NCBI GenBank assembly: GCA_026388095.1
Contig: JAPLKL010000051.1
Span: 73,713 to 137,712 of the forward strand
DNA length: 64,000 nucleotides
DNA from: Elusimicrobiota bacterium
GTDB taxonomy: Bacteria > Elusimicrobiota > Elusimicrobia > UBA1565 > UBA9628
Reading direction: 5' to 3'
The notes under the pieces: generated by a model
The model's database searches: none
Told to the model about the DNA's origin: nothing
Seen by the model: only the letters and a program-made list of their open reading frames with translations
In this document: one piece after another, positions 1-64,000 of the stretch
Layout of the letters: each line of letters opens with the position of its first letter
Numbering within the stretch: the first letter of the stretch is position 1
Made by a program: the position numbers and the translations under genes

Positions 1-68
1 AGCTCAACGCCGCCAAGCTCCTCCCGGGCATCGCGAGCCACCCGGAAGTCTCCGCCGGCCTCGGCTCC

Positions 69-1709
69 TTGCGCCTGGCCGTCCTGGGGTCGAGCACCAC
101 GACGCAGCTCCTGCCGCTGCTGCGCCTGCATGCCTTCTGGGAAGGACTGCGCCTGGACATCTACGACGCGCCGTTCGGGGCTTATCAGCAGGAGATCCTC
201 GACCCGGGCTCAGGGCTCTACCGGTTCCAGCCGCAGGCCGCCCTGCTCTACGTCAACTACCGGGATGTCCGGCCCGGCGCGGCGGAAGACGAGGCGGCGC
301 GCTGGGCCTCGCTTTGGGACGCCCTGCGCCAGCGCGCCGCCTGCTCGGTCATCATGAACAACTTCGACCTGCCGGTGGAGCGGCCCTGGGGGAACCTGGA
401 GGGTGCGCGGGGCGACGCGGGCATCGGCCGGCTGCGCCGCCTCAACGCGCTCCTGGCTCAGCGCGCCGGTCAGGGTGTCCTGCTGCTGGACCAGGAACAC
501 CTTTCCGCTTGCGTAGGCAAGGAGCGCTGGCACGACCCGCGCTTCTGGCTGCATTCCCGGCAAGCCGTCGCGCTAGACGCCCTGCCCCGCTACGCCGCCG
601 AGGCGGCGGCCCTGCTCAAGGCCGTCGCGGGCAGGTCGCGCAAGGCCCTGGCCGTGGACCTCGACAACACCCTCTGGGGCGGCATCGTGGGCGACGACGG
701 CGCCGCCGGCCTCGAGCTGGGCGAGACGCCCCGAGGCGAGGCCTTCATCGAGTTCCAGCGCTACCTCAAGGCCCTGCGCGAGCGCGGGGTGCTGCTGGCC
801 GTCTGCTCCAAGAACGACCCCGGCCGGGCCCGGGAGCCCTTCCAGTCCAGGCCGGAGATGGCCCTGCGCCTGGAGGACTTCGCCGCCTTCGAAGCCAGTT
901 GGGGCGACAAGGTCGCGGGCCTGCGCGCCGTGGCCCGCGCCCTCAACGTCGGGCTCGACGCCCTGGCTTTCGCGGACGACAATCCCGCGGAGCGGGAGCT
1001 GGTCAAGCGCTGCCTGCCGGAGGTCGCCGTGGTGGACCTGCCCGAGGACCCCTCCGACTGGGTCCGCCGCCTGGACGCCCTGCGCCTCTTCGAGCCGGCC
1101 GCGGTCTCGGCCGAGGATTCCCTGCGCACCGGGCATTTCCAGGCTGAAGCCCGGCGCGCCCAGGTCCGAGAGCAGGCCCCGGACATGCCCGCGTTCCTGC
1201 GCGACCTGCAAATGGTCGCCCGGACCGGGCCCTTCGCGCCCGCCGACCTGGAGCGCATCGCCCAGCTCATCAACAAGACCAACCAGTTCAACCTCACCAC
1301 CAGACGCTACACCGAGGCGCAGGTGCGCGCCTTCATGCAGGACCCCTCCTGCTGGACCTTGGCGGTCCGCTTGAGCGACCGGTTCGGCGATTACGGCCTC
1401 ATCTCCGCGGCCATCGCGCGGCGCCGCGGCGCCGCCCTGGACCTGGATACCTGGTTGATGAGCTGCCGGGTCTTCGGCCGCGGCGTGGAGGATCTCGTGT
1501 TCAATCTCCTCCTTGCAGAGGCCCGGGAGCGCGGAGCCGAGGCCATCCTCGCCGACTACGCGCCCACGCCCAAGAACGACCCGGTCCGGGACCTTCTGCC
1601 CGGCCTCGGTTTCCGCAAGACGCAGGACGGCCGGTGGCGGCTGCAGGTCAGCGAGGCCAAGCCGCGGGAGGTGACGATCCAGCATGGATCCGCAAGCCCT
1701 GCACCTTGA
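69..1709 (+). CDS. FkbH-like HAD-superfamily phosphatase/glyceryl-ACP loader; may be 5'-truncated (frame is open to window start, listed start is TTG)
   Basis: DLDNTLWGG (DxDxT HAD motif), CSKND, FkbH-type C-terminal region (NKTNQFNLTTRRY); followed directly by an ACP gene. Confidence 0.7.
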   Translation: MRLAVLGSSTTTQLLPLLRLHAFWEGLRLDIYDAPFGAYQQEILDPGSGLYRFQPQAALLYVNYRDVRPGAAEDEAARWASLWDALRQRAACSVIMNNFDLPVERPWGNLEGARGDAGIGRLRRLNALLAQRAGQGVLLLDQEHLSACVGKERWHDPRFWLHSRQAVALDALPRYAAEAAALLKAVAGRSRKALAVDLDNTLWGGIVGDDGAAGLELGETPRGEAFIEFQRYLKALRERGVLLAVCSKNDPGRAREPFQSRPEMALRLEDFAAFEASWGDKVAGLRAVARALNVGLDALAFADDNPAERELVKRCLPEVAVVDLPEDPSDWVRRLDALRLFEPAAVSAEDSLRTGHFQAEARRAQVREQAPDMPAFLRDLQMVARTGPFAPADLERIAQLINKTNQFNLTTRRYTEAQVRAFMQDPSCWTLAVRLSDRFGDYGLISAAIARRRGAALDLDTWLMSCRVFGRGVEDLVFNLLLAEARERGAEAILADYAPTPKNDPVRDLLPGLGFRKTQDGRWRLQVSEAKPREVTIQHGSASPAP

Positions 1710-1938
1710 GGTCCAGGCCGTCTTCCGCCGGGTCTTCGACCGCGAGGACCTCATCCTGCGCGACGACACCGCCGCCCGGGACATACCGGACTGGGATTCC
1801 CTGGCCCAGATCAACCTGGTGGTAGGCGCCGAGGAGGCCTTCGGCGTGCGCTTCCAGACCGCGGAGATACGGGCCCTCAAGAACGTCGGCGGATTCAAGC
1901 AGCTCATCGCCGGAAAGCTGGCGGCCCAGGGGCGCTGA
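1684..1938 (+). CDS. acyl carrier protein
   Basis: 84 aa, DWDSLAQINLV with conserved Ser of the DSL phosphopantetheine motif; overlaps the FkbH 3' end (translational coupling). Confidence 0.7.
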   Translation: MDPQALHLEVQAVFRRVFDREDLILRDDTAARDIPDWDSLAQINLVVGAEEAFGVRFQTAEIRALKNVGGFKQLIAGKLAAQGR

Positions 1939-2855
1939 TGCGGGTCCTGGTCACGGGCAGCGCCGGCTTCCTGGGCCGGGCCCTGGTCGAACGCCTGCGC
2001 CGCCGCGCAGGCCTGCGCCTGTTCCTGACCGACATCCTGCCGGCGCCCCGCTCCCGGACCTGCGACCTGCTCGACCGCGACGCGGCCCGGGGACTGGTCC
2101 GGGACTGCCGGCCGCGGCTCGTCTTCCACATGGCGGGGATGACCCGGCCCGGGCCCTGGCAGGACCTCTGGGACGCCCACGTGACCACCACCGTCAACCT
2201 GCTCGACGCGCTGCTGCGGCTGCCCCGGGCGCAACGGCCCCGGGTCGTGGTCGCCGGGTCCTCCGCCGAGTACGGCGCGGCGCGCCGTCTGCCGGTGACC
2301 GAGTCCGCGCCCCCCCGGCCGGTCTCGGTCTACGGCGCCACGAAGCTCTCCCAGACTTTGGCCGCGCTCTCCTTCCGCCATCACGGCCTCGTGGTCGCCG
2401 TGGCCAGGATGTTCAACGTGATGGGGCCGGGGATGCCCGAGCACCTGGCTCTGGGCAGCTTCGCCAGGCAGATCGCCTCGGCCGAGGCGGCCGGCGGACC
2501 GGCCCGGGTCATGGTCGGCGACCTCGGCACGCGCCGGGACTATATCGACGTGCGCGATGCCGCCGCCGCCCTGGAAGCGCTGTCCTCACCTCAGGTGCCT
2601 GGCGGGGTGTTCAATGTCTGCTCCGGACGATCCCGGACCATGCGCGAGCTTCTGTCGCGGCTGACCGCGATGTCCGCCTGTCCGGTCGGCGTGTCGGTGG
2701 ATCGCGCGCGCCTGCGCCCGTCCGACGTGCGGGAATTCTACGGCGACTCCCGCAGACTTCGGCGCGCCACGGGCTGGAAGCCGCTCATCCCGCCCGCGCA
2801 AAGCCTGCGGGACACTTTGGACTGGCATCGGTGCCGCCTGGCGGCGCGGACATGA
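1938..2855 (+). CDS. NAD-dependent epimerase/dehydratase family SDR
   Basis: N-terminal VTGSAGFLG Rossmann motif, YGATK catalytic YxxxK. Confidence 0.75.
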   Translation: MRVLVTGSAGFLGRALVERLRRRAGLRLFLTDILPAPRSRTCDLLDRDAARGLVRDCRPRLVFHMAGMTRPGPWQDLWDAHVTTTVNLLDALLRLPRAQRPRVVVAGSSAEYGAARRLPVTESAPPRPVSVYGATKLSQTLAALSFRHHGLVVAVARMFNVMGPGMPEHLALGSFARQIASAEAAGGPARVMVGDLGTRRDYIDVRDAAAALEALSSPQVPGGVFNVCSGRSRTMRELLSRLTAMSACPVGVSVDRARLRPSDVREFYGDSRRLRRATGWKPLIPPAQSLRDTLDWHRCRLAART

Positions 2856-3823
2856 CGAGCATCCGCCCCGGCCTTCCCGAGGATGGTCCCGGCATGCGGG
2901 AGCTCTTCGCGCTCTGCCATGAGCGGGAGCTCCCCGCGGACCTCTGGGACTGGCGCTACCGCGGCGGCCCGGAGGGCGGCGCGCTCATCGATGTGGCGGT
3001 CGACGACGGCCGCGTGGTGGGCCACCTCGCCGCTTTGCCCGTCCGGCTGGAGCGCGGGGAGCGGACGCTCGCGGCCGCTTTATGGGTCGACCTCATGGTC
3101 CATCCCGCCCACCGCAACCTCGACGTGTTCCTGGAGATGGCCGAGGCCAACCGGGCCCACTGCGCCGCCGCGGGCCGCGAGCTGCTCTTCGCCTTCCCCA
3201 ACGACCGCAGCTTCCCTCTGCTCAAGCGCATGCTCGATTGGCATGCGGTGGAGGACGTCGCGGCCCTGGAAGCGCCCCTGTCCGGCCTGGCCCAGCCCGG
3301 CCCGCCGGCCTCGGGCTGGCAAGTGGCTACGGGCTTGGAGCCGGCCCCGGAATTCGACGCGTTCTGGGAGGAGGTGCGGCCGCGCGAGGCCTGGGCCGTC
3401 CGGCGCGGCCAGGCCCGGCTGGCCTGGCGCTATCTGGCCAAGCCCCGAGCCGGCTACGGGTTCTGGACGGCGCGGGACGAGACCGGCCGGCTGCGCGGCT
3501 GGCTCGCCGCCAAGGTCTTCGCCGGAGCGCCGGGCCCCGTGGGCGACATCCTCGATTTCTGGGTCGCGGCCGGCGCCGAGCCGGCCCTCTGCGGGCTCTG
3601 GGGAGCCGCACTCGGTCATTTCCGGAAGCACGCCGTGCTCACGGTCTCGGCTTGGGCCTTGCGCGGCACGCCGTGGTTCACCCGCTACCAGGAGCTGGGG
3701 CTGGGGCCCTGCGGCCCCATCACGCATTTCGCCGGCCGTCGGACCTCGTCCGGCGGCGCTGCGGCGTTCCCCGGACTCGGCCGCGATTGGCACATAGCCA
3801 AAGGAGACTCCGATGTCTTTTAA
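2852..3823 (+). CDS. GNAT/FemAB-like acyltransferase (putative)
   Basis: ATGA start/stop overlap with upstream gene; acyl-CoA N-acyltransferase-like fold features; weak family call. Confidence 0.45.
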   Translation: MTSIRPGLPEDGPGMRELFALCHERELPADLWDWRYRGGPEGGALIDVAVDDGRVVGHLAALPVRLERGERTLAAALWVDLMVHPAHRNLDVFLEMAEANRAHCAAAGRELLFAFPNDRSFPLLKRMLDWHAVEDVAALEAPLSGLAQPGPPASGWQVATGLEPAPEFDAFWEEVRPREAWAVRRGQARLAWRYLAKPRAGYGFWTARDETGRLRGWLAAKVFAGAPGPVGDILDFWVAAGAEPALCGLWGAALGHFRKHAVLTVSAWALRGTPWFTRYQELGLGPCGPITHFAGRRTSSGGAAAFPGLGRDWHIAKGDSDVF

Positions 3824-4448
3824 CGTCCTGGCCGTTTCCGCCCATTTCGACGACGCCGAGATCGGCTGTGGGGGGACGCTCGCCCGGCATGTGCGCGCCG
3901 GCGACCGGACCTACCTCTACGTGGCCACCCGTTCCGACTACGCCGACCTCGACCAGCGTCCCATCCGCTCCGCGCGGACCGCCCTGCGGGAGGGGACCCG
4001 GGCGGCCCGGGCCATCGGCGCGCGCCTCATCACCGGGGATTTCCCGACCTTCGGGCTGCGCTATGACGACGCCCTCATCTGCGCGGTGCGCCGGATCATC
4101 GAGGAGAAGCGCATCGACACCCTTTATCTGCCCTGGACGGGCGACGCCCACCAGGACCACCGCGCTTTAGCGCGCGCCGCCATCACGGCCGGGCGCCACT
4201 GCCCGCGGCTGCTCATGTACCGCATCAACTACTACGACACCGAGGAGACCTTCGAGCCCCGCCACTACGTGGACATCTCGGCGACGATGGCGGCCAAGTC
4301 GCGCGCTTTGCGCGCGCACGCCTCGGAGCATCGCCGCACCGGCGGCCGCTGGCTGGAGTTCATCACCAAGGAGGACCGCACCACGGGCATCAAGCTGGGA
4401 GTCCGCTACGCCGAGGCCTTCCATGTGGTGCGCTATCTGATCCCTTGA
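3813..4448 (+). CDS. PIG-L/LmbE family N-acetylglucosaminyl deacetylase
   Basis: AHFDDAEIGCGG and HQDH zinc-binding motifs; strong AAAGGAG RBS 8 nt upstream. Confidence 0.8.
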   Translation: MSFNVLAVSAHFDDAEIGCGGTLARHVRAGDRTYLYVATRSDYADLDQRPIRSARTALREGTRAARAIGARLITGDFPTFGLRYDDALICAVRRIIEEKRIDTLYLPWTGDAHQDHRALARAAITAGRHCPRLLMYRINYYDTEETFEPRHYVDISATMAAKSRALRAHASEHRRTGGRWLEFITKEDRTTGIKLGVRYAEAFHVVRYLIP

Positions 4449-5575
4449 ACCCGGAGGACGCGGCGCCCCAGATCGTCATCCTGAGCTCCATCGAATGGGG
4501 AGCGGCCTGGCAGCGCCATCAGATGTTCGCGGCGCAGTTCGCCGCGGCCGGCCATGAAGTCTTCTTCGTCGAGAACACGGGCTTCCGCAACCCAGGCCCG
4601 CGGGACCTGGGCCGCCTTTGGAGCCGCCTGGCCGGGCCGGCCGGCGGCGCCAGCAACCCCCGCCCGGCCGGGGTGAGCATCGTCTCCCCCCTCGTCCTGC
4701 CGCCCACCTCGGGGGCCTTCCGCCGGGCCAACGCCGCGGTCTTCATACCGCGCCTGCTGGCCCAGTTGTGCCGGCTCGGCCTGCGGCCGCGGCCGGTGGT
4801 CATCGCCTATTTCGCCACGGAGACCACCTTGGAACTGCTGCGGCGGCTGGATGCGTCCGTGGTGGTCTATGACTGCGCCTCCAACTTCCGCGCCCACCCC
4901 CGGGTTCCCGCCGATTTCCCGCGCCAGGAGGCCGAGTTGCTGCGCCTGGCGGGCCTGGTGGTCTGCGACTCGGACTTCCTCTTGCGCCAGAAGCAGGCCG
5001 AGCACCCCCGGGTGGTCCAGATCCACCAGGGCGTCAGCGAGGATTTCCTCGAGGCGAAGCCGCCGCGTCCGGATTTCCGCCGCTTCTGCTACTACGGGAC
5101 CTGGGTCCCGGACCTGGATCCGGCCTTCTTGATCGCCCTGGCAGAAGCGGGCTTCGAGGTGACGGTCAGCGGCTTCTGCAAAGGACAGCCGCCCGACTGG
5201 CCCCCATCCATCCGGCGCTTGCCCCCCGCGCCCCTGGAAGGACTGGTCAAGCGGCTGGAGGAGTTCGACGTTTTCCTGCTCCCCCACAAGCTCACCCAGT
5301 TCCATCTGGGCGTCATCCCGGCCAAGATCTACGAGATCATGGCCATGGGCCGCCCCGTGCTGGCCACCCCTTTGCCATCCCTGGCGCCCCTGAAGCGGCT
5401 CGTCCACATCGCCGATTCCCCGGCCGACTGGGTGCGCGTCGCCCGGGACCTTCCCAGGACCGAGACCGCGGCCCTGCGGGAGGAGCGCATCGCCCTGGCC
5501 AAAGAGCATACCCATGCCAAGGAATTCCGGCGCTTCCAAGAGGCGGTCCGAGGGGCTTGGGAGCGAAATAGATAA
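4445..5575 (+). CDS. glycosyltransferase (GT4-like C-terminal domain)
   Basis: C-terminal E(x7)E-type region EIMAMGRPVLATP; codon bias favours + strand over antisense ORF 4433..5578. Confidence 0.6.
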   Translation: MNPEDAAPQIVILSSIEWGAAWQRHQMFAAQFAAAGHEVFFVENTGFRNPGPRDLGRLWSRLAGPAGGASNPRPAGVSIVSPLVLPPTSGAFRRANAAVFIPRLLAQLCRLGLRPRPVVIAYFATETTLELLRRLDASVVVYDCASNFRAHPRVPADFPRQEAELLRLAGLVVCDSDFLLRQKQAEHPRVVQIHQGVSEDFLEAKPPRPDFRRFCYYGTWVPDLDPAFLIALAEAGFEVTVSGFCKGQPPDWPPSIRRLPPAPLEGLVKRLEEFDVFLLPHKLTQFHLGVIPAKIYEIMAMGRPVLATPLPSLAPLKRLVHIADSPADWVRVARDLPRTETAALREERIALAKEHTHAKEFRRFQEAVRGAWERNR

Positions 5576-5589
5576 CAAAAGTCATCGTA

Positions 5590-5628
5590 TTGTAAGCGGG
5601 GTGCTCTGACCGACTGAGCTCGGGGCAA
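5590..5628 (-). other. truncated tRNA-Val(TAC)-like 5' half (pseudo-tRNA / recombination scar)
   Basis: minus strand reads GA-GCTC-AGTCGGTCA-GAGC-A-CCCCG-CTTACAA: D-arm, anticodon stem 5' half and anticodon loop with TAC; homology stops exactly after the anticodon loop; no T-arm. Confidence 0.4.
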
Positions 5629-5707
5629 CTACGCTGATTTCACAAAGAAAAACCGGGGCATTGCTCGACCTCCCAAAAATGGATAGGTGCCCATCTGGGT
5701 GTCCACG

Positions 5708-6535
5708 CTACAGGTTGGCGATGAGCCTTTCCATGACAAGCCGCGCCGCCGCTCCAGCATCATAGCGCACAGCCGCAGCCAGTAACGGGCTCAAGTCGTC
5801 ATTGAATTGGCGCAAGGCGACTTTGGCCGTCAGGTTTTTCTCGAACTCACTGCGGCTCACCTTGCTGCCTTCGGCTGCCATGTACTTGCGGAAGGTCTCC
5901 ACAATCCGCCTCGGATCGCTTCCCTTCATGCCCAGACCCCGCCACAAGTCGAACAGATCCCGCCCCTTGCGACGCTGATAAAGCGCGCGCAGCTTGGTGG
6001 CCAAGAGCTCATCAAGAGTGCAGGTTCGCACCTCCGCCCGTCCTTCAAACCATGGCGATTGGATGGCGAATGGATGGCCGATAGCTCCGAACACAGTGAA
6101 GTGCTCCCGGGTATTGATCTCGATCTTAAGCCGAAGCGGGACCACGGGCGCTATCTCGGATTCCATGCGATAGCGCAACGTCACATTATCCGGGCCGCTT
6201 TCCCGGCGGGGCACCCCCAGGATGGGATCGAGCCGGGAACGGATGGCGTTGAGCACCGGGCCGATGGGACCGGCGGAAACCTGCACGAGGTCGATGTCTT
6301 CGGAGTATCGTTGAGGCGACGTGACGAACAGCTTGTGCAGCGCTGTCCCTCCGCGCAGGAGGAGCGCCGGGGCCAGAACTGGGTCTTGGAATATCTCGAT
6401 GAGCGCTCGGCACAGGATCAAGTCCTGCTCGACTTGCGCATCCTGCGGCCAGGGGGCGACATTGCGCCAATGAGTGATTGCGGCCTGGGGAATCATGCTT
6501 CCGGCTCCGGCCGGGCGTTGATCAGGACATGCCAC
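5708..6535 (-). CDS. abiEii: AbiEii/AbiGii-family nucleotidyltransferase toxin (type IV TA / abortive infection)
   Basis: GGTALHKLF ... RYSEDIDLV nucleotidyltransferase motifs characteristic of DUF1814/AbiEii; overlaps upstream AbiEi gene by ~40 nt. Confidence 0.8.
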   Translation of the reverse strand: MACPDQRPAGAGSMIPQAAITHWRNVAPWPQDAQVEQDLILCRALIEIFQDPVLAPALLLRGGTALHKLFVTSPQRYSEDIDLVQVSAGPIGPVLNAIRSRLDPILGVPRRESGPDNVTLRYRMESEIAPVVPLRLKIEINTREHFTVFGAIGHPFAIQSPWFEGRAEVRTCTLDELLATKLRALYQRRKGRDLFDLWRGLGMKGSDPRRIVETFRKYMAAEGSKVSRSEFEKNLTAKVALRQFNDDLSPLLAAAVRYDAGAAARLVMERLIANL

Positions 6536-7293
6536 TTCCGGCTTTCAGTTGCCCCAGCAATTGGAGCTGTCGGATCAAGGGGACGCGGCGGAGCATCTTT
6601 GACCATGTTGAGGAACCCTTTGGACAGATCATGCCGCCGGAGCATATCCAGGAGGTATCCTAGCCGCTGGGCCACAATGTCGTCTCCATACCGCTTCACC
6701 GTATCTCCGAGCTTGCCGGGGTCCAGTTTCTCGGCTAATTCCGAGATGATCGTGACCACGTTATCCAGTCCTCCAGAGGCCTTGCAGTAGCGGACGAGGT
6801 CCCAGGCCGTGGTCTCTGGAGTGGATGCCATCAGGATGCCGGTCGGGGTCTTGACCTCTTGTGTCTGCGAACGATCGAAGGGACCCTTGCCGTGGAAGCG
6901 GATCAAGACGTTGCCCGCCCGAACGGGGCGGAGGGCGCGCTCAGGAATCATGACTTGAAATTCCTGGGGCCGGTGATGGGCAGCTCCGTGCAACTGCGCT
7001 GCGGAGAGAAGCCCCACATAGTATGGCCGAGCCATGTCTTTCATGAGTTCGTGGATGAACCACTCCGGCGGCAAGATGCCGGCAGAGCGATGCTGCGGGT
7101 CCACGATCACATAGAATCCGGATCTGGGCATGACGAGGCACCCTGCCTTGACCAGGCGATGCAGGGACATGTAAACAGCCGCCGGCGATGTGCCCAATCT
7201 TCTGTCGGCTTCTTCGCGAGCGAAGGTGTAGCGGCCCTGCCCAAGAAGTTCTTCAATAAACCCGCCGGCCAGAATCGGAGAAGTCCGTTCCAT
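6493..7293 (-). CDS. abiEi: AbiEi-family antitoxin/transcriptional regulator
   Basis: N-terminal wHTH (PAAVYMSLHRLVKAGCL), C-terminal AbiEi-like domain; positioned directly upstream of AbiEii on the same strand. Confidence 0.75.
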   Translation of the reverse strand: MERTSPILAGGFIEELLGQGRYTFAREEADRRLGTSPAAVYMSLHRLVKAGCLVMPRSGFYVIVDPQHRSAGILPPEWFIHELMKDMARPYYVGLLSAAQLHGAAHHRPQEFQVMIPERALRPVRAGNVLIRFHGKGPFDRSQTQEVKTPTGILMASTPETTAWDLVRYCKASGGLDNVVTIISELAEKLDPGKLGDTVKRYGDDIVAQRLGYLLDMLRRHDLSKGFLNMVKDAPPRPLDPTAPIAGATESRKWHVLINARPEPEA

Positions 7294-7298
7294 GTCTG

Positions 7299-7333
7299 TT
7301 GCAAATTATAACGAAGTTCGTTAGATTCTGCAA
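7299..7333 (-). promoter_or_regulatory. abiE promoter (-35 TTGCAG / 17 nt / -10 TATAAT on minus strand) with interrupted palindrome TTGCA-N5-TAACGAAGTTCGTTA-N5-TGCAA in the spacer
   Basis: read directly; -10 ends ~14 nt before the AbiEi ATG (near-leaderless); palindrome is a candidate AbiEi autoregulatory operator. Confidence 0.45.
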
Positions 7334-7406
7334 CCTGTTTTATTGCCCGAAGTCTCGCTGTCCTGCTGCGGAATACTTAGCCGCGAGTTCTCGATTCGCG
7401 CAAGCC

Positions 7407-8045
7407 TCAGGGGCGGGCCACAAAATCGAACCCATCGCGGCCCAAGCGGCTCATGAGCTTCTGGATGACCCCGCGAGCATCGTCGTCCGGTCCAGAGATG
7501 TATCGGGGCTTCCCATCCGGCCCGCCGAAAATGATGTCCTGTTGGTGGGTCAGTTCCTCCGTCCCCAGGACGTGGCGGGACAAATTAAAATCGGGATGGG
7601 GGTCGAATCCCAGCCTCCCGGCATATTCGATCGCCCCGAAGATGATCTCCTTGGCGTGATTGATCCCGATTGGTTTAGGCGCCTGCTCCGGAAAACTTTT
7701 GGCCAGGAAGTCCCCCTCGAATCTTGCGACCGGCAAATCCGCGTTGCAGAAGGTGTTCTTTAGTCCCGAACAGAAAACATCCACCAAGTAGAGCCCCAGG
7801 ATGAGGTTGCCGTTTGGCTGGCGCCGGGTGACCGCGATCGTTGCGAGGCCCGAGTCCCTCCAGTTGGGATTGATAAGGCAGGCATCGACGGGGTACTCGT
7901 CGGAGGACTTGATGAGGTGCTTCTTCTCAGCCTTGGACCAGGCAACCGCCGTGACAGGTGCCTGTGCCTCTTCTTTAGGCAGGCAGCATTTCTTATATTT
8001 CCTGCCGCTACCGCAGGGACAAGGATCGTTTCTCCCGGCGCTCAT
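7407..8045 (-). CDS. SEC-C metal-binding motif protein of unknown function
   Basis: N-terminal DPCPCGSGRKYKKCC (SecA C-terminal-type zinc motif) followed by ~190 aa uncharacterised domain; GGAAGGG RBS. Confidence 0.6.
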   Translation of the reverse strand: MSAGRNDPCPCGSGRKYKKCCLPKEEAQAPVTAVAWSKAEKKHLIKSSDEYPVDACLINPNWRDSGLATIAVTRRQPNGNLILGLYLVDVFCSGLKNTFCNADLPVARFEGDFLAKSFPEQAPKPIGINHAKEIIFGAIEYAGRLGFDPHPDFNLSRHVLGTEELTHQQDIIFGGPDGKPRYISGPDDDARGVIQKLMSRLGRDGFDFVARP

Positions 8046-8080
8046 GCCGGGATACCCTTCCGCGTCATTCGCCGCCCCCC

Positions 8081-8971
8081 TCAGTGCAGCATCTCGGGAT
8101 TCCGCAGGACCACAACACCCGACTTACCGCAGTCGGGACAGCACCAATGGACCTCCGAAGGCTTCCTGAGGACGTTGATGATCCCGAGGCACCATCTCCT
8201 TGAAGGCCCGGCCATGCAAGGCACCATGGAAGGCAACTCGTCATCGATCGGCATGTCAGCGGCCGAGGCGATGATCGCGTGGAAAAAGCGGGCCATCTCC
8301 TTCGTGCGCCTTGGGGCCGCGGGATCGGCCAACGCCCCATCGAAATGCTCGGGCTTGGTAATGAAGGCCGGCGCCTCCCTCGGCGAAGGCGTGGGCCCGC
8401 CTACCGAACGGCCAGGCGCAGCGGCAGCAGCAGCGGCGCCGGGACCCGAAACGGAAGGACTGGGCACAAGCGGAACCGCGTTCTTTATCTCCTGGTACAA
8501 ATACCAACCGACCCCTTTCGATCCAAGAACCCGCTCTTCGGTCGGCGGACTGACCAGGACGTCCCTGAGGCTCTTATACCGGAGCCTGACGAGAGCTTTC
8601 ACCGCTCGTGATGAAAGTCCTCCCCATTCTCTCCGAAGGAACTTGTTCCTCTCCATCTTCCGACTGATGTTCCAAATATTCGACGAGCTGCAGCGCAGTT
8701 CCTTGGCGATCTCCGCCTGCGTCCTACCCTGAGCCAAGCGAGTCTTCACCAAGCCATAGAGTTCAGCATGGACCGCCTCGTCAATATCCACCCAGGCCAG
8801 GTGCGGGAAGCGGCGCTGAATGACCCCATACCCACCGCCCGTCTTAAATTGACGGAGGATCTCGCGGATAGGAATGCCCTTGACCAAAAGAGACTCTGGT
8901 CCGGACGCGGAGTCAGTCATTTCTTCCGGCATTATACCAAAGCGCCTTCTCACGAGCCCAAAGGACGCCAT
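8081..8971 (-). CDS. HTH-domain protein with C-terminal zinc ribbon, unknown function (start uncertain: 8971, 8932 or 8920)
   Basis: sigma-70 region-4-like HTH (TQAEIAKELRCSSSNIWNISRKM), poly-Ala linker, C-terminal CCPDCGKSG. Confidence 0.5.
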   Translation of the reverse strand: MASFGLVRRRFGIMPEEMTDSASGPESLLVKGIPIREILRQFKTGGGYGVIQRRFPHLAWVDIDEAVHAELYGLVKTRLAQGRTQAEIAKELRCSSSNIWNISRKMERNKFLRREWGGLSSRAVKALVRLRYKSLRDVLVSPPTEERVLGSKGVGWYLYQEIKNAVPLVPSPSVSGPGAAAAAAAPGRSVGGPTPSPREAPAFITKPEHFDGALADPAAPRRTKEMARFFHAIIASAADMPIDDELPSMVPCMAGPSRRWCLGIINVLRKPSEVHWCCPDCGKSGVVVLRNPEMLH

Positions 8972-9021
8972 CCCGCAAGCGGCGCCATTTGATATTCTGT
9001 CTGCGTCAGGACTCGAGACCC

Positions 9022-9594
9022 ATGACTACTAAAGGCTCGAAAGGCTGGTCGGCCATCCGCCGGCAGTTGATCAATCGGACCACGAGAGAGCTGCTGGCTC
9101 TAGTGAAGGACCTCTATGAGGTCTCGGCAGCAAACCGCGATTTCCTGCAAGCTCGCTTCCGGGGTGAAACGGCCGCCGGCCCGGCGCTGGAGCAATACCG
9201 CCGCACGATAGTGGAACAGTTTTTTCCCCAGCACGGCTTTGGCAAGCTCAAGCTCGCCGACGCCCGCAAAGCCATCCGCGACTATCGCAAAGCCACGGGC
9301 AACCCTGAAGGCACAATCGATCTTCTCCTCACCTATGTGGAGAATGGGACTGAGTTCACGAAGGAGTTCGGCGACATCAACGAAGCCTACTACAACAGTC
9401 TGGACTCCGCCCTCGATGAACTGGCGCGCCTGCTGCTCCAGTCCGGCCCCGCGCTCTATGCCCGGTTCCGGAATCGTGCCCTGCGCGTCAAGGAGCTGGC
9501 CAGGGACATCGGCTGGGGCTATGGGGACTCCGTCGCGGACCAAGTCGCGCGACTCGAAACGAGGTTCGGTCATGTCCAAATCCAAAGCTCATAA
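9022..9594 (+). CDS. hypothetical protein
   Basis: ATG with AGGA RBS 10 nt upstream; divergent from 8081..8971; no recognisable motif. Confidence 0.45.
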   Translation: MTTKGSKGWSAIRRQLINRTTRELLALVKDLYEVSAANRDFLQARFRGETAAGPALEQYRRTIVEQFFPQHGFGKLKLADARKAIRDYRKATGNPEGTIDLLLTYVENGTEFTKEFGDINEAYYNSLDSALDELARLLLQSGPALYARFRNRALRVKELARDIGWGYGDSVADQVARLETRFGHVQIQSS

Positions 9595-9826
9595 ATACTG
9601 GAACAAATTCCGCGGCTGGGCCCGACACTTCGGGGCCATCCGGGCCGAGGAGCCGCAAGCCTTCAGTTGGTGACGGGGATATTCTCGGACTGGTTCCTCA
9701 TGGACCGCAAGCTGACCCTGGTCAAAGGCCAGGTCGTGTCCCTGAGCGGGCAGGCCCAGCGGTACCCGCTCACCGAGGATTGGGACGCCGTCGCGCCCGA
9801 GGCCATCGGCTTCTGATTATGGTACA

Positions 9827-9845
9827 ATGTTCAATATTCGAACAT
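9827..9845. promoter_or_regulatory. palindromic operator candidate ATGTTCAATATTCGAACAT next to TGGTACAAT extended -10
   Basis: 6-bp arms ATGTTC/GAACAT, AT-rich in a 65% GC background, 10 nt upstream of the wHTH regulator start; the motif recurs at 34031 and 28692. Confidence 0.4.
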
Positions 9846-9854
9846 AGTTCCCAA

Positions 9855-10415
9855 ATGCCCACCCACGACGACACCCTGGCGGAAAAAGAATTCCTCCTCA
9901 TCCAGGAATTATCCCGCAAGCCCAACAGCACCCAGCGCGACCTCTCCCAGAACCTGGGGCTCTCCTTGGGAACGACGAACCTCCTCATCCGCAGGCTGGC
10001 GCGCAAGGGCATCATCAAGGTCACCCAGCTCGACTGGAAGCGCACCCAGTACCTGCTGACCCTCAAGGGCGCGGTGGAGAAGATGCGCAAGGCCTACCAC
10101 TACACCCGCTACACCTTGCGCATCTTCCGCCAGATCCAGGATAACATCAACACGGTCCTCACCCGGGAACACCGCGCCGGCCGCAGGGATTTCGTCCTCG
10201 TGGCCCGCGACGAGATATTGGAGCTCGTCCGAGAGACGGCGGCGGACCTGTCCCTGGCCGACGCGACCTTCACTTTCGTGCCCGCCTTCGACGAGGTCCC
10301 TGCGCGGGCGGACTTGGTCCTTACCGCGACCTTGGAGCCGGCTCCGAGACCCGTCAACGGCCGCCGCTACATGAGCCTGGTGGACTTCGACGACATAGAT
10401 TTCCGCATCCCTTGA
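9855..10415 (+). CDS. winged-HTH (MarR-like) transcriptional regulator
   Basis: N-terminal wHTH EKEFLLIQELSRKPNSTQRDLSQNLGLSLGTTNLLIRRLARKGII. Confidence 0.55.
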   Translation: MPTHDDTLAEKEFLLIQELSRKPNSTQRDLSQNLGLSLGTTNLLIRRLARKGIIKVTQLDWKRTQYLLTLKGAVEKMRKAYHYTRYTLRIFRQIQDNINTVLTREHRAGRRDFVLVARDEILELVRETAADLSLADATFTFVPAFDEVPARADLVLTATLEPAPRPVNGRRYMSLVDFDDIDFRIP

Positions 10416-10419
10416 CCCC

Positions 10420-11406
10420 ATGAAACGCAGACCTCGCACCCTCGCCGTGGCCACGGAGATCCGCCGCGTCATCGCCTTGGAGGCGCAGGCCCTCAAGGCT
10501 TTGCACGCCTCGGTGGACGGCTCCTACCAGAAGGCCGTGGAGCTCATGGCCCGCTGCCGCGGCAAGGTCATCCTCACGGGCGTGGGCAAATCCGGACTCA
10601 TCGCCCAGAAAGTGGCCGCGACGCTGGCCTCCACCGGAACCCCGGCCATCAACCTCGACCCGGCCGAGGCCAAGCACGGGGGCATCGGCCTCATCCAGCG
10701 CCAGGACCTGGTTTTGGCCATCGGCAAGTCCGGCGAGTCCGACGAGCTCAACGACCTGCTGCCCCGCCTGCGCGCCATCGGCACCAAGCTCATCGCCATC
10801 ACGGCCGAGCCGCGCTCGACCTTGGCGCGCGCCGCGACCGTGGTCCTGATCACGCCCATAGCCCAGGAGGCCTGCCCCCTCAACCTCACCCCGACCTGCA
10901 GCACCACGGCCGCCTTGGCCGTGGGCGACGCTCTGGCCGTGGCGCTCATGAAGCAGCGCAACTTCCAAGCCGAGCAGTTCGCGCGCAACCACCCGGCCGG
11001 CCAGTTGGGCAAGCGCCTGACCTTGACCGTGGCCGACGTCATGCGCTCGGGCAGGAGCAACCCCACCATCGGGGAAGACGCCAGCGTCAGCCGCATGCTC
11101 GTCGAGCTCACCCGCCAGCACGCCGGGGCGGTCTCGGTCGTGGACCGCAAGGGCCGGCTCAAGGGTCTGATCACGGACCGCGACATCCGGCGGGTGCTGG
11201 AGCTCGGACGCAACATCCAGGGGCTCTCGATCGCGCAGATCATGAACCCGAAGCCTACCAGCATCCGCCCCGAGGCCATGGCCTCGCGCGCGGTCGAGAT
11301 CATGGAACTGCGCAAGCGGCCCTTCAACGTCCTGCCCGTGGTGGACGGCCGCGGCCGCAGCGTGGGCATGATCCAGATCCACGACCTGCGCGCGCGCGGG
11401 CTCTAG
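10420..11406 (+). CDS. KpsF/GutQ-family arabinose-5-phosphate isomerase (SIS + tandem CBS)
   Basis: SIS motif VILTGVGKSG, C-terminal CBS pair. Confidence 0.85.
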   Translation: MKRRPRTLAVATEIRRVIALEAQALKALHASVDGSYQKAVELMARCRGKVILTGVGKSGLIAQKVAATLASTGTPAINLDPAEAKHGGIGLIQRQDLVLAIGKSGESDELNDLLPRLRAIGTKLIAITAEPRSTLARAATVVLITPIAQEACPLNLTPTCSTTAALAVGDALAVALMKQRNFQAEQFARNHPAGQLGKRLTLTVADVMRSGRSNPTIGEDASVSRMLVELTRQHAGAVSVVDRKGRLKGLITDRDIRRVLELGRNIQGLSIAQIMNPKPTSIRPEAMASRAVEIMELRKRPFNVLPVVDGRGRSVGMIQIHDLRARGL

Positions 11407-11457
11407 GGCCTGGCCCTGCGCCTCTATGGCGATACCTTTCCCAGCGGGAGACAGAGC

Positions 11458-12339
11458 ATGAAGGGGATCATACTGGCCGGCGGAGCGGGCACTCGGCTCT
11501 ACCCATGCACCAAGGTCGTGAGCAAGCAGATGATGCCGGTCTACGACAAGCCCATGATCTACTATCCGCTCAGCGTCCTGATGCTGGCCGGCATCCGCGA
11601 GGCGCTGATCATCAGCACGCCTCACGATCTGCCCTTCTTCCGCGAGCTCCTGGGAGACGGGACGCGCCTCGGGATGCGCTTCGCCTACGCCGAGCAGCCT
11701 CGCCCCGAGGGCCTGGCCCAGGCCTTCCTCATCGGCAAGGACTTCCTGGCCGGAGAGCCGGCCGGCCTGATCCTGGGCGACAACATCCTTTACGGCCATG
11801 GCATGACCGAGATGCTGCAGAAGGCGGCGCAGACCAGCCACGGCGGCCTCATCTTCGCGTATCAGGTGAAAGACCCGGAACGCTATGGCGTCGTGGAGTT
11901 CGACGCCCACGGCAAAGCCATCTCGCTGGCCGAAAAGCCCAAACGGCCCAAGAGCCACTACGCGGTCCCCGGCCTGTATTTCTACGGGCCCGAGGTTTGC
12001 GCCGAGGCGGCCAAGCTCAAGCCCAGCCCCCGCAACGAGTTGGAGATCACCGATCTCAACACCGCCTTCCTAAAGCGCGGGGAACTGCAGGTCCTGAAGA
12101 TGGGCCGGGGCATCGCCTGGCTCGATACCGGGACGCACCAGAGCCTCATGGACGCGGCGAGCTTCGTCCAGACGGTCCAGGACCGCCAAGGGCTCATGGT
12201 GGCCTGCCTTGAAGAGATCGCCTTGATGGCCGGCTGGATCGGGCTGGATGAGGTCAAGGCCGAGGCGGAAAGGATGGGCAAGAGCCCCTACTCCAGCTAT
12301 CTGCGGCATCTGCTGGCGCCAGACAGCGAAATTCAGTGA
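11458..12339 (+). CDS. rmlA: glucose-1-phosphate thymidylyltransferase
   Basis: [36 protein letters not shown] signature motifs. Confidence 0.9.
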
Positions 12340-13529
12340 TCGGACAAGGGCTGACCGCGGCTCTGACGGTCCTGGCCTTCATCCTGCCGATCTCCATCGC
12401 GGGGACCAACATGGCCCTGTTCCTCATCGGACTGCTCCTATTGGCGGGCATCGCGAGCAGAACTCCTCTGGAATGGCGCCGCGCCTGCGTCCCGGCTTTC
12501 TGGTGTCTCTGCATCTACTGCGCCGTGGCCGTGGTGACGTCCTTGACGGGAGTCTTGTCGAAGAACAGCCTGCACGATCTTCACAAGGATCTTCACAAGT
12601 TCGGCGTCTTTCTCGGCCTCCTGGTCGCCTTGCGCGCGGCCCCCGCGCGCCGCTTGCCGGGCGCGCTGGCTTTGGGCTTCACTTTCATAGCCGGCTTCGG
12701 GATCGCGCAGTTCTGCCTGGACGCCCACCGGGCGCTCCAGGCCTACGGCACGCTCAGCGCCGGGATCCGAGCTCACGCCTTCGTGCATCCCGTGACGTAT
12801 GGGGAGATCCTGGCGCTGGGGCTGTTGGGAGCGCTCTCGGCGGTGGGCGCGACCGGGAGCACGCAGACGCAGCGCCGGCCGGCTCTCGCTTTCCTGGCCC
12901 TGGGAGCGGCGGCTTTGATCCTGAACCAGACCCGCGGCGCTTTGCTGGGCGTGGCGGCCGGCTTCGCCGCCTTATGCGCGGCCGAGCCGTCCTTCCGGCG
13001 CTGGCTCAAGTGGGGCGTCGCGGCCGCGGTGCTGGGAGCCATCCTGATGGAGCTTCTTCCCACCGGCAGGTCTCTCATGGCTTCTGTGGCGCATCACGGG
13101 ACCGCGGTCGGCGGGAACCCTCAGCTCCATCGCTTCATCTTGTGGGACGTGGCTTGGCGCATCTTCAAAGACCATCCTTGGCTGGGGGTGGGCCCCGCCA
13201 ATTACGCCACCGTGTTCGCCGAATACCACCAGGGGATGTTCGAAGGTCAGAGCGTCTGGGGCTCCGCGCACAATCTCTTCCTGCATCAGTCGGCGGAACG
13301 GGGGCTCCTGGGGCTGGCGGCCTTGGCCGCCTTGTGGACCGCTTTTCTGGCCGGGGCTTGGAAGCGGGCCCGCGCTTTGCCCGATGCCTGGAACCTGTGG
13401 GCCTTGGCCGCCACGGCCGCGTTCTTCGTCATGAACTTCACCGAGACCGCGTTCCAGATCGAGCAGGTCACGACCCTCTTCCTCCTCATCTGGGCGCGCG
13501 CGGAAGCCCGACACCATGCCCAGACCTGA
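12336..13529 (+). CDS. Wzy_C-domain membrane protein (O-antigen ligase/polymerase family)
   Basis: polytopic; [18 protein letters not shown] Wzy_C motif; GTGA start/stop overlap. Confidence 0.7.
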
Positions 13530-14742
13530 GCCGCTGGTCCTGGCCCGCTGGGCGATGCGGTTCTGCCTCTGCTGTTTCTGCTTTCTGGTCACCTGGACCA
13601 TCGCGGGCGCCAACGTGGCCTGGGGCGTCCTCTTGGCGAGCCTCGTCGCCTTCGCCGCTCTCGGCGGGACCGTGGCCCTGGGAGCGCACCGCAGCGCCAT
13701 CGAGATACCCCTCTGGGTCTTCCTGGGAGCCGCCATCCTCGCCTGCGCCCTGGGGGTGGACCCGGCGCACAGCTTCCGGTCCATCAACAAGGACGTCCAT
13801 AAAGTCTTCATCTACACTTTGTTCTCCATCGCGCTGGCCACGGAATTGGCGCCGCAGGGCCTGGCCTGCATGGCGGCGGGCTTCGCCGTGGCCGGCGGCG
13901 TCGGGATCCGCCAGGGGATAGGCTATCTCGCGACGCACCAGTACTGGTACCGGGCCCACGCTTTGGTCCACCCGGTGACCTTCGGCGAGCAGATGGCCGT
14001 GGCCACGCTCGGCGCGGTCTCCTTTCTGGCCCTGCCTGAAGGCATCCTGAAGACGTCCTGGCAGCGCTGGCTGGCCCGCCTGGTGCTGGTCGTGACCGCG
14101 GCGGCCCTGGTCTTAAGCGAGACCCGCGCCGCTCTGCTCGGGCTCCTGGCGGGCCTGGCGGTGATCTCATTCTTCATCCGCCGCCTGCGCCTGCCCCTGG
14201 GCCTGGCCCTCCTTGTCGTGGCGCTGGCCATGCCGTTCATGGAACGTGCTCGCTACGGCCGCGCCCTGATGACGGACGTGCTGCTGGCTCAGCACCAGGG
14301 GACTATCCAGGCCGGCGGCCAATTGGAGCGCCTGCTGCTCTGGCGCGTGGCCTGGTCCATGGGCAAGGACCACTTCTGGACCGGAGTCGGGATCGGGAAC
14401 TTCCGCGCCATGCTGCCGCATTATCTCAGCGCCAAGTTCTCGGATGGGACGAACAGCTGGGGCACGGCCCACAACCTCTATCTGCACACCTTCGCGGAGA
14501 GAGGCGTTCTCGGGCTCTGCGCGCTCGTCTGGCTGCTGGGGGCGCTCTGGCTGCGCGCCTGGCAGCGAACGCGCCAGGAGGCGAGCCCCTGGAACCTTTG
14601 GGCCCTGGGCACGGCCACGGCTTTTCTGGTCATGAACATGACCGAAGAGGCCCTGCAGGTCGAGATCGTCTGGATGCTCGTCTTCTTCGTCTGGGTCTGG
14701 GCTGAGGCGCGCCACCGTCAAAGGGAAGGCTCATGGTCCTGA
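13516..14742 (+). CDS. Wzy_C-domain membrane protein, paralog of the previous
   Basis: GTAHNLYLHTFAERGVLG; tandem paralog. Confidence 0.7.
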   Translation: MPRPEPLVLARWAMRFCLCCFCFLVTWTIAGANVAWGVLLASLVAFAALGGTVALGAHRSAIEIPLWVFLGAAILACALGVDPAHSFRSINKDVHKVFIYTLFSIALATELAPQGLACMAAGFAVAGGVGIRQGIGYLATHQYWYRAHALVHPVTFGEQMAVATLGAVSFLALPEGILKTSWQRWLARLVLVVTAAALVLSETRAALLGLLAGLAVISFFIRRLRLPLGLALLVVALAMPFMERARYGRALMTDVLLAQHQGTIQAGGQLERLLLWRVAWSMGKDHFWTGVGIGNFRAMLPHYLSAKFSDGTNSWGTAHNLYLHTFAERGVLGLCALVWLLGALWLRAWQRTRQEASPWNLWALGTATAFLVMNMTEEALQVEIVWMLVFFVWVWAEARHRQREGSWS

Positions 14743-16007
14743 AGGGCGAAGCGAGCGTGACCCGCCGCCTGCGGCGCAATTCCTTCTGGAAGATTGTGGG
14801 CGACGGAAGCCGCGGCCTTCTGGCGGTGTTCCTGCTCCTGGTCGCGCGCCACTACGGGCCGGCCGCATTCGGCGTGTTCTCCTTGCTCTATGCCGCCGCC
14901 ATCTTCTTCTCCCTCCTGGCCGATCTCGGCCTCAATCTCCTGACCACCCGGCAGATCGCGGCCCACAAGTCGGATCCCGGGGCGTATCTGCAGACCTTTT
15001 TCACCTGCAAGCTCATCATCCTTCCCCTCTGGGTCATCCTGCCGGTCCTCGTCTGCAGACTGTGCCCCTATCCGGGGATATCCATCTCCTTGGTCGCGCT
15101 CTTGGCGGCGTCGTTCGCCATGCGCAATCTCCTGGAATTCTTCGGCGCAATATTCAGCGGCTTCGAGCAGATCCAATATGAAGCCGTCCTGAAGCTGGCC
15201 GCGCACACGCTCTTGCTCGGCCTCGGCATCTGGTTCATGTCCCGAGACCTCTCCATCACCTGGATCGGCGCCGCCATGCTGGGCGGCTACCTTGCGGCCG
15301 CGGTCTGCGGCGCCGTCTGGTGCCAAAGCAAATGGCGGATCCTCCCGCTGGTTTTCCACACCGAGGGACTTGCCATATTGTATGCCGAGGCTCTGCCGCT
15401 GATCTTGATGGGGGCTGGCCTGGCGGCGCTGACCAAATGGAACACGCTGATGCTCGGCTTCTTCGGCGTGGCGGCGGCGCAGATCGGCTGGTTCAGCGCC
15501 TCGGAGAAGGTCATCGCGGCTTTGGAGGTGCTGCCCATGCTGGTCACCGCGGCCAGCTACCCGGTGCTCTCCGACCTGCACAAGAACGACCCCGCCGGCT
15601 TCGCATCCGCCAAGGCCCGCCTGCTCAAGACGTTCCTCGGCATCGGCCTGCTGGCGGGGGCGGCCATCACGCTGTCAAGCGGGCCGATGATCCGCATCCT
15701 CTACGGCGCATCTTACGCCGGCGCCCGCCCGGCATTGTGCCTTCTGGCCTTCGGGCTGACGGCGGCGTTCCCGAACTGCATGCTGCTCAATATCCTGGTG
15801 GCTTCCGGCCGCTCCGCGGACGGCGCGCGCGCCGCCTTGATCGCCTGCGGCGCGAACATCCTGCTGACTTTGGTGCTGATCCCGGCCTGGGGCATCAACG
15901 GCTCGGCCTTGGCCTCGACCTTGGCGCAGGTGGTCCTGTTCGCCGCGGGCTATGCCTTCGCGGCCAAAGCCCGGACCCGGCCCGCCGCGGTGGGCACCCC
16001 CGCATAA
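14733..16007 (+). CDS. wzx: Wzx-type oligosaccharide flippase (polysaccharide biosynthesis protein family)
   Basis: ~12 TM MOP/MATE-like topology, N-terminal RRLRRNSFWKIVGDG. Confidence 0.7.
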   Translation: MVLKGEASVTRRLRRNSFWKIVGDGSRGLLAVFLLLVARHYGPAAFGVFSLLYAAAIFFSLLADLGLNLLTTRQIAAHKSDPGAYLQTFFTCKLIILPLWVILPVLVCRLCPYPGISISLVALLAASFAMRNLLEFFGAIFSGFEQIQYEAVLKLAAHTLLLGLGIWFMSRDLSITWIGAAMLGGYLAAAVCGAVWCQSKWRILPLVFHTEGLAILYAEALPLILMGAGLAALTKWNTLMLGFFGVAAAQIGWFSASEKVIAALEVLPMLVTAASYPVLSDLHKNDPAGFASAKARLLKTFLGIGLLAGAAITLSSGPMIRILYGASYAGARPALCLLAFGLTAAFPNCMLLNILVASGRSADGARAALIACGANILLTLVLIPAWGINGSALASTLAQVVLFAAGYAFAAKARTRPAAVGTPA

Positions 16008-16075
16008 CCCCGCGGTTCTCCAAGCCGGTTTTTCGCGGGACTCCGCATGGGACAGTTTGAAAGGCGATTTTATGC

Positions 16076-16109
16076 TATATTGATATTTGATTACTAATCG
16101 CTCAATATA
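16076..16109. promoter_or_regulatory. 8-bp perfect inverted repeat TATATTGA-N18-TCAATATA with TGcTATATT extended -10
   Basis: read directly in the AT-rich 110-bp spacer before the ATPase gene. Confidence 0.3.
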
Positions 16110-16121
16110 CAAGGTAGAGTC

Positions 16122-17273
16122 ATGCACATCAGACGAAGCGCTCTTCTACAGGATCTTCACCGCAGCGTGAAGGATCATCCGGTCACGGCCATTCTGGGGC
16201 CCCGCCAGTGCGGCAAGACCACGCTGGCTCGCGAATTGAACCGTCAGATCAAGGGGGCGTTCTTCGACCTCGAGAACCGTCAGGACCTAGCCCGCTTGCA
16301 GGACCCGATCCGTGTCTTGGGAGACCTCAGAGGCCTGATCATCTTGGACGAGGTCCAGAAGCAGCCTGGCCTCTTGGAGACCTTGCGGGTCTTGGCTGAC
16401 CGCCGGCCGCGGCGGGCGTCCTTCCTTATCCTCGGGAGCGCTTCGCCCGATCTTCTCCGGCATTCTTCGGAGTCCCTGGCCGGGCGGGTCCACTTCGTCG
16501 ACATGGGGGGATTCGACTTGGCCGAAGCGCCCCATATCGACCGGCTCTGGCTGCGGGGGGGCTTCCCGCCCTCCTACCTGGCCGCAAGCCTCGCCAAGAG
16601 CTTCGCTTGGCGGGAGGACTTCCTGCAGACTTTCCTGGAGCGCGATATCCCGCAGTGGGGCATCCGCGTGCCGGCTGCTACGCTCAGGCGCTTCTGGGGG
16701 ATGCTCGCCCACTACCACGGACAGACCTGGAACGCTTCCGAGATTGCATCCTCGTTGGGGACGGCCCATACCACCACGCAGCATTACCTCGAAATCCTGA
16801 CCGGCGCCTTCATGGTCAGGCAGTTGCCGCCTTGGCACGAGAACCTGGGCAAGCGACTGGTCAAAGCGCCCAAGGTGTATATCCGGGATTCGGGGCTCTT
16901 CCATTCACTCATGAGCCTCGAAACCAAGGAAAGTCTTTACGCTCACCCGAAATTCGGGGCATCCTGGGAAGGCTTTGCCCTGGAGCAGCTGGTCCGGCGA
17001 GTCCCTGACCGGCATGCCTATTTCTGGGGGACCCACGCCGGAGCGGAATTGGACCTGCTGCTCATCCGCGACGGTAAACGCTGGGGGTTTGAATTCAAAG
17101 TGAGCGAGGCGCCGAGCCTCACGAAATCGATGCGCATCTCCTTGAAGGATCTGAACCTCCAGCGTCTCTGGGCGGTCTATCCTGGGGCACACCGGTTTCC
17201 GATGGCTGATCGTATCGAGGCGATCCCTCTAGCTCAGGCCCTGCAGCTAGACGTGGTGAAGATGAATCATTAG
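16122..17273 (+). CDS. AAA-family ATPase with DUF4143-type C-terminal domain
   Basis: Walker A GPRQCGKTT, Walker B IILDEVQ; inserted inside the glycan operon after an AT-rich spacer. Confidence 0.75.
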   Translation: MHIRRSALLQDLHRSVKDHPVTAILGPRQCGKTTLARELNRQIKGAFFDLENRQDLARLQDPIRVLGDLRGLIILDEVQKQPGLLETLRVLADRRPRRASFLILGSASPDLLRHSSESLAGRVHFVDMGGFDLAEAPHIDRLWLRGGFPPSYLAASLAKSFAWREDFLQTFLERDIPQWGIRVPAATLRRFWGMLAHYHGQTWNASEIASSLGTAHTTTQHYLEILTGAFMVRQLPPWHENLGKRLVKAPKVYIRDSGLFHSLMSLETKESLYAHPKFGASWEGFALEQLVRRVPDRHAYFWGTHAGAELDLLLIRDGKRWGFEFKVSEAPSLTKSMRISLKDLNLQRLWAVYPGAHRFPMADRIEAIPLAQALQLDVVKMNH

Positions 17274-17275
17274 CG

Positions 17276-18067
17276 ATGCGGCTCTCCATCATCATCGTCC
17301 ACCACAACGCGCATGCCTATTTGAGGTCATGCCTGCGTTCCGTCCAAAAGGCCGGGGCGGGGCTTTCCGTGGAGACCATCGTGGTCGACAACGCCTCGCA
17401 GGACATGGCCGCGCTGACGCAAGAACACCCGCAGGCGCTTTGGGTTTTGAACAAGGACAACGTGGGCTGGGGAGCCGCGATCAACCAAGGCGCGGCGAAA
17501 AGCCGTGGCGACCTCCTGGTCTTCCTGAATCCGGACGCCGAGCTTTTGCCGGATTCTCTGAAGGAACTGCATGCCTTCTGCTCGGGGAAGACGGCGGAGC
17601 GACTGGGACCGGTCGGAGGCAAGCTCCTGTTTTCAGACGGCAGGCTCCAGCCCTCCTGCGGCCCTTTCCCACGCCTGCTCAGAATGCTTTGGCGCCGTCT
17701 ATTGCCGCCGGCAAAGAGGAAATACCACCTCCGCCAGCCTGATAGCGCCAGCCCGGTGGATTGGGTCACAGGCGCCTTCATGGCCGTCCGGCGATCTGTT
17801 TTCGAGGAATTGGGAGGCTTCGACAGCGGCTTTTTCCTTTATTATGAGGACGTGGACTTATGCATCCGGGCCGGGCAAAATGGCTATCCCGCCTATTTTC
17901 TCCCAGGGGCTGTCGCCTATCATCACCATCCCCATGCCGTGCGCGCCAAGCCGGATCCGCGACTCAGGCGCATCATCCAGGATTCAAGGTCGCGCTACTT
18001 TGAGAAGCACCGTCCGGCCTGGGAGCAGTGGGGCCTGAAACAACTACAACGCTTGGAGAACGATTGA
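17276..18067 (+). CDS. GT2 glycosyltransferase (rhamnosyltransferase-like)
   Basis: IIIVHHN ... VVDNAS ... YYEDVDL GT-A motifs. Confidence 0.8.
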   Translation: MRLSIIIVHHNAHAYLRSCLRSVQKAGAGLSVETIVVDNASQDMAALTQEHPQALWVLNKDNVGWGAAINQGAAKSRGDLLVFLNPDAELLPDSLKELHAFCSGKTAERLGPVGGKLLFSDGRLQPSCGPFPRLLRMLWRRLLPPAKRKYHLRQPDSASPVDWVTGAFMAVRRSVFEELGGFDSGFFLYYEDVDLCIRAGQNGYPAYFLPGAVAYHHHPHAVRAKPDPRLRRIIQDSRSRYFEKHRPAWEQWGLKQLQRLEND

Positions 18068-18119
18068 TAAGGCCTTTCCATAGGATGTGAGCCTTGGGAG
18101 CCATCAAGAGTTAAGCGCC

Positions 18120-19595
18120 ATGTCACGACTTCTCTTTGTCTACTCACAAGACCAGATATATTCATCACAGCATCCGATCGAGTTCTTTGAATACGTGCCA
18201 CTCGGGATCTCTTACATCAGCGCGCTCCTCAGGCAGCACGGTTGCGCCACCGACCTGGCCGTACTCTCCCCCTCAGCTCCCAGAAAGAGCCGGAACATTC
18301 TTGAGCGCAAGATTGCAGCCTTTGGCCCGGACATAATTGGATACTCTGCCGTCAGTACCCAGTTTCCCTTCCTCTCATCGGTCGCTGCTGAAGTCCATGC
18401 CCGGCGCCCGACGCTGTTTCAGATCATAGGCGGAGTTCACGCCACACTCGCGCCGGAAGAGGCTATCAAAGGGCCCTTCGACGCTCTCTGCGTCGGCGAG
18501 GGCGAACTCCCCCTCCTCGAATTGACGAAAACCCTGGCAGCAAAGTCCCCGCTAGCGCCCATTCCGAACCTCTGGATCAAGCACAATGGCGGCATCCTCG
18601 AATCTGCACCTCGGCCATTTCTGGACGATCTGGATAGCCTGCCATTCCCGGATCGAAGCATCTGGACCCAATGGATTCATGTCCCGACCTCGCCGCGGTG
18701 GTCCATCCTCCTCGGCCGCGGTTGTCCTTTCGAATGCACGTACTGCAGCAATCACGCCTTGAAACGCCTGGCGCCCGGCCCCTACGTTCGATTCCGCTCA
18801 CCAGAGAATATCCTGCGCGAGCTCGATGCGCTGACTGCTCAGTATCCGGCAATGCGGGAATTCTATCTGGAAGTCGAGACCATAGGACTGCGCAAGGACT
18901 GGGCGCTGGCGCTCTGCGCAGCATTGGCGGATTCCAACGCGAAACGGCCCGCCCCCTTGGCGTTCTCGGCGAATCTCCGGATATCCCCCGGCTGCGATTT
19001 CGTGGGACTCTTCGCCGCCATGAGGAAAGCCAACTTCACTCAGGTGAACATCGGCCTGGAATCCGGCAGCGAGCGTGTCCGCCGCCAGATCCTGCACCGC
19101 ATCTACTCGAACCAAGACGTGCTAAGAACCGTCGCGCAAGCGCGCGATGCCGGCCTGCGGATATCCCTGTTCAACATGGTCGGATTGCCTGGGGAGACAC
19201 CAGCCGACTTCCAGGAGACAGTGGCGGTCAACCGCGCTTGCCGCCCCGACAACCACAGCACGTCGATCTTCTACCCTTATCCGGGGACTCGCCTGCATGA
19301 GCTTTGCGCTGAGCGCGGACTCCTGCCGCCCGCGGGCCTGCGTGGCGACGTAGAGCGCTGCGCCCCGTGTCTGCAGTTGCCGGAATTCCCCCCGCGCGAG
19401 GTCCGCCGGGCCTTTGTCTGGTTCGATTATCATGTCTACAAGGGGATCCGGCCGATGCACCGCATCCTACCGCGGGTCGCCGGCGCATGGCTGCGTGCCC
19501 ATCCAAGGCTCATGAGCCTAGCCCGTCGCATCGTGCGCAATACGACCGTTGCCCGCGCGATCCGATTGGTGCCGCGATTGCGCAGCTATTTCTAG
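18120..19595 (+). CDS. B12-binding domain radical SAM enzyme (class B rSAM, probable methyltransferase)
   Basis: N-terminal cobalamin-binding domain, CPFECTYC CxxxCxxC motif. Confidence 0.8.
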   Translation: MSRLLFVYSQDQIYSSQHPIEFFEYVPLGISYISALLRQHGCATDLAVLSPSAPRKSRNILERKIAAFGPDIIGYSAVSTQFPFLSSVAAEVHARRPTLFQIIGGVHATLAPEEAIKGPFDALCVGEGELPLLELTKTLAAKSPLAPIPNLWIKHNGGILESAPRPFLDDLDSLPFPDRSIWTQWIHVPTSPRWSILLGRGCPFECTYCSNHALKRLAPGPYVRFRSPENILRELDALTAQYPAMREFYLEVETIGLRKDWALALCAALADSNAKRPAPLAFSANLRISPGCDFVGLFAAMRKANFTQVNIGLESGSERVRRQILHRIYSNQDVLRTVAQARDAGLRISLFNMVGLPGETPADFQETVAVNRACRPDNHSTSIFYPYPGTRLHELCAERGLLPPAGLRGDVERCAPCLQLPEFPPREVRRAFVWFDYHVYKGIRPMHRILPRVAGAWLRAHPRLMSLARRIVRNTTVARAIRLVPRLRSYF

Positions 19596-19601
19596 GGGCC
19601 G

Positions 19602-20573
19602 TTACCTTTTGGCGAGGTAATCCGAGACCATGGATTCTATTCCTTGGTCCAAAGTCTTAGGGGGCGCCCAGCCCATCGTCTTGCGGAACTTCTTGCTATC
19701 GACGAGCAGGGAATCGGAGAGTCGCTTCAATGCTCGCCCGAGGTGAGGAAAGATCGCCCCGGCCAGGCTTAGGCACGGTCTTGGGACCATCCACAGGTTC
19801 GCCTGCTTCCCCATCGCGCGCGCGATCTTCCGAATGAGGTCCGGGGTGGAAACATCCATGCCGTCGCTGATGACAAACGTCTGATTGGCCACTGCGGGCG
19901 CCGTAGCGCAAAGCGTCAAAGCTGCGACAAGGTTTTCCATCCCGATGAAGCTGCGCGAGTTGCGGATGGCGCCCAAAGGCAGTATGCGTCCACTCTGAAC
20001 CGCATCCAGAAGTCTTTGCATATTACCCTTGACCGGCCCCGGACCATACACCAGCGGCGGGCGCAGGACGACTGCTTCCATGCCCGTGTTTCGGCAGGTA
20101 TACCGTAGAGCCTGTTCCGCCTCCCATTTGCTCAATGCGTAAGGCTCGGCCGGCCGCGGCGGAGATCCCTCATCGAATGGGACCGAGTCGGGAGTGGAGA
20201 GTCCGCAGATGCCGATAGTGCTCAGAAACACAAAGCGTTTCACGCCGGCCTGAACCGCGGCCTTGGCGAGGGTTTGAGTGCCCATGACGTTGACCCGGCG
20301 GAATTCCAGCAACGGATCCAGAACTGTCTCGCGGAGCACATGGGCTCGTGCGGCGAGATGGATGACCACATCGACGTCCCGCAAAGCGGCATGCCAATCA
20401 GTCTGGGGACCGATATCAGAGACTTCAATCAATTCCTCTGGCGCCGCTCCTCCCCGCCCGGGCGTCGCCAGATTGCGAACAGTTCCGCGCACGACATGGC
20501 CGCCCGCCGAAAGGGCGCAGCACAGATTGTGCCCGACAAAGCCATTGGCGCCGGTGATCAGGGCACGTTGCAT
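19602..20573 (-). CDS. NAD-dependent epimerase/dehydratase SDR
   Basis: ITGANGFVG, YALSK YxxxK. Confidence 0.75.
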   Translation of the reverse strand: MQRALITGANGFVGHNLCCALSAGGHVVRGTVRNLATPGRGGAAPEELIEVSDIGPQTDWHAALRDVDVVIHLAARAHVLRETVLDPLLEFRRVNVMGTQTLAKAAVQAGVKRFVFLSTIGICGLSTPDSVPFDEGSPPRPAEPYALSKWEAEQALRYTCRNTGMEAVVLRPPLVYGPGPVKGNMQRLLDAVQSGRILPLGAIRNSRSFIGMENLVAALTLCATAPAVANQTFVISDGMDVSTPDLIRKIARAMGKQANLWMVPRPCLSLAGAIFPHLGRALKRLSDSLLVDSKKFRKTMGWAPPKTLDQGIESMVSDYLAKR

Positions 20574-20706
20574 GGGATCATTAGGAGCCCCGACCCGACT
20601 CGCAAGACGATGCTCGTATGATTGCTAAACCGTTGAAAGCATATTGGGGCAACACAGTGATTAATATATTACTCTATATGGAGTTTTCAGATGTCCGCCA
20701 AGGAGC

Positions 20707-21621
20707 ATGATCCGCATGCGCGCACCTCTCTTCTCGGTCGTCATCCCAGCCTACAACGCAGCCGCTTTCATTGAGAAGACCCTCGACTCTGTCCGGGCCC
20801 AGACCCTGCAGGACTATGAGATCATAGTCGTGGACGATGGCTCCCGCGACGACACGAAGGGGGTCGTCGACCGCTGGCTCGCCCGCCATAGCCAACCCGG
20901 CCGCTGTATCAGGCAGGAGAACAAGAAGATCGCCGGCGCCCGCAACACGGGGATCCGCGCCGCTGCCGCTGATCACATCGCCCTCCTCGACCACGACGAC
21001 CTCTGGTACCCGGAGAAGTTGGCGGCCGTGGCCGCGGCTTTTCGAGCGGACCCCGATACCGTCCTCGTATGCCACGACATGAACATCGTCCAGGACGGCC
21101 GCCGCCCAAGAACGGCGCGCATGGGTCCGGCGGCGCCGCGGATGTATGAGCGGCTGCTTTTTGAGGGCAACGCCCTGGCCCCTTCGACTTCCGTTTTCCG
21201 CAAGGACAAAGCCCTGGAGATCGGGGGCTTCCGCGAAAACCCGGAATTCGACACCTCGGAAGACTATGATTTCTGGATGCGCCTATCCCGCATCGGCAGT
21301 TTTCACTTCATCGACCAGGTCCTCACCGAATACCATGAGGTCGAGAACTCCGCCTCGAGCCGCGTAGAATACCACCTCGGCAACGCCGAGGCTGTCCTTC
21401 GTGACCATTTCGCCTCCTATTTCCGAGGAGACCCTGGAATCAGAGGCCGCTTTCTCATGCGGCGCCGCATGGCCACACTGTACCGGGCCTGGGTCGTCGC
21501 GCTGGGCGCGGCCGGAGCCTCGCGGGAGAAACAGCGGGAATATGTGCGCAGGATGATCGTGACATATCCTTTTTCCCCGAGGAATCTGGCGCGCCTCTGC
21601 CTCTGGCTCATCGGCCGCTGA
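20707..21621 (+). CDS. GT2 glycosyltransferase
   Basis: FSVVIPAYNAA ... VVDDGS ... DHDD; AAGGAG RBS. Confidence 0.8.
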   Translation: MIRMRAPLFSVVIPAYNAAAFIEKTLDSVRAQTLQDYEIIVVDDGSRDDTKGVVDRWLARHSQPGRCIRQENKKIAGARNTGIRAAAADHIALLDHDDLWYPEKLAAVAAAFRADPDTVLVCHDMNIVQDGRRPRTARMGPAAPRMYERLLFEGNALAPSTSVFRKDKALEIGGFRENPEFDTSEDYDFWMRLSRIGSFHFIDQVLTEYHEVENSASSRVEYHLGNAEAVLRDHFASYFRGDPGIRGRFLMRRRMATLYRAWVVALGAAGASREKQREYVRRMIVTYPFSPRNLARLCLWLIGR

Positions 21622-21651
21622 TCACGCTAGGGGCCGCGGCTCGCCGGGGAT

Positions 21652-23583
21652 CTAGAGTGGTCTCTTCTTGGTCGCGGCGACGGCCGAGAGCTTGTTGTCC
21701 AGCTCCTGCAGAGCCAACAGGATCACCACGAGCCGGCGGTCATGGGCGAAAGATATCCTGTCGAAGAGGCGCAGGACCAATCGTCGGACCCGGGTCCCGA
21801 GGTCGCGCCAGGGAGGGCCAGGCGGCGGCAACAGGGGCTTCTGGGTGGAACGGACCATGGCGGACCAGCGCTGCAGGTGCGCCGCGAGGGACCGGTCCAG
21901 AACGAACTGGTCGAGGGCGCCCCGGTCAGGCGCCAGCTCCTTCCAGGCGGGTCCGGCGGCCTCTTGGGCGCACAGGAAGCTCTCCGCGGCCCGGCCGACC
22001 TCTCCCGGCTCTCCTCCGAGGCGAGTCCGGAGCTCCAGGATCTCGCGCGCCAGCTCCAGCGTCTTGAGTTCGCTGCGGAAAGACTCTTCCAACAGGCCCA
22101 ACGCGGCCCCCTCGTCGCCTAGGGCGCGGTGATACCGGCCTAGGAGCAGGTTCCGGTTGAGGGTCTTGGTGATCCCGAACAGGTTGGCGTAGCCCAGAGC
22201 CTCCGCCTCGGCGCAGAAGGCCTCGAACTTGCGCAGCCGGTCGGGGAAGGTGTTGCGGCCGTCTTTGGACGACCAGAACAGCTCTCCCAGAGAGACGTCC
22301 ACGCCGAAGCGGTCCGGGTCGGCCATGACCGCGCTGCCCTCGGGGAAATAGCAGAAGTTGAGTGCCGGGTTTATGAGCAGGCGCCGGCGGTGCCGGCGCA
22401 GCTTCCGGATGAAGGACAGCTGCTCCTGGAAGTCGGCTTCGGTCTCTCCGGGCAGACCGAACATCATGTTGAGGCCGACCGTGATACCGGCTTTGGCTCC
22501 GCTGACCACCACAGCCTCGAAATCAGCGTCGAGGCAGGCATTTTTTCCCACGCTGCGCAGGAGCGTCTTGGCCGGAGTCTCCAGGCCGTAGCCGATGAGG
22601 GAGCAGCCGGCGCGCTTGAGCTTGCGATGGAGACGGTCATCCATCTCGCGGCGGATGACCGCGTTTTCAAGGTCGAATCCCACCTTCAGGCCGCTGGCTA
22701 TGAGCAGGTCGCAGAAGGATTCCAGCTCCCGGATGTTGCCGTTGGAGACCGAATCGTGTATCCGGAAGAATTCAGTGCGCGGGTGGAGCTGGAGTTGGTG
22801 ACGGATCTCGGCCAGCACTCGCGCGCCGGTGCGGCAGCGGAATTTCGGGAAGAACTGATTCTCGGTGCAGTAGCAGCAGTGGTTGATGCAGCCGCGTGAG
22901 AAGTAAGTGGGCAGGACGTTGTGGCCCGCGTAGAGGTCCAGCTCGAAGTCGGAGAAGTCGGGGAAGGGCAGGGAATCCAGCGGGCTGATGAGCTCCCGGG
23001 ACGGGCCGGCCACGGGTTTGCCGTCCTCTCCCCGCTGAGCCACGCCGGCGATTGGGCGGGGCTCGCCGGCATCGGCCGCGAGCCATTCGGTCAGCGCGGC
23101 CTCGCCTTCGCCGAAGACCACCGCATCCGCCAGTCCCTCGCGCAGGAGTTCCCTCCAAGCCCGCGTGTAAGGCGCCACCTGGGGACCGCCGAAGACCAAT
23201 CTGATCTCGGGAGCGACCTGCCGGAATTTGGCGGCCAGCAGACGGGCGGCCAGCAATGAAGAGCAGTGCGTCGATAGTCCTACGGCCCGGGGGTTCTGGG
23301 CGAGTATCGACTGCACGGAGGCGAGCAGCTCGTCCGCGTAATAGGCGAACATCCCTTCCATGAAGGAGGGGCTTTCCCAGGAGTTGTAGCCGTTGGCCGG
23401 AGCCCAGGTATCCGAGTAGGAGCTGCCGCGAAGGTTGTAGAGGATGATATTGAGGTCGAAGGTCCGGGCGCGCAGGCCCTGCCCTGTCAGATAGCTCTTG
23501 AGTTGGGCCAGGCCCAGGGGCGGATTCTGATTGGCCCAGCCGGGGGGCTGCACGAGGGCGATGTCGAGTCCGGGCTGATTCAC
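21652..23583 (-). CDS. B12-binding radical SAM enzyme with C-terminal helical/TPR-like extension (GTG start after GGAGG RBS)
   Basis: CINHCCYC CxxxCxxC; GTG start overlaps the upstream stop (GTGA); the listed 740-aa ORF has an implausible Pro/Ala-rich N-terminus. Confidence 0.75.
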   Translation of the reverse strand: MNQPGLDIALVQPPGWANQNPPLGLAQLKSYLTGQGLRARTFDLNIILYNLRGSSYSDTWAPANGYNSWESPSFMEGMFAYYADELLASVQSILAQNPRAVGLSTHCSSLLAARLLAAKFRQVAPEIRLVFGGPQVAPYTRAWRELLREGLADAVVFGEGEAALTEWLAADAGEPRPIAGVAQRGEDGKPVAGPSRELISPLDSLPFPDFSDFELDLYAGHNVLPTYFSRGCINHCCYCTENQFFPKFRCRTGARVLAEIRHQLQLHPRTEFFRIHDSVSNGNIRELESFCDLLIASGLKVGFDLENAVIRREMDDRLHRKLKRAGCSLIGYGLETPAKTLLRSVGKNACLDADFEAVVVSGAKAGITVGLNMMFGLPGETEADFQEQLSFIRKLRRHRRRLLINPALNFCYFPEGSAVMADPDRFGVDVSLGELFWSSKDGRNTFPDRLRKFEAFCAEAEALGYANLFGITKTLNRNLLLGRYHRALGDEGAALGLLEESFRSELKTLELAREILELRTRLGGEPGEVGRAAESFLCAQEAAGPAWKELAPDRGALDQFVLDRSLAAHLQRWSAMVRSTQKPLLPPPGPPWRDLGTRVRRLVLRLFDRISFAHDRRLVVILLALQELDNKLSAVAATKKRPL

Positions 23584-24542
23584 TGCGCACCTCCGCGGCG
23601 GAGCTTCAAGGCCAGGCGCAGGGGCAGGCGCAGGGCCCAGAGCAGCAGGGCCGACGGGAAGCCCGGGACCCGGAGCAACGGCGCCGCGACGCCTTTGCGG
23701 GCGGTGGCGCGCAGGACGCGGACCCCGACCCGCGGCAGCAGTTCGAGCTGCAGGTCCACGAGGGTCAGGCCGTGGCGCGCCAGGAGCCCAGCCAGCGAAC
23801 GACGGCTGAAGAAGACGTGATGGGTCAGGTCCACGGGCAGGTTGCTGCCCCTGTGGCGACGGAAGAAATACCAATCGAAGCAGGCCTCCATGTCATCAGG
23901 TATCTCGATGAAGAGGAAGCCCCCGTCGGCGACGAGCCGGGCGCAGTCGGCCACCACGGCGTTGGGATCCAGGCAGTGCTCCAGGACGTTGCAGAGGATG
24001 ACCAGGTCGGCCTGGTCCCCGTCCGGGACCTGATGCGCGTAGCGCCGCTCTTTGATGATGGCGGGGTGACGGACCGGAGCCGCGATGGGGTCGTAGACTC
24101 GGCACGCCCGCCCGGCCGCGGCCAGTTCCACGAGGCGGAACCCATCGCGGCCGCCGATGTCGAAGACCTGGCGGATGGGACGGCCCCAGCGGGTCTCGAG
24201 ACCCTGCGTGTAATCCGCCAGGTGTCGCGCGCATGCGGACAGGAACTCCTCGTCAGCGTAGACGAGTTCCGGGGAGTCCTTGAAGCGGCTTTCCAGAGCG
24301 TGGTAGGACTCATCATAGATGCGGCCGAGCTCGGCCTCGTCGAAGAAAAGGGCGCGGTAACCGGCGTGGCAGCCGCGGCAGAGCGCCAGGACTTCTTTCG
24401 GCCTCTCTTGGCGACCGATCTTGAGGAGGTATTCCTCATAGGAGGCCTTCATGAGGCCCGCGGCGCGGGCGAGGGCTACGGATTGCCGGATCTCCAGCAG
24501 CGGCGTTTCCGCGCAGACCGGACAGCGGGAGGAGTATCTCAT
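23580..24542 (-). CDS. class I SAM-dependent methyltransferase with N-terminal zinc ribbon
   Basis: CPVC...CRGC, VFDIGGRDG SAM motif I. Confidence 0.65.
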   Translation of the reverse strand: MRYSSRCPVCAETPLLEIRQSVALARAAGLMKASYEEYLLKIGRQERPKEVLALCRGCHAGYRALFFDEAELGRIYDESYHALESRFKDSPELVYADEEFLSACARHLADYTQGLETRWGRPIRQVFDIGGRDGFRLVELAAAGRACRVYDPIAAPVRHPAIIKERRYAHQVPDGDQADLVILCNVLEHCLDPNAVVADCARLVADGGFLFIEIPDDMEACFDWYFFRRHRGSNLPVDLTHHVFFSRRSLAGLLARHGLTLVDLQLELLPRVGVRVLRATARKGVAAPLLRVPGFPSALLLWALRLPLRLALKLRRGGAQ

Positions 24543-25393
24543 GCCGCGGGAGGGCCTCCCGGCGCGGTCTTGCGCAGACAGGCGAGATAGTCGCTATGGC
24601 GCACCAGAGCGGTCCCCGCTCCGGTGAGGAAGCAGAACAAAGGGTAAAGGGCTCGCCCTGCCATGCTTATAGCCTTGCGCAGGACCTTGCGCGGCGCGGA
24701 ATCGTGGTTCCACCGGCTGAGCAGGATATCATACTCGTGGCCGGCGCTGTCGCAAAGCAGGTCCGGCAGGCGCCAAGAGCGGGAGCAATAGCGGGCCCAC
24801 GCCATCTCGAATCCCCAGCGTCCAGCCAGGCGCGCCAGGAGCAGAGGGTCGATCCAGCAGGTATGCTCCGGGTTCACCAAGAAGGAGCGCTTCCAGGCTA
24901 CGTAATGGAATTCGCCCGCGAAGAAGGGGTTGGGGGTGGAGATGAGCAGGATGCCGCCGTCCGCCAGAAGGCGGTGGCAGTTAGCGAAGAAAGCTTCCAA
25001 GTTCCCCAGGTGCTCGACGAGGTCCCCGGCCACGACGACGTCGAAGACCTCCGTGATGGGGAGGGGGCGGGTGACGTCCCCGCAGATCATGTCATAGCCT
25101 TGCGCCCGCAGTTTCTCCACTTCACCGGCCAGATAGTCCACTCCCAGGACGCGCGCGGCCACGTCGCGGATCCGCCGGTGCAGCCAGAGAGGGTCCGAGA
25201 CTGAGCAGCTCGCGTCGTGGCGCACGCAGCCCAGATCCAGGACTCGGCGCCCGCGGCAGAGCTGGGCGATGGCGTCCTCCCTATCAACGGGCCGGCTGCG
25301 GCGCATAGCCTGGGAGAAGGCGAAGCGGTCCTTGCAGGGAAGAGCCTCGGCCGGTCCGTCGCCACGGCCCAAGTCGACGCTCTCCTTACCCAT
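24539..25393 (-). CDS. class I SAM-dependent methyltransferase (alternative start 25426)
   Basis: VLDLGC motif I, VVAGDLVEH; the long listed ORF overlaps the epimerase gene in another frame, so an internal ATGGGTAA start/stop overlap was chosen. Confidence 0.6.
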   Translation of the reverse strand: MGKESVDLGRGDGPAEALPCKDRFAFSQAMRRSRPVDREDAIAQLCRGRRVLDLGCVRHDASCSVSDPLWLHRRIRDVAARVLGVDYLAGEVEKLRAQGYDMICGDVTRPLPITEVFDVVVAGDLVEHLGNLEAFFANCHRLLADGGILLISTPNPFFAGEFHYVAWKRSFLVNPEHTCWIDPLLLARLAGRWGFEMAWARYCSRSWRLPDLLCDSAGHEYDILLSRWNHDSAPRKVLRKAISMAGRALYPLFCFLTGAGTALVRHSDYLACLRKTAPGGPPAA

Positions 25394-26417
25394 GGCGTGC
25401 TGCCGCGGGCTTAGCCGAGAAACCATAGCGCTCGGCATGGGCTCTGTAGTGCTTGACGGTCCGGGCGATGCCTTCCTCGATGGGGACCAGGGGTTCCCAG
25501 GAGAGCTCCCGGCGTATCTTGCCGATGTTGGTGACGTAGTCGCCTGTCTCGACGAAATAACGGTCCTTCGGCCACGGAACGAACTGAACTTCCCCCTGCC
25601 CGACCGCGCGGACCACCAGTTCGGCCATGTCCTTGAAGGCGAGCCCTTTCCCCGAGCCGAGGTTGAAGACGTCGAAATGGATGTCCTTGGCTGCCGCGCC
25701 CACGAGCATGGCCCTGGCCAAGTCCTCCACGTAGATATAGTCCCTTTGCTGAAGGCCTTCACCGTAGACGGTGAGGGGTCGGCCTTCCAGGGCCAGACGG
25801 ATGAACCAGTTGAGTATCCCGTATTTGCCGTGCTTCATCTGCTGGCGGGGGCCGTAAGGATTGGCTATCCGGAAGATGACGGCGTCTAGGCCATGTGCCC
25901 GCTGATAGAAATGATAGTACTTTTCTCCGTTGAGCTTATGCACCCCGTAGATGCTCAGGCAGTTGTACGGGTGGTTCTCGTCGACGGGATTGTACTCGAT
26001 GTCTCCATAGACGAAGCGTGAGCTGGGAAAGATCAGTCGCGCCTTGGGGTTGTGCAGGCGGCAGGCTTCGAGCACCGTAAGATGCCCCCGGCAATTGACG
26101 TCCAGATCATAAAAGGGATCGACGTTGCTGTCGACATAGCTCACCTGGGCGGCCAGATTGAAGATGATGTCCTTGCCCTTGACTGCCTCGGACATCAGGG
26201 GCAGTTCGCGGATATCCCCATATACGAGGCGCACACGATCCTGGATGCCCTCCAGGTTGAAAGGGTTCGCCCCGAACAGGGGGGACATGGTATCGAGGAT
26301 CGTCACCTGCGCGCCGGCCTCCACCGCATAGTGCGCGATCGTGCTGCCTATCATCCCGGTCCCGCCGGTGATGAGGATGTTGGCTCCCGCCAAGGCGCGT
26401 AAGTCATTTTTGGGCAT
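25386..26417 (-). CDS. NAD-dependent epimerase/dehydratase (UDP-sugar 4-epimerase/decarboxylase-like)
   Basis: ILITGGTGMIG, YGVHK. Confidence 0.8.
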   Translation of the reverse strand: MPKNDLRALAGANILITGGTGMIGSTIAHYAVEAGAQVTILDTMSPLFGANPFNLEGIQDRVRLVYGDIRELPLMSEAVKGKDIIFNLAAQVSYVDSNVDPFYDLDVNCRGHLTVLEACRLHNPKARLIFPSSRFVYGDIEYNPVDENHPYNCLSIYGVHKLNGEKYYHFYQRAHGLDAVIFRIANPYGPRQQMKHGKYGILNWFIRLALEGRPLTVYGEGLQQRDYIYVEDLARAMLVGAAAKDIHFDVFNLGSGKGLAFKDMAELVVRAVGQGEVQFVPWPKDRYFVETGDYVTNIGKIRRELSWEPLVPIEEGIARTVKHYRAHAERYGFSAKPAAARHG

Positions 26418-27690
26418 GAGTCCCTCCGATTCCCGGCTCTTCCGTCAGGACTGCTTGGTACAATTCCTGATAACGTCGGGCGGCGAACTCGGCCCGGAAA
26501 TGCTGCTCGAAACGCTCTTTCCCCGCTCGTCCCATGGCTTGGCTGCGGTCGGGGGATGAGAGCAAAGACGCGATGGCGGACGCCAGGCTCTGAGGATCTC
26601 CGGGCGGCACCAGCAGGCCGGTTCGTCCGTCCTCGACCTCCTCGACGATGCCTGCCACGGCCGACGCGACTACCGGTTTGCCCATTGCCATGGCATCCAG
26701 GACGATCAAGGGCATGTCTTCATGGCTGAGCGACGGCAGGACGAGCAGGTCGGCGGCATTGAGGATATGATCGGCGTCGTTCCGATACCCCAGGAATAGG
26801 AAATTGGCGCTCAAGCCGCACCTACGCGCCAGGGATTCGATGGCGCCCCGTTCCGGACCGTCCCCAATGAGGATGAGGCGCCACTCCGGCGGGAGCCTCC
26901 CGGCCTTTGCCAAGAGGTCGGCGGCCTCCACCAAGACGCGATGGCCCTTGCGCGGCTCGAAGAAGGCGGTCATGACCAGGACTGTCTGTCCGGGCGAGAG
27001 TCCAAGTTCCCGGCGGACCTCGGCGGTGGGTCTAAGCCCCTCCGGCCGGCGGATGCCGTTGGAAATGGTCAGGGTTCGGTCGGCCGGGAAGCCTCGGTGC
27101 ACGAGTGCCTGCTTGGCAGCTTGCGAGGCCGTGACAAAGCGGCGGCAGGAACGCATGATGAGCCGGTCGACCCAGAGTTCCGGCCATTCCCAAGGCAGCC
27201 GCAAGGGGCGGGTGATGTTGTTGACCGTGAGGACGACGGCAGGGACGCGGGCCCAGGCGGCGGCGATAGCAGCCGCTCGGCAGCTCAGCGCCCCGGGGTA
27301 TCCCCCGTTGTTGATGTGTACGAGGCGAGGCTTGCCGCGCGCGAACAGCTGGTAAAGCCGGAGGGTCTCCCAAGAGAGCAGAGGCCAATCGAGAAGACGG
27401 TAAAGGAGCTTGAAAAAAAGCCGGGCCGGCGCGAGAGGGAACGCTCGGTTCGCCGCCGCGAACCAGGCATCCCGATCCGGGAAGCGCACCGGCGTTTTGG
27501 CGAGGGGGACGCGCAACCGCCGCGCCAAGCCGCAGTCGAAGCGCTGGCTGCTGCGATAGATCAGCCGGCAATCAAATTCCTCCCGCAGATGCCCCTCTTG
27601 CAGGAAGTCGACCAGGAAGATATCGGCGCCCCCGAAGACCTGGCAGTCAGTGTAGAGCCAGAGCGTCGGTTTGACGGCGCGGTCAGGCAT
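26404..27690 (-). CDS. GT4 glycosyltransferase
   Basis: EPRKG, LILIGDGPER, C-terminal EDMPLIVLDAMAMGKPVVAS. Confidence 0.8.
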   Translation of the reverse strand: MPDRAVKPTLWLYTDCQVFGGADIFLVDFLQEGHLREEFDCRLIYRSSQRFDCGLARRLRVPLAKTPVRFPDRDAWFAAANRAFPLAPARLFFKLLYRLLDWPLLSWETLRLYQLFARGKPRLVHINNGGYPGALSCRAAAIAAAWARVPAVVLTVNNITRPLRLPWEWPELWVDRLIMRSCRRFVTASQAAKQALVHRGFPADRTLTISNGIRRPEGLRPTAEVRRELGLSPGQTVLVMTAFFEPRKGHRVLVEAADLLAKAGRLPPEWRLILIGDGPERGAIESLARRCGLSANFLFLGYRNDADHILNAADLLVLPSLSHEDMPLIVLDAMAMGKPVVASAVAGIVEEVEDGRTGLLVPPGDPQSLASAIASLLSSPDRSQAMGRAGKERFEQHFRAEFAARRYQELYQAVLTEEPGIGGTHAQK

Positions 27691-27726
27691 CGCTTCCCCT
27701 GCTTTCGTAGGCGAAGTTGAGCGGGC

Positions 27727-28635
27727 TCATGTCTTCACGCTCATGGATGCTCGCATCTGCCGCAGGCCATCATCGACGGCGAGCGGGGCAACCCCAAGCT
27801 CGCGTTCCATGCGCTGTGTCACAAAAGCCGTGTTCGGCGGCCGGGGCGCGATGTCCGGGAAAAAAGAGCTGTCCACCGGTCTAATGAGCGAGGCGTCGAG
27901 GCTGAAAGCCTTTGCGATCTTCCGGGCGAAATCGTAGCGGCTCACTGTGTCCTTGCCGGCCAGATGGAAGATGCCTCCCGGCCGATTGTTTATCACGGCC
28001 CAGAGGGCCCGGCCACACTGCCGGTTGTACAGCGGGTTCTCGTAGACATCGGTCACGATATGCACCGCTTCCCCGCGCATGAGCTTGTCGAATATCCAGG
28101 TCACGGTGTTGGGCCGGCTCACGATATGGTTCCAGCCGTACATGAGGATGGGGCGCACGATGCAGTAGTCGGTCAGGGTCTCGCGGACCAAGCGCTCGCA
28201 TTCGACCTTGAGCAGGCCGTACTTGTTGACCGGGGAGACGGGGTCGGACTCCTTGTATGGAGGATTCTTGCCGTCGAAGACCGCGTTGGTGGAGACGTAA
28301 GCCAGATAGGTCCCGGATTTACGGCAGGCCGAAGTCACGTTGAGGGTGCCGACGATGTTGGATTCGAGGCTCTCCGCGTAGTGCTTCTCCACATAATCCA
28401 CGCTGGCGATGCCGGCCGCGTGGATGACCGCGTCGAAACAGTGCTTGACGAAGAGCCGGTCCACGGCGCGCTTGTCGCGGATGTCGAGTACCAGGCACTT
28501 TGCGTGCGAGTCCTTGACCTCGTAGGCGCGCTGGTGCAGGCTCAGGATCCGCCACCCCGCAGGCATGGTTTCCTCCATGCCTTTGCCCAGGAGTCCGGTA
28601 CCCCCGGTGATAAGGATAGTCTTCTTTTGGCTCAT
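27727..28635 (-). CDS. RmlD-like sugar-nucleotide reductase (SDR)
   Basis: ILITGGTGLLG, VNKYGLLK YxxxK, ~300 aa. Confidence 0.6.
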   Translation of the reverse strand: MSQKKTILITGGTGLLGKGMEETMPAGWRILSLHQRAYEVKDSHAKCLVLDIRDKRAVDRLFVKHCFDAVIHAAGIASVDYVEKHYAESLESNIVGTLNVTSACRKSGTYLAYVSTNAVFDGKNPPYKESDPVSPVNKYGLLKVECERLVRETLTDYCIVRPILMYGWNHIVSRPNTVTWIFDKLMRGEAVHIVTDVYENPLYNRQCGRALWAVINNRPGGIFHLAGKDTVSRYDFARKIAKAFSLDASLIRPVDSSFFPDIAPRPPNTAFVTQRMERELGVAPLAVDDGLRQMRASMSVKT

Positions 28636-28805
28636 GGGTTTGCGGCCGCGCCATAGGGGCACGGCCCCCTAAATATGATGTTTAAGTATTGAACAAGATA
28701 CAAGTTCTTGGTCCAAAAGTGTGACGTTTCGCAGCGATTCAAAATTCCCGCCACCAGAATGAAAGAAATTGCCTTTAAGGAAGGTCAGAATCATATAATA
28801 TCCGC

Positions 28806-29876
28806 ATGTTGAACGATTATCCTCGCAGCAAGAAGCACGGCTTGACCAAACCCATCTCGCTCTCCCCCGGCGATTTTGCCTGCCTGCGCGGCCGCACCGT
28901 CCTAGTCACCGGAGGCACCGGCTCTTTCGGGAAGCGGTTCGTGGAGACCGCGCTCCGGCATAGCCGCTTGCGCAAGCTCATCGTCTTTAGCCGCGATGAG
29001 CTCAAGCAGTCCGAGATGGCGGCCCGCTTCACGGACAAACGGCTGCGCTTCTTCATAGGGGACGTCAGGGACCTCCAGCGCCTGCAGCGCGCCTTCCACG
29101 GCGTGGATTTCGTGGTGCATGCCGCAGCCCTCAAGCAGGTCCCCACCCTGGAATATAATCCGTTTGAAGCGGTTCTCACCAACATCGTGGGGTCTGAAAA
29201 CATCATCAACGCGGCCATCGACCAGAAAGTGCGCCGGGTCGTTGCCCTATCCACCGACAAAGCGGCTAACCCCGTCAACCTCTACGGCGCCACCAAGCTC
29301 TGCTCCGAGAAGCTCTTCATATCCGGCAACTCCTATGCCGGATCCACGGGGACCCTCTTTTCAGTGGTCCGCTACGGCAACGTGGTGGGCAGCCGCGGCA
29401 GCGTCGTCCCGCTGTTTCTCTCGCTGCGCCGGCAAGGAGTCCTGCCCGTCACGGACGCGCGCATGACCCGCTTCTGGATCACGCTGGACCAAGGGATACA
29501 CCTCGTGCTCCGGGCGCTGGCCCGCATGCATGGCGGCGAGGTCTTCGTGCCGAAGATCCCCAGCATGCGCATCATGGACCTCGCCAAGGCCATCGCCCCG
29601 GAGTGCCGTACGCGCGTGGTCGGAGTGCGCCCCGGCGAGAAGATCCACGAGATACTGATTACCGAAGACGAGGCCGCCCGCTCCCTTGACCTGGGTGACA
29701 TATTCGTGGTAAAACCCAACTTCCATTGGTGGGGTCCGGACAACTGGCGGGAAGGCACTGCCGTGCCGGCGGGCTTCCGCTACACCAGCGACGCCAACGA
29801 CCGATGGCTGACCCCGCCGGAGATCCGCGCCCTGACCCTCCCTGCGGATGGGGACCGCGAACCCGCCCCCGCATAA
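28806..29876 (+). CDS. pseB: UDP-N-acetylglucosamine 4,6-dehydratase (inverting; PseB/FlaA1/CapD soluble type)
   Basis: VLVTGGTGSFGK, STDKAANPVNLYGATK, ~350 aa soluble. Confidence 0.75.
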   Translation: MLNDYPRSKKHGLTKPISLSPGDFACLRGRTVLVTGGTGSFGKRFVETALRHSRLRKLIVFSRDELKQSEMAARFTDKRLRFFIGDVRDLQRLQRAFHGVDFVVHAAALKQVPTLEYNPFEAVLTNIVGSENIINAAIDQKVRRVVALSTDKAANPVNLYGATKLCSEKLFISGNSYAGSTGTLFSVVRYGNVVGSRGSVVPLFLSLRRQGVLPVTDARMTRFWITLDQGIHLVLRALARMHGGEVFVPKIPSMRIMDLAKAIAPECRTRVVGVRPGEKIHEILITEDEAARSLDLGDIFVVKPNFHWWGPDNWREGTAVPAGFRYTSDANDRWLTPPEIRALTLPADGDREPAPA

Positions 29877-29928
29877 GCATCCGCATCCAGATCATCGACG
29901 GTATTTCTTCCATCCAGTCGGCCGCCTC

Positions 29929-31152
29929 TCAAGATCCAGGGGCATCGGCTGCCTTTTCCAATACTTTTCGACTATCTCCAAGTATGAATCCTAGTAATAC
30001 ATAAAACGCGATCCCGAAGGGAAGGTATCTTATGGATTCATTGAACAGACCATAGGCGAGGGTCGCTATCAAGCCTATCGCGATAATCGTGCGCATTCTT
30101 CCGGAGATTGTGAGAGGATCCGATTTCGCGGCTACATAAAATGGCGCGAAGATCTGGAATGCGAATAGCAGCAACCCGACAAACCCTCTGCGAACAAAAA
30201 CATCAAAATACTCGCTATGTGCAGACATGTTGGCGTATGTCACTCCGTCGACAATGAGCGGTCTCATGGTGTGGCCGATGCCGACCTCACCCTGTCCGAA
30301 TATTGGGACCAACCAGTCGTTCTTGGACATGGCATAGATTTCATTGTAGATGGCCAACCTTACATTGGCCGAATGGTCTCGGCGAATCCCAGCTTGGTCT
30401 CCGCGGATTGCAGAACTGACTATTCCTGTCACTCTTCCCGGATTAATAACAAATAACCCGCAATATTTCGCCATTGATAAAAAAAGCCCGCCAATCAAAT
30501 AAAAAGATAGGACCTGCAAACGTATTTTTTTACTCTTTTCGAAATATAGTAATAAAACAAGAAATACCATTAAACAGAGATATGCCGAGCGCGTCGTGGA
30601 GAGGATGAGAAGACAAATCGATATCAGCCCAAGAGCGTTCGCTGCCAATACGCGCGCTCGGCTCTGCCGCGGCTCCATAAAACAAATAGCGATGACGGCC
30701 GTGGCGAATATGAGCAATGAATTTCGCTGGGTTATTGCCACTCTTATGTTATCGTGGAATACTTCCGATACTCCCCGCAGCTCCGAGAACATGTAGAGCC
30801 ATGAGCCCATGAAGAAGCCATTCATGAAGAATATGGAGGTTTCCTGATTCTCCGAAGATGCGCGGCCGATAAAGTATGAAACCAGGAAAAAGAGCGTCAC
30901 GGCTACAGAGACGACGCGATCGTGGGTAAAGCCGGAACCCAGAATCTCGTGGATGATGGCATTCAACAAGCAATAGCCGAAATACACAATGATCACATAG
31001 TCGAATCTATTTAGTTTCAACCGAAGCCGGGATAAGAGGAAAACCAACAGAATGGGATAAAAAACAACCGGAAGCACCGGAAAATACGAATTCTGGAACC
31101 CAATGTATATTGGGATCAGTGGGATAAGGCCAGAAATGAACGCTGAAATCAA
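29929..31152 (-). CDS. Wzy-type O-unit polymerase (low-GC)
   Basis: ~10-12 TM, SAHSEYFDVFVRRGFVGL Wzy_C motif, AT-rich codon usage atypical for the locus. Confidence 0.6.
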   Translation of the reverse strand: MISAFISGLIPLIPIYIGFQNSYFPVLPVVFYPILLVFLLSRLRLKLNRFDYVIIVYFGYCLLNAIIHEILGSGFTHDRVVSVAVTLFFLVSYFIGRASSENQETSIFFMNGFFMGSWLYMFSELRGVSEVFHDNIRVAITQRNSLLIFATAVIAICFMEPRQSRARVLAANALGLISICLLILSTTRSAYLCLMVFLVLLLYFEKSKKIRLQVLSFYLIGGLFLSMAKYCGLFVINPGRVTGIVSSAIRGDQAGIRRDHSANVRLAIYNEIYAMSKNDWLVPIFGQGEVGIGHTMRPLIVDGVTYANMSAHSEYFDVFVRRGFVGLLLFAFQIFAPFYVAAKSDPLTISGRMRTIIAIGLIATLAYGLFNESIRYLPFGIAFYVLLGFILGDSRKVLEKAADAPGS

Positions 31153-31207
31153 TGGCAGGATACTTGTGCTCGACTCTTGGAGCAGAATGTTTTACAGGGC
31201 AATGGGT

Positions 31208-32029
31208 TCAAAACACCGAAAGCGGTCTTGGACTAGTAGCTATGTTCTCAAGCTTGACTCTATCAACGATCTCGGTATTCTCGCGGAAGTTCGGCTCCAT
31301 GCCAGTCAGGTCCCTGTAGGTCATGGAATCCATCGTTTCACTGCCGCCATCCAACGTAACAGTGACAAGATCGATGTTCCGCTTGGCATAATTTATGAAC
31401 TCCCGGCAAAAGTATTTGTTTCTGTCATCAATGGCACCCACCCCTTTTTCATAAAAATGCCCCCCTTTTGACGGGGAATGGGTGTAGTCCTGGCCCACAA
31501 GATAGGCCTTCTTGAACCCCAGATAGATCGCCAAAGAGATCTGGAATGTGAATGAGCCCCGATGCGAGTCTTCACGATCCCTGAATGGGTTCTTCTCTTC
31601 AAAGGGAGGCTTATAGAAACGGCTGACGAAAATGGCGTTCGAAAAGCGAGCCACTGGATAATTTGAAAAATTAATGAAAAAAGTCTTTCTAGGATTCTGA
31701 ATGATGAACTTGCGATATTCGATGGGAAGAATATGCCTGACGATCCGCCGCTTACCGTCTTCCATCCGATAGGGGCAGACCGGCCAAAACCAGAAAGGCT
31801 CGACGAGGGCGCAATACGGGGAATTAAGCGCACTGATCTCCTTATGATAGATCACAAAACTCCCCACGATCGAGGGCCGATCGGCGAACTGGCGCAGATC
31901 CATCCACTTCAAAGAAACGCCATCGCCAAAAATATAGCACTCCTGCCCCGCATGCCTCTGATAAAGCCCATCAAGTTTGGAGAGCTGCCCATGCATGACG
32001 CGAGTGAGCAGTTTCTTAAATAAGTCCAT
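31208..32029 (-). CDS. GT42/Cst-like (sialyltransferase-like, possibly Maf/DUF115-like) nonulosonate transferase candidate
   Basis: CYIFGDGVSLK resembles Cst-II IIAGNGPSLK; LVGQDYTH resembles LSGIDFYQ; low GC. Confidence 0.45.
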   Translation of the reverse strand: MDLFKKLLTRVMHGQLSKLDGLYQRHAGQECYIFGDGVSLKWMDLRQFADRPSIVGSFVIYHKEISALNSPYCALVEPFWFWPVCPYRMEDGKRRIVRHILPIEYRKFIIQNPRKTFFINFSNYPVARFSNAIFVSRFYKPPFEEKNPFRDREDSHRGSFTFQISLAIYLGFKKAYLVGQDYTHSPSKGGHFYEKGVGAIDDRNKYFCREFINYAKRNIDLVTVTLDGGSETMDSMTYRDLTGMEPNFRENTEIVDRVKLENIATSPRPLSVF

Positions 32030-32059
32030 CTATTTGTTTCCCTTAAGTTGGCCGGGGCA

Positions 32060-33877
32060 TCATGCTTCCGAACTCTTTAAGTCCTTGGCGCCGAATCCGC
32101 TCTTCAAGAAATGCTCATAAGAGCCTTGCGCGATGATCCGCCCACGCTCCAACTGGAAAATCGTATCGCAATTCTGCAGGGTGGAGAACCGGTGCGCGAT
32201 GATCAGGACAGTCAGGTCTTTGTTGAGATTCTCTATGGCATCAATCACCGCCTTCTCGGTGACGCTGTCCAGAGCGCTGGTGGCTTCGTCGAAAATCAGC
32301 ACGGTCGCCTGCTTGTACAGCGCCCTGGCGATGCCGATGCGCTGACGCTGCCCGCCGCTGAGGCGGATGCCGCGTTCGCCTACCAATGCGTCATATCCCC
32401 CGGGCCGGCCTTCGATGAATGCCGAGATCTGCGCTTGAGCGGCGGCATCCCTGACGCGAGCCTTATCCACTTCTTGCGGCGGCACGCCGAAGGCTATGTT
32501 CTCGGCGATGCTGGTGTCAGCCAGGAAGATGCTTTGCGGCACGTGGGCGATGGCGCTCTGCCAGGCCCGCCGGAGCTCTTCGCCTATCAGTTGCCCGTCT
32601 ACCAAAATCCTCCCCTGCGTAGGCTCAAGCAAGGACATCAGCAAGTCCAGAGCAGTGCTCTTGCCGCTGCCGGTGCTGCCGACAAAGCCGACCCGCGCTC
32701 CTTTGCGTATAGTCAGATTGATTCCGTCCAGCACCCAAGGGCCGTCTTCGCCATAACGGAAGCGCACATTATCGAAACTGATGGCTTCATGGAAGTCCAG
32801 CGGCGCAGGCGCCGGCAAATACGCGTCTTTCGGCAGCGGCTGATCGAGCAGATCAAGCACATCGCTCATTGAAGAATGGGCCCCGGCGACTGCAGACCAA
32901 TTGCCGTACAACTGCTGCAATAGCGGGAGCAGGCGCTGCGCCCCAAGCGCCATCGCCGCCATCACCGGCAGGGCTCCCCCCATCCCCCCCGGCCTGCGGC
33001 TCAAGACATAGGACAAGACAGATATCAGCACCATGCCCAAAGCTTCTATGGCGTAGCGGGGGAATTGATTCATGTAGACATTCTCGCCGGTGGCCCGCTG
33101 CAGCTGTTGGATGGCTTTCCGGTAGACATCACAGTAAACTGCCTGGGCGCCGTCCAGAAGCACATCACGAATAGCGCCAAGCCCTTCCTGCAATGCTTTG
33201 ACCACCTGCGTCTGTTCTTGCGCGATGCACCGGCTGTTGCGCGCCAGCCGGTGGCGTATCTGCCAGGCGATGACGCCATACCCCGCGCCGAACATGACGA
33301 CCGCCGCGGTAGCGATCAATGGGTCGATAGCGAACAATGTCAACAGGATTGCCGCGAACAGCACCCCTGAGGTGACTATGCTCACTAAAGACAGCAGCAC
33401 GGACGTAGCGGTCGCGACCTTCTGCGTGATCCCGCTGATGATCTCGCTGCTGTTGCGGGCCACATGCACGCGATAGGGTTGATAAAGCGTCCGCCGGTAG
33501 ACCTCGAGGCTGAGGTCCGCGCCGGTAGCGTTTGCCAGCCGGATACTCACCCATAACACCACCAGACGTAGTCCCGCGGCGAAGACAGCCGCCGCTGCGA
33601 ATGCCACGGTCAGCGGCAGCACCAAGTCCGCCGCAGCAGTGATTCCCAACGCCTTGGCGGCGCCAGAGATCACAGGGGAGTTGAACACTTTTTCCGGCTG
33701 AGTGAGGATGCCTATGAATGGCAGCACCGCCCCGAGACTGACGACCTCGGCGAATGCGTCGGCTAAAGTCAAACCCAGCATCAGCAGGAACTGCGACCGC
33801 CGGCGACTGCTGATGTGTTCAAAAAGACGGACTAGCAACCCGGGGAGGCTTGTCGTGGGGACTTGATAATCCATCAT
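32060..33877 (-). CDS. fused TMD-NBD ABC exporter (MsbA/PglK-like)
   Basis: six N-terminal TM helices; Walker A GSTGSGKST, signature LSGGQRQR, Walker B LIFDEATSALD. Confidence 0.85.
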   Translation of the reverse strand: MMDYQVPTTSLPGLLVRLFEHISSRRRSQFLLMLGLTLADAFAEVVSLGAVLPFIGILTQPEKVFNSPVISGAAKALGITAAADLVLPLTVAFAAAAVFAAGLRLVVLWVSIRLANATGADLSLEVYRRTLYQPYRVHVARNSSEIISGITQKVATATSVLLSLVSIVTSGVLFAAILLTLFAIDPLIATAAVVMFGAGYGVIAWQIRHRLARNSRCIAQEQTQVVKALQEGLGAIRDVLLDGAQAVYCDVYRKAIQQLQRATGENVYMNQFPRYAIEALGMVLISVLSYVLSRRPGGMGGALPVMAAMALGAQRLLPLLQQLYGNWSAVAGAHSSMSDVLDLLDQPLPKDAYLPAPAPLDFHEAISFDNVRFRYGEDGPWVLDGINLTIRKGARVGFVGSTGSGKSTALDLLMSLLEPTQGRILVDGQLIGEELRRAWQSAIAHVPQSIFLADTSIAENIAFGVPPQEVDKARVRDAAAQAQISAFIEGRPGGYDALVGERGIRLSGGQRQRIGIARALYKQATVLIFDEATSALDSVTEKAVIDAIENLNKDLTVLIIAHRFSTLQNCDTIFQLERGRIIAQGSYEHFLKSGFGAKDLKSSEA

Positions 33878-34030
33878 CAGCTGCTACGCGCTCACGGTCG
33901 TTCTGACCGCTGTGAGCAACCCATGTACACCGCTCAGGGGCTCCGGACGCAGGGATACGTTGATGGCCACGATCTTCAGCATACCAGGCGAAAGTCGATA
34001 GGTAGACAATGGTACCTTATTTGAGTAGAA

Positions 34031-34047
34031 TGTTCAATAAATGAACA
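34031..34047. promoter_or_regulatory. perfect palindrome TGTTCA-ATAAA-TGAACA in the divergent promoter region
   Basis: read directly; preceded by GGTAC and TAGAAT; same half-site as 9829 and 28692. Confidence 0.4.
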
Positions 34048-34066
34048 CAGGGGCGGCCCATCACCG

Positions 34067-35926
34067 GTGCGACCGCTCGCTGACCGCCAGATGAAGAACG
34101 CCCTGATACTGCACTCCGTGGCGGAGGCAGAATTCTGCCTCGAGAATGGCCTCATCAAGGAAGACCTTTTATTCACCACTCACCCGAGCGTGTCCATCCA
34201 CCTCCAGGAACTCCATGGGATTGAGTGCCGGTGCCTGAGCCACTTCTTGACGGACTCGGATATCCGCAGCCAAGTCGAGCAGTGTTCGGATATGACCGAT
34301 CGGATGTTGGTCTCTTTGGACGAGAAGGCGGCGCCCTTTCTGAATGGCAGGTTTGGATTACGGATGAGATACTTCATGCCGCTCTACTCCTTTCTCGGGA
34401 GATATCATCTCTTGAGTCAGACCTGCATCCGATTGGCGCTCGCAAGGATGGTCGAACAACATGGCGTGGGCACGATACGCTTCGGCAATCCCCGGCTCGA
34501 TAGCTTCTTGAGGACGACCTGCGATTTGCAGGGCCTGATTGCCGGGCTGTTCCCGAGCATCGAGATCGAGGTCATAGACTATCCGGCCCAGGCCGGTTTC
34601 CCCGCCCATCTCCAGCGAGCCCTACGACTGCTCCGGAAGGCACGCCGCTGGGGGACCGTAAAAGAGGCTCTCGCGGCCCGCATGGAGATACTCCTTTGCT
34701 CCTGGAGATGCCGGCGCCCGGTCAAGGAAAGGAAGAACATACTCCTGTTCGAGCCGCTCTACCATCTAGGCTTCCTGCGCGAGTCCCTGAGCGGTTACAA
34801 TCTGATTTACTATCGGGACGCCGAAAGCCCCTACCCCGAGGGACTGCGCGGGAGCATCCCCGAACCCAGGCTGGACTGGAACCCTGCTGAGCTGGAGGCG
34901 CTGTTGCCGAGGACCGCGGACCGGGAATTGGAGACCGCGGCGTTGTCCGCCATCCGGGAGGATTTCACGGGACGCATCGCGCAGTGTTTGAGAACCGTCC
35001 TGTTCCTCAAGGAAGTCAACGCCCGCTATCCGATTTCTCTCGGAATATGGGGGAATAGCATGGGCTTCCAAAAGTACCTGGTCTTCGAGTACCTTCGCTC
35101 CTCGGGGATCAAGGTGCTCGGAACCCAGCACGGGAACTGCTACGTCGACCAGATCTCTCCCTGGAATTTCGCATGTGATTTCGATAGATGCAGCCATTTC
35201 ATCAGTTGGGGCTTCACAGAGGACGATCTCGCGCGGGCCTACCCGCGGGCAGAACCTCGCCCGAAGATCTTCCCGCTCGGACGAGCCCTGCCGGCGAAGA
35301 GGGCCGCCGCCAAGCGCCGCATCGACATCGTCTTCCCGCTGACCTTCACCCAGCCCATGCTCGCCGGCGGCTGCGCGACGAGTCGGCCGGACGCCTTGGC
35401 GGACAATCAGGTCCGAATCCTTGAGTACCTGAACTCCCTGGAAGGCTTAAGCATATACGTCAAGCCCTTCCCCTTCCCGAACCCCGGCAACTGCGCGATA
35501 TTGCCCGTGCTCAAGAGGCTGCCCAACCTGCGGGTCATCGACGACATCAGTTTCACGCGATTCCTCGAAGAGTATTCTCCGCGGATCGTGATCGTCGAGT
35601 TCCCTGCCTCGCCCCTATACGACGTCCGGCACCTGGACGCCGAGATCTTTCTGATGCCCGACGCGATGAACCCCTTCGAGACCCAAGCCCTCTCGGAATT
35701 GAAGGAACGCGTCCACTATTGCGAAAGCGTAGAGGAGCTGGCCTCCCAACTCGGCCTCTTCCTCAAGGGCCGGCTGGAGCCGCGGCAGGACCCGACCTTC
35801 TTCGACCACTACATGCGCCAGGGCGACCCCCGGAAAGCCATCCTGGGGCTCATCGACTCTCTCGCGGGCCGACCCGGCGGCGAGATTATGGGAACAAAGA
35901 CCTGCTCATTTCGGTCTGGCAAATAG
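34067..35926 (+). CDS. large hypothetical protein (619 aa; start may be 34091)
   Basis: long ORF with locus-typical codon usage; no recognisable motif. Confidence 0.5.
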   Translation: MRPLADRQMKNALILHSVAEAEFCLENGLIKEDLLFTTHPSVSIHLQELHGIECRCLSHFLTDSDIRSQVEQCSDMTDRMLVSLDEKAAPFLNGRFGLRMRYFMPLYSFLGRYHLLSQTCIRLALARMVEQHGVGTIRFGNPRLDSFLRTTCDLQGLIAGLFPSIEIEVIDYPAQAGFPAHLQRALRLLRKARRWGTVKEALAARMEILLCSWRCRRPVKERKNILLFEPLYHLGFLRESLSGYNLIYYRDAESPYPEGLRGSIPEPRLDWNPAELEALLPRTADRELETAALSAIREDFTGRIAQCLRTVLFLKEVNARYPISLGIWGNSMGFQKYLVFEYLRSSGIKVLGTQHGNCYVDQISPWNFACDFDRCSHFISWGFTEDDLARAYPRAEPRPKIFPLGRALPAKRAAAKRRIDIVFPLTFTQPMLAGGCATSRPDALADNQVRILEYLNSLEGLSIYVKPFPFPNPGNCAILPVLKRLPNLRVIDDISFTRFLEEYSPRIVIVEFPASPLYDVRHLDAEIFLMPDAMNPFETQALSELKERVHYCESVEELASQLGLFLKGRLEPRQDPTFFDHYMRQGDPRKAILGLIDSLAGRPGGEIMGTKTCSFRSGK

Positions 35927-36658
35927 CTGCATACATTTTGTGAAAAATCTTGAATAGATTTTGAACCTATTCGTCGCTATCCCATTCTCAGCGCAGGCTC
36001 TCAGCATCTCCCGATTCGATACCATATTGCTGTAAAAACTTCGGGTGCTCACGCCCCCGGTGCGCATCTTGATGATCACTTCAGGCAAGTAGTGATATCT
36101 GATGCCGTGTTTGACCAGAAGCCGGGCCATTAGATCGAAATCGGCCGCAATCTTGTAGTCGGTTTTGAAGAGGCCCCACTTCAGGTAGCACTCTCTTCTT
36201 ACAAAAAACGTAGGATGGGGTGGCGTCCAACCAGCGGCGAATTTGTCCAGAGTGAAGTCGGCGCCGCTGTAGTATCTGACGATTTTATCAGGCTTGTCCG
36301 GCCGGACATACACGAGGTCAGCGAAGAGCGCGTCTATCGCTAAAGTGTCAAAGGCTGCCGCCACTTTCTCGATGACGCGGTCGTCGACATAGAAATCGTC
36401 CGAGTTCAGTATCCCTACGACGTCACCGGTAGCCAGGGCTATCCCCTTGTTCATTGCGTCATAAATCCCCTTATCCGGTTCGGACACAATACGAGCGCCG
36501 CGAGCAGATCTATTGATCAGTTCCAAGGTCCCATCAGTTGAGCCGCCGTCTATGATGATATACTCCAGGTCAGACCAGGTTTGGCCCAGAACGCTCTTGA
36601 TGCAATCTTCGATGGTATGAACATTGTTATAAACCACCGTGATTATTGAGATCTTCAT
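35906..36658 (-). CDS. GT2 glycosyltransferase
   Basis: MKISIITVVYNN ... IIDGGSTDGT ... NSDD; ATGA overlap with upstream GT4. Confidence 0.75.
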   Translation of the reverse strand: MKISIITVVYNNVHTIEDCIKSVLGQTWSDLEYIIIDGGSTDGTLELINRSARGARIVSEPDKGIYDAMNKGIALATGDVVGILNSDDFYVDDRVIEKVAAAFDTLAIDALFADLVYVRPDKPDKIVRYYSGADFTLDKFAAGWTPPHPTFFVRRECYLKWGLFKTDYKIAADFDLMARLLVKHGIRYHYLPEVIIKMRTGGVSTRSFYSNMVSNREMLRACAENGIATNRFKIYSRFFTKCMQLFARPK

Positions 36659-37782
36659 GCGATCGCCTGGCTCAGGATTTGGACGGTTTTTTCGGCCGCC
36701 ACATCCCAGGAGAATTGTCCTGCCCGCACCAGCGTCCGCCGCCGAATCTCGTCTTTTTCTTCTGAGCTGCGCTGCAAGACGAGTTCGATTGCCGCCGCCA
36801 GGCCACAGGAATCCCCCGGCTTGTAGCAAACGGCTTGGCCACCGAAAATCTCCGGCAAAGGGGGATTGTCCGCGGCGATGCACTGGCAGCCATGGGCCAA
36901 CGCCTCCAGAGCGATGTTGGGACAGGCTTCGACCTTGCTGGTCATGACGAAGGCCGAACAATGCGCATAACACCACGCCATCCCTGCGCTGTCCAGGTCG
37001 CCGGCCCAGCACACGCTGGATCCTAATCTGCTCTCATGCGCGCGACGTCGGAGATCTGCGAAATACGGCATCATCTCCTTTCTCGCCGATCCTCCGATTA
37101 CAAGCTTGACGGGCTGCGCAGTGCGTACAGCGAGCTCTTCAAGCGCCCCCAGCAAATCCTCCAGGCCTCGATAACGCTCGATTGACCCAGCTGTAAATAT
37201 GAAATGTCCCGGCTGACACTGAGCAAGGACCGGCGGCTGCACAGCTGTTTCCTGCGAAGATCTCGCGCCGAAATAAACAACGGAGATCTTATCCGGAGCG
37301 ATCTCCCACCGGTCCACCATATATTCTTTGACAAAATGCGATACTGCAATCACCTTGTCCGCCTTTCTTGCCGCTAGTTTCGTTTCAAGATACTGAGCCG
37401 CCCGCCGCAGTCTTTCCCAGGGCCCGATTCCGCGCATGGGTACAAGCGGCCCCATGTTCTGGACCATGGTCACAGATGGGACGTCCCCGAACTTCACCCA
37501 TCTGGAGGCAGGCACAAACAGGACATCCGGAGAAAATTGCCGCAGACTTTTCTCAAGCGCCGAGTTGGGGGCATGCCATCCGGCCCGGAACGTCCCGCAA
37601 TCCGCGAAACTCACTTTTTGCAGCGGCGGGAACCATTTCGGCACTTGCAAGGAGGCTGGAGATGCACAGAGTACGGAGTCCACACTGGCATGGCCAGCCA
37701 AACGAGGCAGCATGTTGACCAGATATTTGCGATACCCTCCACACATGCCGCCACCGGTCAGGTTGATGAGGGCAATCCGCAT
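36655..37782 (-). CDS. GT4 glycosyltransferase
   Basis: N-terminal MRIALINLTGGG, C-terminal EACPNIALEALAHGCQCIAAD. Confidence 0.75.
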   Translation of the reverse strand: MRIALINLTGGGMCGGYRKYLVNMLPRLAGHASVDSVLCASPASLQVPKWFPPLQKVSFADCGTFRAGWHAPNSALEKSLRQFSPDVLFVPASRWVKFGDVPSVTMVQNMGPLVPMRGIGPWERLRRAAQYLETKLAARKADKVIAVSHFVKEYMVDRWEIAPDKISVVYFGARSSQETAVQPPVLAQCQPGHFIFTAGSIERYRGLEDLLGALEELAVRTAQPVKLVIGGSARKEMMPYFADLRRRAHESRLGSSVCWAGDLDSAGMAWCYAHCSAFVMTSKVEACPNIALEALAHGCQCIAADNPPLPEIFGGQAVCYKPGDSCGLAAAIELVLQRSSEEKDEIRRRTLVRAGQFSWDVAAEKTVQILSQAIA

Positions 37783-37859
37783 TGGTGGAATTCTGGCGCG
37801 GGCTTAGTTCGGGCGCTCTTGCCCCGCGCGGGGCAAGAGCGATTCGCCAGCTGGGGCTG

Positions 37860-38873
<1,014 letters not shown>

Positions 38874-39009
38874 CTATTGTATCAAATGTATATCCCAGGA
38901 CAGCACGGCGGCCGACAAGTCTCCGGCGACGATGACTCCAGCGCAAATGACAAACGGTTGGTCTCTCGGGATTGCGGACTGATTGCAGCAACACCGCCGC
39001 ATTCATCGA

Positions 39010-40401
39010 CTACTTGCGCTCTTGGAGCTTGGCGGTCGCGGGCTTTTGGAAGGTTACCGTTTTGAAAACCGACTCAAGCTTAAGCCCCTGCCTTTTGGCC
39101 AACGCCTCCAATTTCCTGGTCACAGTTTCAACGAACTCCACATCGGACATGTTGGTCAGGTTCACATGGAAATCCTGCCGGTCGCCGATCCTCGATAGAT
39201 ATTCCACTTCGTCGGCTATCCGGCCGGCCTTCTTCGCCCATTCATAGATTGGGGTCCCAGGCTGAGGCAGCAGGAACCCCACACTGGGATAGATATCGCA
39301 CTCTTCACAGATATCGAGGGTGAGTTGGATGGTCTCCGGGGTTTCCTGGGGATACCCGAAAATGACGCTGGCAAGGGGGACGACATCCCCCTTCCATAGC
39401 ACCTTTGCCTGCTCGATGAACTGGTCGACGCTCATCTTCTTTCCCATCGCAGCCAGGATCTCCGGGCTCCCGTTTTCCAGGGCAAACCCGATATGATTGC
39501 AGCCGGATTCCTTCATGGCTCTTATCAAATCCAAATGCTCTGCACGGAACAACCCCGCCCGGGCGTCCGCCCCCCATTGAATCTTGAAATCCAGGGCCTT
39601 TATCGCCTTCACCCTGGATTCAACACTCTTTAAGGTGGGGAACGTCAATTCATCCCAAAATGCGACGAAGTCACACCGGTACCTGTCGTGCAGTCTTTTG
39701 ATTTCCCCGACAATGGCCGGCTCCGAATACCTTCGGTATTTCTGACCCAGAAAAACGTGGTAGCAGAAGGTGCATTGAAAAGGGCACCCGCGCGCCGAAT
39801 TCAACGGAAAAGACACCACCTTGTCCCCGGAGAAGGAATTGGAATTGACATCGGAGTATCGGGCGTATTTCTCTAGGTTGAATATATCCCAGTCAGGAAA
39901 TCCGATGGTGTCCAAATCCGGGATGATGGCGCGCTTGCCCGTGAAATTGATCTTGCCGTCCTTCTTGAAAGCAATCCCCTTGACCTCAGAGATAGGCATG
40001 CGCCGTTCCAGAGCTCTCAACAAATCCACAATCGTGATATCGGCCTCGCCCAAAACCGCAATATCCACCTCCGTGTTCGTCAACAGCAGCTCCGGGATCG
40101 AGGTCGCTGCGGAATTGCCGCAGATGATGGTCGCATCAGGCCGGATCCGCCTTATCATCCGCGAGATCTGATCGACGTATCTGTACCCGGTGACGATGCA
40201 CCCGAATGCGTACACATCGTAATCCTCTCGACCCAACATGGCCTCCAACCCGTCCACGGAGATGTTGTCGACAGCCATGTCAAACAGGCCGAACTCAAGA
40301 CCTTGCTTTTTGACGGCGGTAAGGACATATCCCAGCCCGACCGGCAAGTGCTGCCTCTTGGCCTCAGGCCTTAACGCGATGTTGATGAAGGCGATCTTCA
40401 T
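39010..40401 (-). CDS. B12-binding radical SAM enzyme (third copy)
   Basis: CPFQCTFC CxxxCxxC, N-terminal cobalamin-binding-like domain; GAGGAA RBS before internal ATG. Confidence 0.8.
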   Translation of the reverse strand: MKIAFINIALRPEAKRQHLPVGLGYVLTAVKKQGLEFGLFDMAVDNISVDGLEAMLGREDYDVYAFGCIVTGYRYVDQISRMIRRIRPDATIICGNSAATSIPELLLTNTEVDIAVLGEADITIVDLLRALERRMPISEVKGIAFKKDGKINFTGKRAIIPDLDTIGFPDWDIFNLEKYARYSDVNSNSFSGDKVVSFPLNSARGCPFQCTFCYHVFLGQKYRRYSEPAIVGEIKRLHDRYRCDFVAFWDELTFPTLKSVESRVKAIKALDFKIQWGADARAGLFRAEHLDLIRAMKESGCNHIGFALENGSPEILAAMGKKMSVDQFIEQAKVLWKGDVVPLASVIFGYPQETPETIQLTLDICEECDIYPSVGFLLPQPGTPIYEWAKKAGRIADEVEYLSRIGDRQDFHVNLTNMSDVEFVETVTRKLEALAKRQGLKLESVFKTVTFQKPATAKLQERK

Positions 40402-40417
40402 TTTGTTCCTCAGGAGA

Positions 40418-41098
40418 TCAGCGCAGCACCCTGATGGCCTGGAAAGCTTCCGCGTAAACAGTCCCGGTCTTGAACCCCCAGGTGGACGCGCAAGCCTTGA
40501 TCCCATCCAAGGATCTCGGATGCGGGGGCTCCCTCAATTCAGCCGAGTATTCCCGCATGGCCGCGAGCTTCTGCTTCATGGTCGCCGCGATGTCGTAGAA
40601 AACCTCGGGACAGAATGTGCAGGGATAAGCCCACTCGGTCGAAGATTGGACCTCAAAGGAATACAGTTCCCTCACCGGTTCGCTCGCAATGGGCCTCGTG
40701 GCGGTAAGGACCGCCTCGTAGGTCACCCGATGGTCGATGTTCAAATCCCCCGCATGGTGCGTGAACAGCAACTGCGGTTCGACCTCGGCCTTGACCTTCT
40801 CTATGGCCTTCACAATGTCCAGCAATGGCACTGTATCGAAACGGTTGTCCGGGAAGTCGAACGAGAAGCCCCTCTTGATGCCCAGGATTCGATTCGCATT
40901 CAAGGTCTGCTTCTTCAAATCTGATATTTCCCGAATCCTCTTGCTTCTGTGCCTGCGTTCATCCCTTGAGGTCGCGCCTTCGCCGAGAATCAGGCAGAAG
41001 GCCTCGTGTCCTTCCTTGACCAAGCGCGCAATCGTCCCCCCGCACCCGAGGACCTGATCATCCGGATGCGCCGCCACGACAAGTATTCTTCTGCTCAC
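40418..41098 (-). CDS. PIG-L/LmbE family deacetylase (second copy)
   Basis: AAHPDDQVLGCGG, HHAGDLNIDH. Confidence 0.8.
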   Translation of the reverse strand: MSRRILVVAAHPDDQVLGCGGTIARLVKEGHEAFCLILGEGATSRDERRHRSKRIREISDLKKQTLNANRILGIKRGFSFDFPDNRFDTVPLLDIVKAIEKVKAEVEPQLLFTHHAGDLNIDHRVTYEAVLTATRPIASEPVRELYSFEVQSSTEWAYPCTFCPEVFYDIAATMKQKLAAMREYSAELREPPHPRSLDGIKACASTWGFKTGTVYAEAFQAIRVLR

Positions 41099-41766
41099 GC
41101 CGCCTCCTTCACTGCCACGAAATTCCAGCTCGCGAACACGTGCTCATCATGAGGGATTTCCTTCCTGACGACCTTGTGCTCCATGACCCGGATCCGAAAA
41201 CCGGAGAAAAGATCCACTATGTGTTTTTTATCGGAAAAATGGACGCAGCCTACGCCGGCGAATTGACCTTCCGCTATCCCGAAGCGTGTGTATTCGTCCT
41301 CCTGATGGGTCCCCTTCCGCGAGTCCGAATGCTGGGTCGAAAACCAATCGATCCCGATGAACTTCCCCCCTGGATTCAAGCGGGCGAGAATCATCTTCAA
41401 GGCGTTCTTGATCCCGGAAGTGGTCGCGTGGGTCAGCGACGAGCGGTCGACGATCAAATCGAACGAGCCCTCGAAAGGAATCTCCGCCGTAAAATCGCCC
41501 GTGACGATCCTGGCCTTGTAGTCGGGGAAGGCCTCCCAAAGTTTCCTGACAATGAATTCGCTACCTTCTATCGCGTAGTAGTCGACACCAAGATGCCGGA
41601 AGAAGGGGATATTGGCGCCCGCTCCACACCCCAACTCCAGGACCTTGAAGGAAGCGCCCTTGGGGGCAGCGTAGCGCCTCACGTAGGAAACCAAGTCCGA
41701 CCAAGGCCAGATGCTCATCTGGGTGTTCTCCCGATACCGGTCGTCCCACTCCTTCGAGAAACCCAT
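41095..41766 (-). CDS. class I SAM-dependent methyltransferase
   Basis: VLELGCGAGAN motif I. Confidence 0.7.
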   Translation of the reverse strand: MGFSKEWDDRYRENTQMSIWPWSDLVSYVRRYAAPKGASFKVLELGCGAGANIPFFRHLGVDYYAIEGSEFIVRKLWEAFPDYKARIVTGDFTAEIPFEGSFDLIVDRSSLTHATTSGIKNALKMILARLNPGGKFIGIDWFSTQHSDSRKGTHQEDEYTRFGIAEGQFAGVGCVHFSDKKHIVDLFSGFRIRVMEHKVVRKEIPHDEHVFASWNFVAVKEAA

Positions 41767-41779
41767 GTCCCCTTTCTCC

Positions 41780-42532
41780 CTATTCGATTACGCAATAACT
41801 TCGGCATGGCTCGAAGGGGAGCTTTTGCAGACGGAACTTATTGATTCCCAAGGTCGCGGCCAGCGCCTCCGTCTCTCCCGGCCACTGAGGGTTATTAAGT
41901 TCGTCGAAAGCGATGATACCGCCTTTGGGGATCATGGGAAGAATCATCTGGAGAGCCTTCTTCGTGGGCTCATGGATGTCGAGGTCAAAATAGGCCAGGG
42001 AGACCACGAGGTGGCGGTTCTCTTTGAGGAACCGAGGCAAGGTCTCGTTGATGTCTCCTTTTACGAAGGAGATCTTCTCGACGTGATTTAGGAAACGGTT
42101 CTTATCGAACAGGGCGACATTCTCCGCCAATTCTTGGTCAAATCCCTTGGTGGTGTAGAAATCGCCCTTCTTCGGGCCGGTCTTCGAGCCGTGAATTGCG
42201 TCTTTCTCGCTGACCTCTGGGAAGCCTTCGAAGGTGTCGAATCCAATGATCCTGCGTTGATAGTTATAGGGCTCCAGAATCGCACTGAGTTGCGCGAACG
42301 AGAAGGCCCCACCTCCTCGGAAGACACCAAATTCCAGGATAGAACCATGAACGTCGAGGACCTTCTGAAAAATCTCGTACTTGTAGAGGAAGGTCGCCAG
42401 AGCCTGGCGGCTCACGAACCGGGGGAAATTGGCCAGCTTGTCCGTGAGAGAACCACTCGCCCTGTTGAAAAAAACATCCATCCCTTTAGCGTAGTCCAGT
42501 TCCTGGCTTGTCCTGTTGATGGTTTTGTTCAT
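41780..42532 (-). CDS. TylF/MycF-family sugar O-methyltransferase
   Basis: GSILEFGVFRGGGAFSFA, IAFDEL, DLDIHE. Confidence 0.65.
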   Translation of the reverse strand: MNKTINRTSQELDYAKGMDVFFNRASGSLTDKLANFPRFVSRQALATFLYKYEIFQKVLDVHGSILEFGVFRGGGAFSFAQLSAILEPYNYQRRIIGFDTFEGFPEVSEKDAIHGSKTGPKKGDFYTTKGFDQELAENVALFDKNRFLNHVEKISFVKGDINETLPRFLKENRHLVVSLAYFDLDIHEPTKKALQMILPMIPKGGIIAFDELNNPQWPGETEALAATLGINKFRLQKLPFEPCRSYCVIE

Positions 42533-43269
42533 TGGCCCTCCCAGATGTCCGGCAATTCGCACTTGGCGATGTTCCCACTCATCAAGATATCAAAACTGCT
42601 GTCGCCGCAATTGAACAACAGGTCGATGATGCTCATATATGGGACGAAGTCGCCGTGCAGTTGAGGATAAACGGGGTGCTTGTAGTCTTGGAAGTAGATC
42701 TTGATGCCCGCAGGGGAGAACTCGTCCTCCTTAGCGTAATCCTTGCCAAGGATCCCGAAGATGTACAGGTCCGCGTGCATCTTTCTGCACATATCTAGGA
42801 CGAGGCCGGATTTATGGCCCTCGAAGTGGAGATCCGAAGCCTTGTGGAAATGGGCCTTGATTCCCAGCTCCTTTAGGAACCACTTCAGCATTGCCTCGTT
42901 TAAATCCGTCAGATATTTCCAGTCGGTCCTATAAACCTCCTCGAAGTAATCAGCGTACCTGCTGAAGTAGGGGGCCTTCTTGTAGTTCAGATGGATCGAC
43001 TTCCAGTGCTTTCTCCGCCAATCTGATGAATTGTCAATCTCAATTTCACGTATGGGCTTCTCTCGATGTCCGGTTGATAGGACCGGGACTGTGAGCCATA
43101 TCGGGCCACTCGCAGTCTTGATCTGGTTCCTGCTGTTCCAGTCCCTTTTCAGGTATTGGACATCATCAAAACTGCAGAATGCATCGCTGAGGGCAATCTT
43201 GTGGAACAACCCGAGCCAAGGCAGATAGACCGGCTGATGGGCAGTAAGAATCATGTCAGTTCTTTCCAA
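42529..43269 (-). CDS. WbqC-family protein (start may be 43254)
   Basis: MILTAHQPVYLPWLGLFHKI N-terminal signature of the WbqC family. Confidence 0.6.
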   Translation of the reverse strand: MERTDMILTAHQPVYLPWLGLFHKIALSDAFCSFDDVQYLKRDWNSRNQIKTASGPIWLTVPVLSTGHREKPIREIEIDNSSDWRRKHWKSIHLNYKKAPYFSRYADYFEEVYRTDWKYLTDLNEAMLKWFLKELGIKAHFHKASDLHFEGHKSGLVLDMCRKMHADLYIFGILGKDYAKEDEFSPAGIKIYFQDYKHPVYPQLHGDFVPYMSIIDLLFNCGDSSFDILMSGNIAKCELPDIWEGQ

Positions 43270-44281
43270 TCGCCGCGATGACTCGCTCGACCGCCTCGTC
43301 CGGCAGTGACGGATAGATTGGCAAAGAGACCGTCATCCTGGTCAGTCCCAGAGCTTTAGGAAGCGAATCAGGCCGGCCAAGCAGTTCCCAGTCATTGATC
43401 GGCACGATGGCTCCGATGCCGACTTCCTCGAGGGATTTTAATGTCCTCTCAGGAGACTCGGTCTTCAGCACCGCTCGGTATCTGGCAGGAGACAGACGCT
43501 GGGGACCCCGAGATGGCACATCCAGCAGTTCCATCCCAGAACGCCTATACTTGTCGAAAATCCGGGCCCTTGCATCCAGAAATCCGGGGAGCCTGCTCAA
43601 CTGCACCCTTCCGATGGCCGCCTGCAAATCCGTCATCTGAAAATTGAACCGAGCCTTGGCATCTCGCCGGCAGTCGAATTGACGGTAGTCCCTGACGGCA
43701 TCGGCCAACGTGCGGGTCTTTGAAACAATCATCCCACCTTGTCCCCCGCTGGTGATGAGCTTGGTCGCATAGAATGAAAATATCCCGATTTCTCCGCGCA
43801 ATCCGACCGGCGCACCGTCCACGGATGCCCCTAAAGCCTGGGCGCAGTCTTCAATGACCGGAATTTTTACAACTGAGACATCCGCTGGCAAACCATACAT
43901 ATGCGCAATGATGGCGATGTCCGCGGTGATGGAGTTGATGGCTTTCACATCGATGTTGGGGGAACCATCGGCGATGTCTGCAATCACCTCATGCCCCCCC
44001 GCCATGGCCGTAGCATGCCGCAACGCCGAGCAGCAATAGGCGGGGAAGAGGATCTTCTTGCCCCGGGCATCCAGAACCCACAACGCCAAGAACAAAGCTG
44101 CGGTGCCGCTCGACAAGGCCACAGCATGCCCGGCCGGCAATCCCAGGAACGCGCAAAACTCATCCTCTAATGCCTCGACTTCCTTGCCCTGTGCCACCCA
44201 ACCGGACTCCAACACTCTGGCGGCAGCGCATGACTCTTCCGTGCCCAGGGTCGGCCTGTTATGAGGAATATCAATCATCAT
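43256..44281 (-). CDS. DegT/DnrJ/EryC1/StrS-family PLP-dependent sugar aminotransferase (PseC-like position)
   Basis: FSFYATKLITSGG with catalytic Lys. Confidence 0.85.
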   Translation of the reverse strand: MMIDIPHNRPTLGTEESCAAARVLESGWVAQGKEVEALEDEFCAFLGLPAGHAVALSSGTAALFLALWVLDARGKKILFPAYCCSALRHATAMAGGHEVIADIADGSPNIDVKAINSITADIAIIAHMYGLPADVSVVKIPVIEDCAQALGASVDGAPVGLRGEIGIFSFYATKLITSGGQGGMIVSKTRTLADAVRDYRQFDCRRDAKARFNFQMTDLQAAIGRVQLSRLPGFLDARARIFDKYRRSGMELLDVPSRGPQRLSPARYRAVLKTESPERTLKSLEEVGIGAIVPINDWELLGRPDSLPKALGLTRMTVSLPIYPSLPDEAVERVIAAIGKN

Positions 44282-44969
44282 GATGACTTGTGGGTTGCCC
44301 GGGATAGAATGTGATTTCTAGGTCGTCCGGAAATTCGGGACGCACTGCCGGCTCCGCACGGAGATTGAATGTGGTCTCGCCGCAGACCAGAAAGGCAGGA
44401 TGTCTTTTTTCGCATGCCCGCAGCAGCTTGATGACATCCCGCACTTTCATATCCGGGCGGAGCCTGTTGTCTGCTGGGGTCCTCCGGGGGCGGTAAGTGC
44501 CTCGGCCCGTCTGTTTCATCCCGGTGATGGGCCTACCGACGAATCGGTCAAGGATCGCCCTCATCAATCTGGCGGTAATCTCGATATCCCAAACTCTCAG
44601 GATGTCCGCTGTATAGCCGTCCTTCATACCGAACTTGGCTTTCACAACGATATCTCCGGCATCGATCTCATCCGATGCCAGCATCCCTGACACGGTGTAA
44701 TGCTCCAGTCCTTCCATGATTGTGTGGAAAATGGGCGCCCAACCCTTCCCGCTCGGAAGATCCGAGCTGTGGAACACGACGACGTTAGTGTTTTTGGTGA
44801 GGTTTGGGATCTTCTTCCGATAGCACCAGGGCACTATCAAGTCATACTCCGCCCGATTCTCCGGTAGAATATCCCCGATCGAAATGACCGCATCGCCCAG
44901 ATACCTCTTCAGCGTATCGCTAAAGGTGTATTCATCGAGCGTATTCAGCAATATAAAGACCTTTCTCAT
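44271..44969 (-). CDS. sugar N-formyltransferase (Fmt-like fold)
   Basis: HSSDLPSGKG matches the HxSLLPxxRG formyltransferase motif; ~232 aa; ATGA overlap with pseI-like gene. Confidence 0.7.
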   Translation of the reverse strand: MRKVFILLNTLDEYTFSDTLKRYLGDAVISIGDILPENRAEYDLIVPWCYRKKIPNLTKNTNVVVFHSSDLPSGKGWAPIFHTIMEGLEHYTVSGMLASDEIDAGDIVVKAKFGMKDGYTADILRVWDIEITARLMRAILDRFVGRPITGMKQTGRGTYRPRRTPADNRLRPDMKVRDVIKLLRACEKRHPAFLVCGETTFNLRAEPAVRPEFPDDLEITFYPGQPTSHHDD

Positions 44970-46012
44970 GCGCCGATGGGGCTCCCTTTTGCATAGACCC
45001 GTCTTGCACGTTTCCCAATCAGTGATTCGAAACGGTTCGGAAGAAGCCCCCTCCCTCCGGGAATCCGCCGCATCCCGATGTTCTCGTCGCAAAATGCCTC
45101 CCCCCCCGAGATATCCTTCAGGGCCACGACAATTCGTTGGAACTCTCGCTTATTGGCCCTTTCAGTTTTCGTGGGCTTGACGATGCCGTCTCCCAGCATC
45201 GAGAAGGAATCTCGGATCGCCTTGACCCACACGGCAAGGCCCTGCTGGTCCGCGGAGAACCAATGGTCGGGCCCGGGCAGGTCGTGGTCCAAGGTAAAAT
45301 GCTTCTCTAGGAAGCAGGCGCCCAGCGCGACGGCCAGGGAGGACGCCAGAGGACCTTGGGTGTGGTCAGAATAACCTATCAGGATCCTCGGGAAAGCCTT
45401 TGCCAGCGTCCGAATCCGTAGCAGGTTGGCGTCGCAAAGAGGCGTCGGATATTGTGATGTGCAAACCAAGAGTATCGTGGGACATCCCCTCATCGCCCCC
45501 ACCGCGTCCAAGGATTGCCGGACCTCCGCCATATCCGACATCCCGCAAGACAGGATGATAGGCAGGCCGGTTTTGGCATAGGTTTTGAGCAGCGGGATAT
45601 TCGTAAAATCGTCCGACCCGACCTTGATGGCTTTCACTCCGAGCCCCAGAAGAACACCGAGGTCAGAAGGATTCTGGGGTGTAGACAAGAACATGATGCC
45701 TGCCGCGTCGCATTCCCTCTTGAGCGCTTTCCATTGACCCACCGAGAATTCGTATCTCTTGAACATCTTTAACATGGACTCGGTGACCTTCCGGCCCTGA
45801 GAACGATAGGTAAACATCTGCCGAGGGTCGGCGACGAACTCCTCGGCCTTGAAGGTCTGGAACTTGATGGCATCGGCGCCCGCCTTCTTTGCTACCCAGA
45901 TCATTCGGAAGGCCTTTGCAAGCTCGCCGTTATGATTGATGCCGGCTTCGGCGACGACAAAGGGCATCCCATAATTGGCGATCATGAACCTGCCAATCTT
46001 GACGCCACTCAT
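44966..46012 (-). CDS. pseI: nonulosonic acid synthase (NeuB/PseI/LegI family)
   Basis: VAEAGINHNG, C-terminal SAF domain; contains a G8 homopolymer on the coding strand (45099-45106). Confidence 0.8.
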   Translation of the reverse strand: MSGVKIGRFMIANYGMPFVVAEAGINHNGELAKAFRMIWVAKKAGADAIKFQTFKAEEFVADPRQMFTYRSQGRKVTESMLKMFKRYEFSVGQWKALKRECDAAGIMFLSTPQNPSDLGVLLGLGVKAIKVGSDDFTNIPLLKTYAKTGLPIILSCGMSDMAEVRQSLDAVGAMRGCPTILLVCTSQYPTPLCDANLLRIRTLAKAFPRILIGYSDHTQGPLASSLAVALGACFLEKHFTLDHDLPGPDHWFSADQQGLAVWVKAIRDSFSMLGDGIVKPTKTERANKREFQRIVVALKDISGGEAFCDENIGMRRIPGGRGLLPNRFESLIGKRARRVYAKGSPIGA

Positions 46013-47025
46013 GACGGCAGCCCCTGGGCGCGCGTCCGCGCGAGAGACAGCAGTCGGTTGACCAACCGACGGGCACCTTCACCGTCCATGGACCCCCTCC
46101 CAATCCGATTTCTTTCCGATCTGCTCGTCTGGCTCTGCAAAAGTTGAAACCCGGTCAAAACGGACTTGGCTAAACCTGCATCTACGCAACGGCCCGCATA
46201 GAAGATGAACCCCGTCTTCTCCCAGCCCCGAACATTGTTGAGTTGGTTATCGGCCTCGGCGATAGCGATGGTCGGAAGCCCCACTCTGGCTAGTTCATAC
46301 AGAGTCTGTCCGCCGGATGAAATCGCCAGATCCGAGACAAGCATGAGTTCCCTCATCCCGTCCGCGTCAGGAGTGTGGTAGAACTCGGTGTTCGGGTCGC
46401 CAGCCCTCTCGATCTCGGATATGTTCTTGAACCACTTGCCGATGACGACTCTCTTGCGGGCATCCGGAGCGTGTTCCGCCAAGCATCCCAGGGTCATGGG
46501 CGTCAGACCGGCCGAATCCGACCCGCCAAAGGTGACCATGATGTTCCGGACCTGCTCCCTGGGGCGCAAGGGCGGGACTTCCCAGAACTCGTGGCGCAGG
46601 GGGAAATACCGGACTCCCAGCAGATACTCGACATCGCGGCGTTGCGGGTAATCCAGTCCCTCCGCTAGGATGGCCCCGTTGACCACCACGCCGGCGGGAT
46701 AGCTGAGACGCAGGCAATCATCAAGATAGACCGGTAGCCGCGCCATTCGCGAGACATCGGTATAGAAACCCGGGCCCGCCAGATAGGAATCAATCAAGGC
46801 GATATCCGCATCCTCAAGCGACTGCGCGAGTTGTTCCGGCCCATGCAGCCAATCCTGCACTCGGAAACCATCATCTTCCGCCATGCGGGACAACTCCTTA
46901 TCCCCATTGACTATCAGTTCCGGAGTCACTCCCTGCTCCGCGAAGGCCGCACGAATCGCCATGCAGCGACTGACATGCCCAAATCCGATGTCTCCTCCAC
47001 CCTCGGTGATGATGAGCACCTTCAT
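46009..47025 (-). CDS. pseG: PseG-like UDP-sugar hydrolase (MurG-like GT-B fold)
   Basis: MKVLIITEGGGDIGFGHVSRC (GxGHxxR), ~338 aa. Confidence 0.65.
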   Translation of the reverse strand: MKVLIITEGGGDIGFGHVSRCMAIRAAFAEQGVTPELIVNGDKELSRMAEDDGFRVQDWLHGPEQLAQSLEDADIALIDSYLAGPGFYTDVSRMARLPVYLDDCLRLSYPAGVVVNGAILAEGLDYPQRRDVEYLLGVRYFPLRHEFWEVPPLRPREQVRNIMVTFGGSDSAGLTPMTLGCLAEHAPDARKRVVIGKWFKNISEIERAGDPNTEFYHTPDADGMRELMLVSDLAISSGGQTLYELARVGLPTIAIAEADNQLNNVRGWEKTGFIFYAGRCVDAGLAKSVLTGFQLLQSQTSRSERNRIGRGSMDGEGARRLVNRLLSLARTRAQGLPS

Positions 47026-47027
47026 CT

Positions 47028-47858
47028 TTAGGGCCGGTGTCGCTTCAGGAGCCGAGCCGCCTCGGGGAAACCATACAGCTTAAGGAATCTTGCCGCCTCG
47101 CGGATTTCATGCCGGACGCTCTTTATGGCAATCTTTTGATAAGTCCCGGCGTTTATCGACGAAAGCCATGGATGCATCCCGAAAAGACGGACTATTTCCC
47201 GGGCGTCAAAGTATCTGTTTTTCGGATAAAGATAGTCATAGACCGCGCAAAGCAGAAGATAATCCTCCTCCGTATCCAGCGTAATCCTTATTCCCGGCCG
47301 GCGGAGCGTCTTGCCGGCCTTGACCACCCCTATTTTGAACCGTTCGGGGTGGCTTTCTTGCATATAGACCGTGACATGCTCTCTTTCACAATCCTTGCGT
47401 GCATTTCGGAAAGCGGTTTCCAACGCAACGGACGAACAAACTTCCACGTCCAACCCATGCGCAAAAAACTGATTATAGGTGTAATCGCATGAACCGCGTA
47501 TGTGCCGACTAATCACCGCGTCGATTATCTGCGGATCGATGCATGGACAATCCGAGGTTATCCGGACTATCACATCGAGCCCGTTTTCTTGGGCGGCCAA
47601 ATGGTATCTGCTCAGAACGTCATCCCGGCTGCCCCTGAAAAACCGCGCCCCTTCCTTTTGGGCTATCTTCACGATGGGATCATCTTCTTTCCCTTCAGTC
47701 GTTGCGATGATAATCGCATCCGCCTTCTTCGACTTCTTTGCCCGGCGAATGACCTGCTCCAATACAGTGATCCCGCTGCCGAACGGAAGGTCTTTGAGGA
47801 CTTTCCCCGGCAGCCTGGTGGAGGAAGTCCTTGCCTGTATGATAATTCCTGTCTTCAT
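47028..47858 (-). CDS. pseF: nonulosonate cytidylyltransferase (SpsF/PseF type)
   Basis: IIQARTSSTRLPGKVLK. Confidence 0.7.
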   Translation of the reverse strand: MKTGIIIQARTSSTRLPGKVLKDLPFGSGITVLEQVIRRAKKSKKADAIIIATTEGKEDDPIVKIAQKEGARFFRGSRDDVLSRYHLAAQENGLDVIVRITSDCPCIDPQIIDAVISRHIRGSCDYTYNQFFAHGLDVEVCSSVALETAFRNARKDCEREHVTVYMQESHPERFKIGVVKAGKTLRRPGIRITLDTEEDYLLLCAVYDYLYPKNRYFDAREIVRLFGMHPWLSSINAGTYQKIAIKSVRHEIREAARFLKLYGFPEAARLLKRHRP

Positions 47859-48071
47859 ATTGGTTGCTTGGTTGCAAGCCTTAGTATAGCGCTTTCAGTG
47901 GCGCCGGCCCTTGTTCGTGAGCACACTCATCCCTGATTCAGGGGCTCAATCCGGCGGCGTTTTTGTATTATAACCTTTGCTAGCCCCCCACAGGGGCTTG
48001 GGCAAGATGGTTGCCTGCGATAATTCCCTTCATATGTTTCGCGGGGTCCCGCTTCGTGGTCCTCAGCACAC

Positions 48072-49031
48072 ATGAACGAAAATAGCTTTTTCGAGAGAAA
48101 TACCAAAACCACGATCATCGGGTTTCTGGCTGTAGCAATCATCTGTTCCGTCGTTGCAACGGAGCTGATTTTGAGACGTTTCATGGGCCTTGGCAATCCA
48201 CCGTTATATGACTCATCGCCATTTTACGGATACAGGCTCTTGCCTAATCAGAAAATCAAGAGGTTCCATGGAGCCGAAATCAAGGTCAACAACCTGGGAT
48301 TGCGGGCACAAGCCGATTGGCAAGGAGATGTGAAGAACAAAGTCCTATTCTTGGGAGATTCTGTTGCCTATGGCGGGAGCTATATCGACAATTCGGAATT
48401 GTTTGCTGTTTTGGCGGTCGGCACAATAGCTGGTCATGTCGGTGGAGATGCGGGCGTCAATGGATGGGGCATTGAGAACATCCATGGCTTGGTGGTTGGA
48501 ACACATTTCACTCCTGCGAGTACATACGTGACAGTTGTGACTGAGGGCGATTTCTATCGCGGGTTGACGAGGATGAGCGGTTTGCCATTTTTCAACAAGA
48601 AACCGACATGCGCGCTAGAAGAAGTAATCCTATTCCTGACGAACGAAATTGATAATAATAGAAGATATGTTGAATGGCAATCCTTCGCAAGCCAGCATGA
48701 GCAAGAAGCTGTCGTTGAAAAAGCCGTCATTAAGCTCCAGGAAATGGATGAGTTTTTGAAGAAGAGGAAATCCAAGCATCTGATATTCATTTCCCCGAGT
48801 CGAGCCCAGGTGCTGCACGGCGATTCGAAAGAACCTTTGGTAAGACAAATGCTGGAAAAACATGGGATCAAAACGATTTATATATTGGACAAGCTTGCGA
48901 AAATGCCTGCTGTCCGACAGGCGGCCATCTTTTATGATTCGATTCATTTGACGAAGGAGGGCCATCGGGTCTGGGCGGATATCATAGGGCTGGAGTTGCG
49001 AGAAGTGCTTAACCCCCGGGGTTCTCCTTAG
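48072..49031 (+). CDS. SGNH/GDSL hydrolase with N-terminal TM anchor (lower GC)
   Basis: LFLGDSVAYGG (GDS block), DSIHLTKEGH (DxxH block). Confidence 0.7.
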   Translation: MNENSFFERNTKTTIIGFLAVAIICSVVATELILRRFMGLGNPPLYDSSPFYGYRLLPNQKIKRFHGAEIKVNNLGLRAQADWQGDVKNKVLFLGDSVAYGGSYIDNSELFAVLAVGTIAGHVGGDAGVNGWGIENIHGLVVGTHFTPASTYVTVVTEGDFYRGLTRMSGLPFFNKKPTCALEEVILFLTNEIDNNRRYVEWQSFASQHEQEAVVEKAVIKLQEMDEFLKKRKSKHLIFISPSRAQVLHGDSKEPLVRQMLEKHGIKTIYILDKLAKMPAVRQAAIFYDSIHLTKEGHRVWADIIGLELREVLNPRGSP

Positions 49032-49036
49032 CCCCG

Positions 49037-49999
49037 ATGCCTCCGACCATGACCTCCACCCTGCTTTTCAGTTTCGCGGCAGGCCTGGCTGGAGCGTGGT
49101 TCATGGCGCGCTATGGGTTCACACTGCGCTTGGCGGATGCCCCCAATCCGCGGAGCTCACACTCCTCCGCGGTTCCCAAGGGCGGGGGCATCGGCATACT
49201 GCTGGCATTCCTTGTCGTCAGTTGGATGGCACACGCCCCCGCGCGTTTCATGATCCCGGCAGCCGCGATCGCCCTGATCGGCCTTATCGGCGATAGGACG
49301 CATATCGACCCGAAGGTCCGCCTCGCAGCGCAATTCACTGCCGCGCTCTTCTCGTTGAGCGGCGCAGGGTTGAATCCCCTATCCACAGTTCTTGCGGCAA
49401 TCTTTGTGGTCGGGACGGCCAACTTTTTCAACTTCATGGACGGCATCAACGGCATCGCCGGGATAACAGGAATAGTGGGGTTCGGCCTGCTCGGGGCCTT
49501 TGTCCACCAGCGGGCGCCGGGTGACCCCCTGGCTGGGGTCGCTTTCGGATTGGCCGCCGCTTGCGCCGGATTCCTCCCATTCAACTTCCCCCGCGCCAAG
49601 GTATTCATGGGCGACGTCGGCAGCGTCCTGCTCGGGTATGTGTTCGGATATGCCGCCGTACGGTCGAGCGCGAGCCCCGCCGACTTCGCCTGCTTATGCG
49701 CCTTTCTGTTCATGTTCTATGCGGATGAGTTGACGACGATGCTGGTCCGTCTGAGGGCAGGAGAGGATCTGTTCGTGGCTCACCGCCGGCATTACTACCA
49801 ACTCCTGGCCAACGAGCGCGGGATCCCGCACTGGAGGGTCTCGGCAGGATACGGCCTGGTTCAACTCTGTGTGGGCGCCTGCGCCTGGTGGGCGATGCGT
49901 CACGGCATCTGGCACCTTCTGGGGTTCCTCTCTGCTGCCTTTGCCGTTTTCTGCGGATTCAGTTTCGGCCTTCGGCGACGCCTGCCGACAAAAACCTGA
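49037..49999 (+). CDS. polytopic polyprenyl-phosphate HexNAc-1-phosphate transferase (WecA/WbpL/MraY family)
   Basis: NFMDGINGIAG and VFMGDVGS motifs. Confidence 0.8.
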   Translation: MPPTMTSTLLFSFAAGLAGAWFMARYGFTLRLADAPNPRSSHSSAVPKGGGIGILLAFLVVSWMAHAPARFMIPAAAIALIGLIGDRTHIDPKVRLAAQFTAALFSLSGAGLNPLSTVLAAIFVVGTANFFNFMDGINGIAGITGIVGFGLLGAFVHQRAPGDPLAGVAFGLAAACAGFLPFNFPRAKVFMGDVGSVLLGYVFGYAAVRSSASPADFACLCAFLFMFYADELTTMLVRLRAGEDLFVAHRRHYYQLLANERGIPHWRVSAGYGLVQLCVGACAWWAMRHGIWHLLGFLSAAFAVFCGFSFGLRRRLPTKT

Positions 50000-50039
50000 G
50001 ATAGCCGGCCGGCCTCATCCCTTTGATACAATATGCGTC

Positions 50040-51905
50040 ATGCAGAAAAGGCTTGAGCCATACCGGCGCAGAGCCATCGAGCTAGCCGACGCGGCGGCTT
50101 TCGCGGCGTCGTACTACCTGGCCTTCCTTCTGCGGTTTGACTTCCAGATGCCCCCCGAGGAATGGCCCGGGTTTCTCCACACGGTATGGCTTGTGGTAGC
50201 GCTGCGAATCGCCGCTTTATTGTTTTTCGGCGCATACCAGGGACTCTGGAGATACGCCAGCATCGCCGACCTCACCACGCTGCTGAAAGCGGTAGGGGCC
50301 AGCCAGATCGTCATCATGGCTGCGGTGCTCTTGCTGCAGCACGCGCATTTCCCGCGCTCGGTCCTCTTCATAGACCCCCTCCTCGCGCTCATCCTGGTCG
50401 GTCTCATCAGGTTCGGCATCCGAGTCACCCGCGAGTGGCGCTACCAAGGCGACACGGCGGAGTTGCCGCGCATGCTCATATTCGGGGCCGGCGACCTCGG
50501 AGAGAGCATCGTGCGCGGCATCCAGCGGAACAGACGAAGGACTCACCACCTCGTCGGTTTCATAGACGATGACAGCGCCAAATGGCATCACCGCATTCAT
50601 GGCGTGAACATACTCGGCGGCCGGCACGACCTGCCGCGCGTCATCGAGAAGCACCGGGTGGACGAGGTCGTTGTGGCCGTGAACCACTCGCGCGGCCAGC
50701 TCATCAAGGAACTCATGGAGATATGCAAAGACCATGGGAGCCGGAAGGTGCAGTTCAAGACAGTCCCCACCATCGAAGAGACCCTGCGGTCCGATTCGGC
50801 GCGCCATCGCGGCATCCGCAAGATAGAACTTTCGGACCTGCTGCAACGCAAGTCGGTGCACACGGACCTGAACGCGGTCGGAAGGATACTGAAGGGAAAG
50901 ACCGTGCTGGTGACAGGCGCGGGCGGGACCATCGGCGCGGAACTCTCCCGCCAGATACTGCATTTTAGGCCGGCGAAGCTGCTGCTTCTGGAGAATCACA
51001 ACACCGCCCTGTTCTACATCGACCGCGAGCTCGCGGCCGTGAACTCTTCGACCGTGCGCCTGCCCATCGTAGGCGACGTGGGCGACGAAGCGTTGTTGGA
51101 GAACCTGTTTTCAGCGCACAAACCGCAGGTGGTGTTCCATGCCGCGGCACATAAACACGTGCCGCTCATGGAATCGAACCCCCAAGAAGCCGTAAAAAAC
51201 AACACTCTCAATACACACCTGCTGGCCGATAAAGCGGTCAAGCACGGTGTGGAGCGCTTTCTGTACGTCTCCACGGACAAGGCGGTAAGACCGGCCAACG
51301 TGATGGGCGTTTCCAAGCGCCTGGGCGAGATGGTCATCCGCGCTTTCGCGGGAAGCCCCGCCACCAAATTCATGTCAGTGCGCTTCGGCAACGTGCTGGG
51401 CAGTTCCGGCAGCGCCATCAATATCTTCAAGGAACAGATCGAGCATGGCGGCCCAGTGACCGTCACGCACCCGGAAGTGACGCGGTACTTCATGACCACC
51501 GAGGAAGCGGTCCAGCTCATCTTGCAGGCCTGCGCCTTGGGCGGCGGTGGTGAGATATTCGTGCTGAACATGGGCGAACCCGTGAAGGTCGTGGAGGTCG
51601 CGCGCAACCTCATCCTCCTCTCAGGTCTAGAACCGGACCGCGACATCAAGATTGTGTTCACCGGCCTGCGCCCGGGGGAGAAACTCTACGAGGAACTCTT
51701 CCGCGACGGCGACATCCGCAGGGACACCGGCCATCCCGACATCTTCGCCGCCCTCCCCGAGGAAGCGGACCTGGCGATCATACGCGGGAAAATCAAGGAA
51801 CTCGGAGAACTCTGCTGCCGGCCCGACACGGCTCCGCTTTTGGAGGCACTAAAACAGTTCGTGCCCTCTTACAAATCCGCCCCAGTTTCGCGTAGCGCGA
51901 AATGA
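50040..51905 (+). CDS. membrane-anchored UDP-GlcNAc 4,6-dehydratase (WbpM/PglF/CapD family)
   Basis: four N-terminal TM helices, VLVTGAGGTIG, YVSTDKAVRPANVMGVSKRLGE. Confidence 0.85.
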   Translation: MQKRLEPYRRRAIELADAAAFAASYYLAFLLRFDFQMPPEEWPGFLHTVWLVVALRIAALLFFGAYQGLWRYASIADLTTLLKAVGASQIVIMAAVLLLQHAHFPRSVLFIDPLLALILVGLIRFGIRVTREWRYQGDTAELPRMLIFGAGDLGESIVRGIQRNRRRTHHLVGFIDDDSAKWHHRIHGVNILGGRHDLPRVIEKHRVDEVVVAVNHSRGQLIKELMEICKDHGSRKVQFKTVPTIEETLRSDSARHRGIRKIELSDLLQRKSVHTDLNAVGRILKGKTVLVTGAGGTIGAELSRQILHFRPAKLLLLENHNTALFYIDRELAAVNSSTVRLPIVGDVGDEALLENLFSAHKPQVVFHAAAHKHVPLMESNPQEAVKNNTLNTHLLADKAVKHGVERFLYVSTDKAVRPANVMGVSKRLGEMVIRAFAGSPATKFMSVRFGNVLGSSGSAINIFKEQIEHGGPVTVTHPEVTRYFMTTEEAVQLILQACALGGGGEIFVLNMGEPVKVVEVARNLILLSGLEPDRDIKIVFTGLRPGEKLYEELFRDGDIRRDTGHPDIFAALPEEADLAIIRGKIKELGELCCRPDTAPLLEALKQFVPSYKSAPVSRSAK

Positions 51906-53224
51906 CCGGGCTGAAAAAGCTCATGCCTGCGTGCTCTCCTTTTTCCCTGTTCGTCGTCATGGTGGTATGGGGCTTGAATCTCGGTTACCCCATGCACCAC
52001 CTACAGGGTGTGCGCTGGACATTGTTCGGTTATTTTCTGCCCGCTTACTACATCCTCACCGTGCTGCCGATGGCGGGAGCCGCGGCATTGGCGCTGGCAT
52101 TCAAGCGTCAGTGGACCAAATGGGAGTTGTTTTGGTGGCTATTGCCCTTGGTTTGCTTGCCCGGGATTCTGCGCAGCGGCGATCCCTTGTGGTCCACTCG
52201 CCAATGCTTCAGCTGGATAGTGCGCGGGCTCATACCCGGCGGCGTGATATTCGCAGTCGCGTATCGAAGAAGAGCGGATCGCCTGCTTCTGTATTGGATC
52301 TACCCTGTGATCATCGCCGCCTCTTTGCTGGGATTGTCAGAAATTTTTTTGGACTACAACCCGCTCGGGACGGATGCCACCGTCCCTATAACTCAAACAG
52401 CTCAGCCTGACAACCCCTTTTATCGGCCTGATGAAGCACTTCGCGTGTCTCGCAGCCCCCTTGGCACCCAAGGCAACAGGATCCCCTATGCTTCCACTCT
52501 CGTCGCCTTCTTGCCGCTAGGACTCTGGCTTTTGAGATATAAGAGGCATTTCTTCTGGGCGCACCTCTGCGCCATAGCCCTGCTATCGTCCATCCTGCTC
52601 TTGGCCCAAGTGCGCTCGGCTTGGGTGGGAATGCTGGCGGCCATGATATTGATGCATGCCTTGGGCTTGACTCGAAATCCGAGGGGAACTATCAAGATCA
52701 TGGCCGGCATATTGCTATGTCTGGGCATTCTTATGGCTTGGCCAAGGACTCAGCATCTGCTTTTGGTTAGGCTCCAGTCCTTTCAACTCTCGGAAGAAAG
52801 CATACGGCAGCGTCTCGCGGTCCTCCAGACGGCCAAGGTCTTGCAGGATCGTTGGCTGCTGGGCGTAGGATTCGGACAGTTCCCCACGGCATGCAAACCT
52901 TATTTCCACAGCACGCTGCCTTGGAGGGGAACCCCTGACAACCAATATCTGCGATGGGCCATTGAAAATGGGATATTGAGCTTCGGGCTGCTGTTGGCTT
53001 TCTTTGCCGGATTGGTCCGCGCCGGATGGCAGAAGATCAAGTTGATGGATGATCCCCAAGAGGCGGATTTCTATAAATCTTTATTGGTCGGCTGGGCGAG
53101 CATCGCCGTCACATTCTTGTTCTTCGACGGATTCTACTGGGGCGCGTGCAACATGACCTTCTGGTGCTTCCTCGGCCTGTTCGCAACCTGCCTGAAGCCC
53201 CCGGCTGAAGGTGTCCCCGCTTGA
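51902..53224 (+). CDS. Wzy_C-domain protein (WaaL-type ligase or O-oligosaccharyltransferase candidate)
   Basis: TPDNQYLRWAIENGILS motif, polytopic. Confidence 0.65.
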   Translation: MTGLKKLMPACSPFSLFVVMVVWGLNLGYPMHHLQGVRWTLFGYFLPAYYILTVLPMAGAAALALAFKRQWTKWELFWWLLPLVCLPGILRSGDPLWSTRQCFSWIVRGLIPGGVIFAVAYRRRADRLLLYWIYPVIIAASLLGLSEIFLDYNPLGTDATVPITQTAQPDNPFYRPDEALRVSRSPLGTQGNRIPYASTLVAFLPLGLWLLRYKRHFFWAHLCAIALLSSILLLAQVRSAWVGMLAAMILMHALGLTRNPRGTIKIMAGILLCLGILMAWPRTQHLLLVRLQSFQLSEESIRQRLAVLQTAKVLQDRWLLGVGFGQFPTACKPYFHSTLPWRGTPDNQYLRWAIENGILSFGLLLAFFAGLVRAGWQKIKLMDDPQEADFYKSLLVGWASIAVTFLFFDGFYWGACNMTFWCFLGLFATCLKPPAEGVPA

Positions 53225-55491
53225 TTCCGAAGAAGATCGCCTTCGTCCATGACTGGCTGACCGGGATGCGCGGCGGCGAGAAGGTGCTGGAGGCCGCCTG
53301 CGAGCTGTTCCCGGACGCCGAGATCTACACCTTGATCCACCGGCCGGACCGGATCTCCGGGCTCATCAATTCCAAAGGCGTCCACGTCTCCTGGCTGAAC
53401 TCCTTGCCGGGCGTGCATCGCTATTACCGCTACCTCCTGCCCTTGATGCCTTCGGCCATCCGAGGCTTCGACCTGGGCGATTGCGACCTGGTCTTGTCCT
53501 TCAACCATTGCGTGGCCAAGGGCGTGCCCATGACCCGGCGCCCCGGGAAGAGGCGGCCGCTGCATATCTGCTATTGCCACACGCCGATGCGCTACGTCTA
53601 TGACGAATTCCACGCCTATTTCGCGGACGGCTCCCGGGCCTGGCTGAAGAGGGGCGCCGGCTGGCTGAGGCCGCATCTCATGCGCTGGGACAAGAAGACC
53701 AGCCGCGGCGTCGATCTCTTCATCGCCAACAGCGAGAACGTCCGCCAGCGCATCCAGAAGGCCTACACCCGGGATTCCGCCGTCATCCATCCGCCCGTGG
53801 ACACCGGCTTCTTCACCCCCTCACCTCCGGGCGGCGGCGCGGGTCCGCGGCCCTACTACCTGAGCGCGGGCGCCTTGGTGCCCTACAAACGCGTGGACCT
53901 GGCCATTGCCGCTTGCCGAAGGCTGAACGCTCCGCTCAAGATCGTCGGGGTCGGGACCGAGGAGCAGCGGCTAAGACGACTGGCCGCGGGGGCGCCGGTG
54001 GAGTTCCTGGGGTGGCAAAGCGGCGAGGCCTTGCGGGAGCTCTACCGGGATTGCGAGGCCCTGCTTTTCCCGCAGAATGAGGATTTCGGCATCACCCCGG
54101 TGGAAGCCATGGCCTGCGGCAGGCCCGTGATCGCCTACAAGAAAGGCGGCGCTTTGGAGACCGTGATAGAAGGCGTGACCGGGACTCTTTTCGACGCGCA
54201 GACTCCCAAGGCCCTGGCCGACGCCATGCAGCGCGCGCGACAGACGCGCTTTGAACCAGCCGCCATACGCTCCCATGCCCTCCAGTTCGACGTCAGGCAT
54301 TTCAAATCCCGTCTTGCCGGATTCGTGGAGCAAGCCTGGGAGAAACACGCTCAGGACCAGGCGGCGGTTGAGAAAAAGGTCCGGGTGCTGCAAGTCCTCG
54401 AATGCGGCGGGCCCGGCGGCACCGGCAACCAGGTCGCCGCCATCTGCAACGGACTGGATGCAGACCGGTTCGAGACGGTCTTGGTCTATTCCGTGCGGCC
54501 CGGCAACGAGCCGGAGCAGTACCGCGCCACGGCCGCCGGAGCGCGGTCCGCCTATCATGTGCCGGAGATGGTCCGCGAGATCTCACCCTGGAATGATGCT
54601 CGCGCGTTCCTAAGGCTGATACGCATCCTACGCAAGGAACGCCCGGACGTGGTCCATGCCCATTCCTCGAAAGCCGGGGTCCTGGCGCGCTTGGCGGCCT
54701 GGCTGTGCCGGGTGCCCAGGATATACTATTCCCCCCACGGCTACTCCTTCCTGCAGACCGACAGGTCGTCTTTGGCCCGCCTCTATTACTGGCTGCTCGA
54801 GTTCTTTGTCTCCGCCATCGGCGAGATCGTGGCCGTCTCACCGGGGGAAGCGCAGCTGGCCCGGAAGCTCTCCTGGGGAAAGCCGGTCCACACGGTCTGC
54901 GACCCATATCTGGGCCCCGCCGAGCCGCCTGCCCTCCGGGCCCATGAAGGCCTGGTGGTGGGCGCCTGCGGCCGCCTGACCGAGGCCCGCAATCCGGAAG
55001 CCTTCATCCGTCTGGCCGCCGAGCTCTGCCGGCGCGGGCCGGCTGTGCGCTGCGTCTGGATCGGCTCGGGGGAGCTGGAGGCGACGGCGCGCGGTCTCGT
55101 CCAGGGACTCGGCCTCGCGGCTCGTTTCGAGTTCACCGGCTGGCTCAAGCCCGGGGAGGTGCTGGAACGGCTGCGCGGGCTGGATGTCTTCGTCCACTAC
55201 TCCCGCTGGGAGGGGCTGCCCAATGCCGTCTTGGAAGCCATGGCGCTGGGCTTGCCGGCCGTGGTCTCGGACGTGCCCGGCAACCGGGACGCGGTCCAGG
55301 CGGGAGTGACGGGCTTCTTGGCCAAGGACGAGGCCGGGCTCCGGGACGCGGTGTCCCGGCTCCTCAAGGACCCGCAGTTGCGGCGCTGCCTCGGGCAAGC
55401 GGGCCGGGAGCGCATCCGCCGGGAATTCACGCCCGCCAAGGCCATCGCGCTGCTCCAAGGGTTGTACAGGCAGGATCCGACTCCAGGGTGA
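53221..55491 (+). CDS. fused tandem GT4 glycosyltransferase (two GT-B modules)
   Basis: two successive E(x7)E-type C-terminal motifs (FGITPVEAMACGRPVIA and EGLPNAVLEAMALGLPAVVS). Confidence 0.75.
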   Translation: MIPKKIAFVHDWLTGMRGGEKVLEAACELFPDAEIYTLIHRPDRISGLINSKGVHVSWLNSLPGVHRYYRYLLPLMPSAIRGFDLGDCDLVLSFNHCVAKGVPMTRRPGKRRPLHICYCHTPMRYVYDEFHAYFADGSRAWLKRGAGWLRPHLMRWDKKTSRGVDLFIANSENVRQRIQKAYTRDSAVIHPPVDTGFFTPSPPGGGAGPRPYYLSAGALVPYKRVDLAIAACRRLNAPLKIVGVGTEEQRLRRLAAGAPVEFLGWQSGEALRELYRDCEALLFPQNEDFGITPVEAMACGRPVIAYKKGGALETVIEGVTGTLFDAQTPKALADAMQRARQTRFEPAAIRSHALQFDVRHFKSRLAGFVEQAWEKHAQDQAAVEKKVRVLQVLECGGPGGTGNQVAAICNGLDADRFETVLVYSVRPGNEPEQYRATAAGARSAYHVPEMVREISPWNDARAFLRLIRILRKERPDVVHAHSSKAGVLARLAAWLCRVPRIYYSPHGYSFLQTDRSSLARLYYWLLEFFVSAIGEIVAVSPGEAQLARKLSWGKPVHTVCDPYLGPAEPPALRAHEGLVVGACGRLTEARNPEAFIRLAAELCRRGPAVRCVWIGSGELEATARGLVQGLGLAARFEFTGWLKPGEVLERLRGLDVFVHYSRWEGLPNAVLEAMALGLPAVVSDVPGNRDAVQAGVTGFLAKDEAGLRDAVSRLLKDPQLRRCLGQAGRERIRREFTPAKAIALLQGLYRQDPTPG
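55436..55475 (+). repeat. direct repeat copy A (3' end of GT4 gene)
   Basis: about 36/40 nt identical to 56805..56843; both encode AKAIALLQGLY. Confidence 0.6.
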
Positions 55492-56220
55492 TTGGGAAGC
55501 AGCCGTCAACGGCGCTGGAACGACTCGGCGCCTTGAGGCGACGGGCCTCTACGGCAGCACCTGCCGCGGGTTCAGGGAAGTCGGATATAATCTTTTAGCC
55601 GCTATTAACTGCCACAAATGCAGTCAACATCGCTTTTCATATACCATGAATGCAAATCTTATTACTTCGTAAAAAGTCCTGACCTCATGGTGCTGGACGC
55701 ATAAAGCGCCCGCTCGACTCGCAGAGTCGCGGGGAACCGACGGCCGAAGGCCGGCGGCAAGACCATTTCCACGGGTCCTGCCGGCGGTGTGGACATGTAC
55801 GATTCCGGGACACCGCCAAATTTTAGGCACATGGCATAAAACTGTGAATTCAAACGGCATCCTCGGCTGACTTATCCACCAACTTAGCCCAGGGACGAGT
55901 CGGTGGATAAGTCCGGAAATAGGAGCCCGTCGGGACGATGGCCGAGCGCGAGGATCTCAAACGAACGCGCGCCCGCAGGGCGCGCGGAACCGCCCCCGAA
56001 GGGGGCGGAGCCGTTGCCATTGTTGCGTAACGGGGCTTTTGCGGGCTTCGTGCCCGCGACTCCGACACGCTACAGCGCGTCGGAGTGCCAGGACGGATCA
56101 GCGGCCTTTCACAAAATTCTGTCAGGAGCCAAATTTTATTTGAGCAAAATATGAGCCGCGCATGAGTTCCCCCGGAGGTCCCTGCCTTATACTATTAGTA
56201 TGAAGACGGGAAGAGGGATT

Positions 56221-56658
56221 ATGAAAAAGGTGAATTTGAAGATCATGCTCGAACTCGCGGCCGCGTTTGTTTTCCTGGGTGTCCCGTCGCAAGCCGGCGA
56301 AAACTCAGTCATGACCTCGCAACTGGCGATAGCGGCAAAAGCGGGCGCATTCAGCACGCTGACCCCGGAATCGACTCTCGGCCGGTTCGAAGGCATCGAC
56401 TCTCCCCAAAAGGGCTGGCTCTCCAAGGCGCCCTCCGCGATCGCCCCGGTGTCTAAAACGCCGGAAGCCCTCCCGGCAGCGGGCGCGAACCTGAAGACCA
56501 AGGCCGCGGAGCCCGTGAAGTCGGTGGAGCCGCGCAAGCCGCGGGTCTCCAGGCTGCAGGAGCCGGGCGAAGCGCTGGGCGGCGGAGCGGCGAAGCGGAT
56601 CCGGGATGAGGCCCGGATGCTGGCGGAACAGGCGACAGAGATCGGAAGCGCGCAGTAA
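56221..56658 (+). CDS. small secreted low-complexity protein (signal peptide)
   Basis: MKKVNLKIMLELAAAFVFLGVPSQA signal peptide; AGAGGGA RBS; lies inside the repeat-flanked insert. Confidence 0.4.
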   Translation: MKKVNLKIMLELAAAFVFLGVPSQAGENSVMTSQLAIAAKAGAFSTLTPESTLGRFEGIDSPQKGWLSKAPSAIAPVSKTPEALPAAGANLKTKAAEPVKSVEPRKPRVSRLQEPGEALGGGAAKRIRDEARMLAEQATEIGSAQ

Positions 56659-56804
56659 GCCGATGACGGGCATGAGTCTATGAAGCGATTCCAGACCACC
56701 TGACAAAGCGCAGCCGCCGCGTCGAAGGCCCAGGGGACATGCCGCCCTGGGTTTTCCCATCCAGACTCATCAAGTCGCCTCTTCAGGGTGGAAATCCCTG
56801 GAGC

Positions 56805-56843
56805 AAGGCCATCGCCCTGCTCCAAGGGTTGTATAAGCAAAAT
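56805..56843 (+). repeat. direct repeat copy B (diverged duplicate of GT4 3' end, SKAIALLQGLYKQN*)
   Basis: see copy A; brackets a ~1.33 kb insert. Confidence 0.6.
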
Positions 56844-56859
56844 TGATATAATCGCGCGG

Positions 56860-58329
56860 ATGGCGATTCCAGCGCCGCACGCTGTGGCTCCGCCCCCCGA
56901 TCGCCGGCCGGCAAGCTCGATCCGCTTGCCGCTGTGGCTGCGCCACGGGTCGCGCACGGCCCTCCACCTGGCCCTGGACGCGGCGGCCGTGGCCGCCGCT
57001 TACCGCTTGGCGTATCTCTGGCGCTTCCGATCGGAGAGATGGGTCGCAGCTTTCCCCATCCCCGGGCGCGTGCCGGGCTGGGAGCTTTACGGCCAGATGC
57101 TCTACGCCGTAGTCCCGTTGTGGCTCATGATCTTCTGGTACTCCGCGCGGCTCTACGACGCCCCCTGGATCAGCGGCGCTGACCGATTCCTCAAGATCGT
57201 CAAGGGCTGCCTCCTGGCCACCGTGGCCACCATGGCGGCCACCTACGTCTACTCGCGGCTGGAGTACTCGCGGATGATGCTCGCCATGGTCCTGCCGCTC
57301 TCCGCGGGCCTGGTCTGCCTGAGCCAGGCCCTGGTGCTGTGGGTGGACGGCTGGGTCTCCCGGCGCGAGGCCGCTTTGCCCGCGCTCCTGGTGGGGAAGG
57401 GGGCCGTGGCGAAGATCGTCAAGGAGCGCATCCGCGACCGCCACCCGGGAGCCGAAATCCTGGAGCTTCCCGAACTGCCCCCAAAAGCCGAGCTGGAACG
57501 CCTCCTGGCCGGGCGCCCCTTCTACGAGCTCATCTTGTTCAATTCCTCCTTGGCCCACGGCCGCATCCTCGAGGCGGCCGAGCTCTGCGACGCGCACGGG
57601 ATCGCCTTCAAGATGCTCCCGGACCTCCTGGAGCTGCGCCTGGGCGAAGTGCAGATGGACCACAGCCTGGGGCTTCCGGCCTACCGCATCCAGCACGCCT
57701 CCCTGACCGCGGCCAACTTCGCGGCCAAGCGCGCCTTCGACCTGTTCTTCTGTCTCCTGGTCTTCTTGGTCGCGGGCCTGCCCTGGCTGCTGGCGGCCCT
57801 GCTCATCCGCTTGGATTCCAAGGGACCGGCGCTCTACAAGCAGAAGCGCTACGGCTACAAGAGCCGGATCTTCTACGCCTACAAGTTCCGCACCATGGTC
57901 CAGGACGCGGAATCAAGGGTCGCCGCGGTCAAGGCCGCCCATGGTCCGCAAGGCGCCTTCTTCAAGGCCAAGGACGACCCGCGCATCACGCTCGTCGGCA
58001 AGTGGCTGCGGCGCTTCTCCTTGGACGAGTTCCCGCAGTTCATCAACGTGCTCAAAGGCGAGATGAGCGTGGTCGGCCCCCGGCCTTTGGCCTTGACCAC
58101 GGGCGAGGTGGAGGCGCTTCAGCGGGACTTCGGCGAGACCGCGAAGAAGCGCATGAACGCCCTGCCCGGCATCACCGGGCTTTGGCAGGTCTCGGGGCGT
58201 TCCGACGTGGCCAGCGACCAGCGCTTCGCCCTGGACATGTTCTACATCGAGCATTGGTCTTTGGGCCTGGACCTGGAGATCATCCTCAAGACGATCCCGG
58301 CCATGATCATGGCCAAGGGGGCCTATTGA
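56860..58329 (+). CDS. WbaP/PglC-type polyprenyl glycosylphosphotransferase (sugar transferase)
   Basis: C-terminal PGITGLWQVSGR and MSVVGPRP motifs; N-terminal TM block. Confidence 0.8.
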   Translation: MAIPAPHAVAPPPDRRPASSIRLPLWLRHGSRTALHLALDAAAVAAAYRLAYLWRFRSERWVAAFPIPGRVPGWELYGQMLYAVVPLWLMIFWYSARLYDAPWISGADRFLKIVKGCLLATVATMAATYVYSRLEYSRMMLAMVLPLSAGLVCLSQALVLWVDGWVSRREAALPALLVGKGAVAKIVKERIRDRHPGAEILELPELPPKAELERLLAGRPFYELILFNSSLAHGRILEAAELCDAHGIAFKMLPDLLELRLGEVQMDHSLGLPAYRIQHASLTAANFAAKRAFDLFFCLLVFLVAGLPWLLAALLIRLDSKGPALYKQKRYGYKSRIFYAYKFRTMVQDAESRVAAVKAAHGPQGAFFKAKDDPRITLVGKWLRRFSLDEFPQFINVLKGEMSVVGPRPLALTTGEVEALQRDFGETAKKRMNALPGITGLWQVSGRSDVASDQRFALDMFYIEHWSLGLDLEIILKTIPAMIMAKGAY

Positions 58330-59462
58330 AACAGACGACCACGAATCCGATCCCGCTGTTGAGCCTCAAGGCCCAGCACGAGCGCTTGGCGCCCGAGCTG
58401 CGCCAAGCGGTGCTGAAGGTGGTGGACTCCGGGACCTTCATCATGGGTCCGGAGGTCAAGCAGTTCGAGACCGAGTTCGCCGCGGCCCTGGGCGCCCGCC
58501 ACGCCGTGGGCGTATCCAACGGCACCGACGCCCTGCACGTGGCCCTGGAAGCCGTGGGCGTGGGGCCGGGCGACGAGGTGCTCGTCCCCTCCTTCACCTT
58601 CATCGCCACGGCCACCGCGGTCTCGGCCCTGGGCGCCGCTCCCGTCTTCGTGGACATCGACCCGGTCACCATGACCATGAACCCCGCCGCCGCCGCCGCC
58701 GCCGCGGGCCCCAAGACCAAGGCCATGATCCCCGTGCACCTCTTCGGCTATCCGGCGGATATGGACGAGCTTTGCGCCCTGGCGGCGGAGAAGGGCCTCA
58801 AAGTCGTGGAGGACTGCGCCCAGGCGCACTTGACCACCTACAAGGGGCGCACGGTCGGGACCATCGGGGAGGCGGGGGCCTTCAGCTTCTACCCTTCCAA
58901 GAACCTGGGCGCGGCCGGCGACGCCGGCGCGGTGACGGTGGGAGACCCCGACCTGGCCGAAGCCGTGCGCCAGCTGCGCAACTGCGGCCGCGAGACGGGC
59001 GGGGCGGCCTACCGCCACGTCCGGGTGGGGCAGAACTGCCGCCTCGACGAGCTGCAGGCCGCGGTCCTGCGCGTGAAGCTCAAGTACCTGGCGGAGTGGA
59101 CCGCCAAGCGCCGGGCCGTGGCCCTGCGCTACATCCAGAACCTCCAGGGCCTGCCCATCTTCCTGCCCGATCCGGGCCGGACCGGCACCGCGCACACCTT
59201 CCACCTCTTCGTGGTGCGCTGCGACCGGCGCGACGAGCTGGCCAAGCACCTGACCGCGCGCGGCATCGGCAACGGCGTCTACTACCCGATCCCGGTCCAC
59301 CGCCAGCCCGCTTACCAAGAGGTCCTGATCCGTCCCACGGCCCTGCCCCACACCGAGGAGGCCTGCCGCACGGCGCTGGCCCTGCCCATGTATCCGGAGT
59401 TGGAGCCGGCGGCCGTGGACGCCGTGTGCCAGGCCGTCAAGGACTTCTTCAAGGGGACCTGA
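58326..59462 (+). CDS. DegT-family sugar aminotransferase (PglE/WbpE-like; TTG start overlapping the wbaP stop)
   Basis: AFSFYPSKNLGAAGDAG catalytic Lys; AAGGGGG RBS; contains a perfect (GCC)5 tract encoding AAAAAAA. Confidence 0.8.
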   Translation: MKQTTTNPIPLLSLKAQHERLAPELRQAVLKVVDSGTFIMGPEVKQFETEFAAALGARHAVGVSNGTDALHVALEAVGVGPGDEVLVPSFTFIATATAVSALGAAPVFVDIDPVTMTMNPAAAAAAAGPKTKAMIPVHLFGYPADMDELCALAAEKGLKVVEDCAQAHLTTYKGRTVGTIGEAGAFSFYPSKNLGAAGDAGAVTVGDPDLAEAVRQLRNCGRETGGAAYRHVRVGQNCRLDELQAAVLRVKLKYLAEWTAKRRAVALRYIQNLQGLPIFLPDPGRTGTAHTFHLFVVRCDRRDELAKHLTARGIGNGVYYPIPVHRQPAYQEVLIRPTALPHTEEACRTALALPMYPELEPAAVDAVCQAVKDFFKGT

Positions 59463-59466
59463 ATTC

Positions 59467-59530
59467 GGGGACACAATACCTAACTCCCGCGGATTCAGCC
59501 CGAAAGCCTCGAATTAAGTATTGTGTCCCC
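59467..59530. promoter_or_regulatory. 13-bp perfect inverted repeat GGGGACACAATAC / GTATTGTGTCCCC with ~38-nt loop
   Basis: read directly in the 75-bp spacer between the aminotransferase and GT4 genes. Confidence 0.3.
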
Positions 59531-59537
59531 AAACTCG

Positions 59538-60644
59538 ATGCCTAGGATACTCTTCGTCTCGACTTCGACCACCATAGGCGGGGCCGAGAAGACCCTGTTC
59601 ACCTTGGCCACCCGGCTCGACGCCGAGCGGTTCCAGGTGGCCGGCGTGGTCGGCCTCAAGGCTCCCGGCCATTACGCCCAACGCCTGGCGGCGCAGGGGG
59701 TCGCGACCCGCAGCCTGGGCCTGGTCGGCTGGCCCTCGCTGCGCGACGCCGACGCCCTGGCGCGGATCATCCGGGAGACCCGGCCCGACCTGGTGCAGGC
59801 CATCATGTACCAGGCCATCCAGCTCTGCCGCTTCGTCAAGCGGCGCGCCAAGGCGCCCTTCAAGCTGGTGAGCTCCCCGAGGGTCAACTACCGCACCCGG
59901 TCCTCCTGGTCTTTGCTCGTGGACCGCTGGCTCCGGGGCGCCGACGACCTGCTCATCGCCGAGTCCGAGGCTTCCCGCGATTTCCTCACCCGCAGGCTGG
60001 GCTACGCCGCGGACCGGGTCAAGACCGTGCACAACGGAGTCGAGCTCCCCGAGGCCCCGTCCGAGGCCGAGCGCAAGCGCGCCCGCCTGCAGCTGGGCCT
60101 GCGCGAGGACGAGACGCTCCTGCTGGCCATGGGCCGGCTCGACGATCAGAAAGGCCACGGCGTGCTCATCGACGCCGTGGCCGGGCTCAAGGACTCCCGC
60201 AAGCCGCGCTGCGCCATCATCGGCGACGGCCCGCTGCGCGACAGGCTGCTGGCCCAGGTCGAGCGCCTGGGCCTGCACCGGCTCGTGCAGCTGCCCGGCG
60301 AACGCGGCGACGTCCGCTCCTGGCTCTGCGCCAGCGACATCTTCGTGCTGCCCTCGCTTTGGGAGGGGCTGCCCAACGCCCTGCTGGAGGCCATGGCCCT
60401 GGGCCTGCCGGTGGCGGCTTCCCGCGTGGACGGGGTCCCCGAGGCGGTCACTGACGGGCAGGACGGGCTGCTGGTGGCGCCCGGCGACCCTAGGGCCTTG
60501 GCCAAGGCCCTGGTCTCGCTCATGGACGACCCGGGACTGCGCCGCCGCTTGGGCCAGGCCGCGCGGACCCGCGTGGCCGAAAGCTTCACCCTGCCCGCCA
60601 TGCTCGCCGGCTATGAGGCCGCATACCGGGATGTCCTGACCTAG
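59538..60644 (+). CDS. GT4 glycosyltransferase
   Basis: EGLPNALLEAMALGLPVAAS. Confidence 0.8.
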   Translation: MPRILFVSTSTTIGGAEKTLFTLATRLDAERFQVAGVVGLKAPGHYAQRLAAQGVATRSLGLVGWPSLRDADALARIIRETRPDLVQAIMYQAIQLCRFVKRRAKAPFKLVSSPRVNYRTRSSWSLLVDRWLRGADDLLIAESEASRDFLTRRLGYAADRVKTVHNGVELPEAPSEAERKRARLQLGLREDETLLLAMGRLDDQKGHGVLIDAVAGLKDSRKPRCAIIGDGPLRDRLLAQVERLGLHRLVQLPGERGDVRSWLCASDIFVLPSLWEGLPNALLEAMALGLPVAASRVDGVPEAVTDGQDGLLVAPGDPRALAKALVSLMDDPGLRRRLGQAARTRVAESFTLPAMLAGYEAAYRDVLT

Positions 60645-60732
60645 GATCCGCCTCGGAATCCCCCCCTAAGCACGGCGAATAGGAGTCACTCGCTTCGTTC
60701 CCAGAAGCCCAAAAAATATATACTGACGACCT

Positions 60733-62862
60733 ATGGTCGAGGTGCGGCCCAAGGCGCGTGTGCTGGCGCTGAGCTTGGCGGGCTTGGCGGTCTTCCTGGC
60801 GTGGGAGGCCTTGGCCTTGCGCTCCTATGTGCGCGTGGAGAGCCGGCCGCCGGCCTGGGACCAGGCGATCCATCTCGAGATCGCCCTGGACTATCGCAAT
60901 GCCATCCGGGCGGGCAATTGGTCCGAGGTCATCCACCTGGCCCCCAAGCCCGGGATGCCGCCTTTCCCGCCGCTCTATCAGCTCCTGCTCAAGACCGCTT
61001 ACGTCAGCTCCGACCCGGCCAATGCGTCCCTGTGGCTGAATTGGTTCTATCTCGCCATCCTTTGTGTCGCGCTGTTCGGGCTGGCTTGGCGGTTCCGCCC
61101 CGACGAGACGGCTCTGCTTTGCGTGGTGATCTTCGCCGGCTCGCCGGCGGTGCAGGACCTTCTGCATACCCAGCTCGTGGACCTGTCGCTGGTGGCCTGG
61201 GCCGCGGCGGCCTACTGGGCCTTCATGCGCAGCGAGGATTTCCAGCGCTGAGGCGGGTCCCTCGCCTTCGGGGCCCTCTTCGCCCTGGGCATGATGCACA
61301 AGTGGAGCTTCTTCAGCTATTTCCTGCCGATCTACTACCTCGCCCTCAAGGCTCTGGCCCGGCCGGAGAGCCGCCGCCAGGTCCTGGCCGCCGCCGGGGT
61401 CTCCTTGGCGATCTTCATGCCCTGGTATGCGGTCCATCTACCCATCATAATCCCGCGGCTGTTCCAGGCTTCGGCTGATTTCGCGGTCCCATTCTGGCGC
61501 GGGACCGCGGTGCTCAACTATCTTGGGCAGATGGCGGACGGCTTGGGGCCGCTGTTCCTCGTCCTCTCCTTGGTCGGGATCTGCGTCCCTCAGAAACGGC
61601 GGGACTGGGACCGCCGCTGGGTGCTGGCGGCCTGGTTCATATCGTCGTATGTATTCTGGACGATCGTGCCGAACCGGCAGCTGCGCTACCTGCTGCCCGG
61701 TCTGCCGGCCTTGGCCGTGGCGGGCATCGGCGCCTGGCCGTGGCCCAGGGCCGTGGTGTGGGGCCTGGCCGCGGTGCAGTTCTTCACCATGCTCAACTTC
61801 ACTTCCGGCTGGCTGCGGCCGATCTCCATCCCCGTGCCCATGCGCAGCGTGACGCTGTTCCCCAGCCAGCCCCCGTCGCGAGACGACTGGAAGATCGGGG
61901 AGATCCTTTCGGAAGCCGAGGCGCGCGCCGACCCGAGCCGGCCCATCGCCGATGTCACCTTGGTCGCCAACGACACCTTCTTCAATTGCGTGAACTTCAA
62001 CTGGCTGACCAAGCTCCGCGAGCTTGCGCACGTGCAGATCCGCGGGGTCAACAGCCGGCTGTGCGAATTCTCCCAGTTCCTGGTGCTCAAAGACGGCTAC
62101 CTGGGGCCCCCGAGCGTCATCGGCCCTCTGCCGAAAGCGTCCGAGACCGTCAAGGACCCCCAGGGCTGGTTCGGGCGGTTCTATGAGCCGGTCCGCCGCT
62201 GGCCGCTGCCCGACGGATCGACGGCGGTGCTCTACGAGCAGAGGCACCTGGCGCGGCCGCCCTTCCCGGGCCGGAGGTTCGTATCCCGGCACTACGCCGA
62301 CGGGGCGTTCGCGGCCGAGGACCTGGTCGTCGAGCTCGGGGCTTGGGACGCGCAGCGCGGCGTCTACCGGCGGGCCAAGGTCTCGGCCCGCGAGGTGCAC
62401 TTGCGCGGCCTGCGCCTCAACGACCTGCGCTTGGAGATGGAAGGACTGCTTTTCGTGCCCGTCTCCACAGGCAGCCTGAACGCTTTGGGGGAGCTGCGCT
62501 TCCTCAAGATGGACACCTTGCGCATCGAGAAGCTCCGAGTCGATGGCGCCGCGCTGCGGGCTTTCCTGGAGAACCGCGTCCCGGGCCTGCGCATCTCGGA
62601 GTTGGACCTGGATAAGACCCTGAAGCTGCGCGGGGCTTTCCGGGGCTTCCCGCTCTCCGCGGAAATCGCCGCGGAGATCCTCGGCTCGTCCGCCATCCAG
62701 ATCGGCCTTCGGGAGGTCCGGCTCGGAGCCGCGCCGGTGCCCGGATTCCTGCTGCGGCCTTTGCGCAGCTTCACGCAGCCTTTTGTGCCCACCCGGGATA
62801 TGCCTTTCTCCATCCGGGTCGCGGGGCTCACCGTCGCAGGCGGCTGGTTGTCGGTCCCCTGA
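60733..62862 (+). pseudogene. GT-C fold (GT39/GT83, ArnT/PMT-like) glycosyltransferase interrupted by one in-frame TGA at 61249-61251
   Basis: ORFs 60733..61251 and 61291..62862 share a frame and read ...SEDFQR*GGSLAFGALFALGMMHKW... across a hydrophobic segment; combined ~709 aa fits the GT-C family. Confidence 0.55.
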
Positions 62863-62956
62863 CAGCTTCCCTTCAGGTCACTGCGGCCGTCTATCGGCGC
62901 GGCCGTCGCTCTCGGCTCCTTATTCTCGATAGTGTTTTATCCCCCGCGAAAATGTC

Positions 62957-62985
62957 TTGACACTGTAACACGTCACAGATATACT
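62957..62985 (+). promoter_or_regulatory. consensus sigma-70 promoter TTGACA-17-TATACT
   Basis: read directly; ~35 nt upstream of GTG 63020. Confidence 0.5.
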
Positions 62986-63019
62986 CAGAACGCTCGAACG
63001 CAAGATTGGCCGATTCCGC

Positions 63020-64000
63020 GTGCCGCGTTCGGGCATCCACGCGCATGCCGAGGCGCGGGACCGGGACGACATCTTCTTGCGACTGCGACGACTGCGCCTC
63101 CTGGCCTTATGCGTATTGTTATTATCGCTCGCGCCGGCGCGCGATGCGGCATACGGCCAATTCTCCGCCCCCTGGGACCCGGATTTCTCCCAGCAGGCCA
63201 AGCCCTCGGCGCCTCCTCCGGAGGAAGCGGCTGAGGGCCGTCCGGCCTCTGCGGCGCCCGCGGCACCCGAGGCCGAAGCGGCCCCGGTCGTCGTCATCCC
63301 GGGAGCCGGGCCCTTCTTGCTCCTGGACCGGCCGGACCCCAAGCACATCCTGGAGCCGCTGGCGCCAGCGGCGGGCCAGGGCCCGCCGTCTACGGAGGGC
63401 GCCGTTGTTCCTCTCCGGCAGGGGACGGCCCATGAATTCCTTGACTTCGTGGATGGCCTCAAGCCCTTCGCCTATCGCCCGGAGCGCCTCACCCAGGCGC
63501 GCACCCGCATCGAGCAGGGTCTGGCTCCGAGCGAGCCCTCGCCGTTCCTGGGCTCGGAAGCCGAGGAGCTCGCGATCTCCACCGCGGCGTCGCTCCTGCC
63601 GCCCCCTCCGGAGCTGGAGATGCCGGCCCAGCAGATGAGCCTCTCCATCACGGGCCGCAAGATCATCGGGTTCAACTTCTCCGAAAAGCGCTACCTGCAT
63701 GACCAGAGCCAGACCGGCCGGCCCGCCAGCGCCAGCGTATGGGACATCCAGCAGCAGATGCAGCTGCGCATGCAGGGCAAGGTGGGGCCCAAGATCACCG
63801 TGAACGTGGACTACGACGACACCAAGACCAACCAGCAGGACATCTCCATCGTCTATCAGGGCGACCCCAACGAGGTGGTCCAGAACGTCTCCTTCGGCGA
63901 CATCGACCTCTCCTTGCCCCCCACGGAATTCGTCTCCTACAACAAGCAGCTCTTCGGCATCCGGGCGGATATCAAGTTCAAGGGCCTCAAAGCCTCCTTC
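63020..64000 (+). CDS. secreted protein, 3'-truncated at window end (start GTG 63020 or TTG 63077)
   Basis: open frame 2 to window end; RLRRLRLLALCVLLLSLAPA signal-like N-terminus, Pro/Ala-rich linker, then conserved-looking domain. Confidence 0.4.
   Translation, partial: MPRSGIHAHAEARDRDDIFLRLRRLRLLALCVLLLSLAPARDAAYGQFSAPWDPDFSQQAKPSAPPPEEAAEGRPASAAPAAPEAEAAPVVVIPGAGPFLLLDRPDPKHILEPLAPAAGQGPPSTEGAVVPLRQGTAHEFLDFVDGLKPFAYRPERLTQARTRIEQGLAPSEPSPFLGSEAEELAISTAASLLPPPPELEMPAQQMSLSITGRKIIGFNFSEKRYLHDQSQTGRPASASVWDIQQQMQLRMQGKVGPKITVNVDYDDTKTNQQDISIVYQGDPNEVVQNVSFGDIDLSLPPTEFVSYNKQLFGIRADIKFKGLKASF

Follow-up and report, generated by a model that had tools for sequence, protein, structure and literature searches.

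Several described systems bear on nonulosonate (NulO) biosynthesis and on the tailoring of sugar amines. In B. subtilis, an SpsE/F/G-type trio leads to legionaminic acid, UDP-sugars being converted to CMP-Leg by SpsM, C, D, G, E and F (PMC7439481). N-formylated NulOs are already known: Halorubrum has 5-N-formyl-legionaminic acid (PMC6137143), and Ca. Kuenenia is reported to have CMP-NulOs in which one amine is formylated and one is free, with a +14 Da increment, alongside a deacetylase and formyltransferase cluster (SugarBase preprint 2026, 10.64898/2026.04.20.719630). Sugar deacetylation followed by aminoacylation has precedents in VimE/VimA (PMC7468200) and BshB/BshC (PMC5790435); for BshC, no reconstitution of the reaction has been achieved, and which activated substrate it uses is not known (PMC5790435). 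In the E. coli O121 O-antigen, Qui4N is acylated with N-acetylglycine (PMC3210612), and the "wbq" gene names are those of E. coli O121 (PMC7468200).

Here we describe a ten-gene operon inside an Elusimicrobia surface-polysaccharide locus, within a window of 64,000 nt. It very likely encodes a NulO pathway with tailoring and, together with pseB (28806), probably produces a tailored CMP-activated 5,7-diamino-tetradeoxy-nonulosonate of the pseudaminic-acid type for an O-antigen-like polysaccharide. A first-pass annotation had called the combination one that it did not recognise as described, which the known N-formyl NulOs contradict.

Organization of the operon

Ten close-set open reading frames, all present, occupy positions 39010-47858 of the minus strand:

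47028..47858, minus strand, SpsF-type (CTP_transf_3) cytidylyltransferase, predicted CMP-NulO synthetase, the operon's first gene (PF02348, E 1.8e-27)
46009..47025, minus strand, PseG-like (GT28-like) nucleotide-sugar hydrolase (TIGR03590 PseG, 132.6 bits, below the cut-off of 153.55)
44966..46012, minus strand, NeuB-family nonulosonate synthase with SAF domain (PF03102, E 1.4e-74)
44271..44969, minus strand, short (232 aa) Fmt-fold protein (fmt TIGR00460, E 9.7e-11; PDB 1ZGH, E 1.2e-10)
43256..44281, minus strand, short DegT-family PLP aminotransferase (DegT_A, a separate clade; PF01041, E 7.7e-58)
42529..43254, minus strand, WbqC-family protein, predicted to be a ligase of BshC-like type (class I aaRS-like/HUP fold) with a sugar amine as substrate (WbqC, PF08889, E 8.4e-82)
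41780..42532, minus strand, TylF/CalS11-type sugar O-methyltransferase (PF05711, E 1.7e-11; PDB CalS11, E 1.6e-51)
41095..41766, minus strand, class I SAM methyltransferase, MT2 (Methyltransf_25/23/11)
40418..41098, minus strand, PIG-L/LmbE-family de-N-acetylase (PF02585, E 3.3e-26; AHPDD motif)
39010..40401, minus strand, B12-binding radical SAM enzyme (class B), the last tightly linked gene (PF02310 and PF04055)

Pfam and NCBIfam profile searches matched every reading frame to the family named for it in the first-pass annotation, as a single minus-strand operon. Of its nine junctions, four show the 4-nt start/stop overlap also attributed to it (ATGA/GTGA, at PseG/NeuB, NeuB/Fmt, WbqC/TylF and MT2/PIG-L, the NeuB gene having ATGA on either side) and five do not: Fmt/DegT is an overlap of 8-11 nt, and junctions without overlap have gaps of 1-16 nt. 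The Fmt-like protein starts at ATG 44969 (232 aa), TTG 45092 not being used, and WbqC is 241 aa long. The most likely starts are ATG 42532 for the TylF-like gene (250 aa), which overlaps the wbqC stop codon, and ATG 40401 for the radical SAM gene (463 aa; GAGG upstream). Both gene content and gene order recur on a 12.5-kb metagenome contig (L003), where amino-acid identity is 56-81%, indicating that the arrangement is not due to chance. The WbqC and Fmt-like proteins match MAG proteins at NCBI, encoded on a 151-kb contig, with 100% identity.

Backbone and flanking genes

Five further genes in the window bear on the pathway:

28806..29876, plus strand, PseB, inverting UDP-GlcNAc 4,6-dehydratase, predicted first step (TIGR03589, 492.6 bits, cut-off 407.75)
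31208..32029, minus strand, 273-aa protein with a sialyltransferase/Maf-like predicted fold, candidate NulO transferase
32060..33877, minus strand, ABC exporter in which transmembrane and ATPase domains are fused, lying upstream of the 31208 transferase and a Wzy_C gene (PF00005 and PF00664)
37860..38849, minus strand, SDR resembling GDP-L-fucose synthase, pathway membership uncertain (PF01370; NF047922, 307 bits, cut-off 500)
49869-51905, WbpM/PglF-like retaining dehydratase, 2 kb from the operon

The pseB assignment made earlier holds, as the protein is a true PseB equivalog. Its orthologue opens the operon in L003; here it lies 10 kb from the operon on the opposite strand, which counts against the preferred explanation. 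Equivalog cut-offs are missed for PseF, PseI and PseC alike. The cytidylyltransferase scored 24.8 bits against PseF (TIGR03584, cut-off 205.7), matched the cytidylyltransferase 6oew in the PDB (E 9e-38) and is 74% identical to its L003 orthologue. The synthase is better described as NeuB/NnaB than as PseI (NeuB_NnaB 328.8 bits, PseI 234.1 bits, each under its own cut-off). The PseG-like protein has a weak Glyco_tran_28_C match, is 56% identical to its L003 counterpart and forms a subtype apart from the true PseG of locus L077 (313 bits). By sequence, the three proteins are assigned to the SpsF/SpsG/SpsE type. The preference of the synthase for NeuB/NnaB, the sub-cut-off PseG score and the legionaminic acid product of such a trio in B. 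subtilis count against a firm assignment of pseudaminic-type stereochemistry.

The 31208 protein, previously proposed as a GT42/Cst-like transferase, had no HMM match; a local resemblance to CstII (pairwise E 2e-4) and its predicted fold lend that proposal partial support. Orthologues of the ABC exporter (540-675 bits) lie just upstream of pseB in five loci (L005, L072, L073, L079, L082). The SDR gene sits 160 nt downstream of the radical SAM gene, and SDRs of similar kind occur in 24% of related loci.

Distribution of the cassette

When 185,579 species genomes were scanned, 255 WbqC relatives emerged, and the best 80 of these loci span more than 25 phylum-level lineages. The common order among these 80 is NeuB, hexapeptide or formyl transferase, short DegT, WbqC, TylF (optional), methyltransferase (optional) and PIG-L. 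Among 54 well-flanked WbqC loci (neighbours within 8 kb of WbqC for PIG-L and NeuB), PIG-L was present in 93%, NeuB in 85%, PseG-like in 83%, short DegT in 76%, TylF in 44%, MT2 in 30% and the radical SAM enzyme in 22%; in 30 of the 54 the short DegT gene immediately precedes wbqC. The tailoring set, called unusually rich in the first pass, is thus not particular to this genome but part of a cassette common to hundreds of genomes.

Aminotransferase and acyltransferase slot

DegT_A has the catalytic lysine motif SFYATK, and is 59-71% identical to its L003 and L004 counterparts and only 23-26% to PseC-like proteins; it scored 131.5 bits against PseC (cut-off 423.5). NCBIfam profiles found no PseC equivalog within the window. 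A PseC-like enzyme coexists with DegT_A in 28 of 51 related loci, suggesting that DegT_A may have a role different from C4 amination.

The Fmt-fold protein lies where an N-acyltransferase was expected, as the first-pass annotation had it: among related loci, a hexapeptide acyltransferase fills the slot in 29, a short Fmt-like protein in 5 and a canonical formyltransferase with intact N-x-H...D in 5 (L016, L032, L048, L070, L071), and no locus has both the L001-type hexapeptide enzyme and the short Fmt-like protein. The hexapeptide acyltransferase is fused to DegT_A in four loci (L053, L055, L061, L066), which ties the two functionally. The window's protein scored 20.6 bits against Formyl_trans_N in Pfam (gathering cut-off 26.1) and E about 1e-4 against the sugar N-formyltransferases 6nbp and 6v33; its nearest PDB relatives carry Met-tRNA formyltransferase annotation. 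Across the short family His67, Asp103 and a FHSSDLPxGKGWAPI motif are conserved, with V, I or L in place of the catalytic Asn of N-x-H. The lost Asn and the sub-threshold Pfam score weaken the formyl assignment. It is probably an N-formyl (or other N-acyl) transferase, and whether formyl is the group on the C4-derived amine is evenly balanced. For the N-formylated product proposed earlier, then, fold and slot speak in favour and the replaced Asn against.

Methyltransferases and radical SAM enzyme

CalS11, to which the TylF-like protein is close, is a TDP-rhamnose 3'-O-methyltransferase, and because of this match O-methylation at the nucleotide-sugar level is a well-supported prediction. MT2, found in 14 of the 17 loci with the DegT_A nearest to the window's, has weak best named matches (a daptide methyltransferase, E 2.4e-5; the cypemycin N-terminal methyltransferase 7wzg, E 3e-4) and is possibly an amine N-methyltransferase. 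The radical SAM enzyme carries its cluster motif CxxxCxxC (CPFQCTFC) at residues 206-213 and reached no named NCBIfam family (best BchE, 129 bits, cut-off 481). Relatives above 240 bits adjoin the cassette in seven loci (L003, L014, L016, L024, L038, L050, L053); in L014 and L050 they follow PIG-L immediately. It is an accessory, not a core, gene, which makes C-methylation just one possibility; of the O- or C-methylated product suggested in the first pass, the O-methyl part is the better supported.

WbqC and PIG-L

No other protein of the cassette is as conserved as WbqC (66-80% identity among the best 120 database matches, 51-75% across the best 80 genome loci). Its predicted fold is nearest to the bacillithiol enzyme BshC and class I aminoacyl-tRNA synthetases, and would be of the adenylate-forming or aminoacyl-transfer kind. 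At the sequence level WbqC and BshC show no link, which speaks against the comparison: an hmmsearch of the WbqC profile against the PDB found nothing, and hhalign gave a probability of 0.14 for WbqC and BshC. The top NCBIfam matches of PIG-L are BshB1, BshB2, Mca and MshB. PIG-L and WbqC resemble the bacillithiol pair BshB/BshC, which removes an acetyl group and attaches an amino acid, and a Bathyarchaeota locus that has WbqC, PIG-L, a CE4 deacetylase and two GT4 genes, without NeuB, parallels BshA/BshB/BshC. That PIG-L and WbqC act as a deacetylase-ligase pair is a tentative reading that we place slightly short of even. The earlier annotation proposed no role for either protein.

Proposed pathway and alternative explanations

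Family assignments suggest the backbone route. UDP-GlcNAc would be dehydrated by PseB, aminated at C4 by the short DegT and N-acylated on that amine, most likely with formyl, by the Fmt-fold enzyme standing in for PseH; the PseG-like enzyme would then remove UDP, the NeuB-family synthase condense the sugar with PEP and the SpsF-type enzyme add CMP. For tailoring, fold and gene neighbourhood suggest that PIG-L (BshB/MshB-like) would remove the GlcNAc-derived acetyl group and expose the amine destined as N5, and that WbqC would join a free sugar amine to an activated carboxylate, which is probably that of an amino acid. The CalS11-like enzyme would place an O-methyl group on the nucleotide sugar and MT2 a further methyl, possibly on an amine, while the B12-radical SAM enzyme, a lineage-specific extra, may C-methylate. 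Transfer of the product would fall to the sialyltransferase-fold protein (31208) and its handling to the neighbouring ABC exporter and Wzy_C proteins.

A hexose route, to a modified 4-amino-4,6-dideoxyhexose of the perosamine or Qui4N-formyl type, is highly improbable. Hexose pathways also use WbqC, DegT, Fmt-like and TylF-like enzymes and the CalS11 substrate is TDP-rhamnose, but NeuB, the PseG-like hydrolase and the CMP-type cytidylyltransferase are translationally coupled to the operon genes, NeuB accompanies WbqC in most well-flanked loci, and RmlA, RmlB and GDP-mannose pathway genes are absent from the operon. With the true PseB and the sialyltransferase-fold protein also present, the earlier choice of a NulO over a hexose pathway is borne out. 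Legionaminic-type or other non-Pse stereochemistry would keep the same enzymology, with the precursor made by the WbpM/PglF-like dehydratase and the SpsG/SpsE/SpsF-like trio working as in B. subtilis. The NeuB_NnaB score, the SpsF-type cytidylyltransferase, the sub-cut-off PseG-like hydrolase and the nearby WbpM-like gene fit this, yet it appears unlikely given a true PseB equivalog in the locus, pseB as the first gene of the operon in the closest relative, and true PseB, PseC and PseG equivalogs in most related loci, L077 for example.

Two further explanations assign WbqC differently. As in Ca. Kuenenia, the Fmt-fold enzyme could formylate one amine, PIG-L leave the other free or available for N-methylation by MT2, and the TylF-like enzyme O-methylate, WbqC being no ligase and having another nucleotide-dependent or a non-catalytic role; this is the reading closest to the first-pass annotation. 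The Kuenenia CMP-NulOs beside a deacetylase and formyltransferase cluster, the strong CalS11 match and the weak amine-methyltransferase matches of MT2 agree with it. We nevertheless find it doubtful, as the WbqC fold points to adenylate formation or aminoacyl transfer, and a protein so conserved, and nearly always accompanied by PIG-L, would be expected to have an indispensable catalytic function. Alternatively, as in O121, the short DegT would make the C4 amine, WbqC would aminoacylate it (with glycine or alanine, for instance), and the Fmt-fold enzyme would cap the aminoacyl alpha-amine like a Met-tRNA formyltransferase, the hexapeptide enzyme acetylating that amine in other loci and PIG-L separately freeing N5 for methylation. 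This is consistent with the nearly invariant acyltransferase-DegT-WbqC order and the frequent adjacency of DegT to wbqC, the four acyltransferase-DegT fusions, the PDB relatives of the Fmt-like protein, the N-acetylglycyl group on Qui4N in E. coli O121, to which the wbq genes belong, and the deacetylase, ligase and N-capping logic of MshB, MshC and MshD in mycothiol synthesis. It too seems improbable: E. coli O121 wbqC is only presumably a PF08889 member adjoining vioA, the PseH-equivalent step would be left unfilled only if an aminoacylated sugar is not accepted by PseG and NeuB, and the coexisting PseC is left unexplained. In the pseudaminic-type pathway that we prefer, as across the cassette, WbqC and PIG-L are the constant core, and this deacetylase and WbqC core is the unstudied part of a widespread cassette.

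Gene content of the operon and its surroundings

Ten minus-strand open reading frames fill 39010-47858, and all ten family names proposed by the first-pass annotation agree with Pfam and NCBIfam. In the direction of transcription the operon comprises:

39010-47858 (whole operon), minus strand
CTP_transf_3 cytidylyltransferase, minus strand
PseG-like hydrolase, minus strand
NeuB synthase, minus strand
44271-44969, minus strand, short Fmt-fold (Fmt-like) protein, 232 aa
43256-44281, minus strand, short DegT aminotransferase
42529-43254, minus strand, WbqC
TylF-like methyltransferase, minus strand
41095-41766, minus strand, class I SAM methyltransferase (MT2)
40418-41098, minus strand, PIG-L deacetylase
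39010-40401, minus strand, B12-binding radical SAM enzyme (rSAM)

The genes had been described as joined by 4-nt start/stop overlaps, which holds for four junctions (ATGA or GTGA); one other junction overlaps by 8-11 nt and four have gaps of 1-16 nt, figures that presuppose corrected starts for the Fmt-like (44969), TylF-like (42532) and rSAM (40401) genes. The closest relative (L-numbers here and below denote related loci) is a 12.5-kb metagenome contig, L003, in which gene set and order match the operon at 56-81% identity, with pseB in first position and a convergent rSAM gene. Because L003 repeats both the genes and their order, the operon is real and not a chance product. A promoter and terminator scan of 35.5-48.3 kb returned fewer sites than shuffled controls and was uninformative.

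The source genome is GC-rich: GC content is 65-73% at both window ends, with a lower-GC region (48-61%) from about 28 to 54 kb. The entire window is a surface-polysaccharide region, containing five Wzy_C-family genes, a Wzx-type flippase and many GT2 and GT4 glycosyltransferase genes, together with a WbpL-like gene, a WbpM-like gene, a polyprenyl glycosylphosphotransferase, several SDR epimerase/dehydratase genes and an ABC exporter. The flippase and four of the five Wzy_C genes are located as follows:

12336-13529, Wzy_C (O-antigen ligase/polymerase family)
13516-14742, Wzy_C
14733-16007, Wzx-type flippase
29929-31152, Wzy_C
51902-53224, Wzy_C

The Wzy_C genes and the flippase suggest that several assembly lines for glycans are encoded next to one another. 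An AbiEii/AbiEi type IV toxin-antitoxin pair sits amid the polysaccharide genes (5708-7293, minus strand), and a single 756-aa ORF (53221-55491, plus strand) carries two GT4 modules. The ABC exporter (32060-33877, minus strand) joins transmembrane and ATPase domains in one protein and is possibly a flippase of the PglK-like type; it seems to travel with the pathway, since L005, L072, L073, L079 and L082, five related loci with the cassette, have close orthologues (540-675 bits) directly upstream of pseB. ORF 31208-32029 (273 aa), previously called a GT42/Cst-like transferase, had no Pfam, NCBIfam or PDB-sequence match; pairwise BLASTP aligned it to CstII at 31% identity over 98 aa (E 2e-4), and modelling predicts a sialyltransferase-type fold.

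Backbone pathway

Profile matches assign the operon to a nonulosonate (NulO) pathway, with an unambiguous NeuB (E 1.4e-74), and a hexose-pathway reading was rejected. The pseudaminic (Pse) labels given to individual genes fared less evenly. A PseB equivalog is present 10 kb from the operon on the opposite strand (28806-29876; TIGR03589, 492.6 bits vs cut-off 407.75), and the PseG-like hydrolase falls just under its equivalog cut-off (TIGR03590, 132.6 bits vs 153.55; E 2e-38), whereas the remaining labels fail at equivalog level: the synthase scores 234.1 bits on PseI (cut-off 340.25) and higher, 328.8 bits, on NeuB_NnaB; the cytidylyltransferase scores 24.8 bits on PseF (cut-off 205.7), is of the SpsF type and has 6oew as its nearest solved relative; and the operon DegT scores 131.5 bits on PseC (cut-off 423.5). 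On the same PseC model a second DegT in the window (58350-59462) reaches 240.8 bits and a true PseC, in L077, 571 bits. Searched against Pfam and NCBIfam, the ten operon proteins gave no match to GNAT or PseH models, and the Fmt-fold protein takes the acyltransferase slot.

The locus resembles the canonical PseB/C/H/G/I/F pathway of Campylobacter and Helicobacter in its true PseB, in a hydrolase that is PseG-like, in a synthase of the NeuB family and in CMP activation, but differs in its non-equivalog synthase and cytidylyltransferase, in the five or six extra tailoring genes of the operon and in lacking a GNAT-type PseH, in place of which there is an Fmt-fold protein here and a hexapeptide enzyme in other loci. 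Related loci such as L077 hold a PseC and a PseG that are true equivalogs, and also the 'Pse-associated methylase' TIGR03587. In two betaproteobacterial cassettes (L077 5718-6437 and L075 5805-6434) the gene for this methylase (274-298 bits) separates those for the cytidylyltransferase and PseG; a gene of its type is absent from the window. The sps pathway of Bacillus subtilis shares with the operon the SpsF, SpsG and SpsE enzyme types and UDP-linked precursors, and this trio produces legionaminic acid (PMC7439481). Unlike the operon, the sps pathway has a retaining dehydratase (SpsM) for its first step and employs an acetyltransferase (SpsD), and the six-enzyme route to CMP-legionaminic acid is described without a WbqC, PIG-L, methyltransferase or rSAM step. 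Given that the Pse labels fail and that an SpsF/SpsG/SpsE-type trio makes legionaminic acid, the description 'pseudaminic-like' rests mainly on PseB.

Distribution of the cassette

A scan with a WbqC alignment against one genome per species recovered 255 relatives, the best 80 of which span more than 25 phylum-level lineages and include candidate-phyla-radiation bacteria, Nitrosopumilaceae, Bathyarchaeia and three cultured bacteria. Every ORF of the related loci was scored against the proteins of the window, revealing a recurring order of PseB, PseC, CTP-transferase (optional), PseG, NeuB, hexapeptide acyltransferase or Fmt, short DegT and WbqC, followed 3' of WbqC by TylF (optional), MT2 (optional) and PIG-L. 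Gene frequencies were counted within 8 kb of WbqC in the 54 loci with enough flanking sequence.

Table. Occurrence of operon gene families within 8 kb of WbqC (54 loci)
PIG-L: 93% (50/54)
NeuB: 85%
PseG-like: 83%
Short DegT: 76% (immediately upstream of wbqC in 30/54)
TylF: 44%
MT2: 30%
rSAM: 22%
Short Fmt-like: 9%

The gene set is therefore a widespread cassette, common in uncultured lineages, and not a local curiosity; having been recovered from so many lineages, it does not bear out the earlier description of the tailoring set as unusually rich. In six loci (L026, L027, L030, L033, L057 and L085) the cassette contains an additional NeuB-family gene, a divergent one that scores about 120-160 bits against the NeuB of the window and is often placed between wbqC and the PIG-L gene.

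The short DegT aminotransferase

The short DegT proteins form their own clade, with 59-71% identity between the window and L003 or L004 and 23-26% to PseC-like proteins. Calling the operon enzyme simply 'PseC' was rejected as a family assignment on this identity and on the PseC score (131.5 vs 423.5 bits). A PseC-like enzyme accompanies the short DegT in 28 of 51 loci; among the 17 whose type is nearest to that of the window, it does so in 14. Since the window and L003 hold only the short DegT, it is the likeliest C4 aminotransferase in the operon. In four loci from Thermodesulfovibrionales and Fibrobacteria genomes a single ORF encodes the short DegT fused to the hexapeptide acyltransferase; its end lies near 10004 in three of them (L053, L055 and L061) and at 2023 in the fourth (L066).

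N-acylation and the formyl group

The proposal that formyl replaces acetyl at the N-acylation step gains support from the occupants of the slot after NeuB, which is filled by a small hexapeptide acyltransferase in 29 loci and by a short Fmt-like protein in five, no locus having both. A full-length canonical formyltransferase with an intact N-x-H...D motif occupies the same slot in L016, L032, L048, L070 and L071. Less favourable is the short family itself (length about 225 aa): the operon protein scores 20.6 bits on Formyl_trans_N, under the gathering score of 26.1, and across 30 aligned members His67 and Asp103 are invariant while none has the catalytic Asn, 28 having V, I or L at its position and the other two M or H. 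The same protein matches TIGR00460 (E 9.7e-11) and PDB entries (E 1e-10 to 4e-4). With the catalytic Asn replaced and the Pfam score below threshold, formyl transfer by the short Fmt-like protein is plausible, not secure.

N-formyl groups on nonulosonates have precedents. Pse5Ac7Fo occurs in Pseudomonas aeruginosa O7/O8, which along with Halorubrum sp. PV6 shares an N-formyl group with the predicted product, but the clusters of both lack the WbqC/PIG-L/short-DegT cassette. The Halorubrum sugar is 5-N-formyl-legionaminic acid, and a predicted formyltransferase gene lies inside its cluster (PMC6137143). A further parallel is Ca. Kuenenia stuttgartiensis, whose CMP-NulOs carry one formylated amine, one free amine and a +14 Da increment (SugarBase preprint, 10.64898/2026.04.20.719630); as the modified sugars were detected as CMP-sugars, editing occurs at the nucleotide-sugar level. 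Like the operon with its PIG-L gene and putative formyltransferase gene, the Kuenenia cluster has deacetylase and formyltransferase genes (10.64898/2026.04.20.719630); by its description it is LegB/LegC/LegG-type, and no WbqC, short DegT, CalS11-like or B12-rSAM gene is reported from it. None of the 63 relatives found for the short Fmt-like protein of the window bears the name Kuenenia. The first-pass annotation had not recognised an N-formylated, methylated CMP-nonulosonate as described, yet N-formyl, free-amine and methylated CMP-nonulosonates have been observed (10.64898/2026.04.20.719630). The predicted chemistry thus has direct precedent, and formyl-plus-methyl is not new in itself.

Methyltransferases and the radical SAM enzyme

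Residues 30-246 of the TylF-like protein match CalS11, a TDP-rhamnose 3'-O-methyltransferase (4gf5, 3tos; E 1.6e-51), making O-methylation of a nucleotide sugar the best-supported of the predicted tailoring steps. MT2 shows weak similarity only, to N-terminal amine methyltransferases. The rSAM protein has class B architecture (PF02310, E 2.4e-13; PF04055, E 1.3e-14; CPFQCTFC, that is CxxxCxxC) and scores below the cut-off of every named NCBIfam subfamily. Its relatives adjoin the cassette in seven of about 80 loci, and in two of these they follow PIG-L immediately, the position seen in the window; rSAM is an accessory gene, and C-methylation by its product is possible. A literature search for B12-radical SAM enzymes in NulO pathways returned none. 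Three distinct B12-binding radical SAM genes lie in the polysaccharide region (18087-19595, plus strand; 21652-23874, minus strand; 39010-40401, minus strand), the first two at 23-27% identity to the operon enzyme.

WbqC and PIG-L as a candidate deacetylation-ligation pair

The WbqC protein covers profile positions 1-216 of 218 of PF08889 (274.7 bits, E 8.4e-82). The family is very large, a search of 1.84 billion representatives at E ≤ 1e-3 giving 16,244 clusters at 50% identity, and our literature search found no functional study of it. The AF2 model (pLDDT 91.6, pTM 0.89) predicts a class I aaRS-like Rossmann (HUP) fold, and its only notable Foldseek match was BshC (E 6e-3, probability 0.98). 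At the sequence level the WbqC profile had no match in the PDB, hhalign gave a probability of 0.14 against a BshC sequence of which a 61-residue stretch is identical to 4wbd, and likeness by eye is confined to a short N-terminal motif. The best named matches of the PIG-L protein are BshB1, BshB2, Mca and MshB. In a Bathyarchaeota locus (L083, 5564-11663) WbqC occurs without NeuB; its neighbours there are PIG-L, a CE4 deacetylase and a pair of GT4 glycosyltransferases, an arrangement that resembles BshA/BshB/BshC. A second PIG-L gene in the window (3813-4448, plus strand; 32% identical to that of the operon) adjoins an SDR epimerase and an FkbH-like gene and has no WbqC beside it.

The cluster from which the family apparently takes its name offers a second comparison. 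The E. coli O121 wbq cluster makes an amino sugar with an N-capped aminoacyl group; it follows a dTDP-hexose pathway rather than a NulO pathway and is not known to include a PIG-L gene. The 'wbq' gene names belong to this serotype (PMC7468200), in whose O-antigen N-acetylglycine acylates Qui4N (PMC3210612). Making this sugar takes three enzymes, an aminotransferase, an amino-acid ligase and an N-capping acyltransferase, and the cassette conserves this trio. By analogy we infer a link between WbqC and glycine addition in O121; searches found no paper testing that link and no literature on Qui4N-glycyl gene assignments, and distant-mode blastn with a low-GC wbqC as query was negative for all complete E. 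coli genomes.

On the basis of the BshC-like fold, the BshB-like PIG-L, the L083 pattern and the O121 product, we propose that PIG-L would free a sugar amine and that WbqC would attach an activated carboxylate, probably an amino acid, to a sugar amine. Bacillithiol and mycothiol synthesis (BshB/BshC; MshB/MshC/MshD) follow this logic: a PIG-L/LmbE enzyme frees a sugar amine and a class I aaRS-like-fold enzyme adds an amino acid, after which the new alpha-amine can be capped, by acetyl in mycothiol or methyl in N-methyl-bacillithiol (PMC6282198). The parallel has its limits, as WbqC (241 aa) lacks the N-terminal and coiled-coil parts of BshC and has no detectable sequence homology to it, and its predicted substrate is a nucleotide sugar or NulO rather than GlcN-malate. 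The BshC reaction itself has never been reconstituted (PMC5790435). Two orders of reaction can be envisaged. Either the acyltransferase would cap the DegT-made amine and WbqC would re-acylate the amine freed by PIG-L, or WbqC would aminoacylate the amine made by DegT, leaving the new alpha-amine to be capped by the Fmt or hexapeptide enzyme.

Equating WbqC with PtmG (Cj1324, acetamidino-forming) was considered and rejected; PtmG belongs to the PseA/WbpG PP-loop type, and the papers found call it an amidotransferase, none linking it to WbqC. The only WbqC fusions found were tandem WbqC-WbqC proteins and unassignable tails; two of the database tandem proteins (P0184 and P0283) are about 490 aa long.

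Implications

The operon was correctly read at family level and is a variant rather than categorically new, its formyl, free-amine and methyl chemistry having been seen before. We consider it possible rather than probable that WbqC is a BshC-like ligase that, with PIG-L, swaps the GlcNAc-derived acetyl for an amino-acid or other acyl group, and that the operon product is an undescribed pseudaminic-type sugar. That sugar may be N-formylated or bear an N-formyl-aminoacyl group; its second amine may be edited and possibly N-methylated, and it may also have an O-methyl group and a carbon added by rSAM. If true, this would cover nonulosonic acids and other amino sugars, and carbon addition by rSAM would offer one possible origin for the C10 ulosonic acids that mass spectrometry has shown in Magnetospirillum and that are so far unexplained.

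Surface glycans of bacteria and archaea are capped by nonulosonic acids, whose N-substituents determine surface charge and influence phage and immune recognition. The focus shifts from one 'rich' operon to a cassette in hundreds of bacterial and archaeal species, the interest of which lies in an uncharacterised WbqC, PIG-L and short DegT core, with WbqC and PIG-L as its constant part, and in a testable mechanism. The fold link to BshB/BshC provides a concrete and cheap deacetylate-then-ligate hypothesis for a very large protein family, and work on WbqC may in turn help to explain BshC, whose reaction has resisted reconstitution.

What the first reader, a model, noticed from the sequence alone, without database searches (positions are those of the whole stretch)
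55476..56843. About 1.3-kb insertion bracketed by a diverged 38-bp duplication of the upstream GT4 gene's 3' end
55436-55475 (end of the double-GT4 CDS, AKAIALLQGLYRQD) is repeated at 56805-56843 (SKAIALLQGLYKQN*, ~36/40 nt identical), directly in front of wbaP. The intervening DNA has lower coding density, several stable hairpins and one small secreted-protein gene (56221-56658), and no recombinase. This is the footprint of an element that integrated into the gene's 3' end and supplied a replacement terminus, then lost its integrase. It separates wbaP from the upstream operon, which may have altered its expression.
Basis: seen in the sequence. Interest (0 to 1): 0.6.

Follow-up and report, generated by a model that had tools for sequence, protein, structure and literature searches.

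The report
Accessory DNA wedged before wbaP
In a sugar-coat gene cluster of an uncultured Elusimicrobia bacterium, about 1.3 kb of strain-specific DNA sits between a glycosyltransferase gene and wbaP, leaving a 40-base relic of the glycosyltransferase's old end; this is ordinary genome plasticity at a local insertion hotspot, not a new kind of element.

Summary
The repeat is real. Bases 55437-55476 (end of the double-GT4 gene) recur at 56804-56843 with 35/40 identity, far above chance. Copy B reads ...KAIALLQGLYKQN*, and its TGA overlaps a conserved TGATATAAT box 7 nt before the wbaP ATG. In two related lineages the GT4x2 homologue abuts wbaP directly, and in the one with DNA in hand its stop lies inside that box. 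Copy B is therefore the displaced ancestral terminus.

The DNA between the copies is absent from all seven related loci with sequence. It holds a roughly 0.6-kb non-coding block, the most hairpin-dense in the window, and a genuine small secreted-protein gene with 19 distant relatives. One copy, 90% identical where aligned, lies on another contig of the same MAG.

The integrase story is not shown. No recombinase or recognisable remnant was found. Sixteen bases after copy A are shared with the closest relative, which carries hipBA at the same junction and has no repeat. Other relatives carry IS4, a candidate defence ATPase or hicA there.

The best reading is a clade-wide insertion hotspot, where a recombination inside the gene's last 40 bp left a relic. 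wbaP keeps its own promoter. Interest is low to moderate.

The parts
53221..55491 (+). Double-GT4 glycosyltransferase gene (756 aa, two GT4 modules), ending ...AKAIALLQGLYRQDPTPG*
   Evidence: Pfam Glycos_transf_1/Glyco_transf_4 matched in two stretches. Identical protein P0123 in NCBI and Logan.
55437..55476 (+). Repeat copy A: the functional 3' coding end of the GT4x2 gene
   Evidence: 34/40 identical to the orthologous end in L084.
55487..55502 (+). GGTGATTGGGAAGCAG: tail shared (14/16) with L084, where it encodes the last codons VIGK* of the orthologue. It marks the true left limit of window-specific DNA (about 55503).
   Evidence: A shorter YGGGAAGYRG also follows the L087 orthologue.
55584..55592 (+). 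GATATAATC, a -10-like box. It is the only other exact copy in the window of the 9-mer found in the wbaP promoter, and is a possible promoter of the cargo.
   Evidence: two exact matches in 64 kb, both in this region. Promoter function is inferred only.
55593..56190 (.). Hairpin-dense non-coding block. GC-rich stems include 55710-55734, 55783-55817, 55869-55913, 55966-55986, 55985-56013 and 56059-56086.
   Evidence: Fold z = -6.8 (+) and -8.3 (-). Most structured 700-nt block in the window. Inverted repeats. No Rfam family at E <= 1. No coding signature.
56189..56201 (.). Perfect palindrome ATACTA-T-TAGTAT just upstream of the ribosome-binding site of the small gene; possibly an operator
   Evidence: Read from the sequence and inverted repeat I4. 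Function is inferred only.
56221..56658 (+). Small secreted-protein gene (145 aa): Sec-type signal peptide, disordered middle, invariant motif PRxKRVSRLQEPGEA(M/L)GGG, C-terminal helix
   Evidence: Gene-like GC by codon position. 19 relatives by exhaustive HMMER. Alignment A1 gives the invariant residues. Paralogue P0002 lies in the same MAG. AlphaFold2 pLDDT 57, with helices at 6-19 and 122-143. No Pfam, NCBIfam, PHROGs or PADLOC family.
56729..56755 (+). Terminator-like hairpin CCCAGGG-N9-CCCTGGG followed by TTTT, downstream of the small gene
   Evidence: Inverted repeat I6 and the sequence. Not flagged by the consensus scan (loop of 9 nt, only 4 T).
56793..56830 (.). Junction hairpin. DNA just upstream of copy B (AATCCCTGGAG) plus its first 6 nt pairs with the inside of copy B. 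CCCTGGAG (56796-56803) is the inverted complement of CTCCAGGG (55481-55488) at the left junction.
   Evidence: Inverted repeat I2, 17 nt and 82% complementary, and the sequence.
56804..56846 (+). Repeat copy B plus relic stop codon: the displaced ancestral GT4x2 terminus (...KAIALLQGLYKQN*). TGA at 56844-56846 overlaps the wbaP -10 box.
   Evidence: 37/40 identical to the L084 orthologous gene end. A comparable degenerate relic precedes wbaP in L081/L082.
56844..56852 (+). Extended -10 box TGATATAAT of wbaP, 7 nt before the ATG
   Evidence: Conserved at the same place in L083, L081/82, L084, L005, L090 and L001. Homology of the window to L005 and L083 starts here.
56860..58329 (+). wbaP-type initiating sugar-phosphate transferase (489 aa)
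   Evidence: Pfam Bac_transf, E = 1.5e-61. Identical protein P0003 in NCBI.

Best explanation
The 40-bp repeat marks a real insertion site at the GT4x2|wbaP junction of an Elusimicrobia polysaccharide locus.

Ancestrally the GT4x2 gene ran straight into wbaP, and its stop codon overlapped wbaP's extended -10 box (TGATATAAT). A recombination event inside the last 40 bp of GT4x2 then inserted foreign DNA. This was a Campbell-type insertion-duplication; the enzyme is unknown. The event left the old terminus (copy B) stranded in front of wbaP. The functional gene (copy A) acquired a new short tail.

In this clade the junction is a recurrent landing site for accessory genes. In this genome the cargo is now a 0.6-kb hairpin-rich non-coding leader or sRNA region plus a small secreted-protein gene. 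That gene has its own ribosome-binding site and a terminator-like hairpin.

wbaP is still served by its own promoter, probably as a leaderless mRNA. The main regulatory consequence is therefore loss of read-through from the upstream genes.

Shown: the repeat, the relic status of copy B, absence of the cargo from relatives, the hotspot, the reality of the small gene and its second copy.

Inferred: the recombination mechanism, the promoters, and leaderless transcription.
For: - Repeat significance.
- Abutting ancestral layout. In L083 (WbaP 84% identical) the GT4x2 homologue ends ...PAKLI*, with its TAA inside TATAAT and 8 nt before the wbaP ATG. P0172 and P0005 appear to share one 3207-nt contig, and on the P0008 contig the upstream gene overlaps wbaP. 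In L005 and L001 other genes abut wbaP in the same way.
- Copy B is 37/40 identical to the true gene end of the closest relative, L084.
- The segment is absent from L001, L002, L005, L081-L084 and L087. It is also absent from the plasmid and phage collections.
- Hotspot cargo in relatives: hipBA in L084; an IS4 transposase right after GT4x2 in L087; an AAA_14/DUF4143 ATPase matching PADLOC candidate PDC-S01 before wbaP in L081; hicA in L002.
- A degenerate GT4-end relic also precedes wbaP in L081 (score 23; 5 of 500 shuffles reach it).
- The small gene is real and has a 90%-identical (over aligned parts) copy on another contig of the same MAG.
- The left junction is confirmed by an independent Logan assembly.
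Against: - The enzyme and the donor molecule are unknown.
- The repeats differ at 5 of 40 positions.
- The 26 nt after copy A are not all cargo, because 16 of them are shared with L084. The simple picture of an insert exactly bracketed by the repeat is therefore untidy.
- L084 has no copy B, so either it lost the relic or the events were independent.
- The right junction rests on a single MAG assembly.
- The second copy of the cargo gene could not be fetched, so the ends of any mobile unit are undefined.
- The L081 relic is only moderately significant, and it has not been proven that L081 and L087 come from one genome.
Confidence: 0.6

Rival explanations
1. A site-specific integrative element with a tyrosine or serine recombinase integrated into an attB in the GT4x2 3' end, bringing a replacement terminus. 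It then lost its integrase. What remains is a CIME-like remnant flanked by attL and attR.
For: - A 40-bp direct repeat sits at the 3' end of a gene, with a replaced terminus.
- The cargo is unrelated to the locus, has lower GC, and has a second copy in the same MAG.
- Mobile or accessory cargo occupies the same junction in relatives.
- An 8-nt inverted pair, CTCCAGGG / CCCTGGAG, lies at the inner junctions (sequence).
Against: - No integrase or recognisable remnant was found in the ORFs and the ten longest six-frame fragments of the non-coding block. None was found in the genes tested on either side of the segment either.
- No relative has an integrase at this site. The mobile gene seen there is a DDE IS4 transposase.
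- L084 shares the left-junction tail but has different cargo and no attR-like repeat.
- The segment has no match in the phage or plasmid collections, and the cargo protein family has no relative in viral contigs.
Confidence: 0.22
2. Locus-shuffling scar. Copy B is the remnant of a previous GT4x2 allele, left when homologous or illegitimate recombination between strains replaced one side of the polysaccharide locus. For example, wbaP and its upstream 40 nt may have been imported from a donor with the abutting layout. On this model the 1.3 kb was already present or came with the other side, and nothing 'integrated' as an element.
For: - Gene content upstream of wbaP differs in every relative: GT2, Wzy, Polysacc_synt_2, ATPase and GT4x2. 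Wzy is inverted in L084.
- Copy B is closer to the L084 gene end (37/40) than to copy A (35/40).
- Microhomology-like motifs and a fold-back hairpin lie at the right junction.
Against: - Identity to L084 is similar on both sides of the junction (GT4x2 89.6%, wbaP 91.4% nt). No recombination breakpoint is visible in divergence.
- The model does not explain the second copy of the cargo gene elsewhere in the MAG.
Confidence: 0.15
3. Assembly artefact: a chimeric MAG contig that joins a strain carrying cargo to a strain with the abutting layout.
For: - The sequence is from a metagenome-assembled genome.
- The independent Logan contig stops inside the segment, at window 55744, with a SNP near its end. 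This shows population heterogeneity there.
Against: - The left junction and 270 nt beyond copy A are reproduced at 99.7% by the Logan assembly.
- A chimeric join would need a long shared k-mer at 56803/56804, and none exists elsewhere.
- A comparable relic precedes wbaP in L081/L082, assembled independently by JGI and ENA.
Confidence: 0.03

Closest known systems
Cis-mobilizable elements (CIMEs) and decayed integrative elements at the 3' ends of genes. CIMEs are defined as elements that have lost their integration and transfer genes but retain attL and attR (PMC6323972). The ICESt1/ICESt3-CIME case at the 3' end of fda in Streptococcus thermophilus is cited from my own knowledge.
   Same: Direct repeats duplicate the 3' end of a protein-coding gene. 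The gene keeps a functional end. There is no recombinase inside, and the cargo is unrelated to the locus.
   Different: No cognate integrase-bearing element is known for this site. The repeats are imperfect (35/40). The element is very small (1.3 kb). The closest relative has different cargo without a repeat. attL/attR function is untested.
Gene remnants and mosaic junctions in O-antigen, capsule and EPS loci (general knowledge of polysaccharide-locus evolution)
   Same: A short relic of a locus glycosyltransferase sits in an intergenic region. Gene content next to a conserved initiating transferase is highly variable. IS elements occur in the locus in relatives.
   Different: Here the relic duplicates the end of a gene that is still intact next door. 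The intervening genes are not sugar-pathway genes.
Chromosomal integration hotspots or 'islets' between conserved genes that collect toxin-antitoxin, defence and IS cargo (general knowledge)
   Same: The same junction carries hipBA, hicA, IS4, a PADLOC candidate defence ATPase or an orphan gene in different relatives.
   Different: The hotspot lies inside a polysaccharide operon, directly on a promoter and stop-codon overlap. It is not next to a tRNA gene or at a typical island site.
Campbell-type insertion-duplication (single crossover of a circular molecule carrying a short homologous stretch)
   Same: It predicts exactly a direct duplication of the target stretch flanking the inserted DNA, with the downstream copy attached to the original downstream sequence.
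   Different: A 40-bp homology is near the lower limit for RecA-dependent recombination. No donor circle is known.

Membership tests
CIME / decayed site-specific integrative element | Flanked by direct repeats (attL/attR) that include the target gene's 3' end | tested here: met
   55437-55476 vs 56804-56843 is 35/40 identical. Copy A ends the gene, and copy B is attached to the original downstream DNA.
CIME / decayed site-specific integrative element | The repeats are att sites of a known recombinase; related integrase-bearing elements use the same site | tested here: not met
   None of the related loci with DNA (L001, L002, L005, L081-L084, L086/87) has an integrase at the junction. The cargo there is hipBA, hicA, IS4 (a DDE transposase) or an ATPase. 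Sampling is limited.
CIME / decayed site-specific integrative element | No integration or transfer genes inside the element | tested here: met
   Pfam, NCBIfam and PHROGs searches of the ORFs and a Pfam search of ten six-frame fragments found no recombinase.
CIME / decayed site-specific integrative element | Excision or mobilisation in cis by a helper element | not testable with these tools
   This needs read-level evidence for circular or empty junctions, or an experiment.
IS element / MITE | Terminal inverted repeats, a short (2-14 bp) target-site duplication, and a transposase or multiple genomic copies | tested here: not met
   Only an 8-nt inverted pair is present, offset from the repeat. 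The duplication is 40 bp. There is no transposase, and no other copy in the 64-kb window.
Polysaccharide-locus recombination scar (gene remnant) | A relic of a locus gene lies in an intergenic region next to a conserved gene, with variable neighbouring gene content among relatives | tested here: met
   Copy B is 37/40 identical to the orthologous gene end in L084. The genes upstream of wbaP differ in every relative.
Polysaccharide-locus recombination scar (gene remnant) | A divergence breakpoint at the scar (different donor on the two sides) | tested here: not met
   Nucleotide identity to L084 is 89.6% on the GT4x2 side and 91.4% on the wbaP side.
Any Rfam RNA family (for the hairpin block) | Covariance-model match | tested here: not met
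   No match at E <= 1 in 55000-57500, and none at gathering score in the whole window. No tRNA or tmRNA was found.

The most novel reading that the evidence does not exclude
The 0.6-kb hairpin-dense block and the small secreted-protein gene may form a previously undescribed small non-autonomous cassette. The gene belongs to a narrow, uncharacterised family with the invariant motif KRVSRLQEPGEAMGGG. The cassette has at least two diverged copies in one Elusimicrobia genome. It might move by a hairpin- or repeat-dependent mechanism, or carry a new structured regulatory RNA for this protein family.
Probability: 0.1. Interest if true: 0.5.

Novelty: new member of a known kind. Interest (0 to 1): 0.27.

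Why it matters
The finding matters only modestly. It documents, in an uncultured phylum, how a surface-polysaccharide operon tolerates accessory DNA exactly where a stop codon overlaps a promoter. It also shows that this junction repeatedly collects toxin-antitoxin, candidate defence, IS and orphan genes.

It gives a clean example for annotating gene relics and leaderless-type promoters in Elusimicrobia. It also flags a small conserved secreted-protein family and an unusually structured non-coding region that nobody has described. It does not reveal a new mechanism.

Tried and rejected
- Rfam (E <= 1 locally, gathering score window-wide) and ARAGORN found no known RNA.
- Exact look-ups of the window's small protein, wbaP and P0002 returned nothing on record. 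The second copy's DNA (NTY77_15140) therefore could not be obtained.
- A metagenome scan with the small protein found nothing. A metagenome scan with the wbaP promoter pattern found only two relevant loci: L090, with just 72 nt of upstream sequence, and L093, which is the same contig as L082.
- A viral-contig scan with the protein family found nothing. blastn of the segment against plasmids and phages found nothing.
- The segment has no other copy in the window or in the 97 fetched loci.
- I looked for homology between the window's cargo and L084's cargo beyond the 16-nt tail. It was not significant on the left (148 of 300 shuffles reach the score) and marginal on the right (13 of 300).
- An apparent match of 55667-55687 to the DNA after the L087 gene end is chance (108 of 200 shuffles).
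- The idea that within-genome copies in L087/L081 are more alike than across lineages was not borne out (27/41 vs 28/42).
- AlphaFold2 of the small protein gave a mostly disordered, low-confidence model (pLDDT 57), so no fold search was run.
- A weak Glyco_trans_4_4 hit on the - strand ORF 55624-55860 (E = 0.006, below the cutoff) was not accepted.
Full report
**Observation.** The window comes from an Elusimicrobia metagenome-assembled genome. Its proteins match NCBI entries with locus tags NTY77_ on a 151-kb contig.

- ORF 53221-55491 encodes a 756-aa protein with two GT4 glycosyltransferase modules.
- ORF 56860-58329 encodes a Bac_transf (WbaP-type) initiating transferase.
- The neighbours are Wzy-like, Polysacc_synt_2, DegT and GT4 genes.

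- 55437-55472 and 56804-56839 are 33/36 identical. Over 40 nt (55437-55476 vs 56804-56843) they are 35/40 identical.
- The 29-nt core occurs exactly twice in 64 kb, with none expected.
- The ungapped score is 27, against at most 13 in shuffles.
- Copy B reads SKAIALLQGLYKQN* in frame.

**Copy B and the wbaP promoter.** The relic stop TGA (56844-56846) is the first three bases of TGATATAAT (56844-56852). This is an extended -10 box that ends 7 nt before the wbaP ATG. The same box sits 7-10 nt before the wbaP ATG in six related loci: L083, L081/L082, L084, L005, L090 and L001.

DNA homology between the window and L005 or L083 begins at about this point. I infer that wbaP has its own promoter and is probably transcribed as a leaderless mRNA. 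This has not been shown.

Upstream of the last roughly 6 nt of copy B, relatives show no conservation. Copy B is therefore not retained because it is promoter sequence.

**The ancestral layout.** L083 carries the closest WbaP with DNA in hand (84% aa identity, 85% nt). There a GT4x2 homologue ends ...ALYEATPAKLI*, with its TAA inside the TATAAT box and 8 nt before the wbaP ATG. The same C-terminus appears in P0161.

- Partial GT4x2 P0172 and WbaP P0005 (81% identical) both report a 3207-nt NCBI contig. This leaves at most about 195 nt for spacers. That they share one contig is an inference.
- On the P0008 contig (WbaP 81% identical) the upstream gene overlaps wbaP by 4 nt.
- In L005, L001 and the P0010 contigs, other genes (GT2, Wzy, Polysacc_synt_2) abut wbaP in the same way.

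Copy B fused to the -10 box therefore has the architecture of an intact gene end in relatives. It is 37/40 identical to the true GT4x2 end of the closest relative, L084. Copy A plus a new tail (DPTPG*) now closes the gene.

**What lies between the copies.** GC drops to 0.50-0.59, against 0.63-0.76 in the flanks. The interval has two parts.

*(i) 55593-56190, non-coding.*
- It has no codon-position GC signature.
- Pfam, NCBIfam and PHROGs searches of its ORFs, and a Pfam search of ten six-frame fragments, found no protein family.
- It is packed with GC-rich hairpins.
- It folds far better than shuffles on both strands (z = -6.8 and -8.3).
- It is the most structured 700-nt block in the window.
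- No Rfam family matches.
- A GATATAATC box lies at 55584-55592. It is the only other exact copy in the window of the 9-mer in the wbaP promoter, and it could drive this block.
- Two hairpins have A.C mismatches on the + strand that would be G.U pairs on the - strand. A - strand terminator-like site lies at 55986-55966. The transcribed strand therefore remains open.

*(ii) 56221-56658, a real gene.*
- GC by codon position is 0.64/0.51/0.79, like the neighbouring genes.
- It has a Sec-type signal peptide.
- An exhaustive HMMER search found 19 relatives at 30-56% identity.
- These share the signal peptide and an invariant C-terminal motif, PRxKRVSRLQEPGEA(M/L)GGG (alignment A1).
- The AlphaFold2 model is mostly disordered (pLDDT 57).
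- No Pfam, NCBIfam, PHROGs or PADLOC family matches.
- A terminator-like hairpin with TTTT follows at 56729-56755.

**Distribution of the segment.**
- It is absent from every related locus fetched.
- It has no other copy in the window.
- It has no match in the plasmid or phage collections, and the protein family has no relative in viral contigs.
- The small protein has one close homologue, P0002 (NTY77_15140). P0002 is 90% identical over the aligned parts, with a 21-residue in-frame deletion. It lies on a different 57-kb contig of the same MAG.
- No close WbaP or GT4x2 homologue was listed on a contig of that length. The second copy therefore seems to sit in another context. I could not obtain its DNA.

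**The junction is a hotspot.** L084 is the closest relative (GT4x2 89.6% nt, wbaP 91.4% nt). It has 1.8 kb between the two genes, carrying hipA, an HTH antitoxin gene and a small ORF on the opposite strand.

- Its gene end reads ...AKAIALLQGLYRQKVIGK*.
- The 16 nt encoding VIGK* (GGTGATCGGGAAGTAG) recur at window 55487-55502 (14/16 identical). These are the only such matches in the window and in all fetched loci.
- Window-specific DNA therefore starts near 55503, not 55476.
- L084 has no copy B.

Other relatives also carry cargo at this junction.
- L087 (GT4x2 76% identical) has an IS4 transposase right after the gene.
- L081/L082, from the same sample, have an AAA_14/DUF4143 ATPase before wbaP. 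It matches PADLOC candidate defence system PDC-S01 (E = 3e-51).
- That ATPase is followed by a degenerate GT4-end relic...KAAAAKGCIRQN*, fused to the same -10 box. The relic's similarity to the L087 gene end is reached by 5 of 500 shuffles.
- L002 has a hicA toxin gene directly before wbaP.

**Mechanism.** The geometry is a direct duplication of the last 40 bp of the target gene. The downstream copy stays attached to the original downstream DNA. This is what a Campbell-type single crossover produces, whether catalysed by a site-specific recombinase or by homologous recombination on a short stretch.

Several findings argue against a specific integrase model.
- No recombinase or remnant was found.
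- No integrase was found at this site in any relative.
- The repeats are imperfect.
- The left tail is shared with L084, whose cargo differs.
- L084 lacks a repeat.

Several findings argue against a pure locus-shuffling scar.
- Divergence from L084 is equal on both sides of the junction.
- A second copy of the cargo gene exists elsewhere in the MAG.

The copy A/copy B divergence (5/40) is of the same order as the window/L084 divergence. The duplication is therefore roughly as old as, or younger than, that split. This dating is an inference.

An 8-nt inverted pair (CTCCAGGG at 55481-88, CCCTGGAG at 56796-803) and a fold-back hairpin at the right junction could reflect microhomology or template switching. 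They could equally be recombinase sites. I cannot tell which.

An assembly artefact is unlikely. An independent Logan assembly reproduces copy A and the next 270 nt at 99.7% identity. A similar relic exists in independently assembled relatives. The right junction itself has not been independently confirmed.

**Verdict.** The effect on wbaP is probably limited to loss of read-through from upstream.

The closest known kinds are CIME-like remnants (definition in PMC6323972), gene relics in polysaccharide loci, and chromosomal integration hotspots. This is a new member of a known kind, of low to moderate interest.

The least ordinary parts are the exceptionally structured 0.6-kb non-coding block and the small conserved secreted-protein family. 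Neither can be taken further without the second copy and the contexts of the family members.

Noticed in passing
window 56844-56860; L083 1390-1409; L084 ~7999-8020; L005 ~9984-10003; L001 ~9923-9943: wbaP carries a conserved extended -10 box (TGATATAAT) 7-10 nt before its ATG across this Elusimicrobia clade. In some genomes the stop codon of the upstream gene lies inside the box. This suggests a leaderless wbaP mRNA with an internal operon promoter.
   Followed up: partly
L084 6259-7796 (- strand): A hipA/HTH (hipB-like) toxin-antitoxin pair, plus a small ORF, occupies the GT4x2|wbaP junction in the closest relative (JGI Ga0373622_0026693).
   Followed up: yes
L002 9767-9951: A HicA-family toxin gene (PF07927, E = 2e-7) lies directly upstream of wbaP. 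No hicB partner was looked for.
   Followed up: partly
L081 227-1381; L087 3426-4607 and 6964-8295: An AAA_14/DUF4143 ATPase matching PADLOC candidate defence system PDC-S01 (E = 3e-51) sits before wbaP. A second such ATPase and an IS4 transposase flank the GT4x2 gene in the same sample.
   Followed up: partly
L084 2525-3853 vs window 51902-53224: The Wzy-like polymerase gene is inverted in L084 relative to the window and only 68% identical in nucleotides. The flanking genes are 77-90% identical.
   Followed up: no
window 55744 (end of L085, Logan SRR20698638_5419): An independent assembly of the same organism breaks inside the hairpin block, with one SNP 12 nt before the end. This hints at population heterogeneity or hairpin-related coverage loss there.
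   Followed up: no
window 55869-55913 and 56059-56086; 55986-55966 (- strand): Two long hairpins have A.C mismatches on the + strand that become G.U pairs on the - strand. A terminator-like hairpin with tail TTCGTTTGAG lies on the - strand. A - strand small RNA is possible.
   Followed up: no
window 55624-55860 (- strand): This ORF gives a sub-threshold Glyco_trans_4_4 match (E = 0.006, 17 bits against a cutoff of 29.7). It may be a decayed GT4 fragment or noise.
   Followed up: partly
window 52621-52720, 37801-37900, 21501-21600: These are other 100-nt windows with unusually stable predicted folds for their GC content (z = -4.1, -3.5, -3.4). The first lies inside the Wzy-like gene.
   Followed up: no
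window ~43000-48000 (from the L085 gene table): Upstream genes include NeuB, CTP_transf_3, DegT and WbqC-like proteins. The locus therefore probably makes a nonulosonic-acid-containing polysaccharide.
   Followed up: no

Follow-up and report, generated by a model that had tools for sequence, protein, structure and literature searches.

A probable recent nonsense mutation at an invariant tryptophan codon interrupts a GT-C glycosyltransferase gene in an Elusimicrobiota bacterium

A GT-C family glycosyltransferase gene from an uncultured Elusimicrobiota bacterium is interrupted by a single in-frame TGA. We consider the most likely explanation, with a probability of roughly 0.75, to be a real and very recent TGG to TGA nonsense substitution at the codon for the invariant residue Trp173, which would make the gene a nascent pseudogene or a loss-of-function allele. 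The gene lies in a 64,000-nucleotide stretch of a metagenome-assembled genome (MAG), which we analyzed as a whole and refer to as the window. An earlier note on this DNA, made from the sequence alone, had listed a recent nonsense mutation among several options, and our analysis supports it: one transition separates the Trp codon from TGA, this lineage alone has the stop, and elsewhere the gene shows no decay.

Results

One reading frame with a single internal stop

On the plus strand, segments 60733-61251 and 61252-62862 form a single frame of 709 codon positions (172 + 1 + 536), of which 708 are sense codons and the sole interruption is the TGA at 61249-61251. The frame opens with the ATG at 60733, passes through ...AYWAFMRSEDFQR-TGA-GGSLAFGALFALGMMHKWSFF... 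without a frameshift and closes at a terminal TGA at 62860-62862. Positions 60733 and 61291, the latter being the first ATG downstream of the stop, are each 1 modulo 3 and therefore share this frame. The internal TGA lies outside any homopolymer or repeat. At ~68% GC a lone open frame is weak evidence, so we argue for continuity from homology.

A search of ~5.8 billion proteins returned ~280 homologs, 120 of which were listed. Nearly all of the listed proteins are 700-737 aa long, with 96-100% coverage of the fused query, and every one of them aligns both before and after the stop (E-values as low as 0). Their sources, where named, are Elusimicrobiota MAGs; the closest of them are 81% (P0001) and 79% (P0002) identical to the window protein. 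The terminal TGA coincides with the C-terminus of the family (...LSVP), where 117 of the 120 listed homologs also end. Additionally, the fused sequence matches PMT_2 (PF13231) over residues 91-231, a region that spans the stop, with 31.7 bits against a cut-off of 26.1; neither fragment matches by itself. Sequence and homology thus bear out the initial description of a protein of ~709 aa in the same frame on both sides of the TGA. The NCBI record of the MAG has each piece as a protein of its own, both on a contig of 151,020 bp (Table 1). MCX5796598.1 and MCX5796599.1 are halves of one gene, and the annotation should be corrected accordingly. The 64-kb window holds no second copy of the glycosyltransferase gene.

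Table 1. Coordinates of the interrupted gene, its parts and its neighbors in the window.
Feature	Position	Strand	Basis or content
Double GT4 protein	53221-55491		Conserved block
Bac_transf sugar-phosphate (initiating) transferase	56788-58329	+	Pfam
DegT-type aminotransferase	58341-59462	+	Pfam
GT4 glycosyltransferase	59538-60644	+	Pfam
GT-C family glycosyltransferase gene with one internal TGA	60733-62862	+	Full-length alignment to ~700-737-aa Elusimicrobiota homologs; ends at the ancestral TGA
N-terminal fragment, 172 aa, MCX5796598.1 (NTY77_13975), "hypothetical protein"	60733-61251	+	First transmembrane helices and RPPxW(D/E)QxxH.E...D motif
Premature TGA at invariant W173	61249-61251	+	Trp in 118/120 listed homologs; TGG in 63/81 loci
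C-terminal fragment, 523 aa, MCX5796599.1, "LmeA family phospholipid-binding protein"	61291-62862	+	Annotated from the first downstream ATG
Large secreted protein, start only, runs off the window	63119-64000	+	Conserved downstream neighbor

The TGA occupies the position of an invariant tryptophan

Among the listed homologs, the two that lack Trp in the TGA column have Val and Leu, and Cys occurs there in none of the 120. Three residues before this column stands an invariant Phe and after it a conserved S-L-A-F-G, and W173 is invariant in a curated 43-sequence alignment (A1). With Trp restored, the junction reads DFQR-W-GGSLAFGALFALGMMHK / DFQR-W-GGSLAFG.

Because protein databases favor intact ORFs, we re-examined the site at the DNA level, using 77 GTDB species-representative loci together with contigs of the closest homologs, for a set of 81 loci that includes the window's own (L001). 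TGG is the commonest codon at the site (Table 1), and more distant family members (~21-49% identity) carry Arg, Lys, Phe, Val or Leu codons there. Loci L002-L005 have TGG in a local context nearly identical to that of the window. The closest relatives read GAT TTC/T CAG CGC TGG GGC and the window reads GAT TTC CAG CGC TGA GGC, which at W173 amounts to one G>A transition at the third base of the Trp codon. An alignment with orthologs had been proposed as a check from the outset, with Trp among the residues named; the aligned residue is indeed Trp, its codon one transition away from TGA.

None of the ~80 related loci has a stop at this site, the sole example being the window's own sequence, and an in-frame stop appears nowhere else in the gene in any other locus of the set. 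Lesions of other kinds affect the gene elsewhere in three loci (an internal deletion in L061, a frameshift in L077 and an insertion in L060). Since no relative shares the stop, we regard it as a one-off of the window lineage and not as a conserved feature.

Two assemblies contain the same base

In the Logan assembly of run SRR20698638, a 4,211-bp contig (SRR20698638_4278) matches window positions 58582-62792 with 100% identity, TGA included, so the stop is present in the consensus of two assemblies. The Logan and MAG assemblies were most likely built from the same reads and are independent computations, not independent samples. That two assemblers give the same base makes a single-assembler error unlikely and remains compatible with an effect at the level of the reads or the population, such as a rare systematic error or a minority TGG allele. 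Across JGI metagenomes and GTDB representatives, conspecific contigs with the TGG allele, or with either allele, were absent; seven JGI metagenome loci served this search only and stand outside the tally of site codons. Within those collections the organism is thus known from one sample, SRR20698638 and its NCBI MAG, and a literature search on the run accession gave no match.

We also considered whether three other pairs of abutting same-frame ORFs in the window, divided by stops at 1707-1709, 11404-11406 and 27727-27729, were further split genes. We rejected this, because the members of each pair have their own start codons and belong to different, unrelated domain families. As these pairs are separate genes, the assembly does not have the appearance of being generally error-prone.

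These observations bear on the possibility that the TGA is an artefact of sequencing, assembly or consensus building, or a polymorphism within the population, such that the organism or most of its cells carry TGG and an intact gene. The perfect conservation of the rest of the gene is what one would expect of a functional gene, minority variants can become fixed in the consensus sequence of a MAG, and both available assemblies probably go back to one run. However, two different assemblers arrived at the same base in a 4,211-bp stretch of complete identity, the site is neither in a homopolymer nor in a repeat, and the same-frame ORF pairs that we inspected elsewhere proved to be separate genes. 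Short-read substitution errors are random and are lost during consensus building. The simplest form of the sequencing error originally suggested, an error of one assembler, is unlikely, and we keep the broader possibility of an artefact or polymorphism as an unlikely rival to the nonsense mutation, though one that takes up most of the remaining probability.

The gene shows no decay apart from the stop

If the nonsense mutation were old, the rest of the gene might be expected to show relaxed constraint, a faster rate of change, lost residues or more lesions. By the method of Nei and Gojobori, dN/dS is 0.31 between the window gene and its two closest relatives and 0.27 between the relatives themselves. 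Divided at the stop, the values for the window gene against the relatives are 0.20-0.21 upstream and 0.34-0.36 downstream, and those between the relatives are 0.23 and 0.28. Because the relatives differ in the same direction, with the lower value upstream, this split is not peculiar to the window gene. Tajima relative-rate tests with four outgroups detected no excess of change on the window lineage, either in the whole protein or in the downstream part. At the 105 highly conserved columns, in which at least 95% of sequences share a residue, the window protein differs at 2, compared with a mean of 2.9 and a median of 1 for the 120 listed homologs. The TGA is the only disruption in the gene.

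Judged from these sequence comparisons, the gene does not look like a long-standing pseudogene. If it has been inactivated, the lack of decay apart from the stop implies that the mutation is very recent. An absence of further damage would be equally expected if the gene were still functional, whether because most cells carry an intact allele or because the stop is efficiently suppressed.

The family combines a GT-C fold with a putative LmeA-like domain

To describe the fold we used an AlphaFold2 model of the 81%-identical ortholog P0001, not of the interrupted window protein (pLDDT 88.8, pTM 0.85). About 17 helices occupy the model as far as residue ~356; an alpha/beta domain (~360-510) and a beta-rich domain (~510-707) follow. 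A fold search with this model gave 24 PDB matches at E <= 1e-3, all of them GT-C enzymes; the best are to ArnT (5F15, 5EZM), followed by ALG12/ALG9, STT3, AftD and Pmt4, and AftA and DPY19 are also among them. The GT-C fold is thereby confirmed at the level of the predicted fold of this ortholog. A search of the PDB with the family's sequence profile detected no sequence relative.

The first loop carries the conserved motif RPPxW(D/E)QxxH.E...D. Just after TM1, all 118 sequences that extend over position 43 have an acidic residue (D or E) there, and 116 of 120 have D53. An LmeA-like domain probably makes up the last ~200 residues of the protein: PF11209 (LmeA-like) scores 26.5-27.2 bits against a cut-off of 27.3, the 27.2 being reached on the C-terminal piece, and precomputed matches to it exist on several homologs. 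The protein has no NCBIfam match. Some homologs bear the automated NCBI name "glycosyltransferase family 39 protein", and the family is found almost exclusively in Elusimicrobiota. The protein had first been labeled GT-C (GT39/83, ArnT/PMT-like). The GT-C fold and the affinity to ArnT, its best structural match, hold up; the GT39/83 label applies only loosely, as the PMT_2 similarity is marginal and the PDB contains no detectable sequence relative.

The gene ends a conserved glycan block, and a paralog lies elsewhere in the genome

The entire window is a large glycan-biosynthesis region, in which the interrupted gene encodes the final enzyme of a conserved block. The order double GT4, Bac_transf, DegT, GT4, GT-C and giant secreted protein recurs in L003, where the ortholog is followed by a 1911-aa protein. 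The product of the window's downstream neighbor is 71% identical to the N-terminus of that protein over 295 aa.

The same MAG, from the same run, encodes an intact paralog of 709 aa that is 53% identical to the window protein (P0016, NTY77_16740); it is metagenomic binning that places it in the same cell. P0016 adjoins two mannose-1-phosphate guanylyltransferase-like genes, a phosphomannomutase and another PMT_2 protein. Neither this paralog nor the LmeA-like C-terminal domain figured in the earlier note.

Predicted consequences of the stop

We propose that a G>A transition changed the Trp173 codon from TGG to TGA and that translation would now end after residue 172. The stop divides the 105 highly conserved columns into 33 upstream and 72 downstream. 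The remaining transmembrane helices, the soluble alpha/beta domain and the beta-rich, putatively LmeA-like domain all lie in the 523-aa fragment. As the 172-aa fragment retains only the first few helices and about one third of the conserved positions, the enzyme would be essentially lost. Such a loss may be tolerated because of the intact paralog P0016, and because genes for surface glycans can often be dispensed with or are selected against.

Alternatively, the two pieces could work together, with the 523-aa piece re-initiated at the ATG at 61291 and joining the 172-aa piece in an active two-chain GT-C enzyme. That ATG lies 13 codons past the stop and is accepted by gene callers, and although it has no Shine-Dalgarno sequence, such sequences are weak genome-wide, so that the missing one is not decisive. 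The structure argues otherwise: in the P0001 model a short loop leads into a helix (173-189) that begins with W173, and a restart at M186 would remove residues 173-185, most of this predicted helix, including the conserved L177, F179 and G180. Moreover, no such split occurs in the 120 listed proteins or the ~80 loci, and we found no evidence of translational coupling. Given the damage to the helix and the absence of any split family member, a functional two-chain enzyme seems very unlikely.

TGA is a working terminator, and there is no sign of programmed decoding

Coding-like ORFs were chosen from the stop-to-stop ORFs of the window by their GC3 pattern. The 58 ORFs so chosen end in TGA 36 times, in TAG 13 times and in TAA 9 times. 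So far as the window shows, TGA is a real terminator in this genome, as had been assumed when global recoding was first called unlikely; the count and the terminal TGA of the gene itself agree with that statement. GC content is 62% over the window and 48-74% in 2-kb blocks. No Rfam match, including to SECIS elements, was found at E <= 1 between 60400 and 63200. The 91 nt that surround and follow the stop do not fold better than shuffled sequences (z = -0.72), and the 64-kb window contains no tRNA genes.

UGA is the leakiest stop codon, and Trp codons are the codons most prone to become TGA. If the nonsense mutation is real, basal, unprogrammed readthrough of the UGA by Trp-tRNATrp would be the only plausible source of full-length enzyme, and would supply it in traces. 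In E. coli, Trp-tRNATrp competes with RF2 for UGA and reads it at ~10^-3 to 10^-2 generally and at 2-4% in one reporter (PMC10570021); across E. coli reporters the range is ~0.1-4%. Any product of such readthrough would be the wild-type protein, with its native Trp restored. This restoration is a generic trait of TGG>TGA mutations and no evidence of a programmed event.

A stronger claim would be that UGA decoding is programmed or enhanced here, either at a regulated readthrough site or by a suppressor or UGA-reading tRNATrp encoded elsewhere, and yields a substantial amount of full-length enzyme with Trp at position 173. The stop falls exactly on a Trp codon, near-cognate tRNATrp inserts Trp at UGA (PMC10570021) and the gene is free of decay. 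A small share of the bacteria that use the standard code possess suppressor tRNAs, or tRNATrp variants whose anticodon stem has 4 bp; a 2026 survey found suppressor tRNAs in 0.3% of the analyzed bacterial genomes, from species with the standard genetic code (PMC13092985). It is on account of this 0.3% that we retain a small probability for enhanced suppression. The coincidence of stop and Trp is uninformative, however, because Trp codons mutate most readily to TGA. Conservation is the hallmark of programmed readthrough sites, yet this stop is conserved in 0 of ~80 loci and in 0 of 120 listed proteins. Furthermore, the downstream structure is unremarkable by both folding and Rfam, and TGA, the commonest terminator in the window, also ends this very gene at its ancestral position. 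With the stop in no relative and no RNA signal near it, the programmed readthrough put forward as an option by the earlier note finds no support, and we give decoding of this kind very little credence. It is just as improbable that UGA is simply tolerated in a lineage whose main terminator it still is, being read appreciably by a suppressor tRNA or by a tRNATrp variant that decodes UGA. Were that so, the gene would still work, and the stop might even serve to lower the level of the enzyme.

Genome-wide reassignment of TGA (to Trp as in code 4, or to Gly as in code 25) and selenocysteine at codon 173 can practically be dismissed: the only point in their favor is an in-frame TGA aligned with Trp, whereas TGA closes 36 of the 58 coding-like ORFs and this gene at the C-terminus of its homologs, the genome is GC-rich, in contrast to the known code-4 and code-25 lineages, and, for selenocysteine, homologs never have Cys at the site and neither a SECIS-like hairpin nor an Rfam SECIS match is present. 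Within the window, then, we rule out genome-wide recoding on the use of TGA as the main terminator, including at the ancestral end of this gene, and a selenocysteine or structured recoding signal on the Rfam search, the folding against shuffles and the presence of Trp instead of Cys.

Discussion

What we describe is unexceptional, a nonsense mutation of recent date or a nonsense allele caught in a consensus sequence, and there is no evidence for recoding. Its practical use lies mainly in the annotation correction noted above, and it has no bearing on open questions of the genetic code. It offers a small example of what is probably a fresh loss-of-function allele in the surface-glycan cluster of an uncultured bacterium. 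The protein family, a fusion of a GT-C enzyme with a putative LmeA-like lipid-binding domain that is conserved across Elusimicrobiota and has no characterized member, may merit more attention than the stop.

The nonsense mutation that we favor resembles the nascent pseudogenes of bacterial surface-polysaccharide loci, in which a one-base change inactivates a glycosyltransferase while the glycan cluster is otherwise intact, further decay is lacking and a paralog exists elsewhere in the genome. Unlike those cases, this one is known from the sequence of one metagenome-assembled genome.

With ArnT (GT83) and the PMTs (GT39, PMT_2), the family shares a multi-helix N-terminal GT-C membrane domain and a PMT_2 score above the cut-off. 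Both groups are GT-C fold transferases that depend on polyprenyl-phosphate sugars, Dol-P/Und-P-Man for GT39 and Und-P-L-Ara4N for GT83. In GT-C enzymes the acidic residue of the first extracytoplasmic loop is catalytic or metal-binding, and the conserved D/E43 in the first loop after TM1 may correspond to it. In contrast to these similarities, the structural alignments reach only ~14% identity, and ArnT and the PMTs lack the extra soluble domain and the C-terminal, beta-rich and putatively LmeA-like domain of the window family.

The situation also recalls natural opal suppression in E. coli, in that the codon is UGA and the inserted residue would be the ancestral Trp. That suppression is unprogrammed and operates at the per-cent level or below (PMC10570021), and the window sequence carries no sign of enhancement. 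Codes 4 and 25 and selenocysteine recoding likewise place an in-frame UGA inside conserved coding sequence. Unlike in those systems, UGA is here the main terminator, SECIS elements are absent and the homologs have Trp, not Cys, at the site.

The GT-C/LmeA-like family

Intact members of the family to which the split gene (window 60733-62862) belongs consist of a GT-C glycosyltransferase that ends in an LmeA-like, beta-rich domain (residues ~510-707), and this fusion is kept throughout Elusimicrobiota. The domain scores at the PF11209 cut-off or slightly below, and the C-terminal fragment of the split gene (MCX5796599.1, window 61291-62862) carries the NCBI name 'LmeA family phospholipid-binding protein'. 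The fusion family has no characterised member, and a sequence search of the PDB found no detectable relative.

Metagenomic binning places an intact paralogue in the same MAG as the window (Table). Its gene, NTY77_16740, is flanked by genes for two GMPPB-like NTP-transferases, a phosphomannomutase and another PMT_2 protein (489 aa), which hints at a mannose donor for the family. Family copies are also lost occasionally, since two other members are damaged: in a complete Elusimicrobiota genome the second of the paralogues (L077, CP096137.1) is frameshifted, and a copy from another MAG (L061, JAHFCF010000018.1) lacks residues ~87-299 through an internal deletion.

Location and identity of the features discussed
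Feature	Location	Identifier or property
Intact paralogue of the GT-C gene, 709 aa, 53% identity	L090 5607-7736	Logan SRR20698638_3895; NCBI NTY77_16740; same MAG as window
B12-binding radical SAM enzyme	window 18084-19595	
B12-binding radical SAM enzyme	window 21652-23892	
B12-binding radical SAM enzyme	window 39010-40533	
546-aa ORF	window 69-1709	FkbH-like HAD-type domain protein by eye
Low-GC island	window 29929-32029	GC 0.48 vs 0.53-0.74 elsewhere

Genomic setting of the GT-C gene

The gene for the closest homologue, P0001 (81% identical), lies on L002 1-10000 (JGI Ga0455671_0029535), outside the conserved glycan cluster. It adjoins plasmid and mobile-element genes, namely ParA/ParB, RepA_C, a BrnT/CopG toxin-antitoxin pair, a resolvase and an IS91-type transposase. 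Judged by this setting, the gene may move horizontally. In three other loci from relatives (L003-L005), an opposite-strand 497-aa gene with no Pfam match separates the GT4 and GT-C genes (L003 8405-9898), whereas in the window only 88 nt (60645-60732) lie between them, including the AT-rich stretch aaaaaatatatactga.

Other features of the window

Directly after the TGA of the ORF at the window start, the same frame continues towards the ATG (1938) of a gene for an NAD-dependent epimerase. Because 228 nt separate the two and their sequences differ, we judge them to be probably two genes and not one split gene. Within the glycan region, the low-GC island has the look of a cassette gained by horizontal transfer. 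It encodes a Wzy_C (O-antigen polymerase/ligase-like) protein and a 273-aa protein that matches no Pfam family. All three B12-binding radical SAM genes are surrounded by sugar-nucleotide and glycosyltransferase genes. Three such genes are unusually dense for a polysaccharide locus, and this density among sugar genes suggests that the window's glycan locus makes methylated or otherwise modified sugars.
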